Origin: Macrostomum lignano
Taxonomy: Eukaryota
Reading direction: 5' to 3'
Length of the DNA stretch: 64,000 nt
NCBI GenBank assembly: GCA_002269645.1
Contig: NIVC01000695.1
Location: forward strand, 124,001-188,000
Both the position numbers and the translations under genes were made by a program. Every line of letters starts with the position of its first letter. Positions within the stretch are counted from its first letter, which is position 1. The notes below the pieces were generated by a model that had not been told where the DNA came from, ran no database searches, and saw only the letters and a program-made list of their open reading frames with translations. Positions 1-64,000 of the stretch are shown here, piece after piece.

Positions 1-860
1 CTAGATTAGCTACTGACATCAGTAGAGCATAAGAAATATCATTACTGTTATTAGGGACATTTCTACGAGCTTAGCAGTTTTATATTAATGAATTCATTTA
101 AGATTAAAGTAGCGAAAAATATAACAAACTATTAGATCACGTGATGCAAATCTAGTCACGTGATAAACCCTTACTGAGATGATATGTCACGTGATAAAAT
201 TTATGGACAATGAAGGTTACGCGATAAAATCTAATGACAGGATAGGTCACGTGATAAAATCTAGTGGACAAGATAAATCACATGATGAAATCTAGTGAAC
301 GATATCACCGTGAACGATACCCTGAATTGCAAGGATATGATTGAAAAAATATCGTAGGGGCTAGATTAGCTACTGACATCAGTAGAGCATAAGAAATATC
401 ATTACTGTTATTAGGGACATTTCTACGAGCTTAGCAGTTTTATATTAATGAATTCATTTAAGATTAAAGTAGCGAAAAATATAACAAACTATTAGATCAC
501 GTGATGCAAATCTAGTCACGTGATAAACCCTTACTGAGATGATATGTCACGTGATAAAATTTATGGACAATGAAGGTTACGCGATAAAATCTAATGACAG
601 GATAGGTCACGTGATAAAATCTAGTGGACAAGATAAATCACATGATGAAATCTAGTGGACAAGATAAGTCACGTGATAAAATCTAGTGGACAAGATAGGT
701 CACGTGATAAAATCTACTGACAAGAGAGGTCACGTGATAAAATCTAGTGGACAAGATAAATCACATGATGAAATCTACCATGCGATAGGTCATGAGATAA
801 AACCTACTGACAAGATAGGTCACGTGATCAAATCTAATAACAGGACAGGTCACGTGACAA
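1..860. repeat. ~30-bp degenerate minisatellite (GGTCACGTGATAAAATCTAGTGGACAAGATA) plus an exact duplication 1-297 = 361-657 (period 360), in UROC1 intron 1
   Basis: CTAGATTAGCTACTGACATC starts at both 1 and 361; recurring TCACGTGATAAAATCT units continue to ~860. Confidence 0.85.
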
Positions 861-958
861 ACCCATACGCAGATCACGCGAATATCAGTATTACTAATAC
901 ACAATACTAATATTAATACACAATAAGCACACCTGTAACAGTCAGCGCATCTCCTCAC

Positions 959-1645
959 CTGTGGTCCAATATAGCAGAAGCTGCCCGCAGTCATCTGACC
1001 GTACTGGGTGACCCCCAAGGCGAACAGTCTCTCGTAGCCAGCCGCAGTTGAGTAGTTCGGCACCATCATACCATTGGTGACAATCATCCTTGGCGACTGC
1101 GGGCCGCTAGGAAACAGACCCATAGGATGGCCGCTGTGCAGTGTTAGCGTACTCTGCTCGGTCAGCTCGGCTAGATACCGCATAGCAACCCAAAATTGGG
1201 CCCAATTAGAGAACACCTGACCATTGCCGCCATACGTGACAAGCTCTTCGGGGAATTGAGCCACTGCCGGGTCTAAATTATTGCAGATCATTAGCATAAT
1301 GACGCGACCAGCCAAGCTCTTGCCCGGATACAGCTGAACAGGGTAGGCCCTAATGGGGAACCTGGGCTTGAACCGGTACATATAAATATGCCCGTATTTG
1401 GTCAGCTCGGCGGCAAACTCGCCAGCCAGAAGGCTGTGCAGCTCGGCTGGGAAATAGCGCAGCGCGTTGCGTACGGCCAGGCGTTTGTCCCGACGGTTCA
1501 GACGGTTGCCACGGCGGACTGGAGCATGGGGCAGGCTTGGGTCGGGCTCGTATGGAGGCGGCAGCGGTGACAGTGGCAGACCGTCGGCTAGACAAGACAG
1601 ATGCCGATCGTCAACGGAAGACTCCGCCTCTTTCGTAGTTGACAT
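959..1645 (-). CDS. UROC1: Urocanate hydratase, first coding exon (229 codons); rest of gene lies left of the window
   Basis: ATG at 1645 (MSTTK; the track start at 1681 is a TTG). Motifs GHIYMYRF, NNLDPAVAQFPEELVTYGGNGQVFSNWAQ and YGQMTAGSFCYIGPQ match eukaryotic urocanase. Donor CAG|GTGAG at 959/958. Confidence 0.93.
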
Positions 1646-2049
1646 TTTGTTGCTGTGCTGTTTGTGTTTCCGCTTTTCCAACGCAGCAATTCAGATTATA
1701 TTGTGTATATATGCGTGTGTATGAATATGCAACGCAGGGGACAGAGAGAGGAGACACGCAGAAGAGAGTGAATAAGATTAGATCGTAGAAGCTTTTATTA
1801 AATCCGACAAACACACCACACCCCCTCCGCACATTTGCTACCCTGGACTGGGGCATTGGGTAAGACAGGCACGCGATCCAAACCATGTGTTTTTGGCTAA
1901 AGTCAAGACCTGCCCTCTCAAGCGGCGTGTGCATTTCTGCTTCTGTCGATCGATCATTATCGGAATCGATTATTTAATGCCCCCCGTTCAACTGACAACA
2001 CGAGGAGAAACAATGCACGCGCCGCGTTGTTTTTCTAATAGAAAGTTGC

Positions 2050-2272
2050 AGGGCAAACGGCGGGAGCAGCTGACTGTAATCAAGTAATAAAAATGCTTCG
2101 TCAGCTAATTAGTGTTGAATGTTTTCTGTAGATTATTACTATGATTATTATTAAACTGTTGCACGATGGATGACAAATAAAGATTAATAAGCGAAAATTA
2201 TGTTGCATGTTGGGTAAACGGCGGGAGTATCTATTCCGATATTAATGCCTCGTCAGCTAATTAGTACAATTA
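2050..2272 (-). mobile_element. Two degenerate internal fragments of the CATACATGCGCAAC-TIR hAT family
   Basis: AAACGGCGGGAG and CGTCAGCTAATTAGT occur twice (~2050-2115 and ~2212-2272) and match 11425-11490 (reverse complement) and 23940-24005. Confidence 0.6.
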
Positions 2273-2290
2273 AAAGTACGCCTATCTCAC

Positions 2291-2776
2291 CCTCGGAATC
2301 TTCGCCATCCTCAGAGTCTTCTAGACCTTCAACGTCGCTTCCAGCTTCTTCGTCGCTTCCTCCTCCGGCGACAGCGGCGCCGCCCGCAACATCCACCGCA
2401 GTTGACGCGCTAACGACGGATGTCCTACCAGAGTCCTTAGCAACGCCTGACAACGGAAATGAAATAGACGCCGCACTGACCGTCATAGACGAGTCCATGC
2501 CCATCAGAGTCGAATCGAATGTTGTTGACGAAAACTCGTCGCTATTCGGCGTCTCTGGAAAATCCGAAGCCGAGAAAGCCACAGACCGATTGGTATGACC
2601 GCCTGCACCTGCGGAGGTGCCCGAACCCGATGCGGCTGATGCGCGCTGACGATCTCGCTGGCGTTGCAGCAGAGAAACTGTGGCTTCAGCTTCGGCTAGG
2701 CGAGTTCGCAGATCCTCCATTTCGGTGGTAAGGCGGTTCAGAGTCAGCTCCAGGTCTTCGTCTTCGTTGAAGGTTG
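2291..2776 (-). CDS. KIF21: KIF21 kinesin exon 9 (coiled coil plus acidic stretch); last exon found in the window
   Basis: Acceptor TTTTAG|CA at 2777/2776, phase-1 compatible with exon 8. TTEMEDLRTRLAEAEA resembles KIF21A IEDLRAKLLESEA and is followed by an acidic tract. Candidate donor G|GTGAGA at 2291/2290; without splicing the frame stops at TGA 2253-2255. Confidence 0.75.
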
Positions 2777-2894
2777 CTAAAATTTGGGAATTTACATTTT
2801 TGTAACTTTTCTCTACTAATAGTAGACGAAATGCGCATTATTGTATTTTTAAGTGTGGGTGGGGTAAGTTTGCAGTCTTATTTTATAAGTAGAC

Positions 2895-3100
2895 ACCCCT
2901 GACTCGATACCCCTCAACTTTGAATCATTCCCAGGAACCTCGATATCTCTGGCTTTTGAGTCATTCACGGAAAACTTGATACCGCCTACCCCTGACCTTT
3001 GAGTCATTCATGGGAACCTTGATACCCCTCAACTTTAAGTCATTCACGGGAATCTTGATACCCCTTATCTTTGAGTCATTCACGGGAACTTCGATAACCC
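2895..3100. repeat. Short degenerate tandem repeat (~36-40 bp; GATACCCCTCAACTTTGAGTCATTCACGGGAACCTT), KIF21 intron 8
   Basis: About 5 visible copies. Confidence 0.75.
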
Positions 3101-3172
3101 TTGACAGTTAACGCTCAGGTGAGTTTAACAAGCTCATCAGTCACTAAAGCCATCAACCCCCAAACAGCTTAC

Positions 3173-3371
3173 GATCCATCTGCCGCAGCCTGCTCTGAGC
3201 AACTTCGCAATCGGTGAGCAGCACTGCATTCCTGGCCTTTATACTTTCCAACGTCGATTGCAGGACTTTGATTCTGTCACGCAGTTTCTCATTCTCAGCT
3301 TGCAGCATGCTGTTCTCGGAGTGCAGATCGCTGCAGGCCTCGCTGCCGTCTGCCAGCACCACTCGCTTGCC
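3173..3371 (-). CDS. KIF21: KIF21 exon 8
   Basis: GAGCAG|GGCAAG acceptor. GKRVVLADGSEACSDLHSENSMLQAENEKLRDRIK resembles KIF21A GKRIIDEEG...ENAMLQTENNNLRVRIK. Donor C|GTAAGC at 3173/3172. Confidence 0.9.
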
Positions 3372-3409
3372 CTGCTCAAGTGGGGTTGAAGTGCGCGGAT
3401 TGATATTGG

Positions 3410-4022
3410 CATCTGACTCGATGATTTACCCATCTGACTCATTATCTACCCATCTGACTCATTGATCTACCCATCTGACTCATTATCTACTCATCTGACT
3501 CATTGATCTACCCATCTGACTCATCGATCTACCCATCTGACTCACTGACCTACCCATCTGACTCACTGACCTACCCATTTGACTCACTGACCTATCCATG
3601 TGACTCACTGACCTATTCATGTGACTCACTGACCTATTCATGTGACTCACTGACCTATTCATGTGACTCACTGACCTATTCATGTGACTCACTGACCTAT
3701 TCATGTGACTCACTGACCTATTCATGTGACTCACTGACCTATTCATGTGACTCACTGACCTATCCATGTGATTCACTGACCTATCCATGTGATTCACTGA
3801 CCTATCCATGTGACTCACTGACCTACCCATCTGACTCACTGACCTATCCATGTGACTCACTGACCTACCCATCTGACTCACTGACCTATCCATGTGACTC
3901 ACTGACCTACCCATCTGACTCACTGACCTACCCATTTGACTCACTGACCTGTCCGTGTGACTCACAGACCTATCCGTATGACTCACTGATTCATTTATCT
4001 GACTCTTTGATCGACCCATCAG
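3410..4022. repeat. 21-bp minisatellite (CCATCTGACTCACTGACCTAC), ~28 copies
   Basis: Visible tandem array; explains the SHMDRSV and YPCDSLT periodic ORFs. Confidence 0.95.
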
Positions 4023-4554
4023 ACTCAAATATTTTTTCAGACGTAAGCAACCCCACAAAAAATTGCTAACAGTTGCAACATTAAAACGTGAAAAATAACC
4101 CAACAAAGAACATTGTGTCCTTTAAACTTAATCAACAACATTTTTTCCAAGGGATATCTCAGAGAAAGGGGACCATGGTTTTACATTCCAATGACTTGGC
4201 CCAATACTGAGCACTTTTCTAGCGGCTCGCGGGTTCTCAGCGTGAGCATGAGTCGAAGTGGAATCAAACGAGGACCTGCAGCTGCTCATGCCAGAAGCTG
4301 CAGCGGCAGAGGTGGCGCTGGCGCTGGCGGTGGAGTGTCGCGTCGTACGAGCGATCTGCGACGCAGCGGAGTCTGCAGACTTGGCTGCAGTGGACACTGA
4401 CTGCTCCTTGATGGCTGACGCTGATGAAACATCGGCACTCTTAGACAGATTGCCGAATCGCTTTGTAGATGAGACAGAGAGAGAGAGAGCAGGTTTGGTT
4501 GGAAAAGAGGTTCGGCTTGAACAGATCAATCTATTTACGGGCCATCAGGTGCTA

Positions 4555-4843
4555 AGGTTTTAGGTTAGGTTTAGGTTTTTTTAGGGGTAGGTTTTAGACT
4601 AGGGGTAGGTTTTAGACTAGGGGTAGGTTTTAGACTAGGGTAGGTTTTATGTTTAGGGTTTTGGTTTTAAGTTAGGGGTAGGTTATAGGTTAGAGGTAGG
4701 TTTTAGGTTTAGGGTTTGGTTTTTGGTTAGGGGTAGGTTTTAGGTCAGGGTTTTGGTTTTAGGTTAGGGGTAGGTTTTAGGTTAGGGGTAGGTTCTAGGT
4801 CAGGGTTTTGGTTTTAGGTTAGGGATAGGTTTTAGGTTAGGGG
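4555..4843 (+). repeat. Telomere-like G-rich satellite (GGTTTTAGGTTAGGGGTA); resumes at 14095-14140
   Basis: Degenerate TTAGGG-containing units on both outer flanks of the split SINE. Confidence 0.8.
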
Positions 4844-5027
4844 TATTTATTAGAGGCAGGGGGTTGTGTGCACCCTGGCGCACTTTAAGCGACATAGGCA
4901 CACAACCGGCGAGAGGCATTACTGCTCATTCCGCCGACTCACCTGAGCAGGCATACAAGCGCGAGGATACGTACGCAGGCACACACTCACACACGAGTGT
5001 ACAGCGGCACTAACTTTATAGGGCATA
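4844..5027 (-). mobile_element. 3' half of a tRNA-derived SINE that was split by a Helitron-like insertion
   Basis: Reverse-complement match to ~27650-27801, the 3' part of the intact SINE copy. Confidence 0.85.
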
Positions 5028-5252
5028 CTAGCAATCTACGCCCCCCGTTGGGGAGCCAAGGAAATGCAATACACGTTTTTTTAATAAGCTACATGTATCC
5101 TTGAAATCTTAAAAAATCTCCTGTCAAACCTTGTAAGCCTTGACATGTCAGTAATTCCCCCCCCCACAAGCTTTAACATATCAACTTCCCCCCTTGACAT
5201 CTCAGCAATGCCCCCAATAAGCCTTGGAAATCTAAAAATATCTGTCAACCTT

Positions 5253-5320
5253 CTAACCCTAACCCTAGCCTAACCCTAACCCTAACCCTAACCCTAACCC
5301 TAACCCTAACCTAACCCTAA
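5253..5320 (-). repeat. Interstitial telomeric (TTAGGG)n tract inside H1
   Basis: (CCCTAA)n on the plus strand, ~11 units of which ~7 are perfect; degenerate copy at 5695-5740. Confidence 0.9.
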
Positions 5321-6199
5321 AGCATTGAAATTCCAGTAATTCTCTCTAAGAGTCATAATAGCACTACTACAGCATTATAGCGATTCCCTGCAAGCCTCGA
5401 CATCGTAGGGATTCCCAAATGAATCTCTTAACTTCGACATGAAGCTTCTTTTATTTTTTACATTACGCTTTTTTTATCAGCGATCCCTCCCCTGAGGAGG
5501 CATCAAATAATGTAATAAAAAGTTTTCAATAAACTACATGTAGCTTCTGACTTTAGCCTTGAAATCTCATTTATACCCCCGTGAGCCTTGACATCTCAGA
5601 TATTCCCCCCGTAAGCCTTGACATGTCAGCGATGGCCCCCATAAACCTTGAAATCTAAAAAATCCCCTGTTAACCTTGAAACCCGATAAAATATAACCCT
5701 CAACCCAAACCTGACCTAAACCTAACTTTAACCCAACCTAAAGCCTTGAAATCTCAGCAATTCTTCTCCCCTAAGCCTTGACATTTTAGTGATTCCTTCT
5801 TTAAGAATCACAGCACTATAACGATTTCCACCAAGCTTTGACATCGTAGCAATTCCCAAATGAATCTTTTAACTCCGACATGACTTTTCTTTTATGTATA
5901 CATAGTGCTACTTTTATTTTTTACATGACTCTTCTTCTATCAGCGCCCCCCTGTGGCGAGCCAACAAAGAATGCAATAAAAAAATTGAGTAAAGTACATG
6001 AACTTTGAAGTAGCTTCTGACTTTTGCTTTGACATCTCAGAAACCCCCCCCCCGTAATCTCAGTTATTCTCTGAGAGCGTTTACGTCTCAGTTTTTCTCC
6101 CCAGCACAGCATTATAGCTGCATTTAATTTTTACATGACACCCTTCATGTCTGACATGACGCTTCTTTTATTCTACCATGATGCTTCTTAATTTTTTAA

Positions 6200-7290
6200 A
6201 TGACACTTTCATTAGTTTTAAATGAGGCTTCTATGATTTTTTCTTGACGCTTCTATGATTTTTACATGACGCTTCTATGATTTTTTTACATGACGCTTCC
6301 ATGATTTTTATATGACGCTTCTATGATTGTTTACATGACGCTTCTATGATTGTTTACATGACGCTTCTATGATTGTTTACATGACGTTTCTATGATTGTT
6401 TACATGACGCTTCTATGATTTTTTACATGACGCTTCTATGATTTTTTAAATGGCGCTTCTATGATTTTTATATGACGCTTCTACGATTTTTTACATGACG
6501 CTTCTATGATTGTTTACATGACGCTTCTACGATTTTTTACATGACGCTTCTATGATTGTTTACATGACGCTTCTATGATTGTTTACATGACGTTTCTATG
6601 ATTTTTATATGACGCTTCTATGACTTTTTAAATGACGCTTCTATGATTGTTTACATGACGCTTCTATGATTGTTTACATGACGCTTCTATGATTGTTTAC
6701 ATGACGTTTCTATGATTGTTTACATGACGCTTCTATGATTTTTTACATGACGCTTCTATGATTTTTTACATGACGCTTCTATGATTGTTTACATGACGCT
6801 TCTATGACTTTTTAAATGACGCTTCTGTGATTTTAATATGACGCTTCTATGATTTTTTTAAATAACGCTTCTATGATTGTTTATATGACGCTTCTACGAT
6901 TTTTTACATGACGCTTCTATGATTGTTTACATGACGCTTCTATGACTTTTTAATTGACGCTTCTATGATTGTTTACATGACGCTTCTATGATTGTTTACA
7001 TGACGCTTCTGTGATTGTTTACATGACGCTTCTATGATTTTTTACATGACGCTTCTATGATTGTTTACATGACGCTTCTGTGATTGTTTACATGACGCTT
7101 CTATGATTTTTTACATGACGCTTCTATGATTTTTTACATGACGCTTCTATGATTGTTTACATGACGCTTCCATGATTGTTTACATGACGCTTCTATGATT
7201 TTTTACATGACGCTTCTATGATTGTTTATATGACGCTTCTATGATTTTTTAAATGACGCTTCTATGATTTTTACATGACGCTTCTTTTTA
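6200..7290. repeat. 23-bp satellite (CATGACGCTTCTATGATTGTTTA), ~45 copies, internal to H1
   Basis: Visible tandem array. Confidence 0.95.
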
Positions 7291-8049
7291 AAAAATCTTT
7301 TAGTTTTCCTGACGTTGAAAAGCTTTAATTAAAAAAAATTATACTCTATGAAAATTCGAACCATCGTCGCTGCTTTAGCAGTTCAGTTTGTTCACCTCTA
7401 GGCTAGCTCTCATCTTTTGATAACATCAAATTTTGCACTTAAATAATTCAACACTTTAAAATCCAAGCATAGAGTAAATCACACGAGGCAGTTATCACAT
7501 AATCAGTTTCTCAGTCAGTCGGTATCAGTTAACAATATGGTTACGCAATTTAAATCAAGTCTGGTGCTACGCTTCCACACTGCATTTTCAATTCAAGTCG
7601 GAGTTACAATTCAGTTATGATGCAATCTATTTCAGAATCAGAATTCAACCAGTCAGTTTTTTCTCTAGCATTCTTACAATGCATTTCAAGTCGAAAAGTT
7701 TGCTTGACCTTTGCAATAAAGCATGTTTTTCGAATATTTAATGCCTTTAGTATCGAGCAATTTCTTAGCCGCGATGCATGTACAGTCACGGGAAAATTTC
7801 TGATCGAACGGTGCAAGTTTGAACAAAATCGGTCCAGCCATTTTTTCTCTAATCAATCACATAGATAGATAGATAGACACAGACAGACCATTTTTAGTAT
7901 ATTGGACTAGCAATCTTCGCCCCCCGATGGGGGGCATCTAGATAGAATCTCTGGCACTCTACAAGTATCAAAAAGACGGCCAAATAAAGCCTTCACATAG
8001 ACAATAGAAAAACTGCTCAAATGAAGTGCAATGCAAAAAAATATCCCAG

Positions 8050-9045
8050 GACAGCAAGCAACCCCCCAGATAGCAAGCACCCCCAGATAGCAAGCATCCA
8101 CCTAATAGCAAGCACCCTTAGATAGCAAGCATCCCCAGATAGCAAGCACCCTTGGATAGCAAGGCAAGCATCTCCAGATAGCAAGCACCCCCAGATAGCA
8201 GGCACCCCAGATAGCAAGCATCCACCTAATAGCAAGCACCCCAAGATAGCAAGCATCCACCTAATAGCAAGCACCCTTAGATAGCAAGCACCCCCAGATA
8301 GCAAGCACCCCCAGATAGCAAGCACCCCAAGTAGCAAGCATCTCTAGATAGCAAGCACCCCCAGATAGCAGGCACCCCAGATAGCAAGCATCTCCAGATA
8401 GCAAGCACCCCCAGATAGCAAGCATCCACCTAATAGCAAGCACCCCCAGATAGCAAGCATCCACCTAATAGCAAGCACCCCCAGATAGCAAGCATCCACC
8501 TAATAGCAAGCACCCCCAGATAGCAAGCACCCCCAGATAGCAAGCACCCCCAGATAGCAAGCATCTCTAGATAGCAAGCACCCCCAGATAGCAGGCACCC
8601 CAGATAGCAAGCATCCACCTAATAGCAAGCACCCCCAGATAGCAAGCATCTCCAGATAGCAAGCACCCCCAGATAGCAGGCACCCCAGATAGCAAGCATC
8701 CACCTAATAGCAAGCACCCCCAGATAGCAAGCACCCCCAGATAGCAAGAACCCCCAGATAGCAGGCACCCCAGATAGCAAGCATCCACCTAATAGCAAGC
8801 ACCCCCAGATAGCAAGCACCCCCAGATAGCAAGCACCCCCAGATAGCAAGCACCCCCAGATAGCACGCATCTCCAGATAGCAAGCACTCCAAGATAGCAG
8901 GCACCCCAGATAGCAAGCATCCACCTAATAGCAAGCACCCCCAGATAGCTAGAACCCCCAAGATAGCAAGCATCCCCCCAGATAGCAAGCACCCACAGAT
9001 AGCACGCATCTCCAGATAGCAAGCACTCCAAGATAGTAGGCACCC
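8050..9045. repeat. 17-bp satellite (AGATAGCAAGCACCCCC) with variant units, internal to H2
   Basis: Visible tandem array; source of the GACYLGVLAIW-type ORFs. Confidence 0.95.
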
Positions 9046-9609
9046 CATTTATGTTTGACATGGTAGCTGTTTTGTGTCTGACATGGTGGCTCTTTAATGT
9101 TTGAGCTGGTGGCTCTTTTATGTTTGACATGGTGGCACTTTAATGTCTGAAATGGAGTCATGTATACGCTTGACATGGTGACTCGTAGATGTTTGACAAA
9201 GTGGCTCTTTTATGTTCGACATGTGGCTCTTTAATGTTTGACATGGTGGCTCTTTAATGTTTGACATGGTGGCTCTTTAATGTTTGACATGGTGGGTCTT
9301 TAATTTATGACATGGTGGCTCTTTTATGTTTGACATGATGGCTCTTTAATGTTCGACATGGTGGCTGTTTAATGTTTGTTATGTAGTCACATACATGCGC
9401 AACTGCTGGCCGACCTGGCCGATCCGGCCACCGTAAATCGTGGCTGACCAGGGGTAAGTCGCAAAATTGAGTCAACCAAAAACAGAAAAACACAAGAACC
9501 AAGAAAGGCAAGAGGAAAGCGAAAGAAAGAGCAGTTCAGGGAAAATCGTGAAGCAAAAGAAAAACAATTCGCAAAAGAAGCAAACTAAGTTGTAAAAATA
9601 ATCAGGTAC

Positions 9610-10075
9610 TGGTAAGTCGCAACAGGAATCAGGTAAGTCGCAAAAGAAGCAAACTATGTCGCAAAAAGGATCAGGTAAGTCGCAAAAGGGTTAGGTAAGT
9701 CACAAAAAGGATTAGGTAAGTCCCAAAAAGGATTAGGTAAGTCGCAAAAAGGATTAGGTAAGTCGCAAAAAGAATCAGGTAAGTCGCAAAAGGATCAGCT
9801 AAGTCGCAAAAGGATTAGGTAACTCGCAAAAAGGATTAGGTAAGTCGCAAAAAGGATTAAGTAAGTCGCAAAAAGGATTAGGTAAGTCGCAAAAGGGTTA
9901 GGTAAGTCGCAAAAGGATTAGGTAAGTCGCAAAAGGATTAGGTAAGTCGCAAAAAGGATTAGGTAAGTCGCAAAAGGGTTAGGTAAGTCGCAAAAGGATT
10001 AGGTAAGTCGCAAAAGGATTAGGTAAGTCGCAAAAAGGATTAGGTAAGTCGCAAAAAGAAGCAACTAAGTCGCAA
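9610..10075. repeat. 20-21-bp satellite (GGTAAGTCGCAAAAAGGATTA), ~22 copies, inside the hAT element
   Basis: Unit core equals the element's subterminal motif GGTAAGTCGCA. Confidence 0.92.
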
Positions 10076-10539
10076 TAAGAGGGAAGTAAGTCACAATCAG
10101 AGGCAATCAGGGGTAGTAGGTGCAAGTGTGGCAGGAGAGCAAAAACAGAATAGAAGCCTTCAACAACAGACAAGATCTTTGAAATCAGAAGCCCGCGTCA
10201 ACAGTTTCCCATTGATTTCTTAAACTCTGGAGCAGGGGTCGGCAAACTCCGGCTCGCGAAGCCCCTCTATCTGGCCCTCGCCCCTCGGGTTCTTTGAAAC
10301 TTCCTAACTACGAGTAGCAAGGTTGGTGTCTCTTCAACTCTCATCTCTCTCTTCTTCTCTACCTTGCCTCCCCTCTTCTCTCTCTCCCCCTTTTCCCTCT
10401 TCTCTCTCCTCTCATTTTTACTCTCCTCTCTTCTCCCCCTTTCTCTCTACCCTTTCTCCTCAATGCCCTCTTCTCTCCTCTTATCTTCAGCAAAAATATG
10501 TGCATATTTTCTTACTTCAAAGTAGAGGAAATAGAAGAT

Positions 10540-11170
10540 TAGAGATAAGCAAACAGAGGAGAGGCGAGCGATGCGATGGGAGAAAAGATAGAAAAGGAGA
10601 GAAAAGCTGAGGGAGGAAAAAGAGATGAGAGAGAAGAGGAGATGAGAGGAAAGAGGAAAGAAAAGATGATGGATGAGATCAGAAGAGAGGAAAGAGGAAA
10701 GAGGAGAGAGTAGATGAGAGAAGAGAGGATAAAGAGGAGATGAGAGGAGAGTGAAGAGAGGAGAGATGAGAGAGTAGAAAAGAGAGGAGAGATAAGATGA
10801 GAGAGTAGAAAAGAGAGGAGAGATAAGATGAGAGAGTAGAGTGGAATGGAGAGAGACGAGAGGAGAGATAAGAATGTAGAGAGGAGACAGAAGAGATAGG
10901 AGAGGAGAGGAAAGAGAGGAGAGAGGAGAGGAAAGAGAGAAGGGATAAGGGATGAGAGAGAAAAGAAAAAGAGGATGAGAAGATTGAGGAATGGAGAGAA
11001 TTTGCAAAGGCCTCAAATCTTAGTTTAACATGCATTACTCCCATCTTTGCCTTTTTCCTAACTGTTAACAAGTTTTTGTTTGAGCATGACTTCAAATTTA
11101 GAATCTATGCAAAAATAGTTCCGGGAATTAGAATTCAGTGGTTTAAAAATCTGTGGGTTTTCACAGCTTG
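10540..11170 (+). mobile_element. 5'-truncated relative of the eRF1-intron Helitron-like family, nested in the hAT element
   Basis: 11000-11170 is a diverged reverse complement of 36981-37230; it ends ACAGCTTG|T and is preceded by a GA-rich interior. Confidence 0.7.
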
Positions 11171-13913
11171 TATCTCTACTGGATTCGTATTCTGCATCTG
11201 ATGAGCCATCTGAGTCAGGGCTCTCATCTTCCATGCCAAAACGTCTAGCAAATCGTTCTTGAGCTATAGGTCACACTGTATTCACTTCACTTACTTCTGG
11301 ACATTCATGAATCATGACTTTTGTAGTATGCTCACTACACTGTACTGACAATTTACTAATTGCTTCATGCCGCCACTAGATGACATACTGATTAGCTGTT
11401 ATAAAAACGCGGAATCTGCACGCAGCACTAATTAGCTGGCGAGGCATTTAGCTTTAAAAAATATGGTCATAGTTACTCCTGCCGTTTACCTAAAGTTTTT
11501 GCTTGGCTCTTTCATAGGTAAGTCGCATTTTTTATCGAAAACTAAGTCGCACGGCCAGCGTAATTTTAGAAGTTGCGCATGTATGTGTAGTCATATGTAT
11601 ATGTTTTACATGGTGGCTCTTTTATGTGTGACATGGAGTCACGTATATATTTGACATGGAGTCACATATGTTTGACATGGTGGCTCTTTAGTGTTCGATA
11701 TGGTGGCTCTTTAATGTTTGACATGGTGGCTCTTTTATGTTTGACATAGTGGCTCTTTAATGTCTGACATGGTGGCTCTTTAATGTTTGACATGGTGGCT
11801 CTTTTATGTTTGACATGATGGCTCTTTAATGTTCGACATGGTGGGCTGTTTAATGTTTGTTATGTAGTCATATGTATATGTTTTACATGGTGGCCCTTTT
11901 ATGTGTGACATGGAGGCACGTATATATTCGACATGGAGTCACATATGTTTGACATGGTGGCTCTTTAGTGTTCGATATGGTGGCTCTTTAATGTTTGACA
12001 TGGTGGCTCTTTAATGTCTGACATGGTGGCTCTTTAATGTTTGACATGGTGGCTCTTTTATGTTCGACATGTTGGCTCTTTAGTGTTTGACATGGCTCTT
12101 TAATGTTTGACATGGTGGCTCTTTTATGCTTGACATGGTGGCTCTTTAATGTTCGACATGGTGGCTCTTTAATGTTTGACATGGTGGCTCTTTTATGCTT
12201 GACATGGTGGCTCTTTTATGTTCGACATGGTGGCTCTTTTTTGTTCTACATGGTAACTCTTTTATGTTTGATACGGTGGCTTTTTAATATCTGACATTGT
12301 GGCTCTTCTATGTTTGACATTGTGGCTCTTTTATGTTTGACATGGTGGCTCTTTAATGTTTGACATGGTGGCTCTTTAATGTACGACATAAAGGTTCGTT
12401 TATGTTCGACATGGTGGCTCTTTTAGGTTTGACATGGTAGCTCTTTTATGTTCGACATGGTGGCTCTTTTAGGTTTGACATGGTGGCTCTTTTAGGTTTG
12501 ACATGGTGGCTCTTTAATGTTCGACATGGTGGCTCTTTAATGTTTGACATGGTGGCTCTTTTATGCTTGACATGGTGGCTCTTTTATGTTCGACATGGTG
12601 GCTCTTTTTTGTTCTACATGGTAACTCTTTTATGTTTGATACGGTGGCTTTTTAATATCTGACATTGTGGCTCTTCTATGTTTGACATTGTGGCTCTTTT
12701 ATGTTTGACATGGTGGCTCTTTAATGTTTGACATGGTGGCTCTTTAATGTACGACATAAAGGTTCGTTTATGTTCGACATGGTGGCTCTTTTAGGTTTGA
12801 CATGGTAGCTCTTTTATGTTCGACATGGTGGCTCTTTTAGGTTTGACATGGTGGCTCTTTTAGGTTTGACATGGTAGCTCTTTTATGTTCGACATGGTGG
12901 CTCTTAAATGTTTCACATGATGGCTCTTAAATGTCTTACATGGTGGCTCTTTTATGTTTGACAATGTGGCTCTTTAATGTTTTACATGGCGGCTCTTTTA
13001 TGTTCGAAATGGTGGCTCTTTAATGTTCGACATGGTGGCTCTTTAATGTTTGACATGCTAGCTCTTTAATGTTCGACATAGTGGCTCTTTTATGTTTGGC
13101 ATGGTGGCTCTTTAATGTTCTTCATGGTGGCTCTTTTACGTTTGACATGGTGGCACTTTAATGTTCGACGTGGTGGCTCTTTAATGTTCGAAATGGTGAC
13201 TCTTTAATGTTTCACATGGTGGCTCTTTAATGTTTGACATAGAGTCACGTATTTGTTTTACATGGTGCCCATGTAATGTTTGACATGGTGCCTCTTTTAT
13301 GTTTGACATTGTGCTTTTTTATGTTTAGCAGTTTCGTGTTTTCAAGGTGTTTTATAAAAAAATTATTTTGCACTACTAAGATTCGAACCCAGGTCGCTAC
13401 GTTGGCAGTCCAGTCTGTTCGTATCTAGGCTATCTCTTTTCAATTGGAGTACATGAATTGTGGCCCTTATAATTAAATTCTTACAGCAAGTCAATTGGGG
13501 TAAAAAGTTATGACATAATCAATTTCTCAGTCAGCCAGTATCAGTCTCAGTTCAAGTTAGCAATATTGGTTACGCAATTTTAATCAAGTCGTGTGTGCAT
13601 TTCTTCGGCACTGTTTTCAACTTGTTGTGATGCAATCTTTATGACAATCAGAATTCAGCCAGTCAGTTTTTTTCTCTAGCATTCTTACAATGAATTTTAG
13701 GTCGAAAGAGCTGCTTGACCTTTGCAAAAAAGCATGTTTTTCGAATATTTAATCCCTTTATCATTGAGCAATTTTTTAGCCAAGATGCATGTACCGTCCC
13801 AGGAAAATTTCTGATCGAATGGTGCAAGTTTGAAGAAAATCGGTTGAGCCATTTTTTCTGAAATCTATCGCATACCTACCCACATACAGACAACTCATTT
13901 TTAGTATATAGGA

Positions 13914-14094
13914 TTATCGTTAGGCATGTACACTTCACTGCGCCTTGGGGGGTTGGCTCTCAAGGCCGTTAATTGCACGAGCAGAGCCAAGCCGAGATTC
14001 CAATTCAGCCCCAAATTAATGTGACTGCACTTGGAATCGAGCCTGGGTCGCTGGCACACCAGAGCCTGCGCTAGACCGCTGGGCTACGGCCCCC
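13914..14094 (-). mobile_element. 5' (tRNA-like head) half of the split SINE
   Basis: Minus strand GGGGGCCGTAGCCCAGCGG (A box) ... GGCTCGATTCC (B box); matches 27467-27650. Confidence 0.85.
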
Positions 14095-14302
14095 TAGGTT
14101 AGGGCTAGGGGTAGGTTTAGACTAGGGTTTTAGGTTTTAGTATTAAGAAAGTAGTAGTAAGAAAACTACTATCAGAAACGAAAAAGCTGTCCAGTAAATC
14201 AAAGCATCCAACTTTACTTCTAGAGAACTGAGAAGCTTCCTCCTCTACTGAATAGTAGGCTTATTAGAATTTTATTCGAATTTTGACCCCCAAATCACTC
14301 AC

Positions 14303-14920
14303 CGTTCGATAATCATCCAATTCTGACTGCAGAGCCATGAGCTGCGCCCTCAGCGCGGCAATCTGTTTACTAGTCTTATCCTGATTAATGGACACCTTGT
14401 TCTTTATATTCCTAGCCCGATTGGCGTACTTGAGCGTGTTCAAAGTCTCCATGAAATCGCAATCGGATGGCGAGATGCAAGCAACCATAATTGTCCGACT
14501 GTTGCCACCCAGGGAGTCTTGCAAGAGTCTGGTGAGCTTTGAGTCTCGATAGGGCACGTGACAGCCTTTCTTAGTCCGATCGCCCAGCGCGCTGATGACA
14601 TTGCCCAGGGCTAGCAGACCGCAGTTAATACTGATGCCTTCCCGAGCTCGATCCCCGGTAGCTCCGGTTCGTTTCAACCTCTCCGAGCCGGCCAAATCTA
14701 CGAAATGGAATTTCGCTGTCAGAGTCTCGAACTCCATGGTCTGAGCCTCCGGATTGGCCACTGGTTCGACGCCGAATGGCGAATCTTCTTCGGACACTGC
14801 CAGGGGTCGTTTCTGACGAATGTGCAGAGTGAAGATGGCGTGCGACCGGCTTGACTGCGCGTTCATGTTCGTGCTGCCGGTGCTGCGGCACAGGGCGCCG
14901 TCTTGGAGGCAGCGCATCGT
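14303..14920 (-). CDS. KIF21: KIF21 exon 7 (switch I/II and end of the motor domain)
   Basis: [68 protein letters not shown]. Acceptor CCGCAG|ACG; donor ACG|GTGAGT. The [10 protein letters not shown] and GISINCGLL motifs are KIF21-diagnostic as I recall them. Confidence 0.96.
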
Positions 14921-14934
14921 CTGCGGTTGTCATG

Positions 14935-15495
14935 GTGATGGAATGGAAGCGTGTTGCTATGGTGATGAAGGATACTGCCATGACGATGGAAGGGCGATTC
15001 TCATGGAGATGGAAGGGCGATTCTCATGGAGATGGAAGGGCGATTCTCATGAAGATTGAAGGGCGATTCTCATGGAGATGGAAGGGCGATTCTCATGGAG
15101 ATGGAAGGGCAATTCTCATGAAGATGGAAGGGCGATTCTCATGGAGATGGAAGGGCGATTCTCATGGAGATGGAAGGGCGATTCTCATGGAGATGGAAGG
15201 GCGATTTTCATGGAGATGGAAGGGCGATTCTCATGGAGATGGAAGGGCGATTCTCATGAAGATGGAAGGGCGATTCTCATGAAGATTGAAGGGCGATTCT
15301 CATGGAGATGGAAGGGCGATTCTCATGGAGATGGAAGGGCGATTCTCATGGAGATGGAAGGGCGATTCTCATGGAGATGGAAGGGCGATTCTCATGGAGA
15401 TGGAAGGGCGATTCTCATGAAGATGGAAGGGCGATTCTCATGGAGATGGAAGGGCGATTCTCATGGAGATGGAAGGGCGATTCTCATGAAGATGG
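14935..15495. repeat. 23-bp minisatellite (GGAGATGGAAGGGCGATTCTCAT) filling KIF21 intron 6
   Basis: Visible tandem array of ~24 copies between the two splice sites. Confidence 0.95.
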
Positions 15496-15501
15496 ACTCA
15501 C

Positions 15502-15594
15502 ATCTTCAAGCGACAGGACAACCCGAGTAGACACGCCAGTGATGTAAATTCCGCCTTCAGCATTCTCGTGAATTTTCACTTGAGATTTCTTGTT
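15502..15594 (-). CDS. KIF21: KIF21 exon 6
   Basis: TTTCAG|AAC; NKKSQVKIHENAEGGIYITGVSTR; GAT|GTGAGT; 93 nt, phase 0. Confidence 0.92.
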
Positions 15595-16249
15595 CTGAAA
15601 AAAATATAGTTAATTCATAGTAGAATATCACTTAAGTCTTCAACAATTGATTTATCTTAATGTACGAATATTTTATTTCTGTTTCGAAGCGTGCGTCATG
15701 AAGCATCAACTTCTTAACCTGGTTTTTTTAACCAGGATGCCATCTATTTAAATTTGAGATTAAACTTTATTTGAAGGCTGCCTATCAATTGTCAGATTTG
15801 AGTAGTCTGAAAATATGGAGTCTAGAGAATTCTGCAACTTCTGTGGGTCACAACTAGACGATAATATGTAAGCTTAGTTAATTGGTATACTAATATTACA
15901 AGAAATATATTAAGCAAAATATTTGTTTAATGACTGACTATACAAATGTCAACAATCAGAATCAATAGACTTATGATATGATGGTAAAAATAGATTCATA
16001 CATGTGGAATTATTTGATTCAGTATTCAAATTAACACAGTGTAGGTAAACCAACCTTTAAGCAGCTTATAGAAATAGACAATCACCTGCTATTTGATATA
16101 CCATTATACCATTGCTCAGTCTCAATATCACAATCATTTGACACTTAATAAACCAAAGAGAAGCTAGGAGACAGAAATGAGAGTTTCTATGAAGATAAAA
16201 TACCGATTTTTGAACAGATTGCACGGTGCTGGAAAAGAGGGGAGGGGAC

Positions 16250-16940
16250 AGTGGAAGAGGAGGGGATAGGAAGGAAGAGGGCAGATAGAGGGGGTAGAAG
16301 GGGAGAGAAAGAGCGGGTGAAGGGAAGAGAGGAGAGGGTGAGAGGGAGGGGGAGAGGGAGGGGAAAGACTAAAGAAGAGGGGATAGGAAAGAGGGGAGGA
16401 GGGATAGGAAAGAGGGGAGGAGGGATAGGAAAGAGGGGAGGAGGGATAGGAAAGAGGGGAGGAGGGATAGGAAAGAGGGGAGGAGGGATAGGAAAGAGGG
16501 GAGGAGGGATAGGAAAGAGGGGAGGAGGGATAGGAAAGAGGGGAGGAGGGATAGGAAAGAGGGGAGGAGGGATAGGAAAGAGGGGAGGAGGGATAGGAAA
16601 GAGGGGAGGAGGGATAGGAAAGAGGGGAGGAGGGATAGGAAAGAGGGGAGGAGGGATAGGAAAGAGGGGAGGAGGGATAGGAAAGAGGGGAGGAGGGATA
16701 GGAAAGAGGGGAGGAGGGATAGGAAAGAGGGGAGGAGGGATAGGAAAGAGGGGAGGAGGGATAGGAAAGAGGGGAGGGGAGGAGAAAGAGGGGGAGAGGG
16801 AAAGGTAGAGGGGAGGGAGGTCAAGAGGAGAGCGGGGAGAGGGAGTGGAGATAGGAGAAAAGAGAAGAGGGAGAGAGGGGAGGGGGAGAGATGTGGAGGG
16901 AGAGTAGAGAAGAGTGGGGGAGAAGAGAGATGAGGAGGCC
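16250..16940. repeat. Polypurine tract with a 21-bp core (GGGATAGGAAAGAGGGGAGGA, ~19 copies at 16380-16780)
   Basis: Visible array; explains the GIGKRGG and PPPLFPI ORFs. Confidence 0.95.
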
Positions 16941-17558
16941 AAGCGCAGGAAAGCTACATAGAAAAAGCACTGGAAAACGCAGCACCAGAATACAGTGGCA
17001 CTAATAGGGCAGAGAGAGAATTATTCAACCTGCTCAAAAGAAAAAAGACCTAGTGAAAACAGAGACGGCGGCCAGTAGAAAACTGCAGAGAATAAGATTT
17101 ATTAAGCCTCCCTCGCACACAAAAGATGTAGAAGCAGCGCTCTGCATTGCAATTAAAGTGCTGGGCACATCTGAGTCTCTTCAAACCGTACAGCAATAAA
17201 CAGCCTGAGATGTAGAGAGAAAGAAACGGCTCAAAAGACGAAGCCGCACCTCTTTAATGTATTGGCCAGAAAAATGAACCATTGAGCACATAGTGCAGAG
17301 ATGAGCAAGAATAATGGCTGCACAATACACAAGCTTTACGTCAGCTCAACCGTCAGTCACTCCAACCGCTAAAAAAACTGCTCAACCTAAAGACTCTCAC
17401 TCAAGTATTTAGCAAAAAGATGTGTCTTAGACTAATAAATAGCATTTCAAAGTTTTAAGACCACTTGATTCAACAGTGCTTAAATAGAAACTTTTATAAG
17501 ACAATTAATAACTGTAGTCAACAAATAATTCAAAAAGCCGTTCGGTTTTTTCAATTAC

Positions 17559-17609
17559 CTTGGCGTCTCGGGCCACGTCTAGCAAATCGATGAGTACCTC
17601 ATTGTACAG
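17559..17609 (-). CDS. KIF21: KIF21 exon 5 (51 nt)
   Basis: CTCCAG|CTG; LYNEVLIDLLDVARDAK; AAG|GTAATT. Fills the expected LYNE gap in the motor domain. Confidence 0.88.
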
Positions 17610-17699
17610 CTGGAGTTTAAAGTAGGAAAATATGTTTTTTTAGCTCTGTATTGCAGGCGATTCCGCTAGCTAAATAGCTTAAAGGGGTGGTAGGTTTCC

Positions 17700-18375
17700 A
17701 GCACCTGGGGACCTAGAAGGCTGGCCCAGCACCTGGGGACCTGGGAGGCTGGCCCAGCACCTGGGAACCTGGGAGGCTGGCCCAGCAACTGAGGATCTGG
17801 GAGGCTGGCCCAGCAACTGAGGATCTGGGAGGCTGGCCCAGCAGCTGAGGATCTGGGAGGCTGGCCCAGCAACTGAGGATCTGGGAGGCTGGCCCAGCAG
17901 CTGAGGATCTGGGAGGCTGGCCCAGCAGCTGAGGATCTGGGAGGCTGGCCCAGCAGCTAAGGATCTGGGAGGCTGGCCCAGCAGCTGAGGATCTCGGAGA
18001 CTGGCTTAGCAACTGACACTCTGGGAGGCTGGCCCAGCAGCTGAGGATCTCGGAGGCTGGCCCAGCAACTGACAGTCTGGGAGGCTGGCCCAGCAACTGA
18101 CAGTCTGGGAGGCTGGCCCAGCAACTGACAGTCTGGGAGGCTGGCCCAGCAACTGACAGTCTGGGAGGCTGGCCCAGCAACTGACAGTCTGGGAGGCTGG
18201 CCCAGCAACTGACAGTCTGGGAGGCTGGCCCAGCAACTGACAGTCTGGGAGGCTGGCCCAGCAACTGACAGTCGGGGAGGCTGGCCCAGCAACTGACAGT
18301 CTGGGAGGCTGGCCCAGCAACTGACAGTCTGGGAGGCTGGCCCAGCCACTGGGGATCAGGGAGACTGGCCTAGCA
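17700..18375. repeat. 28-bp minisatellite (GGGAGGCTGGCCCAGCAACTGACAGTCT) with two unit variants
   Basis: Visible tandem array of ~23 copies. Confidence 0.95.
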
Positions 18376-18481
18376 ACTAAGGAGCTGGGAAGTGCAGCAC
18401 AGTCTGTGGATTGCCCAGAAGTTGCCCAATAAATGCATTCTAATCCAATCACAAACCAAGGCGATGGCCAAGTGTGCCTAC

Positions 18482-18664
18482 CTCAAGAAACTGGGCCACC
18501 ACTTTGAATTCGGGCAACGGCAGGCCTCTTTGTGTTGCAGACCGCCTTGCTGCATCAATCTGGCCGAACAGATAGGACACAGCCCGGGGGATGATGCCAG
18601 CCTCCGATGATGAAGGGGACAGTTCGAATCCCGTGCCCATTGTGTAGGTTTTGCCGCTGCCGGT
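18482..18664 (-). CDS. KIF21: KIF21 exon 4 (P-loop second half)
   Basis: TCGCAG|ACC; [13 protein letters not shown]...GIIPRAV...FKVVAQFLE; GAG|GTAGGC. Confidence 0.93.
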
Positions 18665-18699
18665 CTGCGAAAGGAAATTAAAACATTTTTTAAGTTGCG

Positions 18700-19210
18700 A
18701 CTAGATCAAACCAGGACACAAAATTGGATTGCGGCAAGATCAAACTATCCAAATTAATTAGCAGCGAGATCAAACGATCCAAAATAACTGGCGGCTAGAT
18801 CAAACTATTCTAAATAACTGGATGGCGTTAAGATCAAACGCTTCTAACTAACTGGATAGCAGTGAGATCAAACGACCTTAAATAACTGGATAGTGGCTAA
18901 ATCAAACGATCCTAAATAACTGGATAGCGGCGAGATCAAACGACCCTAAATAACTGGATAGCGGCGAGATCAAACGACCCTAAATAACTGGATAGCGGCG
19001 AGATCAAACGACCCTAAATAACTGGATAGCGGCGAGATCAAACGACCCTAAATAACTGGATAGCGGCGTCCGGCGAGATCAAACGATCCTAAACGACTGG
19101 ATAGCGGCGAAATTAAACGATCCGAAATGACCGGATAGCGGCGAGATCAAACGATACTAAATAATCAGCAGCTAGATCAAACGATCATAAATAAATTGCG
19201 GGTAATTTGA
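18700..19210. repeat. ~34-bp minisatellite (GATCAAACGACCCTAAATAACTGGATAGCGGCGA)
   Basis: Visible array, homogeneous in the centre and degenerate at the edges. Confidence 0.9.
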
Positions 19211-19265
19211 ACGATCTTCAGTGATCGGCTACATCAAAGGATTCACAAAATAATTTCTTACTCAC

Positions 19266-19308
19266 CTGTCCATAAGCAAACAACGTTGCATTGTATCCTT
19301 CAAGACAC
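19266..19308 (-). CDS. KIF21: KIF21 exon 3 (43 nt)
   Basis: TTTCAG|G; CLEGYNATLFAYGQ; CAG|GTGAGT. Confidence 0.93.
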
Positions 19309-19385
19309 CTGAAAGAAAGTAATAGATAACGAGGGTGTTATTTTTTCATATGATAATTATACAAAATAGTGGAATTGCCACTCAC

Positions 19386-19565
19386 CCATCGATTAGATTT
19401 TTAGCCAGGGAGTCGAATATCGCAGATTGGCCAATATGCATATCGAACGTGTAGTCAAAGGTGAACGCTTTGTCCTCCCCTAGTAGTATCTGTTTCTCTT
19501 CATCGGCGACACTGGTGCAAATTCGATTCATTTCAATCTTTTCCTTCGAATTCTGCGGCCGAACC
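19386..19565 (-). CDS. KIF21: KIF21 exon 2
   Basis: TTTCAG|G; VRPQNSKEKIE...LLGEDKAFTFDYTFD; GG|GTGAGT. Confidence 0.93.
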
Positions 19566-19624
19566 CTGAAAACAATTAGGCACTGTTATTTTTAGAACTC
19601 CGATGTTATAATAATGCAAAAATC

Positions 19625-19925
19625 GATTGCACCTGCACTAATTGGGCCAGGTGTACAACCGACAGCTCAGCTTTAGCTATTACGCAGCGCATCTGAAGGC
19701 TGCGTACGGCTGTTCAGCCCAAGGACTGGGGGGGGGGGGGGTCGCCACACACACCCTCAGTCACTCCAGCTAATGCTGGCACCCATTTTACAGCTGGGTG
19801 AACTGAAGCAATGCAGAGAGCTAAGTGTCTTGCTCAAGGACACAAATTGCTCTGAGTGAGTTCAGAATTGAACCCCCGACCTTTTGGTTAAGAGTCTGTC
19901 GGTCTAACCAGTAGGCTACAACAGA
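19625..19925 (-). mobile_element. tRNA(Lys)-like SINE with a CORE-type central domain, in KIF21 intron 1
   Basis: Minus strand: TAGCCTACTGG (A box), CTCTTAA anticodon-like loop, GGTTCAATTC (B box), then GTGTCCTTGAGCAAGACACTT...CAGCTGTAAAATGGG, resembling the MIR/CORE consensus as I recall it. Left end approximate. Confidence 0.75.
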
Positions 19926-19973
19926 GATCTAATATTCAGTACAATAATTGTGACAATAAAAGTACACGCCCAC

Positions 19974-20026
19974 CTGACGGCCACTCGAACACTTGTGTCA
20001 TCAGCTCCATCTGCTTCATCCTGCAT
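19974..20026 (-). CDS. KIF21: KIF21 exon 1 (start)
   Basis: ATG at 20026; MQDEADGADDTSVRVAV; AG|GTGGGC. All nine exon phases are mutually compatible. Confidence 0.88.
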
Positions 20027-20098
20027 TTTTTTGTCATGAAAGAAAATTCAACAAAAAATTAATAAATTTGGAAGCCATTTGATATTCAATTTAAAAAA

Positions 20099-20125
20099 CT
20101 GAAAAAAGGAACAAAACTGAAACTA
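20099..20125 (-). promoter_or_regulatory. Strong 3' splice acceptor upstream of the KIF21 ATG (5' UTR intron or trans-splice site)
   Basis: TTTTGTTCCTTTTTTCAG ending at 20099, about 73 nt before the ATG. Confidence 0.4.
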
Positions 20126-23100
20126 AAAAAGCTTTTTTGTAGAACACAAGAAACTAACAAGATACACTAGATATGTAAATACTGAGCAACTTTAAAACAG
20201 GCTGACAGGTCATCTCTATATTTTTTAGCATCTTCATCTTGCCAATTAGGGGTTGGCTTTTCAGGGTATAAATCACACAGCATTCCTTTACATAATGTTT
20301 AAGCTAAATATCTAAATTAATGTCTATGTATAAATCAAATCAATGAGTCATGATACAAATCTATCACTAAGGAGTTTTGATCCTTTTTTCAATCATAATC
20401 CATGCTTGATATTTTTTTCAATTAAAATCTTATTAAGTGCTAAAAATTGGGCTTTATATAATCTTATTTATATATGCATGACTACCAACTGACCCAGCCA
20501 ATCCAAACAAAATAAATTATGGCAGATAAAAGATAATGTTGCAAAAAATTGATGATATATCAAAGATTTTTGGACTACTTTGTTTTTCGATAAGTTATAA
20601 TTTTAGATTGCATTTTTAGTCAAAATGATATTATATAGCATTTGTAATTTCAGATGTTATGCATGATCCAATTTGATTTTACCCTTTACAATGTACTATA
20701 GATTCATCAAATAGATTCATTAACATAGATTACATCTTCAAATATTAAAATAGGATTGTTAAAAATCTATACATATATTATAGTTAAGGAAAGCTATTAG
20801 TATACGTAAGGAATTAAACTAGCAACATTTTATAACATTTTATTAACATTCAAAATGACCAACAAAAAATTTAATAGAAGACTAGTAAAACAATATAGTA
20901 TGCCATTAGTGCATAAAACTTTAATGTTAATTACCTCACTTTCATGGCAGGCTGATCAATGGCTACAAAAAGGTTTTTTATATATGATATTTTATGAAAC
21001 ACATATAGGAAAAACACATTGGTTTTAAAATAGACAAATATTTTTTCTTTAAAAAGTAATAGAAAATATATTAGAAAGATAATAAAATATGACTATAAAT
21101 ATAAAAAAAATATATATAGGCCAACATTTTACAAAAATGAAAAGGACTTCTTATATTAAATCTTTACTTAAAAATTTTAAATGACACAAATATAATTAAG
21201 ACTTGTTAGTATATTATATCATTATTAAGAATTATTATAGTTTTATTATTACATTAGCTAATTTAAATTATATGAACAATATTTAATTAAAAGAGTAATT
21301 TGACTAAATGTTTCTTAATTGATTTCTTACTTTGCTATTTCTTTAAGTGGATTACTGAAAAACCAAGCCATAATCATAGGCATGATCATAATATGCCTAT
21401 GCCAGAACAAATCTTCCTATAAACAATTTTGCTTGCACTGTGCATTGGAACTAATCTTATCAAACAAGTTTGCTTATTACCATATGCCAGATTTATTTTT
21501 TGTCAAAAAAACATAATAACATATAGGCTTAACATTTTTGGGAGATATACATATAGGGGCCTAATCATTGGGGACTAGGCCTATAGTTATTATAATTTTG
21601 AGGGCACAAAAATTCTAAGAAGGGAAAAAGACAGTGAATGATTAGAAATTCTTTAAAATTAAGATAGATCTAAGCTAAGGAATGAATTTAGTTTTAAAAG
21701 AATGATGAATACTAATAATAAACAATTAACTTAATTTATCACTGAACTGAATATTAACCTTTTAAAATCAAAAATAAAAACTTTTATATAACACTCAATT
21801 CTCCATACACATTTAATGACACTAAATCCAAAGTAAACATAATTAAAAACAAAGTCACTTTGACTTTGGCATGCGCAACGCTCCAGGAACCTATTATTTC
21901 AATGGCATAACGTTTTTTGACAAAAAACCAGCACTATGCACAAGTCACAAGTGATTAAAAAATAAATAACCTTGGCCAACGGCCAATATAACTATAACTA
22001 TCTAAATGAAATTTATACTAAGCTAATTCTTACATCTCACTAGTCTAAGTATTTCATTTGCATAATTCGTCAAAGCAGCAAGTCAAGTAACAACTAACAA
22101 GTAAGCAGTATTAGGCCTATTGACTTCCTGCGCAACGCATTTCTAAGAAAGTTAACTCTAAATCATCTGATTAGCATTTTTAAATTTTGCCGTCACTTGA
22201 TATCGAAATGCGTGACCAATTAAATATAACTTCAGATCGAGAAAGATGCATTATTTATTGCCGATTGATGAACTTTAAAAAACCTTTCAAAGTGAAGCTG
22301 TTAAAATAGTCAAAACTTTTAGCCTTGCGCCATATCTCGTTTAATATGCGCAGTTCACATGCGTGCCTTAATTTGGGCATTCAAAGTCTACTCAATCCAG
22401 AGCTAGTATCTTAATTATGTACTGAAATACCTGTTTTTATGTATAAATCGATTCCAGTACCGTAAACAGCAATTAAATCAGAATAAATTAGTAATGAGGA
22501 GTCCTACCACCAGTAATACGATCAACAAAAACATGTGAGTACATGTACATGTAACGTAATACGTAGTAGCGGGAGGGGAAGCAATTAGTAATCTGTTACA
22601 GAAAAAATTACCTAAAATTCATTATTCTTTCTATAATTTCTTTGTTTCGTCAAATTAAAGGTATCAAAAAAGCACCATAATTCAAGTTGCCAGTGGTAAG
22701 TGGCGTATATATAACCAGGAATTCGGTTAGGAAGATCTGATCGGTTTTCATATACGTGTGGATCCTGCAGCCTGGTAACGTACCAATAAAGGGTGCAGGG
22801 CTTGTATTCGGGAGAAAAGTTGCTTAGTCTCCCCTGTGGCTATTTTTCGGTGCGGCGACCCAGTTTTCCTCTGGCTGCGGCCAGAATGATAAATTGTGCA
22901 TTTTATTGCATGCATATATTTAGTAATACATAACATTCTCTAATTATAGTAAACGCATGTGGACTCTTCGATCAACAACTTTGAGAACTTAAATATCATA
23001 CTTGAATTAACAAAGAGATACCGTTGCTTTTGCTTATCTATCTCTGATCTAATAAAAAACTAAAAATAAAGACAGATTTGTTTAGTATCTTAGAAGCATT

Positions 23101-23831
23101 GTATTTTAAACATCTTTTTTATTGCACAATTTTTTCTTTTGTGTTGCAATTTTCTAAGAACAGCCATGCCAAACCCAAAGATGACTTCGTCTTAAGTCTA
23201 TTTAAGTCGTCGTTGGCCAAACCACAAATAGTTATTGGCTATATAATTAGAATGCTGGTGTCTAGTGTTTCTCAATTGACTCAGTGAGAGACTAATACTT
23301 AGTTTTATATCGAATACAATAGTTTTTTTAAAATGTCTGACTATAAAAGGCTAATAGTCCTAGACAATGTCGGAATAATCAAGTCTACACTGCTTAGGCA
23401 GGCTAGGCCTAACTTCTAACTATTTGTTAAGCCTGCTCAAATTGCTCAATTAACAATATGTTAGGCCTAACTAATATGAATAATTGTTGTTACTTGTATG
23501 TTTTACTTTAGATACATGTACTAATTCAAGTGTAAGTTTATGTAATATTATTCCTATTGCCTTTTACCTATTGGGTAGAACCAGTAGATTATTGGGTCTA
23601 TTACTTATCCTTGCAGCCCTTGTGGTCAGTAGTTTGGATTGTGTATTAGTGTATGCTAGGTGACAGGTCTGGTAGAGGAAAATTTATAAGACTGCATTTA
23701 TATACCAGAACTAAAAATTGTTTTCAAGTATATATTTTGAAATTGTATGCTTTTTAATATTTTATTCTTGAATTTATTATTTATGCAATGGCCTAACAAA
23801 CTTAAAATTATAGAGGGCCTATGGCTACACT

Positions 23832-24107
23832 CATACATGCGCAACCCCCCTGATTTACACTGGCCATGCGACTTACTTTTTGACCAAAAATGCAACTTAC
23901 CTTTGAAAGAAACCCTAAAGCAAAATAAACGCTTATTTGGGTAAACGGCAGGAGTAACTATGACTGTCTTATCAGGCCTAAATGCCTTGGCATCTAATTA
24001 GTATTACGTCCGTATTTTTTGGGGTGGCATTTTTGCGACTTACCCCTGGTCCACCACAATTTACGGTGGCCAGATCGGCCAGGTCGGCCAGCAGTTGCGC
24101 ATGTATG
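23832..24107 (-). mobile_element. 276-bp hAT MITE, same family as 9390-11585, opposite orientation
   Basis: Same 14-bp TIRs; perfect 8-bp TSD GCTACACT (23824-23831, 24108-24115); both subterminal regions match. Confidence 0.92.
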
Positions 24108-25204
24108 GCTACACTTTTGCAACGTGCACTGAGAAAAGACTATCAAATACCCTTAGTCTGCAGCCATAATCTAGATCATGCTGGGTGCACACCCAAACAA
24201 AAATTGAATAATTACAAATGTATGTCAAAAAAATGTAGTGCATGCCCATGGGCCATTCTCAAAAATATGCTAGTGTTGTGACAATAAAACACCTTTTTTA
24301 CATTATGACAATAAAATACCTTTTTTAAATTGCCTAATAGACCTTTTTTTAGGTAGTAATATTTATAGTGGAAAATTTATGCATGTAGATTTGTTTAAAT
24401 GCTCTTTTACAAGCTTACAAAAAACAGAAAGCTAGAAATTTGCACTTGAAATGAACTTTTTCATCTTTCTTCAACTTCACAATAACTCTTACATGTGATT
24501 CTATAAATTGCATGCCAGATATGGATATGCACGCATACTATTTTCTCAGGAGTGATGCATGCCAACTATGCACACCTAATTTTGGCATGCAAGGCCAATG
24601 TATGCCCCAATTTTTGGGCATTTACTACATGATCTAGAGTGTAGGTTTGCAGCTAGATAGGTCTTAGCTATTTTTTTCCAGTGCCCAATAGGTGCTTTGC
24701 TAACCCTTGTGCCAGCATCTATTTAATAATAATAATAATAATTGTGCTTTATATAGCCATTCTTTTACTAGGGCCTACTTAAATAAAATAAACTTGTTTA
24801 AAATGACTAAAAACCTTTTGGATAACTTTCTGAACCTTTTGAGACAAAAATCATTGAACTATGGCCTTAGTCTTTTTAGCAGCTAAGCTGATTATAATCT
24901 ATTCAATGTATGAATAACTGGGTACCTATAGACTCATATAAGCCCTCAACTTTTTTCTATGATTTGGCTTGTTTTACTTTTGTATCCCAAGTCTAAGTTT
25001 TTTAGTTGTTTCTAGTCTTGCCCTTGCCTATTAATATTAGCCTAGTCTTTGAATTGTTTACTATTGCATATAATATAAAAATTTGATGACAATGAAAGCT
25101 TGAGCAAAGGCAATAGTTTGCTGGCTTGAATATCTGAGCTTTTCAGAAGAAAAGAACTTAAGGAGTTAGAATATTTGGTCTTACATTTATTTATAGTTGT
25201 ATTG

Positions 25205-26737
25205 TAGTGATGGATCAAAATTATTTTTCAAATCAAAATCAAAATCAAAATTTTTGGTTCCTTAGAATCGAAATTGAAATTGAAATTGAAATCAAAATCA
25301 AAATCAAAATTTTTGAGCTTAACAAATTTTTACTTTTTCGCTAATCATGCAAAAAGGTTAACACCTTGCCTCTGCATGTATGAGCTTACATGTTTTATAA
25401 AAAGTATCTTTGATATGTTTAAACCAGAATACTTAAGATTTAACTTACTTTAAAAAATGAAATAGAAAATGCTAGTGGCTCATTCCATATAAGATGGACA
25501 TATTTGGAAAATAGAAAAAAGTCAATATTTTTGCTTGCCATTGCCTAATTAGCCTATTTTTTTACCAAATGTTTATATTTTGCAATATATACAATCTAAG
25601 AATAAAGGAATGGTAAAATGTTGGATTAATATGTTATCAATTGGCAAAAAGTCATTTTTGTAAAAATTTGGACATTTTTCGAAGCAAAAGACATCATTAA
25701 GATTTTGTACCTTTTAAAAACAAATAGAAAGCTTTTGAGGTTGAAACAAACTATAGATAAAAGTATAGTACTTGCATCATCAGATAAAAGCATTGGTGAC
25801 CAAATAATCTATTATATTTTTAATGTATTAGTACCTCGAAGTTACTGAATTGACAGAAAAAAATATGTTACAACCATAATGTTACAACCATAAGGCTGCC
25901 TTTTCTTTTGTATCTTTGTTGCCTTTTGAGTTTATATATTCTAATAAAAGAGTATGATTTCTAAAGATGTTCTTAGTCAAATTTTAAAAATGTATTGCAA
26001 AATATCAAAAATGAAAAATGTTATAAGACTTTTACCTTTTAGTTTCTATATGTCAAAAATCCTGTTGTTACGACCATAAGTGTCATTTAAGGTTTAATAG
26101 CATCTATACTAATGATGATATCTATATGAAACTCTATAAATATATTCTAGACAAAATAATCTTTCATTTAAAATATTGGTTTAGTATATTCTATTATTAG
26201 ATTTCATTTTATAAGTAAAAATAACCTGTCATGTTACGACCATGCTTATATGGAATGAGCCTAGTGTATTATATATTATACACTCGTACATAGAAATATA
26301 GAAGTTGTATTATATTTCACCGCTATTTAAGCTGAAGATCTAGATATGAGTAGCCTATATCCATTTCATTAAGGCTTTAAGTCTTTAGCCAATTAAAATG
26401 CACGCTGACGAGTTCAGCCAGTGGGCTTGTGGAGGTTGAGGTGGGTGCAGCACAAGGCCTGGAACAGTGTGTGCCCCGCACAATCTTTTCTTGTAGAAAA
26501 GGCGATTCTCACCTCCCTACTAAGTCTTTGAACCGCACTTCCTTTGACTTTCTAAGGATTTTATTACTTGTGTAGCATGATCATCAATGTCTAAATTGTT
26601 AAAATAAAACCAAAATTTCGAAATGATTTTTGATAAATGGTGTCAAAATTCAAAATCAAAATCAAAATTAATTTGATGCAAAATTAGTTTCAAAATTCGG
26701 AATATCAAAATCAAAATCAAATTTCGATCCATCACTA
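25205..26737. mobile_element. Non-autonomous hAT-like element with TCAAAA subterminal repeats
   Basis: TIR TAGTGATGGATC / GATCCATCACTA; 8-bp TSD TTGTATTG / TTATATTG (1 mismatch); (TCAAAA)n near both ends. Confidence 0.8.
25477..26261. mobile_element. 785-bp MITE nested in the hAT-like element; superfamily unassigned
   Basis: 17-bp perfect TIR GGCTCATTCCATATAAG; 4-bp TSD TAGT on both sides. Confidence 0.82.
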
Positions 26738-27466
26738 TTATATTGCATACAACCGGAATATTCTGAAAATTTCATTGATTAAAACAAAGTTTTTGCATCA
26801 GTACTAATATGTAATGCTACAGTAAAAATGCAATATTAAATTCAACTAATAAAAATTCTATAATCAGGATTTTAAAGTAAAATTAACACTTAATTGAATT
26901 TAGGAAATTTCTTAAATGAACTTAATCTTCACACTAAAAAAAGTATTTTCTAGAGGATTCTATTCTAAAAATAAATCTAGCGAACATGTACTTTCTAAAT
27001 GTGAATACCCTTTTTGCATGTGTACACTTTTCCAGTGTACACTAAAAAATGCCTCTTTTGTTATAGTATATCAATGGTATGCCACCTTTTAAACAAAATA
27101 TTTACTATAACATCTTACAAAAAGCAACAATGTTATTCCAACAAATTTTAAACAGATAAAAAATTAGGTTTATATTAAGTCCCTGATTCTTTATTTAAGT
27201 GTTTTTATATTGAAAATAAAATATATTTATCTTAACTATAGCCTTCTCTAATTCTTATCCCAATATGCATATAGTGTTAAACACAAAAAATAGTGTCAAA
27301 CATATTTTTCTTTGTTGTCTAAGTTCCCAATTTTATCTAGGGACTTAAGAGCTTCTCTCATATCTTAAATTTAGCCAAAGCGACTTAACAAACTATTAGT
27401 ATTACCAAAGTAACAAGTAAGTAGTAGGCCTAGTATAGCCCTACCTATCAGTATGGCTATGCCAAT

Positions 27467-27801
27467 GGGGGGCCTTAGCCCAATGGTCTAGCGCAAGCTC
27501 TGGTGTGCCAGCGACCTAGGCTCAATTCCAAGTGCAGTCACATTAATTTGAGGCCAAATTGGAATCTGGGCTTGGCTCTGCTCATGCAATTAATGGCCTT
27601 GAGAGCCACCCCCCCCCAGGCACAGTGAAGTGTACATGCCTAACAATAAAATAAAGTTAGGGCCACTGTACACTCCTGTATGAGTGTGTGCCTGCATAAG
27701 TATCCTTGTCAGCGGAATGAGCAGTAATGCCTCTTGCTAGTTGTGTGCCCATATTGCTTAAAGTATGCCAGGGTGCACACAACCCCTGCCTCTAATAAAA
27801 A
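27467..27801 (+). mobile_element. Intact tRNA-derived SINE (~335 bp)
   Basis: GGGGGGCCTTAGCCCAATGG (A box), GGCTCAATTCC (B box), AATAAAAA tail; perfect 14-bp TSD ATGGCTATGCCAAT (27453-27466, 27802-27815). Confidence 0.9.
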
Positions 27802-28683
27802 ATGGCTATGCCAATAGTAGGCTTAGACATTATTTCTAAACATGGTTATAGTTTGTCTTTAGATTGATTGTTAATTTTAAAATAACAATCTAATTATAAT
27901 ATTTTTATATAATATATTATAGTGCCTACTTAAATTTATTGCAAATTGTTTTACTTCTATGTCTATTGCCATTGTCATCTGTATAATAAAGGGTTTACAA
28001 TGCACTTAGAATATAATCAAGTCATATACTATGCTAAGGTTTCATATATACACGATATATATCTTTTAGGCAAATTTGTTATAAAACAACATTGTCTTTT
28101 AAACTAACTTGTATATCTAGATATATGATTTCTAGATATTTTTCAAATATGGTACAAAATTGAAAGTCAGGCATAGCTAAAAAGTATAAATTCTTAAAAC
28201 TAAGTTCAATAAAGTTCTATAAATAAACAAGTTTGTCAAGGATAATATTTTATATTCAAATTTTAGGTACATAGTCATACAGCTATTTTTCTCTTATTTT
28301 TTTAACTATAATATCTATTTTTGGTGCAATACTATTAACTAAAATTTCTGGTTTCTCTTTGGTTTTACATAGCTTTTATGGGCAAAAGCATAGAAATAGT
28401 CCATAGATAATGTATAAATGACACAAATAGCATATAGATTGCCTTCCAAAAAATATTCAAGTGCATGCTGTTATCTTCCTAACAAGGTAATAATATAGCT
28501 ATCACTTATTACTAGGTCTCATATGTTTATTGTACTAGGAGAATGGCTAAGACTGCATTTTTATCTTAACTTTAACCCTTATTATCCCAACTACAAAGCA
28601 GGTGTATAGTGTGGAAAATCTGTTATTTGAACTTTGAGTCCTTAATTCCAAGGGCTTAAAAGCTTCTCTAGGCCCCCTTTATA

Positions 28684-29157
28684 GGGCCATATGCAGAAAG
28701 CTCTGTCTAGGGTAGTCTGTTCTTGAAAAGCTAGTCTGGACTTGGATTTGGTATGCAGAAACACAAAGACTAGGCTACTATAGACAGAATGGGCCATATG
28801 CAGAAAGCTTACTCCAGATTAGCTAGTCTAGACTTGGGTAGTTCAGTCTATAGTCTATGGTCTAGCTAGCCTAGTTCTGTCTCTAGTAGACTGGTCTAAC
28901 TTTGTGTTTCTGCATACCAAATCCAAGTCCAGACTAGCTTTTCAAGACCGGACTACCCTAGACAGAGCTTTCTGCATAACGGCCCAACTAGGATAGCTAG
29001 ACCATAGACTATAGACTGAACTACCCAAGTCTGGACTAGCTAGTCTGGACTAAGCTTTCTGCATATGGCCCAACTAGGGTAGCTAGACCATAGACTATAG
29101 ACTGAACTACCCAAGTCTTGACTAGCTAGTCTGGACTAAGCTTTCTGCATACGGCCC
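28684..29157. mobile_element. Rearranged foldback/Tourist-like MITE with five GGGCCATATGCAGAAAGC termini
   Basis: Arm A 28684-28790 is inverted at ~28870-28985; arm B 28791-28870 is inverted twice (28986-29071, 29072-29157); the whole structure is flanked by ATA on both sides. Confidence 0.75.
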
Positions 29158-29491
29158 ATAGTCTCCAACTCTATGGACTTCAAAGCTTCAAACTCTGGCA
29201 CTATAGTCAAGAAGATGGCACAGTACCAGATTTGGAAAAAATCTATATATTGTCTTCTGTGCACTATTTCTATGCTTATAAATTCTATCTAATAAAACAC
29301 AGAAATTAACATTTTAGAACTGTAACCCACATTAACAAACAATTATATATCTTTACGAAAAAATAGCCAAAAAAAGTTTATGCCAATTGCATCAAGGCCC
29401 CTTGTATGCATATAGCCTTGCATTAAAAATGAAAACATTTTAATCCTAATTAGATTAGATTCAAAAGTGCTTAATAACCCAAGGTGTCAAA

Positions 29492-30080
29492 ATGGGTCTC
29501 ATGCTTGCAGTGATGGACGACTCCAATGCTAGCAGCAGCTCTCCGCCCCTGTCCAGCAAAGACCCGTCCGACTGCTTAGAGAAGGAGCGCTACGCCAGGG
29601 AGAGTCACTGCGAGATTGAGCGTCGCAGACGGAACAAAATGACGGCTTATATTAACGAACTGTGCGACATGGTGCCCAGTTGTACCAGTTTAGCTCGCAA
29701 ACCGGATAAACTCACTATTCTAAGAATGGCCGTCACCCATATGAAAGGTCTTAGAGGCGTTGGCAACACTGGCATAGGCGGCTCGGACGCTTATAAACCA
29801 TCGTTTCTCAGCGATCAAGAGTTGAAGCACCTCATACTGGAGGCGGCCGATGGCTTCCTGTTTGTTTGCCAATGCGACACTGGTCAGATTGTCTACGTTA
29901 GCGACTCTGTAGGGCCCGTGCTAGGTTGCTCCCAGGCCGACTGGCTGCAGCGGAGTCTCTACGATCTGGTGCATCCCGACGACTGCGAACGGATTCGAGA
30001 TCAATTGTCGCCCACCGATGCAGCTGGGGCAAGGATACTCGATCTCAAAACTGGCACCGTGAAGAAGGACGGCCATCACG
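29492..30080 (+). CDS. ARNT: ARNT/tango exon 1 (bHLH plus PAS-A start)
   Basis: [66 protein letters not shown]; donor G|GTTAGT. The start is uncertain because an acceptor TTGCAG at 29505-29510 could bring in an upstream leader. Confidence 0.95.
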
Positions 30081-30099
30081 GTTAGTGCTGGGTGACTTT

Positions 30100-31545
30100 G
30101 TCGGTGTCAAATGGTGTCACCTTATGTGTCAGGTGGTGTCACCTCAGGAGTGTCAGATGGTGTCACTTCAGGATGGTGTCACCTCAGGAGTGTCAGATAG
30201 TGTCACCTCAGGAGTGTCAGGTGGTGTCACCTCAGGAGTGTCAGATGGTGTCACCTCAGGAGTGTCAGGTGGTGTCACCTCAGGAGTGTCAGATGGTGTC
30301 ACCTCAGGAGTGTCAGGTGGTGTCACCTCAGGAGTTTCAGATGATGTCACCTCAGGAGTGTCAGATGGTGTCACCTCAGGAGTGTCAGATGGTGTCACCT
30401 CAGGAGTGTCAGATGGTGTCACCTCAGGAGTGTCAGATGGTGTCACCTCAGGATGGTGTCACATCAGGAGTGTCAGGTGGTGTCACCTTGAGTGTCAGGT
30501 GGTGTCACCTCAGGAGTGTCAGATGGTGTTACTTCAGGATGGTGTCACCTCAGGAGTGTCAGATAGTGTCACCTCAGTAGTGTCAAATAGTGTCGCCTCA
30601 GGAGTGTCAGATGGTGTCACCTCAGGAGTGTCAGATGGTGTCACCTCAGGAGTGTCAGGTGGTGTCACCTCAGGAGTGTCAGATGGTGTCACCTCAGGAG
30701 TGTCAGATGGTGTCACCTCAGGAGTGTCAGATGGTGTCACCTCAGGAGTGTCAGATGGTGTCACCTCAGGAGTGTCAGATGGTGTCACCTCAGGATGGTG
30801 TCACATCAGGAGTGTCAGGTGGTGTCACCTTGAGTGTCAGGTGGTGTCACCTCAGGAGTGTCAGATGGTGTTACTTCAGGATGGTGTCACCTCAGGAGTG
30901 TCAGATAGTGTCACCTCAGGAGTGTCAAATAGTGTCGCCTCAGGAGTGTCAGATGGTGTCACCTCAGGAGTGTCAGATGGTGTCACCTCAGGAGTGTCAG
31001 GTGGTGTCACCTCAGGAGTGTCAGATGGTGTCACCTCAGGAGTGTCAGATGGTGTCACCTCAGGAGTGTCAGATGGTGTCACCTCAGGATGGTGTCACAT
31101 CAGGAGTGTCAGGTGGTGTCACCTCAGGAGTGTCAGGTGGTGTCACCTCAGGATGGTGTCACATCAGGAGTGTCAGGTGGTGTCACCTTGAGTGTCAGGT
31201 GGTGTCACCTCAGGAGTGTCAGATGGTGTCACCTTGAGTGTCAGATGGTGTCACCTCAGGAGTGTCAGGTGGTGTCACCTCAGGAGTGTCAGATGGTGTC
31301 ACCTCAGGAGTGTCAGATGGTGTCACCTCAGGATGGTGTCACATCAGGAGTGTCAGGTGGTGTCACCTCAGGATGGTGTCACATCAGGAGTGTCAGGTGG
31401 TGTCACCTTGAGTGTCAGGTGGTGTCACCTCAGGAGTGTCAGATGGTGTCACCTTGAGTGTCAGATGGTGTCACCTTGAGTGTCAGATGGTATAACATCA
31501 GGGATTTCAGATGGTGTCACCACAGAAGTTTCAACTGGTGTCACT
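30100..31545. repeat. 24-bp minisatellite (GGTGTCACCTCAGGAGTGTCAGAT) with higher-order blocks, ARNT intron 1
   Basis: Visible array; source of the DGVTSGVS and SPQECQMV ORFs. Confidence 0.95.
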
Positions 31546-31640
31546 TTCTGGATTAGAAAGTTGATGTTGGTTAACTCAAACATCTATGACCTCCACAATG
31601 CACCCTACACGCAGCCCCCCCCCCCAACTATATTTGGCAG

Positions 31641-31909
31641 CCCAAATGCGCAGCACAATGGGCGCCAGGCGCGCTTTTATCTGCCGGATGCGTGTTGGCG
31701 CGGGCGGTCCCGCTGCAGCGGCCTCGGCCGGCGCGGTGAACAGCCTCTCTGATCCAATGTCGGCTGCGGCTTGTCCCCAGCAGTCCCTGCCGACTGTTCG
31801 CATGAGGCAGCGCAACATGCTCGGCCCCTGTCCAGACGGGCATCATTACGCTGTTACTCACGTGACAGGCTATTTGAAGAATTGGCCAAGTCATCAGCAT
31901 CAGCAGCGG
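31641..31909 (+). CDS. ARNT: ARNT exon 2
   Basis: TGGCAG|CC phase 1; MGARRAFICRMR...YAVTHVTGYLKNWP; CGG|GTAAAA. Confidence 0.88.
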
Positions 31910-32059
31910 GTAAAATATAGTTCCAAGAAAGCTTAGCCTTAATCTGTTTTCTGCTTTAAGTTTCTTATAAATATAGATTCTCTTGAAAATTACGTGTCAA
32001 TCTCCAAGAAACTTGGATTTAGTTTTCAAAAGTAACTTGCTGTTGTTTTCCAATAAACT

Positions 32060-32710
32060 CCTGTTGATACTTAAGAAACTCGAGTGTTGGTTTCTCGGAA
32101 AATGGCGTCTCGGTTTCCATGAAACTTCCAAGGAGTTTGGGTTTCTAAGAAAATCTAGTGTCGCTTTCTAAGAAAATCGTGTGTTGATACCTAAGAAACT
32201 CGAGTGCCGGATTCTAAGAAAAATGGCGTCTCTGTTTCAAAGATAAAAGTACTTTTTTAAACAATTTAAGACACACCAAACTTGTGTCGGTTTCTAAGAA
32301 AATCTAGTGTCGGTTTCTTAGAAAATCTAGTGTCGGTTTCTAAGAAAATCGTGTGTTGATACCTAAGAAACTCGAGTGCCGGTTTCTAAGAAAAATGGCG
32401 TCTCTGTTTCAAAGAAACTTGTGTCGGTTTCTAAGAAAATCGAGTGTCGCTTTCTAAGAAAATCGTGTGTTGATACCCAAGAAACTCGAGTGCCGGTTTC
32501 TAAGAAAAATGGCGTCTCTGTTTCAAAGAAACTTGTGTCGGTTTCTAAGAAAATCGAGTGTCGGTTTCTTGGAAAATCTAGTGTCGCTTTCTAAGAAAAT
32601 CGTGTGTTGATACCTAAGAAACTCGAATGCCGGTTTCTAGGAAAAATGGCGTCTCGGTTTCCAAGAAATTTGTGTCGGTTTCTAAAAAAATTGCGTGCCA
32701 GTTTCTAATA
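32060..32710. repeat. ~23-bp degenerate repeat (GTTTCTAAGAAAATCTAGTGTCG) in ~115-bp higher-order units, ARNT intron 2
   Basis: Visible recurring units. Confidence 0.85.
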
Positions 32711-32740
32711 AACTGATTTAATTTTCCTCGGCACAAACAG

Positions 32741-32947
32741 GGCAACGTACACGCGCCCATGGCGGAGGACGTGCACCAGCTTCATCATCAGCATCAGCAC
32801 TATCAGCAGCTTCACCAGCACCCTCATTCTGCCGGCTCGTCGGCATCGACATCCGGAGAATCAACCGTCGGCGGCGGCGTCGGAAGCGGCAGCGGCAGCG
32901 GCGGAGCAGGCGGGCATCAGTGCCTGGTTGGCATTGCCAGACTGCAG
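32741..32947 (+). CDS. ARNT: ARNT exon 3 (His/Gln/Gly-rich linker, end of PAS-A)
   Basis: AAACAG|GGC phase 0; ends QCLVGIARLQ (ARNT CLVAIGRLQ); CAG|GTTAGC. Confidence 0.88.
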
Positions 32948-33041
32948 GTTAGCAACACTACTACTTATTAGTAATAATTAATAACTAATAATTAATAAAT
33001 AATAGACTAACGGGCCGTTCATCTCGTTACCGCTGTGTCAG

Positions 33042-33218
33042 GTGACGTCACTCCCTGGCGGTCCCGGAGGCAGCGGCAGCGACCTGAGCGCGCACAGTCA
33101 GCACGAGTTCGTGGCCAGGCTGTCTGCCGACTCCCGCATCAGCTTCTGCGACCAGCGCACGGCTAACGTGTTGGGCTACCAGCCGCACGAGTTGCTGGGC
33201 AAATTGTTCTTTGATTTG
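33042..33218 (+). CDS. ARNT: ARNT exon 4 (PAS-B first half)
   Basis: TGTCAG|GTG; VTSLP...EFVARL...FCDQR...LGYQPHELLGK; TTG|GTGAGT. Confidence 0.9.
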
Positions 33219-33349
33219 GTGAGTTTAAGTAGCCTTTAAAATGCTACTGATGTCGCTTAAGGATACAGGATAAAAGTACTTTTTTAACACTAACCACTTT
33301 TTTAACTTTAATAACACTGAGAAACCTTTTTGGTTTGTTAAAGTTAACA

Positions 33350-33562
33350 CGAGCCCTAATCACCATAACACCAACCATAATCACCATAACACCAACCCGA
33401 ATCACCATAACACCAACTCCAATCACCATAACACCAACTTCAATCACCATAACACCAACCCTAATCACCATAACACCAACCCGAATCACCATAACACCAA
33501 CCCGAATCACCATAACACCAACCCGAATCACTATAACACCAACCCTAATCACCATAACCTCC
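33350..33562. repeat. 21-bp minisatellite (AATCACCATAACACCAACCCG), ARNT intron 4
   Basis: About 10 copies; open in frame with exon 5 but lies upstream of the acceptor at 33574. Confidence 0.9.
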
Positions 33563-33574
33563 AATCCCACCCAG

Positions 33575-34174
33575 GTGGCCACGCCCGAGGAGCAAGCGGC
33601 GCTCAGGTCTGCATTTGACTCGGCCGCCTCCGCCAAAGGCGCACCCCAGACAGCTCTGGTCCGCCTGACTACTGGTGCCAATCAGACTGAGCCCGTTCTG
33701 CTCCGCTGCTGCCTGGCAGCATTTCACAATCCTTACTCCGGCGAGTTCGAGTTCTTTGTCTGCACCTGTACATCGGCTAAGAGCTTGCACGATGCTCAGC
33801 AGGCGGCAGCTAATCAGTTCTACAGGTACGAGTCTTCTGCTTCTGCTGCTCCAACGAACGCAACCGATGAGACAACGCCTGTGGCTCAACAAGCCGCTGG
33901 TTCCAGTCAGCAGATTGTATCCGACAATAATTCCATGTGGTTTAGCAGCAGTGCCACCGAAGATTATTGTTGGACATCTGCTTCTTATCAGCCCTACCAG
34001 CAGCAGCTTCAGCCCCAGCCTGGTGAATTTCATCATCCTGACGATCGACAGCTGATGCTTATGCAGCAGCAACAGCAACATCATGAGTATTACACAGCTG
34101 CCTATGGTCACAGCATGCCAATGATGATGTCCTATCAGCAGCATTCCGCTGGCACTGATCCTTCCTTGCCCTAG
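33575..34174 (+). CDS. ARNT: ARNT exon 5 (PAS-B/PAC plus Gln-rich tail, stop); total CDS 1842 nt, 613 aa
   Basis: ACCCAG|GTG; AFHNPYSGEFEFFVCT resembles FQNPYSDEIEYIICT; TAG at 34172-34174. Confidence 0.9.
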   Translation: MATPEEQAALRSAFDSAASAKGAPQTALVRLTTGANQTEPVLLRCCLAAFHNPYSGEFEFFVCTCTSAKSLHDAQQAAANQFYRYESSASAAPTNATDETTPVAQQAAGSSQQIVSDNNSMWFSSSATEDYCWTSASYQPYQQQLQPQPGEFHHPDDRQLMLMQQQQQHHEYYTAAYGHSMPMMMSYQQHSAGTDPSLP

Positions 34175-34269
34175 TAGATTTTTGTAGCCTCTACCGCCAC
34201 CAATTCCTGCCCTTTTTTAACTCGCTAGTGCCATTTTTAAGTGGCTATCTTGTTGTCATTTTGAACTTA

Positions 34270-35416
34270 ACTCTGTCATTTTGACTCCTATCTATCCCTG
34301 CCATTTTGACTCCTCTATCTATCCCTGCCATTTTGACTCCTCTATCTATCCCTGCCATTTTGACTCCTCTATCTATCCCTGCCATTTTGACTCCTCTATT
34401 TATCCCTGCCATTTTGACTCCTCTATCTATCCCTGCCATTTTGCATCCTCTATCTATCCCTGCCATTTTGACTCCTCTATCTATCCCTGCCATTTTGACT
34501 CCTCTATCTATCCCTGCAATTTTGCATCCTCTATCTATCCCTGCCATTTTGACTCCTCTATCTATCCCTGCCATTTTGACTCCTCTATTTATCCCTGCCA
34601 TTTTGACTCCTCTATCTATCCCTGCCATTTTGACTCCTCTATCTATCCCTGCCATTTTGACTCCTCTATTTATCCCTGCCATTTTGAATCCTCTATCTAT
34701 CCCTGCCATTTTGACTCCTCTATCTATCCCTGCCATTTTGAATCCTCTATCTATCCCTGCCATTTTGACTCCTCTATCTATCCCTGCCATTTTGACTCCT
34801 CTATCTATCCCTGCCATTTTGACTCCTCTATCTATCCCTGCCATTTTGACTCCTCTATCTATCCCTGCCATTTTGACTCCTCTATCTATCCCTGCCATTT
34901 TGCATCCTCTATCTATCCCTGCCATTTTGACTCCTCTATCTATCCCTGCCATTTTGAATCCTCTATCTATCCCTGCCATTTTGCATCCTCTATCTATCCC
35001 TGCCATTTTGACTCCTCTATTTATCCCTGCCATTTTGACTCTTCTATCTATCCCTGCCATTTTGACTCCTCTATCTATCCCTGCCATTTTGACTCCTCTA
35101 TCTATCCCTGCCATTTTGACTCCTCTATCTATCCCTGCCATTTTGACTCCTCTATCTGTCCCTGCCATTTTGACTCCTCTATCTATCCCTGCCATTTTGA
35201 CTCCTCTATCTATCCCTGCCATTTTGACTCCTCTATCTATCCCTGCCATTTTGACTCCTCTATCTATCCCTGTGATTTTGACTCCTCTATCTATCCCTGC
35301 CATTTTGACTCCTCTATTTATCCCTGCCATTTTGACTCCTCTATCTATCCCTGCCATTTTGACTCCTCTATCTATCCCTGCCATTTTGACTCCTCTATCT
35401 ATCCCTGCCATTTTGA
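34270..35416. repeat. 27-bp minisatellite (TATCCCTGCCATTTTGACTCCTCTATC), ~42 copies
   Basis: Visible array; explains the MAGIDRGVK ORFs. Confidence 0.96.
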
Positions 35417-35444
35417 GGCAAGATAGTTCAATGATACAGCAACT

Positions 35445-35450
35445 AATAAA
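35445..35450 (+). terminator. Candidate ARNT polyadenylation signal AATAAA
   Basis: First AATAAA I found after the ARNT stop; followed by a T/GT-rich stretch. Confidence 0.45.
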
Positions 35451-35884
35451 CAGCCTGCTTGACTTCTGGTTCATTGTTAATAAGTTGCTTTGCTTTTTGT
35501 TTGTAGATATTTGGTAATTATTGAAACTATAATTTTGTGTTTTTTCTGTCTGGCAATGAAAGTGTGTTAATCTAATTTAAGTTCGTGTTTCAGCGAAGGA
35601 ATTGTGCAATAATTTAATATTCATATTTCTATTATGGTACTGTAGTATTTGTATAAACAATGCTATTATATAACTGTCAATCTAGTCATGCAAGCCTACT
35701 AATTGTTATTTAATATGTGCAATTAATTTTATGTAAAATTATTGATATTATGCAATTCAGTTAGTGCAATTTGTTTTAATTGTTTCTTTTTTCAATGTTT
35801 CTTAGTGCAAATGTTGCAATGAAATTTAAATATATTATTTGGCTTGCTCAATGCGTTTTATTATTGTGATTTAAAGGCATTGGG

Positions 35885-36422
35885 TAGCTGAGGACCCGCT
35901 GAAGGAGCAGAGAGGGTGGCTGAGGACCCACTGAAGGATCAGAGAGGACGGCTGAGGACCCACCGAAGGATCAGAGAGGGTGGCTGAGGACCCACTGAAG
36001 GATCAGAGAGGACGGCTGAGGACCCACTGAAGGATCAGAGAGGGTGGCTGAGGATCCACTGAAGGATCAGAGAGGGTAGCTGAGGACCCACCGAAGGATC
36101 AGAGAGGGTGGCTGAGGACCCACTGAAGGATCAGAGAGGACGGCTGAGGACCCACTGAAGGATCAGAGAGGGTGGCTGAGGATCCACTGAAGGATCAGAG
36201 AGGGTGGCTGAGGATCCACTGAAGGATCAGAGAGGGTGGCTGAGGACCCACTGAAGGATCAAAGAGGGTGGCTGAGGATCCACTGAAGGATCAGAGAGGG
36301 TGGCTGAGGACCCACTGAAGGATCAGAGAGGGTGGCTGAGGATCCACTGAAGGATCAGAGAGGGTGGCTGAGGACCCACTGAAGGATCAGAGATGACTGA
36401 GGACCCGCTAAAAGGATCAGAG
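35885..36422. repeat. 32-bp minisatellite (GCTGAGGACCCACTGAAGGATCAGAGAGGGTG), ~16 copies, ending ~80 nt before the eRF1 ATG
   Basis: Visible array. Confidence 0.94.
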
Positions 36423-36500
36423 ACTGCGATTGATAGCCGAACATTCGAAGGTAAATACCCTCAACTATTCTATTGCATGTAGCAACAGCTTGTTGTTGTC

Positions 36501-36869
36501 ATGGCAACAGCACTGGCTGTCAATCAACCATCGGCTTTTTCAGCTGATTTTCGCAGCCAGGAACTGCAACAGCAGCAGCAATGGAAGCTGAAGCGACTCC
36601 TTCGCGCACTGGACGGAGTCCGTGGTCACAATGGCACCAGTCTGATCACCCTGCTGGTGCCGCCGCGGCACCCGTTGAGTCGGCCCGCCAAGCTGCTAGC
36701 TGAGGAGATTGGAGCAGCTGGGAACATTAAATCGCGTGCCAATCGACTGGCTGTGCTGTGGGCCCTGGCCTCGGTGCAGCAGCGTCTGAAGGTGTACAGT
36801 CGGGTGCCAGACAATGGCCTTGTGATCTTCTGTGGGACTATTGTCACGGAGGATGGGAAAGAGAAAAAG
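36501..36869 (+). CDS. ETF1: Divergent eukaryotic release factor 1, exon 1 (N domain: GTS, NIKS)
   Basis: [53 protein letters not shown]; AAG|GTTGGG. Confidence 0.93.
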
Positions 36870-36904
36870 GTTGGGTTAGAGTTCTTATTGATGTTAATAT
36901 ATGT

Positions 36905-36980
36905 AGCTCATATGTATCGATAATTTACGAAAGAAGCCGATATGTATCGATAATTTACGAAAGAAGCCGATATGTATCGA
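36905..36980. repeat. 29-30-bp minisatellite (AGCCGATATGTATCGATAATTTACGAAAGA); resumes at 51417-51716 on the far side of the Helitron-like array
   Basis: Joining 36980 to 51417 recreates the intact unit TATGTATCGA|TAATTTACG. Confidence 0.9.
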
Positions 36981-37960
36981 CAAGCTGTTGAAACCCGCGG
37001 ATTTTGAACCCGGGGAATTCCAATCCCCGGAACTACTTTTGCATGTATTCTGAAATCTAAGGTCATACACAAACAAAAACTTGTTAATAGTTAGTAGAAT
37101 AGAGGTAGACATAAAATGGACACATTCGTGTAAAATTAGGATTTGAAGCAAACATTGATATTGTTGGCTGGGTTACTTCACAGAATGTCAGGCAATGTCT
37201 GTCTGACTCTAAAACATGTATTGGCAAACTCTGGCCTCTCCCTGACTCTCACTATGTCCCTTGGATCCTTTAAAATTTCTATCGTCTCTTCAGTTTCCTC
37301 TCTTCTCTCTCGTCCCTCGTCTCTCCTCTCTCTTCTCTCCTCTCCTCTCTCATATCTTCCCTCATCTCTCTTCTCTTTCATCTCTCTTATCTCTTGTCTC
37401 TTCTCTCTTCTCTCCTCTCTCCTGTCTCCTCTCTACTTTTCGTTTTCTCTCTCCTCTCCTCTCTCCTCTCTACTCTTTCGTTTTCTCTCTCCTCTCCTCT
37501 CTCCTATCTTCTTTCGTATCTTCCCTCATCTCTCTTCTCTTTCATATCTCTTATCTTATCTCATCTCTTCCCTTTTCTTTTCTCTCTCCTCTCCTCTCTC
37601 CTCTCTACTTTTTCGTTTTCTCTCTTCTTCTCTCTCTCCTCTCTCCCCCTCTTCTCTCGTCTCTTCCTTCTCCTCTCTATTCTTTTCTCTCTTCTCTTAA
37701 CTCTCTCCTCTCTCTTCTCTCCTCTTTCCTCTCTCTCTCCTCTCTCCCCTCTTCTCTCGTCTCTTCTTTCACCTCTTTCCTCTCTCTCTTTCCTCTCATC
37801 TCTTTTCTTGTTTTATCTCTTCTCTCTCCCCTCGTCACTCGTCTCTTCCCTCACCTCTCTTCTCTCTTGTCTGCGTTTTTATCTCTCCTTTCTCTTCTTT
37901 TATCTTTTCTCTCTTATCTCTTCTCATTTCTCTCTGCTCTGCGCTCTCTCTCTCTCTCTG

Positions 37961-38050
<90 letters not shown>

Positions 38051-40720
38051 ATCTCTCCTCTCCCATCCCTCTTCTACTCTCTACTCTCTCCCCTCTTCAT
38101 TCTCCTATTTCCTCTTCTCTCTCCCTGTCTCTCCTCTCTCCTCTAGTCTCTGTAATCTCTTCTCTCTTATCTCTCCTCTGTTCTCTCTACTCTCCCATCT
38201 CTCGTCTGTTCACCCTCATCTCTGCTCTCTCATCTGTCATCTTTACTCTCTAATACGTTCTCTCACTTATCTCCTCTGTACTCTTCTCTTTCACCTCTTC
38301 TGACTCCTCTCTTTCCTTACTCCTCTCTTCTATACTCTCTCTCCTCTAATATCTTCTCTCATCTCTCTGCACTCTCCTCTCACCTTTTTCATCTCTTATC
38401 TTTACTCTCTCATCTCTCCTTTCATTTGTCTCATCTCTACAATCTCATCTCTCCTTTCTCCCCTCTTCTTACATCCCTCTCTTATCTCTATTATCTCTAT
38501 CTCTTCTCTTCTCACTCTTCTCTCCCCCTCTTATCTTCTCTCTTCTCTATCCTTTCTACTCTCTCCTCTCCTCTTGACCCTCTGTCATCTTCTTTCTGCT
38601 CTCTCATCTCTACTCTTTTCTCACTCTTCTCTACTCTCCTCTCATCGATCCTCTGTCTCATCTCTCCCCTCTTCTCACCTTTACTCTTTCCTCTCCCTCC
38701 TTTCTCCCCTCCTCTCGCTTCTTCCTCCCTTCTTCTCTGCTCTCTCCTCACCACTTGTCTCTTCTCTTATCTTCCATGTTTTCTCTTATCCCCGTCCCGC
38801 CTCTCCTCTCTTCTAATAGTCTATTCCTTCTCCTTTCCACTCTCATCTGGCCCGCACATAAGCTGGATTCTTTATCTGGCTTTTGAAGTAAAATCTGCCG
38901 ATCACTGCTTCGAAAGCCAGTTTGTGGGACGTACTACTCTCATCGTTATTCTCATGCTTTGATCACGTCATCTTTCTTGCCAATTTGCAGCCCTGAAAGG
39001 AATTTGTGTATCTTCAGCTCCACTGCAGTCTGCATCAGTCTAACAACCAAGGAAATACGCATTTCTTAGGCCATTTAAATTTCAAAGTACTTTTAAGAGA
39101 AACTTAAAATTTCCATGGTGTGCCTAATTTAGTAGGGTTGTATTTCATTGCATCGCATCGCCTTTTCATAAATCTTTCGCTTTTACAAACCATGCTGGAT
39201 TCCCTCGATTTGCCAATTGCCATCCACTGTTAAACTGCTGCAGAGTTTGCCAATACAGAGGGGAGGGCAGTGGTTAGAATTTCTCACTAAACTGTTATGG
39301 CTAAACGTAGCCTCTCCACTCTCGGGGTGCAGAGAAGGCTATAAATAAAGTTATTCCAAAACACTGTACATTTGCTATGTACATTCAGTCCTATCGCCTG
39401 ACCCTTCGTCTGGCTCTGGGGGAATGAGTGAGTGAGTAGCAAAAACAACAGAAAAAGGAGACAAACTTCACATGCTTACAGTTTCTTTTTCGGTTGAGTT
39501 ACAGAGTTGAAACTTTACATTTAGACAGAGAATGGGTCAATGAAGAATTGTGTCAAGTTTGAAGTTAATCGCTTTACGTGGAGCAAACTTATGGCAGCCG
39601 AAAGTTAGTCCATTTTGAAACCCTTTTACACATCTGGGCCGCCCAGATCGGGAAAGAGAGGCAGGCGGGCGGAGGTTGGGGTGGCTGTCTCGCTGACAAA
39701 AAACAGCCCAACTTTAAAAGTGCACAGCGCCGTTCAGGATTAACTTTGAGAATCGAAATTTTACACGATTGTGTCAAAATAGTTGAAAATTGTCTGTGTC
39801 AAATTTGAAGAGAATCGGTAGAAGTGGAGCGGCGCTATGGAGGATTAAGTGAAAAAATCGCGCATTTTGAGCAGTTTTTTGTACTTTTAGGTAGGAAGAC
39901 TCAAATTTAGGAAATTAAAAGGTAGCCTAAGACATTCTCCGTAGTAAGTTTAGGGTGGGTGTAAAGTTTGGTGTAATTTGGTTGAGCGGTTTGGGAGTCC
40001 ATAGCGATCAAAATTGTCCACACACAGACACACAGACAGACAGAGTTTTGATTTTTATATTTAGAGACAAGCTGTTGAAACCCGCGGATTTTGAACCCGG
40101 GGAATTCCAATACCCGGAACTACGTTTGCATGTATTCTGAAATCTAAGGCCATACACAAACAAAAACTTGTTAATAGTTAGTAGGATAGAGGTAGACATA
40201 AAATGGAGCACATTCGTGTAAAATTAGGGTTTGAGACATTGTTGGCTGGGGTACTGCGCAGAATGTCAGGCAATGTCTGTCTGACTCTAAAACATATTGC
40301 TAAACTCTGGTCTCTCACTGACTCTCCCTACGTCCCTTGGATCCTTTAAAATTTCTATCGTCTCTTTGTTTCCTCTCATCTCTCTCGTCCCTCGTCTCTC
40401 CTCTTTCTTCTCTCCTCTCTTCTCTCGTATCTTCCCTCATCTCTCTTCTCTTTTATCTCTCTTATCTCATCTCTTGTCTCTTCTTTTCTCTAGTCTCCTC
40501 TCTCCTCTCTACTTTTTCGTTTTCTCTCTCCTCTCTCCCCCTCTCCTCTCTCCTCTCACCCCCTCTTCTCTCTGATCTTCATTCTCCTTTCTATTCTTTT
40601 CTCTCTTCTCTTAACTCTCTCCTCTACTCTCTCATCTCTCCCCTCTTCTCTCGTCTTTGCTCTCTCATCTTTCCTTTCTCTTATCTTTTCTCTCTTATCT
40701 CTTCTCATTTCTCTCTGCCC

Positions 40721-40793
<73 letters not shown>

Positions 40794-43691
40794 GTCTTTC
40801 TCTCTTATCTCTCCTCCTCTCTCTACTCTCTCCCCTCTCCATTCTCCTCTTTCCTCTCCTCTCTCGACTCTCCTCACTCACTTCTCTACCTTTGTCTCTC
40901 CTCTCTCCTCTCGTCTCTGTAACCTCTCCTCTGTTCTCTCTACTCTCCCATCTTTTATCTGTTCACTCTCGTCTCTGCTCTCTCATCCCCCTCTTTAATC
41001 TGGCATCTCTGTCTTATATGTTCTCTCACCTCTCTCCTCTGTACTCTTTTCTTTCCCCTCTTGACTTTTCACTTTCCTTTCTCCTTTCTTCTTTTCTCTT
41101 CTCTTCCCTTTTCTATACTCTGTCTCCCTCTCTTCTCTCACTCCACTCTCCTCTCTCCGTTATCTCTCATCTCTCATTTCTCATCTCTCCTTCCACCTCT
41201 CTCATCTCTACAACCTTAGAGATGTAGAGATGTATCTTTATCTCTTCTCTCTTCCCTTTACTCTCTCATCTCTTCTTTCACCTGTTTCCTCTCTGCTCTC
41301 CTCTCTGCTGTCTCCTCTCTCCTGTCATCTGCAGCTCTCTGCTCTCTCATCTCGCTTTTCCTCTCTCCCCTCTTCTCCCCCTCTCTCTCATCATCCTCAC
41401 CCCTCATCCTCCTATTATCTTTTATCTTTTCTTTTATCCCCTCTGTCGCCTCTCCTCTCTTCGAATCGTCTATTCCTTCTTCTTTCCACTTTCATCTGCC
41501 CCTCAGCTATGAGCTGGAATGCTGGATTCTTTATCTGGCCTTTGAGGTAAAAGTCTGCCCATCCCTGCTTGGAAAGCCAGTTTGTGGGACGTAGTACTCT
41601 CATCGTTGTTCTCATGCTTTGATCACGTCATCTTTCTTGCCAATTTGCAGCCCTGAAAGGAATTTGTGTATCTTCAGCTCCACTGCAGTCTGCATCAGTC
41701 TAACAACCAAGGAAATACGCATTTCTTAGGAGGCCATTTAAAATTTACACACTACCTTTAAAAGAAACCTAAAATTTCCATGGTGTGCCTAATTTAGTAG
41801 GGTTGTATTTCATTGCATCGCATCGCCTTTTCATAAATCTTTCGCTTTTACAAACCATGCTGGATTCCCTCGATTTGCCAATTGCCATCCACTGTTAAAC
41901 TGCTGCAGAGTTTGCCAATACAGAGGGGAGGGCAGTGGTTAGAATTTCTCACTAAACTGTTATGGCTAAACGTAGCCTCTCCACTCTCGGGGTGCAGAGA
42001 AGGCTATAAATAAAGTTATTCCAAAACACTGTACATTCGCTATGTACATTGAGCCCTATCGCCTGACCCTTCGTCTGGCTCTGGGGGAATGAGTGAGTGA
42101 GTGGCACAAACAATCGAAAAAGCAAACTTCACATGCTTACAGTTTCTGTTCTGATTGAGTTAGAGAGTTGAAACTTTACATTTAGATAGAGAATGGGTCA
42201 ATGAAGAATTGTGTCAAATTTGAAGTCAATCGCTTTACGTGGAGCAAACTTATGGCAGCTGAAAGTTAGTCAATTTTGAAACCCTTTTACACATCTGGGC
42301 CCAGATCGGGATCGGGAAAGAGAGGCAGGCGGGCGGAGGTTGGGGTGGTTGCTACGCTGAAAAAAACAGCCTAAATTTAAAAGTGCACAGCACCACTCAG
42401 GATTAACTTTGAGACTCGAAATTTTACACAATTGTGCCAAAATAGTTAAAGATTATCTGTGTCAAATTTGAAAAGAATCGGTAGAAGTGGAGCGGCGCTA
42501 TGGAGGATTAAGTGAAAAAATCGCGCATTTTGAGCAGTTTTTTGTACTTTTAGGTAGGAAGACTCAAATTTAGGAAATTAAAAGGTAGCCTAAGACATTC
42601 TCCGTAGTAAGTTTAGGGTGGGTGTAAAGTTTGGTGTAATTTGGTTGAGCGGTTTGGGAGTCCATAGCGATCAAAATTGTCCACACACAGACACACAGAC
42701 AGACAGAGTTTTGATTTTTATATGTAGAGACAAGCTGTTGAAACCCGCGGATTTTGAACCCGGGGAATTCCAATCCCCGGAACTACTTTTGCATGTATTC
42801 TGAAATCTAAGGTCATACACAAACAAAAACTTGTTAATAGTTAGTAGAATAGAGGTAGACATAAAATGGACACATTCGTGTAAAATTAGGATTTGAAGCA
42901 AACATTGATATTGTTGGCTGGGTTACTTCACAGAATGTCAGGCAATGTCTGTCTGACTCTAAAACATGTATTGGCAAACTCTGGCCTCTCCCTGACTCTC
43001 ACTATGTCCCTTGGATCCTTTAAAATTTCTATCGTCTCTTCAGTTTCCTCTCTTCTCTCTCGTCCCTCGTCTCTCCTCTCTCTTCTCTCCTCTCCTCTCT
43101 CATATCTTCCCTCATCTCTCTTCTCTTTCATCTCTCTTATCTCTTGTCTCTTCTCTCTTCTCTCCTCTCTCCTGTCTCCTCTCTACTTTTCGTTTTCTCT
43201 CTCCTCTCCTCTCTCCTCTCTACTCTTTCGTTTTCTCTCTCCTCTCCTCTCTCCTATCTTCTTTCGTATCTTCCCTCATCTCTCTTCTCTTTCATATCTC
43301 TTATCTTATCTCATCTCTTCCCTTTTCTTTTCTCTCTCCTCTCCTCTCTCCTCTCTACTTTTTCGTTTTCTCTCTCTTCTCTCTCTCCTCTCTCCCCTCT
43401 TCTCTTGTCTCTTCCTTCTCCTCTCTATTCTTTTCTCTCTTCTCTTAACTCTCTCCTCTCTCTTCTCTCCTCTTTCCTCTCTCTCTCCTCTCTCCCCTCT
43501 TCTCTCGTCTCTTCTTTCACCTCTTTCCTCTCTCTCTTTCCTCTCATCTCTTTTCTTGTTTTATCTCTTCTCTCTCCCCTCGTCACCTCTCTTCTCTCTT
43601 GTCTGCGTTTTATCTCTCCTTTCTCTTCTTTTATCTTTTCTCTCTTATCTCTTCTCATTTCTCTCTGCTCTGCGCTCTCTCTCTCTCTCTG

Positions 43692-43783
<92 letters not shown>

Positions 43784-46451
43784 ATCTCTCCTCTCCCATC
43801 CCTCTTCTACTCTCTACTCTCTCCCCTCTTCATTCTCCTATTTCCTCTTCTCTCTCCCTGTCTCTCCTCTCTCCTCTAGTCTCTGTAATCTCTTCTCTCT
43901 TATCTCTCCTCTGTTCTCTCTACTCTCCCATCTCTCGTCTGTTCACCCTCATCTCTGCTCTCTCATCTGTCATCTTTACTCTCTAATACGTTCTCTCACT
44001 TATCTCCTCTGTACTCTTCTCTTTCACCTCTTCTGACTCCTCTCTTTCCTTACTCCTCTCTTCTATACTCTCTCTCCTCTAATATCTTCTCTCATCTCTC
44101 TGCACTCTCCTCTCACCTTTTTCATCTCTTATCTTTACTCTCTCATCTCTCCTTTCATTTGTCTCATCTCTACAATCTCATCTCTCCTTTCTCCCCTCTT
44201 CTTACATCCCTCTCTTATCTCTATTATCTCTATCTCTTCTCTTCTCACTCTTCTCTCCCCCTCTTATCTTCTCTCTTCTCTATCCTTTCTACTCTCTCCT
44301 CTCCTCTTGACCCTCTGTCATCTTCTTTCTGCTCTCTCATCTCTACTCTTTTCTCACTCTTCTCTACTCTCCTCTCATCGATCCTCTGTCTCATCTCTCC
44401 CCTCTTCTCACCTTTACTCTTTCCTCTCCCTCCTTTCTCCCCTCCTCTCGCTTCTTCCTCCCTTCTTCTCTGCTCTCTCCTCACCACTTGTCTCTTCTCT
44501 TATCTTCCATGTTTTCTCTTATCCCCGTCCCGCCTCTCCTCTCTTCTAATAGTCTATTCCTTCTCCTTTCCACTCTCATCTGGCCCGCACATAAGCTGGA
44601 TTCTTTATCTGGCTTTTGAAGTAAAAGTCTGCCGATCACTGCTTCGAAAGCCAGTTTGTGGGACGTACTACTCTCATCGTTATTCTCATGCTTTGATCAC
44701 GTCATCTTTCTTGCCAATTTGCAGCCCTGAAAGGAATTTGTGTATCTTCAGCTCCACTGCAGTCTGCATCAGTCTAACAACCAAGGAAATACGCATTTCT
44801 TAGGCCATTTAAATTTCAAAGTACTTTTAAGAGAAACTTAAAATTTCCATGGTGTGCCTAATTTAGTAGGGTTGTATTTCATTGCATCGCATCACCTTTT
44901 CATAAATATTTCGCTTTTACAAACCATTCTGGATTGCCTCGATTTGCCAATTGCCATCCACTGTTAAACTGCTGCAGAGTTTGCCAATACAGAGGGGAGG
45001 GCAGTGGTTAGAATTTCTCACTAAACTGTTATGGCTAAACGTAGCCTCTCCACTCTCGGGGTGCAGAGAAGGCTATAAATAAAGTTATTCCAAAACACTG
45101 TACATTTGCTATGTACATTCAGTCCTATCGCCTGACCCTTCGTCTGGCTCTGGGGGAATGAGTTGGATGAGCGGCAAACAACAGAAAAAGCAGACAAACT
45201 TCACATGCTTACAGTTTCTTTTTCGGTTGAGTTACAGAGTTGAAACTTTACATTTAGACAGAGAATGGGTCAATGAAGAATTGTGTCAAGTTTGAAGTTA
45301 ATCGCTTTACGTGGAGCAAACTTATGGCAGCCGAAAGTTAGTCCATTTTGAAACCCTTTTACACATCTGGGCCGCCCAGATCGGGAAAGAGAGGCAGGCG
45401 GGCGGAGGTTGGGGTGGCTGTCTCGCTGACAAAAAACAGCCCAACTTTAAAAGTGCACAGCGCCGTTCAGGATTAACTTTGAGAATCGAAATTTTACACG
45501 ATTGTGTCAAAATAGTTGAAAATTGTCTGTGTCAAATTGAAGAGAATCGGTAGAAGTGGAGCGGCGCTATGGAGGATTAAGTGAAAAAATCGCGCATTTT
45601 GAGCAGTTTTTTGTACTTTTAGGTAGGAGACTCAAATTTAGGAAATTAAAAGGTAGCCTAAGACATTCTCCGTAGTAAGTTTAGGGTGGGTGTAAAGTTT
45701 GGTGTAATTTGGTTGAGCGGTTTGGGAGTCCATAGCGATCAAAATTGTCCACACACAGACACACAGACAGACAGAGTTTTGATTTTATATTTAGAGACAA
45801 GCTGTTGAAACCCGCGGATTTTGAACCCGGGGAATTCCAATACCCGGAACTACGTTTGCATGTATTCTGAAATCTAAGGCCATACACAAACAAAAACTTG
45901 TTAATAGTTAGTAGGATAGAGGTAGACATAAAATGGAGCACATTCGTGTTAAAATTAGGGTTTGAGACATTGTTGGCTGGGGTACTGCGCAGAATGTCAG
46001 GCAATGTCTGTCTGACTCTAAAACATATTGCTAAACTCTGGTCTCTCACTGACTCTCCCTACGTCCCTTGGATCCTTTAAAAATTTCTATCGTCTCTTTG
46101 TTTCCTCTCATCTCTCTCGTCCCTCGTCTCTCCTCTCTCCTCTCTCCCCTCTTCTCTCGTATCTTCCCTCATCTCTCTTCTCTTTTATCTCTCTTATCTC
46201 ATCTCTTGTCTCTTCTTTTCTCTAGTCTCCTCTCTCCTCTCTACTTTTTCGTTTTCTCTCTCCTCTCTCCCCTCTCCTCTCTCCTCTCACCCCCTCTTTC
46301 TCTCTGATCTTCATTCTCCTTTCTATTCTTTTCTCTCTTCTCTTAACTCTCTCCTCTACTCTCTCATCTCTCCCCTCTTCTCTCGTCTTTGCTCTCTCAT
46401 CTTTCCTTTCTCTTATCTTTTCTCTCTTATCTCTTCTCATTTCTCTCTGCC

Positions 46452-46522
<71 letters not shown>

Positions 46523-49422
46523 CTTCTCTGTCTTTCTCTCTTATCTCTCCTCCTCTCTCTACTCTCTCCCTCTCCATTCTCCTCTTTCCTCTCCTCTCTC
46601 GACTCTCCTCACTCACTTCTCTACCTTTGTCTCTCCTCTCTCCTCTCGTCTCTGTAACCTCTCCTCTGTTCTCTCTACTCTCCCATCTTTTATCTGTTCA
46701 CTCTCGTCTCTGCTCTCTCATCCCCTCTTTAATCTGGCATCTCTGTCTTATATGTTCTCTCACCTCTCTCCTCTGTACTCTTTTCTTTCCCCTCTTGACT
46801 TTTCACTTTCCTTTCTCCTTTCTTCTTTTCTCTTCTCTTCCCTTTTCTATACTCTGTCTCCCTCTCTTCTCTCACTCCACTCTCCTCTCTCCGTTATCTC
46901 TCATCTCTCATTTCTCATCTCTCCTTCCACCTCTCTCATCTCTACAACCTTAGAGATGTAGAGATGTATCTTTATCTCTTCTCTCTTCCCTTTACTCTCT
47001 CATCTCTTCTTTCACCTGTTTCCTCTCTGCTCTCCTCTCTGCTGTCTCCTCTCTCCTCTCATCTGCAGCTCTCTGCTCTCTCATCTCGCTTTTCCTCTCT
47101 CCCCTCTTCTCCCCCTCTCTCTCATCATCCTCACCCCCTCATCCCTCCTATTATCTTTTATCTTTTCTTTTATCCCCTCTGTCGCCTCTCCTCTCTTCGA
47201 ATCGTCTATTCCTTCTTCTTTCCACTTTCATCTGCCCCTCAGCTATGAGCTGGAATGCTGGATTCTTTATCTGGCCTTTGAGGTAAAAGTCTGCCCATCC
47301 CTGCTTGGAAAGCCAGTTTGTGGGACGTAGTACTCTCATCGTTGTTCTCATGCTTTGATCACGTCATCTTTCTTGCCAATTTGCAGCCCTGAAAGGAATT
47401 TGTGTATCTTCAGCTCCACTGCAGTCTGCATCAGTCTAACAACCAAGGAAATACGCATTCTTAGGAGGCCATTTAAAATTTACACACTACCTTTAAAAGA
47501 AACCTAAAATTTCCATGGTGTGCCTAATTTAGTAGGGTTGTATTGCATTGCATCGCATCGCTTTTCATAAATCTTTCGCTTTTACAAACCATGCTGGATT
47601 CCCTCGATTTGCCAATTGCCATCCACTGTTAAACTGCTGCAGAGTTTGCCAATACAGAGGGGAGGGCAGTGGTTAGAATTTCTCACTAAACTGTTATGGC
47701 TAAACGTAGCCTCTCCACTCTCGGGGTGCAGAGAAGGCTATAAATAAAGTTATTCCAAAACACTGTACATTCGCTATGTACATTGAGCCCTATCGCCTGA
47801 CCCTTCGTCTGGCTCTGGGGAATGAGTGAGTGAGTGGCACAAACAATCGAAAAAGCAAACTTCACATGCTTACAGTTTCTGTTCTGATTGAGTTAGAGAG
47901 TTGAAACTTTACATTTAGATAGAGAATGGGTCAATGAAGAATTGTGTCAAATTTGAAGTCAATCGCTTTACGTGGAGCAAACTTATGGCAGCTGAAAGTT
48001 AGTCAATTTTGAAACCCTTTTACACATCTGGCCCAGATCGGGATCGGGAAAGAGAGGCAGGCGGGCGGAGGTTGGGGTGGTTGCTACGCTGAAAAAAACA
48101 GCCTAAATTTAAAAGTGCACAGCACCACTCAGGATTAACTTTGAGACTCGAAATTTTACACAATTGTGCCAAAATAGTTAAAGATTATCTGTGTCAAATT
48201 TGAAAGAATCGGTAGAAGTGGAGCGGCGCTATGGAGGATTAAGTGAAAAAATCGCGCATTTTGAGCAGTTTTTTGTACTTTTAGGTAGGAAGACTCAAAT
48301 TTAGGAAATTAAAAGGTAGCCTAAGACATTCTCCGTAGTAAGTTTAGGGTGGGTGTAAAGTTTGGTGTAATTTGGTTGAGCGGTTTGGGAGTCCATAGCG
48401 ATCAAAATTGTCCACACACAGACACACAGACAGACAGAGTTTTGATTTTTATATGTAGAGACAAGCTGTTGAAACCCGCGGATTTTGAACCCGGGGAATT
48501 CCAATCCCGGAACTACTTTTGCATGTATTCTGAAATCTAAGGTCATACACAAACAAAAACTTGTTAATAGTTAGTAGAATAGAGGTAGACATAAAATGGA
48601 CACATTCGTGTAAAATTAGGATTTAAAGCAAACATTGATATTGTTGGCTGGGTTACTTCACAGAATGTCAGGCAATGTCTGTCTGACTCTAAAACATGTA
48701 TTGGCAAACTCTGGCCTCTCCCTGACTCTCCCTATGTCCCTTGGATCCTTTAAAATTTCTATCGTCTCTTCTGTTTCCTCTCTTCTCTCTCGTCCCTCGT
48801 CTCTCCTCTCTCTTCTCTCCTCTCTTCTCTCATATCTTCCCTCATCTCTCTTCTCTTTCATCTCTCTTATCTCTTGTCTCTTCTCTCTTCTCTCCTCTCT
48901 CCTGTCTCCTCTCTACTTTTCGTTTTCTCTCTCCTCTCCTCTCTCCTCTCTACTCTTTCGTTTTCTCTCTCCTCTCCTCTCTCCTATCTTCTTTCGTATC
49001 TTCCCTCATCTCTCTTCTCTTTCATATCTCTTATCTTATCTCATCTCTTCCCTTTTCTTTTCTCTCTCCTCTCCTCTCCTCCTCTCTACTTTTTCGTTTT
49101 CTCTCTTCTTCTCTCTCTCCTCTCTCCCCCTCTTCTCTCGTCTCTTCCTTCTCCTCTCTATTCTTTTCTCTCTTCTCTTAACTCTCTCTCTCTCTCTTCT
49201 CTCCTCTTTCCTCTCTCTCTCCTCTCTCCCCTCTTCTCTCTCTTCTTTCACCTCTTTCCTCTCTCTCTTTCCTCTCATCTCTTTTCTTGTTTTATCTCTT
49301 CTCTCTCCCCTCGTCACTCGTCTCTTCCCTCACCTCTCTTCTCTCTTGTCTGCGTTTTTATCTCTCCTTTCTCTTCTTTTATCTTTTCTCTCTTATCTCT
49401 TCTCATTTCTCTCTGCTCTGCG

Positions 49423-49509
<87 letters not shown>

Positions 49510-51416
49510 TCTCCCTCCCATCCCTCTTCTACTCTCTACTCTCCCATCTCTCGTCTGTTCACCCTCATCTCTGCTCTCTCATCTGTCATCTTTACTCTCT
49601 AATACGTTCTCTCACTTATCTCCTCTGTACTCTTCTCTTTCACCTCTTCTGACTCCTCTCTTTCCTTACTCCTCTCTTCTATACTCTCTCTCCTCTAATA
49701 TCTTCTCTCATCTCTCTGCACTCTCCTCTCACCTTTTTCATCTCTTATCTTTACTCTCTCATCTCTCCTTTCATTTGTCTCATCTCTACAATCTCATCTC
49801 TCCTTTCTCCCCTCTTCTTACATCCCTCTCTTATCTCTATTATCTCTATCTCTTCTCTTCTCACTCTTCTCTCCCCCTCTTATCTTCTCTCTTCTCTATC
49901 CTTTCTACTCTCTCCTCTCCTCTTGACCCTCTGTCATCTTCTTTCTGCTCTCTCATCTCTACTCTTTTCTCACTCTTCTCTACTCTCCTCTCATCGATCC
50001 TCTGTCTCATCTCTCCCCTCTTCTCACCTTTACTCTTTCCTCTCCCTCCTTTCTCCCCTCCTCTCGCTTCTTCCTCCCTTCTTCTCTGCTCTCTCCTCAC
50101 CACTTGTCTCTTCTCTTATCTTCCATGTTTTCTCTTATCCCCGTCCCGCCTCTCCTCTCTTCTAATAGTCTATTCCTTCTCCTTTCCACTCTCATCTGGC
50201 CCGCACATAAGCTGGATTCTTTATCTGGCTTTTGAAGTAAAAGTCTGCCGATCACTGCTTCGAAAGCCAGTTTGTGGGACGTACTACTCTCATCGTTATT
50301 CTCATGCTTTGATCACGTCATCTTTCTTGCCAATTTGCAGCCCTGAAAGGAATTTGTGTATCTTCAGCTCCACTGCAGTCTGCATCAGTCTAACAACCAA
50401 GGAAATACGCATTTCTTAGGCCATTTAAATTTCAAAGTACTTTTAAGAGAAACTTAAAATTTCCATGGTGTGCCTAATTTAGTAGGGTTGTATTTCATTG
50501 CATCGCATCACCTTTTCATAAATATTTCGCTTTTACAAACCATTCTGGATTGCCTCGATTTGCCAATTGCCATCCACTGTTAAACTGCTGCAGAGTTTGC
50601 CAATACAGAGGGGAGGGCAGTGGTTAGAATTTCTCACTAAACTGTTATGGCTAAACGTAGCCTCTCCACTCTCGGGGTGCAGAGAAGGCTATAAATAAAG
50701 TTATTCCAAAACACTGTACATTTGCTATGTACATTCAGTCCTATCGCCTGACCCTTCGTCTGGCTCTGGGGGAATGAGTTGGATGAGCGGCAAACAACAG
50801 AAAAAGCAGACAAACTTCACATGCTTACAGTTTCTTTTTCGGTTGAGTTACAGAGTTGAAACTTTACATTTAGACAGAGAATGGGTCAATGAAGAATTGT
50901 GTCAAGTTTGAAGTTAATCGCTTTACGTGGAGCAAACTTATGGCAGCCGAAAGTTAGTCCATTTTGAAACCCTTTTACACATCTGGGCCGCCCAGATCGG
51001 GAAAGAGAGGCAGGCGGGCGGAGGTTGGGGTGGCTGTCTCGCTGACAAAAAACAGCCCAACTTTAAAAGTGCACAGCGCCGTTCAGGATTAACTTTGAGA
51101 ATTGAAATTTTACACGATTGTGTCAAAATAGTTGAAAATTGTCTGTGTCAAATTTGAAGAGAATCGGTAGAAGTGGAGCGGCGCTATGGAGGATTAAGTG
51201 AAAAAATCGCGCATTTTGAGCAGTTTTTTGTACTTTTAGGTAGGAAGACTCAAATTTAGGAAATTAAAAGGTAGCCTAAGACATTCTCCGTAGTAAGTTT
51301 AGGGTGGGTGTAAAGTTTGGTGTAATTTGGTTGAGCGGTTTGGGAGTCCATAGCGATCAAAATTGTCCACACACAGACACACAGACAGACAGAGTTTTGA
51401 TTTTTATATGTAGAGA
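36981..51416 (-). mobile_element. Head-to-tail array of five non-autonomous Helitron-like units: A 36981-40067, B 40068-42730, A 42731-45797, B 45798-48461, A 48462-51416
   Basis: Each unit on the minus strand starts TCTCTA(C/A)ATATAAAAATCAAAAC plus a GTCT microsatellite and ends CCCGG...CCGCGGG...ACAGCTTG. Every internal junction is TAGAGA|CAAG on the plus strand; the outer flanks give A|TC...CTTG|T. Interiors are CT-rich. Confidence 0.85.
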
Positions 51417-51770
51417 TAATTTACGTAAGTAGCCGATATGTATCAAAAAATTTCTTAAATAGCCGATATGTATCGATAATTTACGAAAGAAGCCGATATG
51501 TATCGATTAAACACTGAAGTTGCCGATATGTATTAATTAAACACTGAAGTAGCCGGTATGTATCGATTAAACACTGAAGTAGCCGATATGTATCGATTAA
51601 ACACTGAAGTAGCCGATATGTATCGATTAAACACTGAAGTAGCCGATATGTATCGATTAAACACTGAAGTAGCCGGTATGTATCGATTAAACACTGAAGT
51701 AGCCGATATGTATCGAAAGTGAATTTATTAGAAAATAAGAAATCGCGACCCCCTTCCCCCACATACCCAG

Positions 51771-52199
51771 GTAACAATAGACTTGGAGCCGTGCAAACCT
51801 GTCCAATCGCCCATCTACCTGTGCGACAGCCGGTTCCACACGGAGGCGCTGCAGTCGATGCTGGAAACTGACGAGCGCAGGTTCGGCTTCATCGTGCTGG
51901 ACGGCTCTGGCGCCCTCTTCGCTGTGCTGAGCGGCTCCGAGCGCCGGGTGCTGCACCGAATGTCGGTCGAGTTGCCCAGAAAACACGGCCGAGGCGGACA
52001 GTCCGCCGTCCGGTTTGCCCGTATCCGATTGGAGAAGCGGCATAATTATTTGCGCAAAGTGGCCGAACTCGCGTCCGGACTGTTTCTGGAGCCGGACAGC
52101 GGCCGGCCGGCCGTGGACGGACTTGTTTTAGCCGGGTCGGCCGACTTCAAAGTTGAATTGCAGCAGGGCGGCCTGCTGGATGCCAGACTCGCTGGCAAG
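51771..52199 (+). CDS. ETF1: eRF1 exon 2 (YxCxxxF, GGQ)
   Basis: ACCCAG|GTA; [10 protein letters not shown]...[39 protein letters not shown]; AAG|GTTGGT. Confidence 0.95.
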
Positions 52200-52209
52200 G
52201 TTGGTTACT

Positions 52210-52780
52210 GGGGCAGAAATATGAAGAGAGGGGCGGAAATATGAAGTGAGGGGCGGAAATATGAAAAGAGCGGCGGAGTGATGTTTAGAGAGGGGCGGAA
52301 AGATAATTAGAGGGGGCGGAAAGATAATTAGAGGGGGCGGAAAGATAATTAGAGGGGGCGGAAAGATAATTAGAGGGGGCGGAAAGATAGTTAGAGGGGG
52401 CGGAAAGATAAAGAGAGGGGGGCGGAAAGATGAAGAGAGGGGCGGAAAGATGAAGAGAGGGGGCGGAAAGATAATTAGAGGGGCGGAAAGATAATTAAGT
52501 TGGGTGGAAAGAAGAAGAGAGGGTGGCGGAAAGATAAAGAAAGGGGCGGAAAGATGAAGAGAGGGTGGCGGAAAGATAAAGAAAGGGGCGGAAAGATGAA
52601 GAGAGGGTGGCGGAAAGATGAACAGAGGGCGGAAAGATAAAGAGAGGGGCGGAAAGATGAGGAGAGGGGCGGAAAGATGAGGAGAGGGGCGGAAAGATGA
52701 AGAGAGGGGCGGAAAGATGAAGAGAGGGGCGGAAAGATGAAGAGAGGGGCGGAAAGATGAAGAGAGGGGCGGAAAGAAAA
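52210..52780. repeat. ~20-22-bp GC-box minisatellite (GGGGCGGAAAGATGAAGAGA), eRF1 intron 2
   Basis: About 25 visible copies. Confidence 0.92.
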
Positions 52781-52877
52781 CGATTAAAGATTAGGATATA
52801 TCAAAGAGGACTGTAGGAGTGCAGCAAACAATACACCAGCATATAAATACAAATGCATATCTAATCTACATGTCCAG

Positions 52878-53387
52878 ACACTCCAGGTGGTGGACATAGC
52901 CTACGGCGGTGAGGTCGGCCTCAACCAGGCCATTGAGCTGGCCTCAGACTGTTTAACTGGCCTGGCCTATCTAGAAGAAAAGCGCTGCCTAGCCAGACTA
53001 TTCGAAGAATTGGGTCACGGCCGGCAGCAGCTGGTTTGCTACGGTGTTGGGCAGACTGTGGCCGCACTAGAATCTGGCGCGGTGGACACTGTGCTAGCCT
53101 GGGAGGAGCTGCCCTACGACTGCGTGCTGACCGCCAGCCGGCAGCTGAAGCTGATTCCTAGGCAAGCCTGTCGGAGTGCTGCTGGCGGTCAGCATGGAGA
53201 TGGTGTAGAGGTCACCGACTGCGGCCTGGATGAGCCGAGGCCGCTGATCGACTGGCTGGCAGATGCGGGCTGCCCGGCGGCCGGGGCTCAGCTGCGCGTG
53301 CTGGCCTGCCGCAGCCCCGAGGGAGTGCAGTTTGCCAACGGCTTCGGCGGCCTCGCTGGCCTGCTGCGGTACCCGCTGGACTGGGAG
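52878..53387 (+). CDS. ETF1: eRF1 exon 3 (C domain)
   Basis: GTCCAG|ACA (TLQVVDIAYGG keeps register with VLKLVDISYGG; alternative acceptor at 52887); EGVQFANGFGGLAGLLRY; GAG|GTGAGG. Confidence 0.92.
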
Positions 53388-53399
53388 GTGAGGGAGCTG

Positions 53400-53660
53400 C
53401 GTGTGTGTCTGTGTGTGTCAGTGTGTGTCTACTGTTCCTGCCTGCTGTGTCTGTCTGTGTGTGCCTGCTTGTCTACTGTTCCTGCCTGCTGTGTCTGTGT
53501 CTGCCTGCTGTGTCTGTCTGTGTCTATCTGTGTCTGCCTGCTGTGTCTGTCTGTGTCTGCCTGCTGTGTCTATCTGTGTCTGCCTGCTGTGTCTGTCTGT
53601 GTGTCTGTGTGTCTGTCTGTGTGTCTGCTGTGTCTGTCTGTGTGTGTCTTCTGTTTGCTG
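53400..53660. repeat. (GTCT/GTGT)-rich simple repeat, eRF1 intron 3
   Basis: Low-complexity TGTCTGCCTGCTGTG units. Confidence 0.88.
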
Positions 53661-53938
53661 TTTTTGAAGAAGCAACATATGTCTGCCTTCTGTGTGTCTA
53701 TTTGTTTTTCTCAGTGTCTTTTTAGCATCAGAATCGCAAAATACCATGGGCATCCTGTGTCCGAATTTAGGTTGCCAAATTAAAAACCTGAATCCCAGCA
53801 GGCATCGGTCAAAAATTTCAAAACCATACTCTGCAGTCTTCAGACTTTATGCTTACAGATTACTCAAAATGTAGATTCTGACTCTCTTCAATCATTTATC
53901 AACAGTCCCATCTCTCGCCGTTTCTTATCCCAATCCAG

Positions 53939-54040
53939 GATCCGGAGTCGCTCCAGTCTGGTGCACAAACCGACGCTGAAGCGGTCGCGGATGAGGATGC
54001 AAGCGACGTCTACGACTGCTTCGATCTAGGCGACTACTAG
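53939..54040 (+). CDS. ETF1: eRF1 exon 4 (acidic tail, stop); total CDS 1410 nt, 469 aa
   Basis: ATCCAG|GAT; DPESLQSGAQTDAEAVADEDASDVYDCFDLGDY*, matching the canonical FFDLDDY end; TAG at 54038-54040. Confidence 0.88.
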   Translation, partial: DPESLQSGAQTDAEAVADEDASDVYDCFDLGDY

Positions 54041-54423
54041 TACCTGTTGTCGGGGGTAACGAACCACCGGCCACCCACCCAAACTAGGCCTGTTGTCGGT
54101 GGAGGCCCTGTGGAGGCCCACATGGAATAACTTAACTATAAATTCTCTTTCTGCTTTAGTTTTTAGTCTCCTATAGATCCTTTACTTAAACTGTAAAGTA
54201 AAGTCGTTTAAGCACCCGCTTGGATTTGAGAACTAATGACTGGGTTTATCGATTTTTTATTAGATTATATTGATTATTTTGGGCCTCTACTGAACGCCTC
54301 CTTGATTGACAACTGTGCCTAGTTGATGGGTGGGTGCGGGGTTCGTTTCCTCGGAGTCCTTCTTGCACAACTGTTTCACTGAGGCTCGGCCTGTGTCAGC
54401 TGGATTCGCCCAGTCACCTGCAT

Positions 54424-54630
54424 TGATCAATCAATCAACTGGGCCACGGCAGGATCTGCCGATCAACTGATCAATCAATCAATCAACTGGGCCACAGCAG
54501 GATCCGCCGATCAACTGATCAATCAATCAATCAACTGGGCCACAGCAGGATCCGCCGATCAACTGATCAATCAATCAATCAACTGGGCCCCAGCAGGATC
54601 CGCCGATCAACTGATCAATCAATCAATCAA
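54424..54630. repeat. 48-bp tandem repeat x4 containing (ATCA)n
   Basis: CTGGGCCACAGCAGGATCCGCCGATCAACTGATCAATCAATCAATCAA units. Confidence 0.9.
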
Positions 54631-55419
54631 TATTGTGTCAGACTGTTATCTCAAAGCGTGGTTGCCAACGACTCATGATAATATTTATTCCTAAACTGAG
54701 CAAGATTTTATCCCTGGAAGAAGCCAGTTTCCTAAAAATTTTTATTTTTTATCCAGAAAAATTTCAAAGCAATGCTTTCGAACGAATATTTTTTTACAGT
54801 TTTTTTCTACACAAACTTTTGTTAATAAACCTGTCTGTCTACAATCTTTTTTTAGTTTTTTTCCTTCTTCACAAAAACAATCACCATAAAATGCCGTTCT
54901 GTCAGTTACTGTTTCTGTTTTTTTTTCACTTGATCGAATTTCCTGCCCGCTGGAAATGATGACAATCTGGCTCGATATGCCTTCTGCCGCCTGCTGGGAA
55001 TATTTATATTGGCAATGATTGGCAGAAGGCTCAGGGATTTAATTAATTAGTCAAATAAGAGAGATCTGAATTCGTTCTGGAGGTCTCGGGTGGGCTGGTG
55101 CAGATTTTCCTGGAGTGCCTGCTGCTCAGATTGAATTAGGGAAGAGATGGCGGAGTCTGCATTGATTCTCCGCCTATCTGATCTCATTCCCATGTGCCCC
55201 TGCTGCGTGACCTGATTAAAATTCGTCTATTCGCTCCCGAGGGGGGAAGAGGTTTCACCGTACTGATTTTCTCTGAGATTAATTTCTCAGTCTTTGCCGC
55301 CTGGCAACGCGGGACGCGTTGTTTTATAGCTTAGATGATCAGCATTTCTGTCACTGAATTTATGCATGCATTTATTCTGTCTTCGTGGGTGTGTCATTTT
55401 ACTTCGTCTTTTCCTGCTT

Positions 55420-56810
55420 GAGTGTCTCATCTCTTTCTTGGAGTGTCTCATCTCTTTCTTGGAGTGTCTCATCTCTTTCTTGGAGTGTCTCATCTCTTTC
55501 TTGGAGTGTCTCATCTCTTTCTTGGAGTGTCTCATCTCTTTCTTGGAGTGTCTCATCTCTTTCTTGGAGTGTCTCATCTCTTTCTTGGAGTGTCTCATCT
55601 CCTTGGGGTGTCTCATCTCTTTCTTGGAGTGTCTTATCTCCTTAGGGTGTCTCATCTCCTCCTTGGGGTGCCTCATCTCTTTCTTGGAGTGTCTCATCTC
55701 TTTCTTGGAGTGTCTCATCTCTTTCTTGGAGTGTCTCATTTCTTTCTTGGAGTGTCTCATCTCTTTCTTGGAGTGTCTCATCTCTTTCTTGGAGTGTCTC
55801 ATTTCTTTCTTGGAGTGTCTCATCTCTTTCTTGGAGTGTCTCATCTCTTTTTTGGAGTGTCTCATCTCTTTCTTGGAGTGTCTCATCTCTTTTTTGGAGT
55901 GTCTCATCTCCTCCTTGGGGTGCCTCATCTCTTTCTTGGAGTGTCTCATCTCTTTCTTGGAGTGTCTCATCTCTTTCTTGGAGTGTCTCATCTCTTTCTT
56001 GGAGTGTCTTATCTCCTTAGGGTGTCTCATCTCCTCCTTGGGGTGCCTCATCTCTTTCTTGGAGTGTCTCATCTCTTTCTTGGAGTGTCTCATCTGTTTC
56101 TTGGAGTGTCTCATCTCTTTCTTGGAGTGTCTCATCTCTTTCTTGGAGTGTCTCATCTCTTTCTTGGAGTGTCTCATTTCTTTCTTGGAGTGTCTCATCT
56201 CTTTCTTGGAGTGTCTCATCTCTTTCTTGGAGTGTCTCATTTCTTTCTTGGAGTGTCTCATCTCTTTCTTGGAGTGTCTCATCTCTTTCTTGGAGTGTCT
56301 CATTTCTTTCTTGGAGTGTCTCATTTCTTTCTTGGAGTGTCTCATCTCTTTCTTGGAGTGTCTCATCTCTTTCTTGGAGTGTCTCATTTCTTTCTTGGAG
56401 TGTCTCATCTCTTTCTTGGAGTGTCTCATCTCTTTCTTGGAGTGTCTCATTTCTTTCTTGGAGTGTCTCATCTCTTTCTTGGGTGTCTCATCTCTTTCTT
56501 GGAGTGTCTCATCTCTTTCTTGGAGTGTCTCATCTCTTTCTTGGAGTGTCTCATCTCTTTCTTGGAGTGTCTCATCTCCTTGGGGTGTCTCATCTCTTTC
56601 TTGGGGTGTCTCATCTCCTTGGGGTGTCTCATCTCTTTCTTGGGGTGTCTGATCTCCTTGGGCTGTTTCATCTCTTTCTTGGGGTGTCTCATCTCTCTTA
56701 GATTGTCTCATCTCTTTCTTGGAGTGTCTCATCTTTTTCTTGTGTGTCTCATCTCCTTGGGATGTCTCATCTCCTCGGGGTGTCTCATCTCTTTCTTGGA
56801 ATGCCTGATC
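55420..56810. repeat. 21-bp minisatellite (GGAGTGTCTCATCTCTTTCTT), ~65 copies
   Basis: Visible array; explains the SKKEMRH and FLECLIS ORFs. Confidence 0.96.
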
Positions 56811-57519
56811 TCCTATGGGTTTCTCATCGTTATTGGGGTTGTCTCGTGTCCATTTTGGTATGTCTCTTGTTCGGTGACTCCTTGTGTTGTCTCTGACTAA
56901 AAACGGTACATATGTCCTATTAATGCTACTTGTCAGTAGGAGGAACCAAGAAAAGAAGAATTATTTGTAAATTCCTAATATTTAGAACGCGAGGACAATT
57001 ATGTATTCGGGGTTTGATTTCTAATATACGATAGAAAAAATAAGCCCAGAAATCGACTACGAAGCTGCAAATTTCCGATTAATTACATTTATCATTTATC
57101 TGCGATATGATTTATCTACGAGCGTGGATACAAGATACTATAAATAGTTATTTATATTGGATTATTGCATACCAACATTTCAGGCCAATTTCAAGTGTCT
57201 GTGCAGTCTGTTGAGCGTTGTAGGAAGTAATCTTTGGGGAGAATTCGGGAGTATTTTGCTGGGAAATGGGGTTAGGGTTGAGAGGGTGCAGACCGACAAG
57301 ACTGTTAACTGCAATTATTGCCTAGCGGCTGTAAACTGCATTAAACTGCATTGGATGGCCAGTTTCTGGATGGCTTGCAATTGCCACTGATTGTCTCTAC
57401 ACCTAGTTATGGCTTCGGCAATTACCATTTTGAAAGGGGAATAAAAATACAGATGCGGGGGAATTGAAAAGGGAGAGAGAGGTGGGGTGGAGAGAGAAAA
57501 AGAACTGGCAGAGATACAT

Positions 57520-58510
57520 AACTATGTATAGAGAGAGAGAGAGAGATGGCAGAGAAATAGAGAGAGATGGCAGAGATATAGAGAGAGAGATAACAGAGAA
57601 ATAGAGAGAGAGAGAGGGATGGCAGAGATAAATAGAGAGACACGGCAGAGATATAGAGAGAGACGGCAGAGATAAATAGAGAGAGACGGCAGAGAAATAG
57701 AGAGAGATGGCAGAGATTTAGAGAGAGAGATAACAGAGAAATAGAGAGAGAGATGGCAGAGAAATAGAGAGAGACGGCAGAGAAATAGAGAGAGAGATGG
57801 CAGAGAAATAGAGAGAGATGGCAGAGATATAGAGAGAGATGGCAGAGATATAGAGAGATGGCAGAGAAATAGAGAGAGAGATGGCAGATAAATAGAGAGA
57901 GACGGCAGAGAAATAGAGAGAGATGGCAGAGATATAGAGAGATGGCAGAGAAATAGAGAGAGAGATGGCAGATAAATAGAGAGAGATGGCAGAGAAATAG
58001 AGAGAGAGATGGCAGATAAATAGAGAGAGACGGCAGAGAAATAGAGAGAGACGGCAGAGAAATAGAGGGAGATGGCAGAGAAATAGAGAGAGATGGCAGA
58101 GATATAGAGAGAGATGGCAGAGAAATAGAGAGAGATGGCAGAGATAAATAGAGAGAGACGGCAGAGAGATGGCAGAGATAAATAGAGAGAGACGGCAGAG
58201 AGATGGCAGAGAAATAGAGAGAGATGGCAGAGATAAATAGAGAGAGACGGCAGAGAAATAGAGAGATGGCAGAGAAATAGAGAGACGGCAGAGAAATAGA
58301 GAGAGATGGCAGAGATATAGAGAGAGATGGCAGAGAAATAGAGAGAGATGGCAGAGATATAGAGAGAGATGGCATCATGGCAGAGATATATAGAGTGAGA
58401 TGGCAGAGTTATATAGAGTGAGATGGCAGAGATATAGAGAGAGATGGCAGAGATATAGAGAGAGATGGCATCATGGCAGAGATATATAGAGTGAGATGGC
58501 AGAGTTATAG
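57520..58510. repeat. GA-rich variable-unit satellite (GATGGCAGAGAAATAGAGAGA)
   Basis: Visible array. Confidence 0.93.
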
Positions 58511-59169
58511 ACAAGGCATCAAAGCAATCTGCATTCAATTTAGAATTGAAGCACATGTGTTTTCATCTTGATGAAGCTCTGCGTCTCTTGCAGTTTCAAT
58601 TTCGAACGAATCCTAAAATAATCTTTATATTCTAGTCATAATATATAGATATGATATAGATTATTCTATCCCAGCATGTCATACACAGAGGTGTACAGTA
58701 GCAATAAACCGGTGTAAATTATTTTACGATTTATGAAATCCGTCTTTAGTTTATCCTTCTGTAAACCTTGTTTGAGCCTCTGTACATGGTTGAACAGCTG
58801 AAGTCAACTTGTGTTCCCCTAAGAGGGAAGCTCTCCTGCCCCCAACCCCCCCCCCCACCTTCATCGTCGGCAGCTCCTTTGATCTTGATCGCTCTCGCCC
58901 CTCTCCATCTGTTCGGGCGCTGCGACCAGAGCCCCTAAACCCCGAGCCAAACTTTTTATTGGGTGTAGTGGCAGCGTCAGTGGAGGGTCACCTCCTCATT
59001 ATACATTAACAAGCCAGCTGACAATATAATATATTTATTGCTCTCCGGGCTCTGCCTCCCCTCCCCATCGCTGTGCGCATGCCCCATCAGGTTTTATTGC
59101 CTCTTTTAGAATTGCAGCTTCAATTTAGACGGATGGGTTGTGCGTTAGTTTGGATGAAGTGATACAATG

Positions 59170-59360
59170 TTGGAACTTAGGGTTTTGGGACTTGGGGTGC
59201 TGGGACTCTCGGAATTTGGATGGTGGGATTGAGTTGGGGATTCTGGGATTCTTGGATTCTGGGAATTGGGATGCTGAGACTTGGGGATGCTGGGACTGTT
59301 GGATTCTGGAAATTGGGATGCTGGGAATTGGTGATGCTGGAACTTGAGGATGCTTGGGGA
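59170..59360. repeat. Low-complexity TTGGGATGCTGGGA-type repeat
   Basis: Degenerate short units; similar sequence at 59720-59800. Confidence 0.65.
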
Positions 59361-59399
59361 GACGGACAGACGACCAAGCTCGCACGCTGCTAGTGGCTC

Positions 59400-59670
59400 A
59401 CCTACGCATGCGCATGCAGAGGACTTGCCTGGGCGGCCTTCCGTTCGATCCGGGCCGTCGTCCAGTCCGAAGCGCTGCCCGACCGCCAGAGGTCGAAACC
59501 GTCCTGCTATACAACGCCAAGATGTGGACACTGGACACTGGAGCGGCAGTTGGACACGGCGCACTCAGTGCTGTTCCGTGCTGCCGTGCTGCCGTTCGAG
59601 CTGACGAGAGCGTCGGGACCGAGGCCCTGAACGATCGGGCCCAGGCTCTGCGGCGCGCCCCTGCTCTAAA
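59400..59670 (+). pseudogene. Degenerate non-LTR retrotransposon (RTE-like) fragment from the region C-terminal to RT
   Basis: Three frame-shifted pieces: LAWAAFRSIRAVVQSEALPDRQR / VETVLLYNAKMWTL / TLERQLDTAHSVLFRAA. The VLLYxxxxWTL motif is typical of RTE-type ORFs (recognised from memory). Confidence 0.6.
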
Positions 59671-62600
59671 TGTGACCTTGTTTACGGGTCTGCGTAATTT
59701 GTTTTTGTTGGATGTTGAATGCTGGAATCTGAAGCTGGGATACATGTGCTGTGAAGTTGGGATGCTTGTTAGCTGATGGGATCTAGGAATCTAGGATCTA
59801 GTGTTTGAAATTTTAAATTCAAGGTCATCTGGATAACTCGGAATATTAATATGGTTGACAATTAAGCATCATATCTCCGCTTTTCACAATAATAAATCCA
59901 CAATGGATATATTTAAATCTTTGTTGAGCTCATGCATATTCAAATATGATTATAATTTCATACTACAAAGCTATGTCCGCTATGCTCAGCTGGCGCCCCT
60001 GTGCTGGCGCTCCTGGTGCTGGCGCCCCCAGACACGCCCCCCCCCCAAAAAAAATCCTGGCTAAAAGCCTTAGTCTAAGTTGGTCCCGAGGCCGTAATAA
60101 AGTAAGCAGTCAGTAGTCTGTAAAGGGTCAGTGGGGTGCAGATTTTTTATGTGGCTGCCTTGCCTGGCCCGCTTCTACCCTAAACTGCATATTCTTTCCT
60201 AATTCTTAAAGTAAAGTCATGCCATACTTAAGGACAACCCCCCACTCCCCCACTCCGCGGCGTCTTTGATGTGCAAAATAGGTCCGGGCCGGAACAACAG
60301 ACTCGAGACTCCGTCCCGAGTTTCAACTTTTATAATAGACACATACACAACATGCGTGCATACATATATAATGCTAAGACGAAGTAGAGTGTTGAGGGAG
60401 GGTTTGGAGCGCGTGGGGTGGCGGCGTGCCCGCGGCGGCGGAGGGAGTGTGCGGCCTGATTTACAATCTCACTTCGGTTACTAACCCTTACCCCTTACCT
60501 TCCTTTTAGTTTTTTCTCGTACCAAATTTATTTCTGTTTTCTCTATCCGCGTATTTTGGTATCGGTGTGTGGGCCAGTGTAGCGTGTGCTGTGTGTAGAT
60601 GCATAAGTTGCATTTACAAAATTTAATGTATTCCTAAATATGGCTTTTTGGTTTTTCCTTCTCTTGACTCTAGTCTTGGCTGGCACTGCCCTGAGGATCC
60701 AGGGGGGGGGGTCAAGGGGGTCGGCTGACCTCCCTGGGAAAAATCCTGGATTCGCCACTGCCCGGCTGCCCCCTGTAAAATGATGCAAGATACGGTAACA
60801 ATGCTTAACTGCCGTCTATCCGGGCTCTGCTTCCTGGATCCCGGAATGCCCGGTAAATGTGAAGTAGTTGATTCTATCTTATATTCTATCTAAACTTCTT
60901 TTCTATCTTGCAGGCTGTCTAAAGCGGATGTGCTTTTTAAATAGTCCTCTTCTTTCTAGTGTGTGTGTGTGTGCTTAATTAGAGGTGTTGCTTAATTGTG
61001 AGCAAAGCTTTATTTTTTGTCGTTTTCTATTCTTTAAAAAATGAGATTAATTTTGAGTTTAAAGCTTTCAGATTCAATTCCACAACAAAGACCCAAAGAA
61101 AGCATTTTGGACGACAAAAACATTGATTTTCTTTGTGGATTCCCTGTCAATAGTAATACTTATTTACCTACAGTGCAAAGGCAAACTGCATTCTCCCTAT
61201 AAACTCCTTCCTACGCCGCCTATTGGCTTGCGAAAGCGAAACTAAAGTAAAAAAGGCCCAACCTACGCGGTACGCGGTACGCGGTTATTACAGATGGGTG
61301 TAATAAAACCAGCTCCCTCTCTGAGCTGAGTTCAGTTTGTGACTGAGGCTCGTTTTCTCTCTAACCCGCCCCGCCTCGCTTCTCTCTAACTGGACAGCGC
61401 GCGGGGACAGGGGCGCACGTTGTTTGTGCCTTATTTGTGGAATTGCATGGTGGTGGGTGGCGGGCGGCCTTTTCGCTTTGCCTTTAAGACCTTGGATGGC
61501 CGGGGCCTGAAACGCATTGGATTGGATTGGTTATAATATGTTTGCGACTTTGTGCGCCGCCTGGGTGCGTCTGCGAGGGCAGAGGCAGTGAGTGAGAGGG
61601 GGGCTATAGACTGTGGGGGCAATAAAAATCTTGGTGGTGGGTTGAAAAGGGGAAGGAGGCTCTCGTAGACGGGCCTCTTTCTGCAAAACGGGGGTGGCGG
61701 ACCGGTGGGGGTTGCGGGGTGAAGGTCTCAGTTTTTAGCCTCTTTATTGGAACGAAAGGGTGGCGCCACTTCCCCCACCCCAACCCGCCGCCCCCTCCAA
61801 GCCAAACCGGCGCAACACAACATTAAGCCACCCCAAACAGCACAAAAACCCACACACGCGGCCGCTAATATAAGTAAAGCCGAAAATTTCGGCCTGGAAG
61901 TGAGACACAAGCCCAATCTTCTCTCTCCCCTCACTTGCAGTTTTTGTCTTCCTATCTCTCTCCGTCTGTCCCACAGTCCCACGGACCAGGTTTGACTTTA
62001 TAAACAGCTCTTTCCGGATCCAAACCTCCTGTGTCCTTCCTATCCTCCTCCAGCAAGCAAGTTAACTGGGCCCTGGGGCTTTCCTTATACTCGTAACGCA
62101 AAATAGGAAGAGTGCCGAAAATTGAAAAAAACGCGACGCAACCTATTTAATTGGCTGAATAGAAGACATTGTGTTTGAAATTTTTGCGCATTTGGCTCAA
62201 TTTCTGCTGCTAAGGCTTCGACTCCGGAGTCCGGACGATATTTATTTCGAAGTCGAAATATGCCGGTAAGAATTGGCTATTTTATAATTTTCCTGTTTTG
62301 TCAATAACACGGAGTCCAGTCCAGGCGGTCCAGTCAGCCGTTAGCCGACCAAACCCACTTGTCGTTGTCTTCTAAGTCTTAAAAAGGTTATCTAGCTTAA
62401 TTTGTTTTAATTCTTTAATCCAGTAAAAGTAAAAGAATAATCAAAACTACGCAGTGTGATTTCGATTAGGCTATTTCGTATTTAGCAATATTTCCTTTCA
62501 TTTCGCTTCTTAGCGTTCTCGAATCTCGTGCGCAAATTCCACTTTCTTCATCCTGCCGCTATAGTCGATATTTTTAGTATACGAGTATCAGTAATAATAA

Positions 62601-63894
62601 AGCATCCCATGAATGAATGGCCAAACGTTAATCGAAAGCAATCGAGTGTCCTGTACATGTGAGCTATTGGTGATCTTGGTCAGAACCAAGCCATTATGAG
62701 CTGATCCGACACTTAATAAATTAGTGTTGATTTTGGCTTGGCGTTGGTTTTGGTTAACTTTAAAGCGTTAATCGTCAAAAGCTCGTATCTACAGGTATAC
62801 CCGTTGTGTTAATCGCCGATCAGATGAACCATCAATTATTCGTAATTCTGTTTCAGAAAAGACAAAAGTTTCAGTTCAGATGACAGTTAAAATAAAATGC
62901 TGTTTTGAACTTTGTTTGGTTGACCTCTGTGCTACTAGCCCATAGTTTTTTGCCTCCAACCCCGTGTTTCTCTTTTAATAATTTGACTAAGACTTCTGAA
63001 CGAAGAGCTTGTTAAAATTGAAGATTCAAAGACAAACGAAATTGATTTTCAGTCTGTTTTGCAGCAGAGGGCAAAAAGTCTTAATTTGCGAGACGGTCGT
63101 GTTGGTGGCACCGCCTACTAAAACAAAAAGCGCAACAGTGAATTATATTTATAGTTATTAATTATTCATTTAAAACAAATGGTCTGCGCTATGAATCAGC
63201 CTCAGAAGTAGCTCATATATGTACCTTTAATTTCATTAATTTTGTTATAACCGCATTTCTCAGAGACTTCTTAAATCGCGTTTATCTGTAGATTTTTTAT
63301 TCAATTCAAATAAAAAAGCCGCAACTGCTATTAGAATTTTAGTTGTCTTATCGCTATCAAACTGGTACACCGTCATTCAAATACCATTGTCTACAATCAC
63401 TTTATTTCAAATATACCTAAATAAATTGATTTAAAAAAACTGTCTGCTTGACTTCGTCTGTTTAATTACTTTTTAATTGATTTAATAACAACAAAATTAT
63501 TTGCAGTATATATCAAATTTTAATTGATTTCGATTTCAACCAAAAAAGGCATTAAAATTGGCTCGCAAATTTTTAGCTTGATTTAAAAAAAATTGCCGAT
63601 CGAAAGTAACTTTGTTTTGTAGAATGTGTACATAGAGCTACGCTTCCTTGTAACACTGCAGGGTCAATGCTAGGTGCTAGCCGACTAATTAATTAATACG
63701 AGCGTACTTCAGCCTCTGATACTTCAGCAGCCTCAGCCATTCGCCTCTTCTTAATTACATTCACCTTTCCATGTACCTCTTCAACCCTTCGATATTACCT
63801 CCTTATTCTCACTCTAATCTATTCTACTTTTGCATAGTAATATCCCAACCCACTCAATCAGCTCCCTTACTTCCCATTTTCCGTTTCCCACTCT

Positions 63895-64000
63895 ATCACT
63901 ATTTCCGCTCCCCATCTCTGCCGCTCTCTTTTTCCGCTCCCAGTCTCTTTCCGCTCCCTCACTCTCTTTTTCCGCTCCCTCACTCTCTTTTTCCGCTCCC
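63895..64000. repeat. Start of a pyrimidine-rich tandem repeat (TTTTCCGCTCCCTCACTCTC)
   Basis: 4-5 units running off the window end. Confidence 0.75.

Follow-up and report, generated by a model that had tools for sequence, protein, structure and literature searches.

Does an animal that uses the standard code keep a second, altered class-1 release factor beside its housekeeping eRF1? eRF1 is among the most conserved of animal proteins and, to our knowledge, the naturally altered decoding motifs described so far come almost entirely from protists that reassign stop codons. The question is raised by a 64-kb window, the whole stretch of DNA analysed here, which is 100% identical to Macrostomum lignano contig NIVC01000695.1 and contains a divergent eRF1 gene, Mlig006332.g2 (hereafter the paralog). 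We found no published description of this second M. lignano eRF1 in the literature.

Gene structure and copies in the genome

Mlig006332.g2 lies at window positions 36501-54040 on the forward strand and consists of four exons encoding 469 amino acids, separated by introns that are all GT..AG and in phase 0 (Table 1). An earlier note, made from the letters of the sequence, had described an intact four-exon reading frame of this length with canonical splice sites, and our exons and translation agree with it. The length depends on the exon 3 acceptor at 52878, as an alternative AG located 9 nt downstream (52887) would yield 466 amino acids. Acceptor 52878 is the choice of the RNA-seq-based GenBank models PAA66883.1, PAA78303.1 and PAA65984.1, and it brings back residues that align with VLK in canonical eRF1 and with VLQ in the mRNA of an ortholog. 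The protein matches the Pfam domains eRF1_1 (66 bits), eRF1_2 (119 bits) and eRF1_3 (61 bits), each scoring higher than its curated cut-off, and aligns with PDB eRF1 chains over residues 25-438 (E ~1e-130).

Table 1. Features of Mlig006332.g2, in window coordinates
Feature	Position	Strand	Description
Exon 1	36501..36869	+	aa 1-123; N-terminal tail plus the larger part of the stop-codon decoding N domain; last residues ...GKEKK, then GT donor
His43	36627..36641	+	CAC (36627-36629), an extra residue between human G29 and N30; NGTS comes next
GTS loop	36633-36641	+	kept
E55	36705-36707	+	kept
AAGNIKS	36714..36734	+	replaces TASNIKS (T58A, S60G)
NIKS	36723-36734	+	kept
A70	36750-36752	+	GCT; helix after NIKS
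W73	36759-36761	+	TGG (G73W); helix after NIKS
Intron 1	36870..51770	+	14.9 kb
Higher-order tandem array	36970-51416		14.4 kb, inside intron 1
Exon 2	51771..52199	+	aa 124-266; end of N domain with YLCDSRF, most of M domain with GGQ
YLCDSRF	51816-51836	+	YxCxxxF motif
HGRGGQSA	51984-52007	+	surrounds GGQ
GGQ	51993-52001	+	catalytic, M domain
Intron 2	52200..52877	+	mostly 20/42-bp minisatellite (52210-52777)
Exon 3	52878..53387	+	aa 267-436; end of M domain and C domain; alternative acceptor 52887
Intron 3	53388..53938	+	low-complexity TG/TC-rich sequence
Exon 4	53939..54040	+	aa 437-469 and TAG; acidic tail, terminal YDCFDLGDY
FDLGDY-stop	54020-54040	+	

Divergent eRF1 occurs at three syntenic M. 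lignano loci, which lie on long worm contigs and have the same bHLH-PAS gene as neighbour. Two of these loci have 100% identical coding sequences although their introns differ, and the 14.4-kb array in intron 1 is absent from the sister locus on NIVC01001522.1. One of the three copies, Mlig026666.g1, carries a compensated +4/-4 frameshift that replaces an 11-residue invariant segment, a sign that constraint may be weaker in that copy at least.

The earlier note had proposed a search of the same genome for a canonical eRF1. One was found at three other loci of the assembly (P0172, Mlig030584), making Mlig006332.g2 a second eRF1. The three loci encode an identical protein and differ by only 6-8 synonymous changes. 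This canonical protein is 83% identical to human eRF1 and carries S70 and TASNIKS. The paralog is approximately 50% (51-53%) identical to every canonical eRF1, including that of M. lignano itself. Our homolog search returned no other full-length canonical eRF1 protein from Macrostomum. P0013, among the top-scoring canonical matches, is intronless and is not the worm's eRF1. P0015, suspected as a Macrostomum canonical copy because it has YLRKVAEL in common with the paralog, was likewise rejected, since it has no introns and its contig is compact and metagenomic.

The GenBank models of the paralog derive from an RNA-seq-guided transcriptome and its ortholog is known as an intronless mRNA contig, and on this basis the paralog is transcribed. 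Published M. lignano articles, supplementary files included, yielded no expression or tissue data for the paralog or ETF1, and only eRF3 appeared, in one supplement.

The stop-codon decoding domain

The motifs that the note had listed as kept (GTS, E55, NIKS, YLCxxxF, GGQ and the DLxDY C-terminus) were each located in the DNA, and R65, N67, R68, L69 and K109 are retained as well. We aligned the protein with a human eRF1 sequence that has the right length (437 amino acids) and agrees with the PDB alignment. Between W15 and F131, exactly 44 of 117 residues differ, where about 44 had been counted by eye. T58A, S60G, S70A, G73W, V48P, S123P, N129S and the His before NGTS, all reported earlier, are indeed present. 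In the shell of the decoding pocket, SPI/SPV stands in place of TSL122-124 and SR/AR in place of NK129-130.

The TASNIKS heptapeptide has been called universally conserved (PMC4381064). Across 181 canonical animal eRF1s sampled, TASNIKS and ARG-NGTS without an inserted residue were essentially invariant, with T58 and S60 invariant. TASNIKS was present in 279 of the 397 sequences sampled in all, and ARGNGTS in 241 sequences other than Macrostomum paralogs, while AAGNIKS and RGHNGTS occurred in Macrostomum paralogs only. The full TASNIKS motif is missing from the paralog: every M. lignano copy reads AAGNIKS at this site, as does the ortholog.

This ortholog, P0004 (mRNA contig L001, SRA run SRR28338165), comes from another species, is 69% identical to the paralog and is the single non-lignano ortholog in our comparisons. 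It has the AAGNIKS, W73 and His insertion of the M. lignano paralog, but has Ser70. The terminal YDxFDLxDY motif is conserved, and G181A is found next to GGQ. Among 50%-identity representatives, the only other members of the clade to be found were fragments from M. lignano itself; since the paralog is 51-53% identical to canonical eRF1, relatives may hide in the canonical cluster at this threshold.

The earlier note suggested, from Ala70, that the paralog may be a Euplotes-type factor that possibly prefers UAR and leaks at UGA, and that could permit readthrough specific to a tissue or stage. A factor of this kind would allow regulated UGA readthrough wherever it replaces or competes with canonical eRF1. 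Euplotes eRF1 is UAR-only and has Ala70 (PMC3025575), as do all three M. lignano copies. In human eRF1, S70A alone lowers UGA efficiency by only 2.4-fold without eRF3 and 1.3-fold with eRF3-GTP (PMC3025575; PMC3632111), and the same change increases UGA readthrough approximately 8-fold in living yeast (PMC4381064). The double mutant S70A/G73S shows a stronger restriction to UAR (4.3-fold), and the paralog, too, differs at position 73, albeit with Trp and not Ser. The inserted His further lies at the edge of the GTS/P1 pocket, the reader of G2. However, considering that P0004 keeps Ser70, A70 is confined to the M. lignano copies among those compared and probably does not define the paralog clade. 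The S70 partner S33 is unchanged, S70A has a modest effect in the presence of eRF3, and W73, AAG and the inserted His could act in any direction. Unlike Euplotes, where eRF1 is the termination factor of a code with UGA as a sense codon, M. lignano retains a canonical, omnipotent-type S70/TASNIKS eRF1. The sequence relationship between the paralog and Euplotes eRF1 is at the family level only. The Euplotes-type, UGA-leaky reading is therefore weak and we consider it unlikely: of the earlier proposal, a second, selected eRF1 beside the canonical one stands, whereas its S70A core is not supported in the form proposed.

Selection after duplication and the proposed role

Between the paralog and the ortholog mRNA, dN/dS was 0.17 overall, with 0.058 in the N domain, 0.11 in the M domain and 0.42 in the C domain, values that are approximate because dS is saturated (pS ~0.65). 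Of 228 animal-invariant sites, 59 differ in both orthologs, in most cases with the same replacement. In the C domain, which is roughly 30-33% identical to human, this applies to 22 of 50 invariant sites. The dN of the paralog pair was 0.254 versus 0.045 in a canonical pair at similar dS (1.28), the second member of the latter being a 415-aa Logan fragment from the cluster of P0172. A Tajima relative-rate count gave approximately 147 changes unique to the paralog and 13 unique to the canonical protein (chi2 ~112). Judged from these substitution counts, the paralog accelerated more than 10-fold after duplication. The rates show a burst of change followed by purifying selection, strongest in the stop-codon decoding domain. 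By the same measure the C domain is relaxed and is the fastest-evolving part of the paralog.

The best overall explanation, to which we assign a probability of roughly 0.7, is that Mlig006332.g2 is a second eRF1 of the Macrostomum lineage, transcribed and maintained by selection, and, as the likeliest reading, a termination factor that became sub- or neofunctionalised next to the housekeeping eRF1. Known stop-codon contacts and catalytic residues are all kept, so that entry into the ribosomal A site at stop codons and peptidyl-tRNA hydrolysis are most likely functions that the paralog has retained. Around this pocket for decoding, the shell appears remodelled by the His in the GTS loop, AAGNIKS, W73, SPI/SPV and SR/AR, and the divergent C domain is the predicted binding part for eRF3 and ABCE1. 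An AlphaFold2 model from a 40-sequence alignment lends no structural support to such a pocket because its confidence is moderate (mean pLDDT 67) and poor in the N domain (40-65). Beside the housekeeping eRF1, the paralog may have an altered efficiency, stop-codon or context preference, or use of partners, in a direction that cannot be read from the sequence.

We propose a more specific version of this role only speculatively. In a standard-code animal, purifying selection would maintain a second class-1 release factor with a re-engineered pocket (the GTS-loop insertion, AAGNIKS, W73 and, in M. lignano, A70) that reads the three stops or their contexts unequally. Expression specific to a cell type or stage, for example the germline, could then reprogramme termination and readthrough across the transcriptome, maybe with a co-evolved C-domain partner.

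Alternatively, the paralog may have left canonical termination. It could act as a poorly catalytic competitor or regulator, sitting on stop codons or sequestering eRF3 or ABCE1, or as a rescue or quality-control factor with a different GTPase partner. The low identity, high omega and many altered invariant sites of the C domain would fit such a departure, as would G181A beside GGQ in the ortholog. However, the N domain is the most constrained, the terminal YDxFDLxDY is conserved, and the complete retention of stop-codon-contacting and catalytic residues would be unexpected if stop decoding had been lost. We consider this departure improbable.

Far less probable is a decaying duplicate left by the recent M. 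lignano genome duplications, even though the genome contains much redundancy, a segment of one copy is frameshifted and the protein divergence is extreme. Two species between which dS is saturated both have an intact reading frame, the derived residues are common to both orthologs, and two loci have kept identical coding sequences despite their differing introns. The dN/dS near 1 that the earlier note had associated with decay was not observed. The canonical copy, the RNA-seq-based models and purifying selection exclude a sole eRF1 in the lineage and largely exclude a decaying duplicate.

The locus amounts to a natural experiment in which a duplicate changed dozens of otherwise invariant residues near the decoding site and was then frozen by selection, with the housekeeping copy unchanged. 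If its termination properties differ, the paralog would give an animal a genetically encoded means to modulate stop-codon readthrough. It would also offer new sequence solutions for eRF1 engineering in nonsense suppression and the incorporation of non-canonical amino acids. Its function is directly testable in M. lignano since RNAi and transgenesis exist there.

Origin and relation to known eRF1-family proteins

All three phase-0 introns of the paralog (between KEKK and V, after RL..K, and before the E/D ahead of the tail) coincide with those of the M. lignano canonical gene. None of these exact positions is found in Crassostrea (oyster; 10 introns) or Schistosoma (7 introns), which places the duplication inside the Macrostomum lineage. 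Going by gene structure, the paralog is shown to derive from a DNA-level duplication of a Macrostomum-type four-exon eRF1 gene. That the gene is a contaminant, was transferred horizontally or goes back to an old eukaryotic paralog is barely credible: an NJ distance tree (426 sites, 200 bootstraps) attached the clade outside Metazoa by a very long branch, and rare residues in common with M. lignano canonical eRF1 (6 of 34) were no more frequent than with distant taxa and hence uninformative on origin, but the shared introns and the syntenic loci on worm contigs lead us to reject that placement as long-branch attraction, which would yield just such a basal position.

Like canonical eRF1 (ETF1/SUP45), the paralog has three domains, the GTS, E55, NIKS, YxCxxxF and GGQ motifs, and an acidic C-terminus ending in DY, its YDCFDLGDY resembling MYDNFDLDDY in the canonical M. 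lignano protein. It differs in the replacement of 59-69 of the 228 animal-invariant residues, in AAGNIKS, the GTS-loop insertion and Trp73, and in a nonsynonymous evolution approximately 5-10 times faster. As in variant-code ciliate eRF1s, the substitutions cluster at TASNIKS, helix 65-80 and the flanks of YxCxxxF. Tetrahymena thermophila eRF1-2 and the in-paralogs of Euplotes and Paramecium are also long-branch extra copies beside a standard eRF1 that fall basally in trees, probably through long-branch attraction, but they belong to organisms with reassigned stop codons (PMC2613156), whereas this paralog is from an animal and its shared introns date its origin to the host lineage. Having more than one eRF1 gene under the standard code is a feature of Arabidopsis too (eRF1-1, -2 and -3). 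Plant eRF1 paralogs remain highly similar to one another and keep TASNIKS, while the M. lignano paralog has lost half of its identity. Dom34/Pelota is an eRF1-family paralog as well, with a task outside termination, but lacks the NIKS and GGQ that the M. lignano paralog has. The match of the paralog to Pelota in the PDB had an E-value of 6.8e-4, compared to approximately 1e-130 for eRF1.

Gene structure, copies and family membership

Read from the DNA and spliced, the divergent eRF1 gene BOX15_Mlig006332g2 consists of four exons, with GT..AG boundaries and phase 0 at every intron, and encodes a 469-aa product. Its above-threshold Pfam matches were eRF1_1, eRF1_2 and eRF1_3, and it matched solved eRF1 structures with E-values of ~1e-130. 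The protein retains GTS, E55, NIKS, YLCDSRF, GGQ and a C-terminal FDLGDY, and carries G73W, V48P, S123P and N129S (human numbering) besides the changes listed in the table. The earlier note had compiled these kept, changed and inserted elements by eye; all were found where it had placed them, and its count of 44 changed residues among the 117 between W15 and F131 was reproduced exactly. The observation of a divergent eRF1 is correct and well above chance. Judged by architecture and motifs, with the exception of the TASNIKS heptapeptide, the product is a member of the eRF1 family; it is not Pelota. In a sample of 397 eRF1-family sequences, only those of the paralog clade carried AAGNIKS and RGHNGTS. 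Database labels for the M. lignano divergent eRF1s were limited to "hypothetical protein" or an automatic "eukaryotic peptide chain release factor subunit 1".

Features of the window discussed in the text
Feature	Position	Strand	Remark
Urocanase N-terminal domain ORF	761-1681	-	Pfam E = 2e-50
Kinesin motor domain ORF	14264-14917	-	Pfam E = 1e-56
bHLH-PAS gene	29492-~34200	+	HLH and PAS Pfam matches
Array of ~32-bp units	35880-36425		…GGATCAGAGAGGGTGGCTGAGGACCCACTGAA…
Divergent eRF1, exon 1	36501-36869	+	
His inserted before NGTS	36627-36629	+	
T58A and S60G	36714-36734	+	TASNIKS to AAGNIKS
NIKS	36723-36734	+	retained
S70A	36750-36752	+	GCT
30-bp tandem repeat	36901-36980, 51427-51716		motif TATGTATCGA
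Higher-order array, intron 1	36970-51416		14.4 kb
Divergent eRF1, exon 2	51771-52199	+	
20/42-bp minisatellite, intron 2	52210-52777		GGGGCGGAAAGATGAAGAGA, ~27 copies
Divergent eRF1, exon 3	52878-53387	+	
TG/TC-rich low-complexity sequence, intron 3	53400-53650		
Divergent eRF1, exon 4	53939-54040	+	stop TAG

The exon-3 acceptor at 52878 is followed 9 nt later by a second AG, at 52887 (tgtccag/ACACTCCAG/GTG), and its use would drop three residues, TLQ. Public gene models are split between the two acceptors, so that TLQ is present or absent. The RNA-seq-based GenBank models PAA66883.1, PAA78303.1 and PAA65984.1 use 52878, and the residues opposite TLQ are VLQ in the ortholog mRNA and VLK in canonical eRF1; together these favour the acceptor at 52878. 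Since the GenBank annotation was built on a genome-guided RNA-seq transcriptome (PMC5730564), the gene models of the divergent eRF1 have transcript support.

The protein's best database matches came from M. lignano, and the window was base-for-base identical to NIVC01000695.1 over the 23.5 kb compared. The divergent eRF1 also occurs at two more syntenic loci, in each case downstream of the same bHLH-PAS gene. The coding sequence of the copy on NIVC01001522.1 (Mlig016649.g2) is 100% nucleotide-identical to the window gene, and its intron 1 lacks 14.4 kb. Relative to the window gene, the copy on NIVC01001600.1 (Mlig026666.g1) lacks 3 nt and has 12 substitutions, of which roughly half are nonsynonymous, as well as a pair of exon-2 indels, +4 (CGGC) and -4 (GACT), 47 nt apart and homologous to window ~52100-52150. 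The pair keeps the frame and replaces 15 residues, including an invariant 11-residue segment. The same variant was present in P0002, a predicted UniProt protein of the independent ML2 assembly, and is thus probably real. Mlig026666.g1 may be degenerating.

Canonical eRF1 and the origin of the paralog

A profile of flatworm eRF1s recovered a canonical M. lignano eRF1, P0172 (BOX15_Mlig030584, 447 aa), which is canonical throughout (ARGNGTS, TASNIKS, S70, YLCDNKF, GGQ) and shares 83% identity with its human and oyster counterparts. Its three loci in the same assembly all give this protein and are told apart by just 6-8 synonymous changes. Thus the divergent eRF1 is not alone in this genome: both forms, canonical and divergent, are present in three copies, as would be expected from its partial duplication.

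A distance tree placed the divergent eRF1 on a very long branch outside the animals, and shared rare residues did not resolve its origin. Gene structure rules out the non-animal tree position, which represents a long-branch artefact. That the three syntenic loci sit on long worm contigs also excludes contamination or horizontal transfer. Canonical M. lignano eRF1 contains exactly three introns, all in phase 0, after ...GKEKK, ...RLQSK and ...LDFQ, and the three introns of the divergent eRF1 interrupt exactly homologous codons. Introns number 10 in Crassostrea eRF1 and seven in Schistosoma eRF1, several positions being common to both, and neither gene has an intron at the three M. lignano sites. 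Matching introns that are missing from oyster and schistosome show that the divergent eRF1 is a DNA-level duplicate of an already restructured Macrostomum-lineage gene.

All of the canonical M. lignano introns differ from the positions common to oyster and schistosome; the distance to a conserved intron is 5 codons for one and 10 for another, which points to loss of introns plus sliding or gain in the M. lignano lineage. A large set of near-identical 438-aa canonical eRF1s (P0010, P0013, P0020 and relatives; …ISRGAKMLADEFG…MEYEPDEDFYDDDY) was found in ENA/Logan assemblies only; the one locus of this group inspected, that of P0013, is an intronless gene on a 1.5-Mb contig.

Selection and the remodelled decoding domain

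With oyster, human, Lingula or sea anemone as outgroup, we counted ~147 paralog-only against ~13 canonical-only residue changes (chi2 ~112). One ortholog was found outside M. lignano: P0004, a 486-aa ORF 69% identical to the paralog, from an intronless 1578-nt Logan transcript contig (run SRR28338165). Both proteins share the His insertion, AAGNIKS, W73, a 12-residue stretch, EPCKP, SP(I/V)YLCD(S/A)RF, the ETDERR and EP(D/E)SGR insertions and a terminal YDCFDLGDY. At the 228 positions that are invariant in canonical animal eRF1s (at most one exception among 181), the M. lignano paralog has 69 replacements, and 59 of the 228 are replaced in both orthologs.

Divergence between the M. lignano paralog and P0004 (Nei-Gojobori; dS is saturated, so ratios are approximate)
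Region	dN	dS	dN/dS
Whole protein	0.254	1.50	0.17
N (decoding) domain	0.097	1.66	0.058
M domain	0.183	1.66	0.11
C domain	0.420	1.00	0.42

For comparison, canonical M. lignano eRF1 and L013, a canonical fragment from another Macrostomum-like transcriptome (SRR30276804), gave a dN of 0.045 at a dS of 1.28. After duplication the stem saw a burst of replacements, and purifying selection then took hold, most strongly in the remodelled decoding domain. This pattern marks neofunctionalisation or specialisation and not decay. Conservation is lowest in the C domain, which is predicted to bind eRF3 and ABCE1 (33% identity to human, omega 0.42), although the extreme C-terminal motif is retained.

All residues implicated in stop-codon contact or catalysis are retained (G31-T32-S33, E55, N61-I62-K63, R65, N67, R68, L69, V71, K109, Y125, C127, F131 and GGQ), and the changes fall in the shell around them. 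G73W sits on the helix that bears S70. The flanks of YxCxxxF, regions where engineered swaps alter stop-codon specificity, are altered from TSL122-124 to SPI or SPV and from NK129-130 to SR or AR. The extra residue between G29 and N30 borders the GTS/P1 pocket. In published NMR of the eRF1 mutants S33A and R65A, the conformation of R28 and G29 shifts along with this pocket. The TASNIKS heptapeptide, the site of T58A and S60G, has been described as universally conserved (PMC4381064).

The earlier note had proposed that Ala70 makes this a UGA-leaky, UAR-preferring factor. In human eRF1, S70A lowers UGA efficiency 2.4-fold and S70A with G73S 4.3-fold, but with eRF3-GTP the S70A loss is just 1.3-fold (PMC3025575); a residual activity of 42%, restored by eRF3, has also been reported (PMC3632111). 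In yeast, S70A raises UGA readthrough ~8-fold (PMC4381064). The proposal has weak support and is partly contradicted by P0004 having Ser70, unlike the M. lignano paralog. Ser70 in P0004 suggests that A70 is a recent M. lignano change over older, conserved remodelling rather than the factor's defining feature. By none of the tests does the divergent eRF1 qualify as a Euplotes-type UAR-only factor, and sequence does not allow a prediction of which way its specificity would have shifted, if at all. An AlphaFold2 model had moderate confidence, with the N domain poorly modelled, and no inference was drawn from it.

The more general reading, a second, specialised release factor and not a pseudogene, is supported. 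We consider the best explanation, with a probability of roughly 0.7, to be a lineage-specific paralog that selection has kept and that probably retains catalytic competence, its decoding shell being remodelled, its partner-binding domain divergent and its role putatively specialised. Additional eRF1 copies are known in ciliates and plants, the former including the divergent, long-branch Tetrahymena eRF1-2 (PMC2613156). Our literature search found no paper on these M. lignano genes or on any divergent animal eRF1 paralog.

Repeats and neighbouring genes

The array in intron 1 has a period of ~5.75 kb and ~2.5 copies with 94-97% identity, each made of two related ~2.9-kb sub-units (79-83% identical) with long CT-rich tracts. 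It is missing in full at the sister locus NIVC01001522.1, which is elsewhere 98-99% identical, and the presence/absence junction falls inside the motif of the 30-bp repeat. The minisatellite fills nearly all of intron 2, and the ~32-bp array lies directly upstream of the 5' end of the gene. In the ortholog mRNA, the 5'UTR-proximal TTATTGCATG(T/A)AG is conserved.

The bHLH-PAS gene lies upstream in the same orientation at all three paralog loci, and the divergent eRF1 carries a '.g2' suffix at two of them. Based on this arrangement and naming, the divergent eRF1 may share a transcriptional unit with the bHLH-PAS gene, as its downstream, trans-spliced member. The urocanase and kinesin ORFs are exon-sized and belong to other genes of the window.
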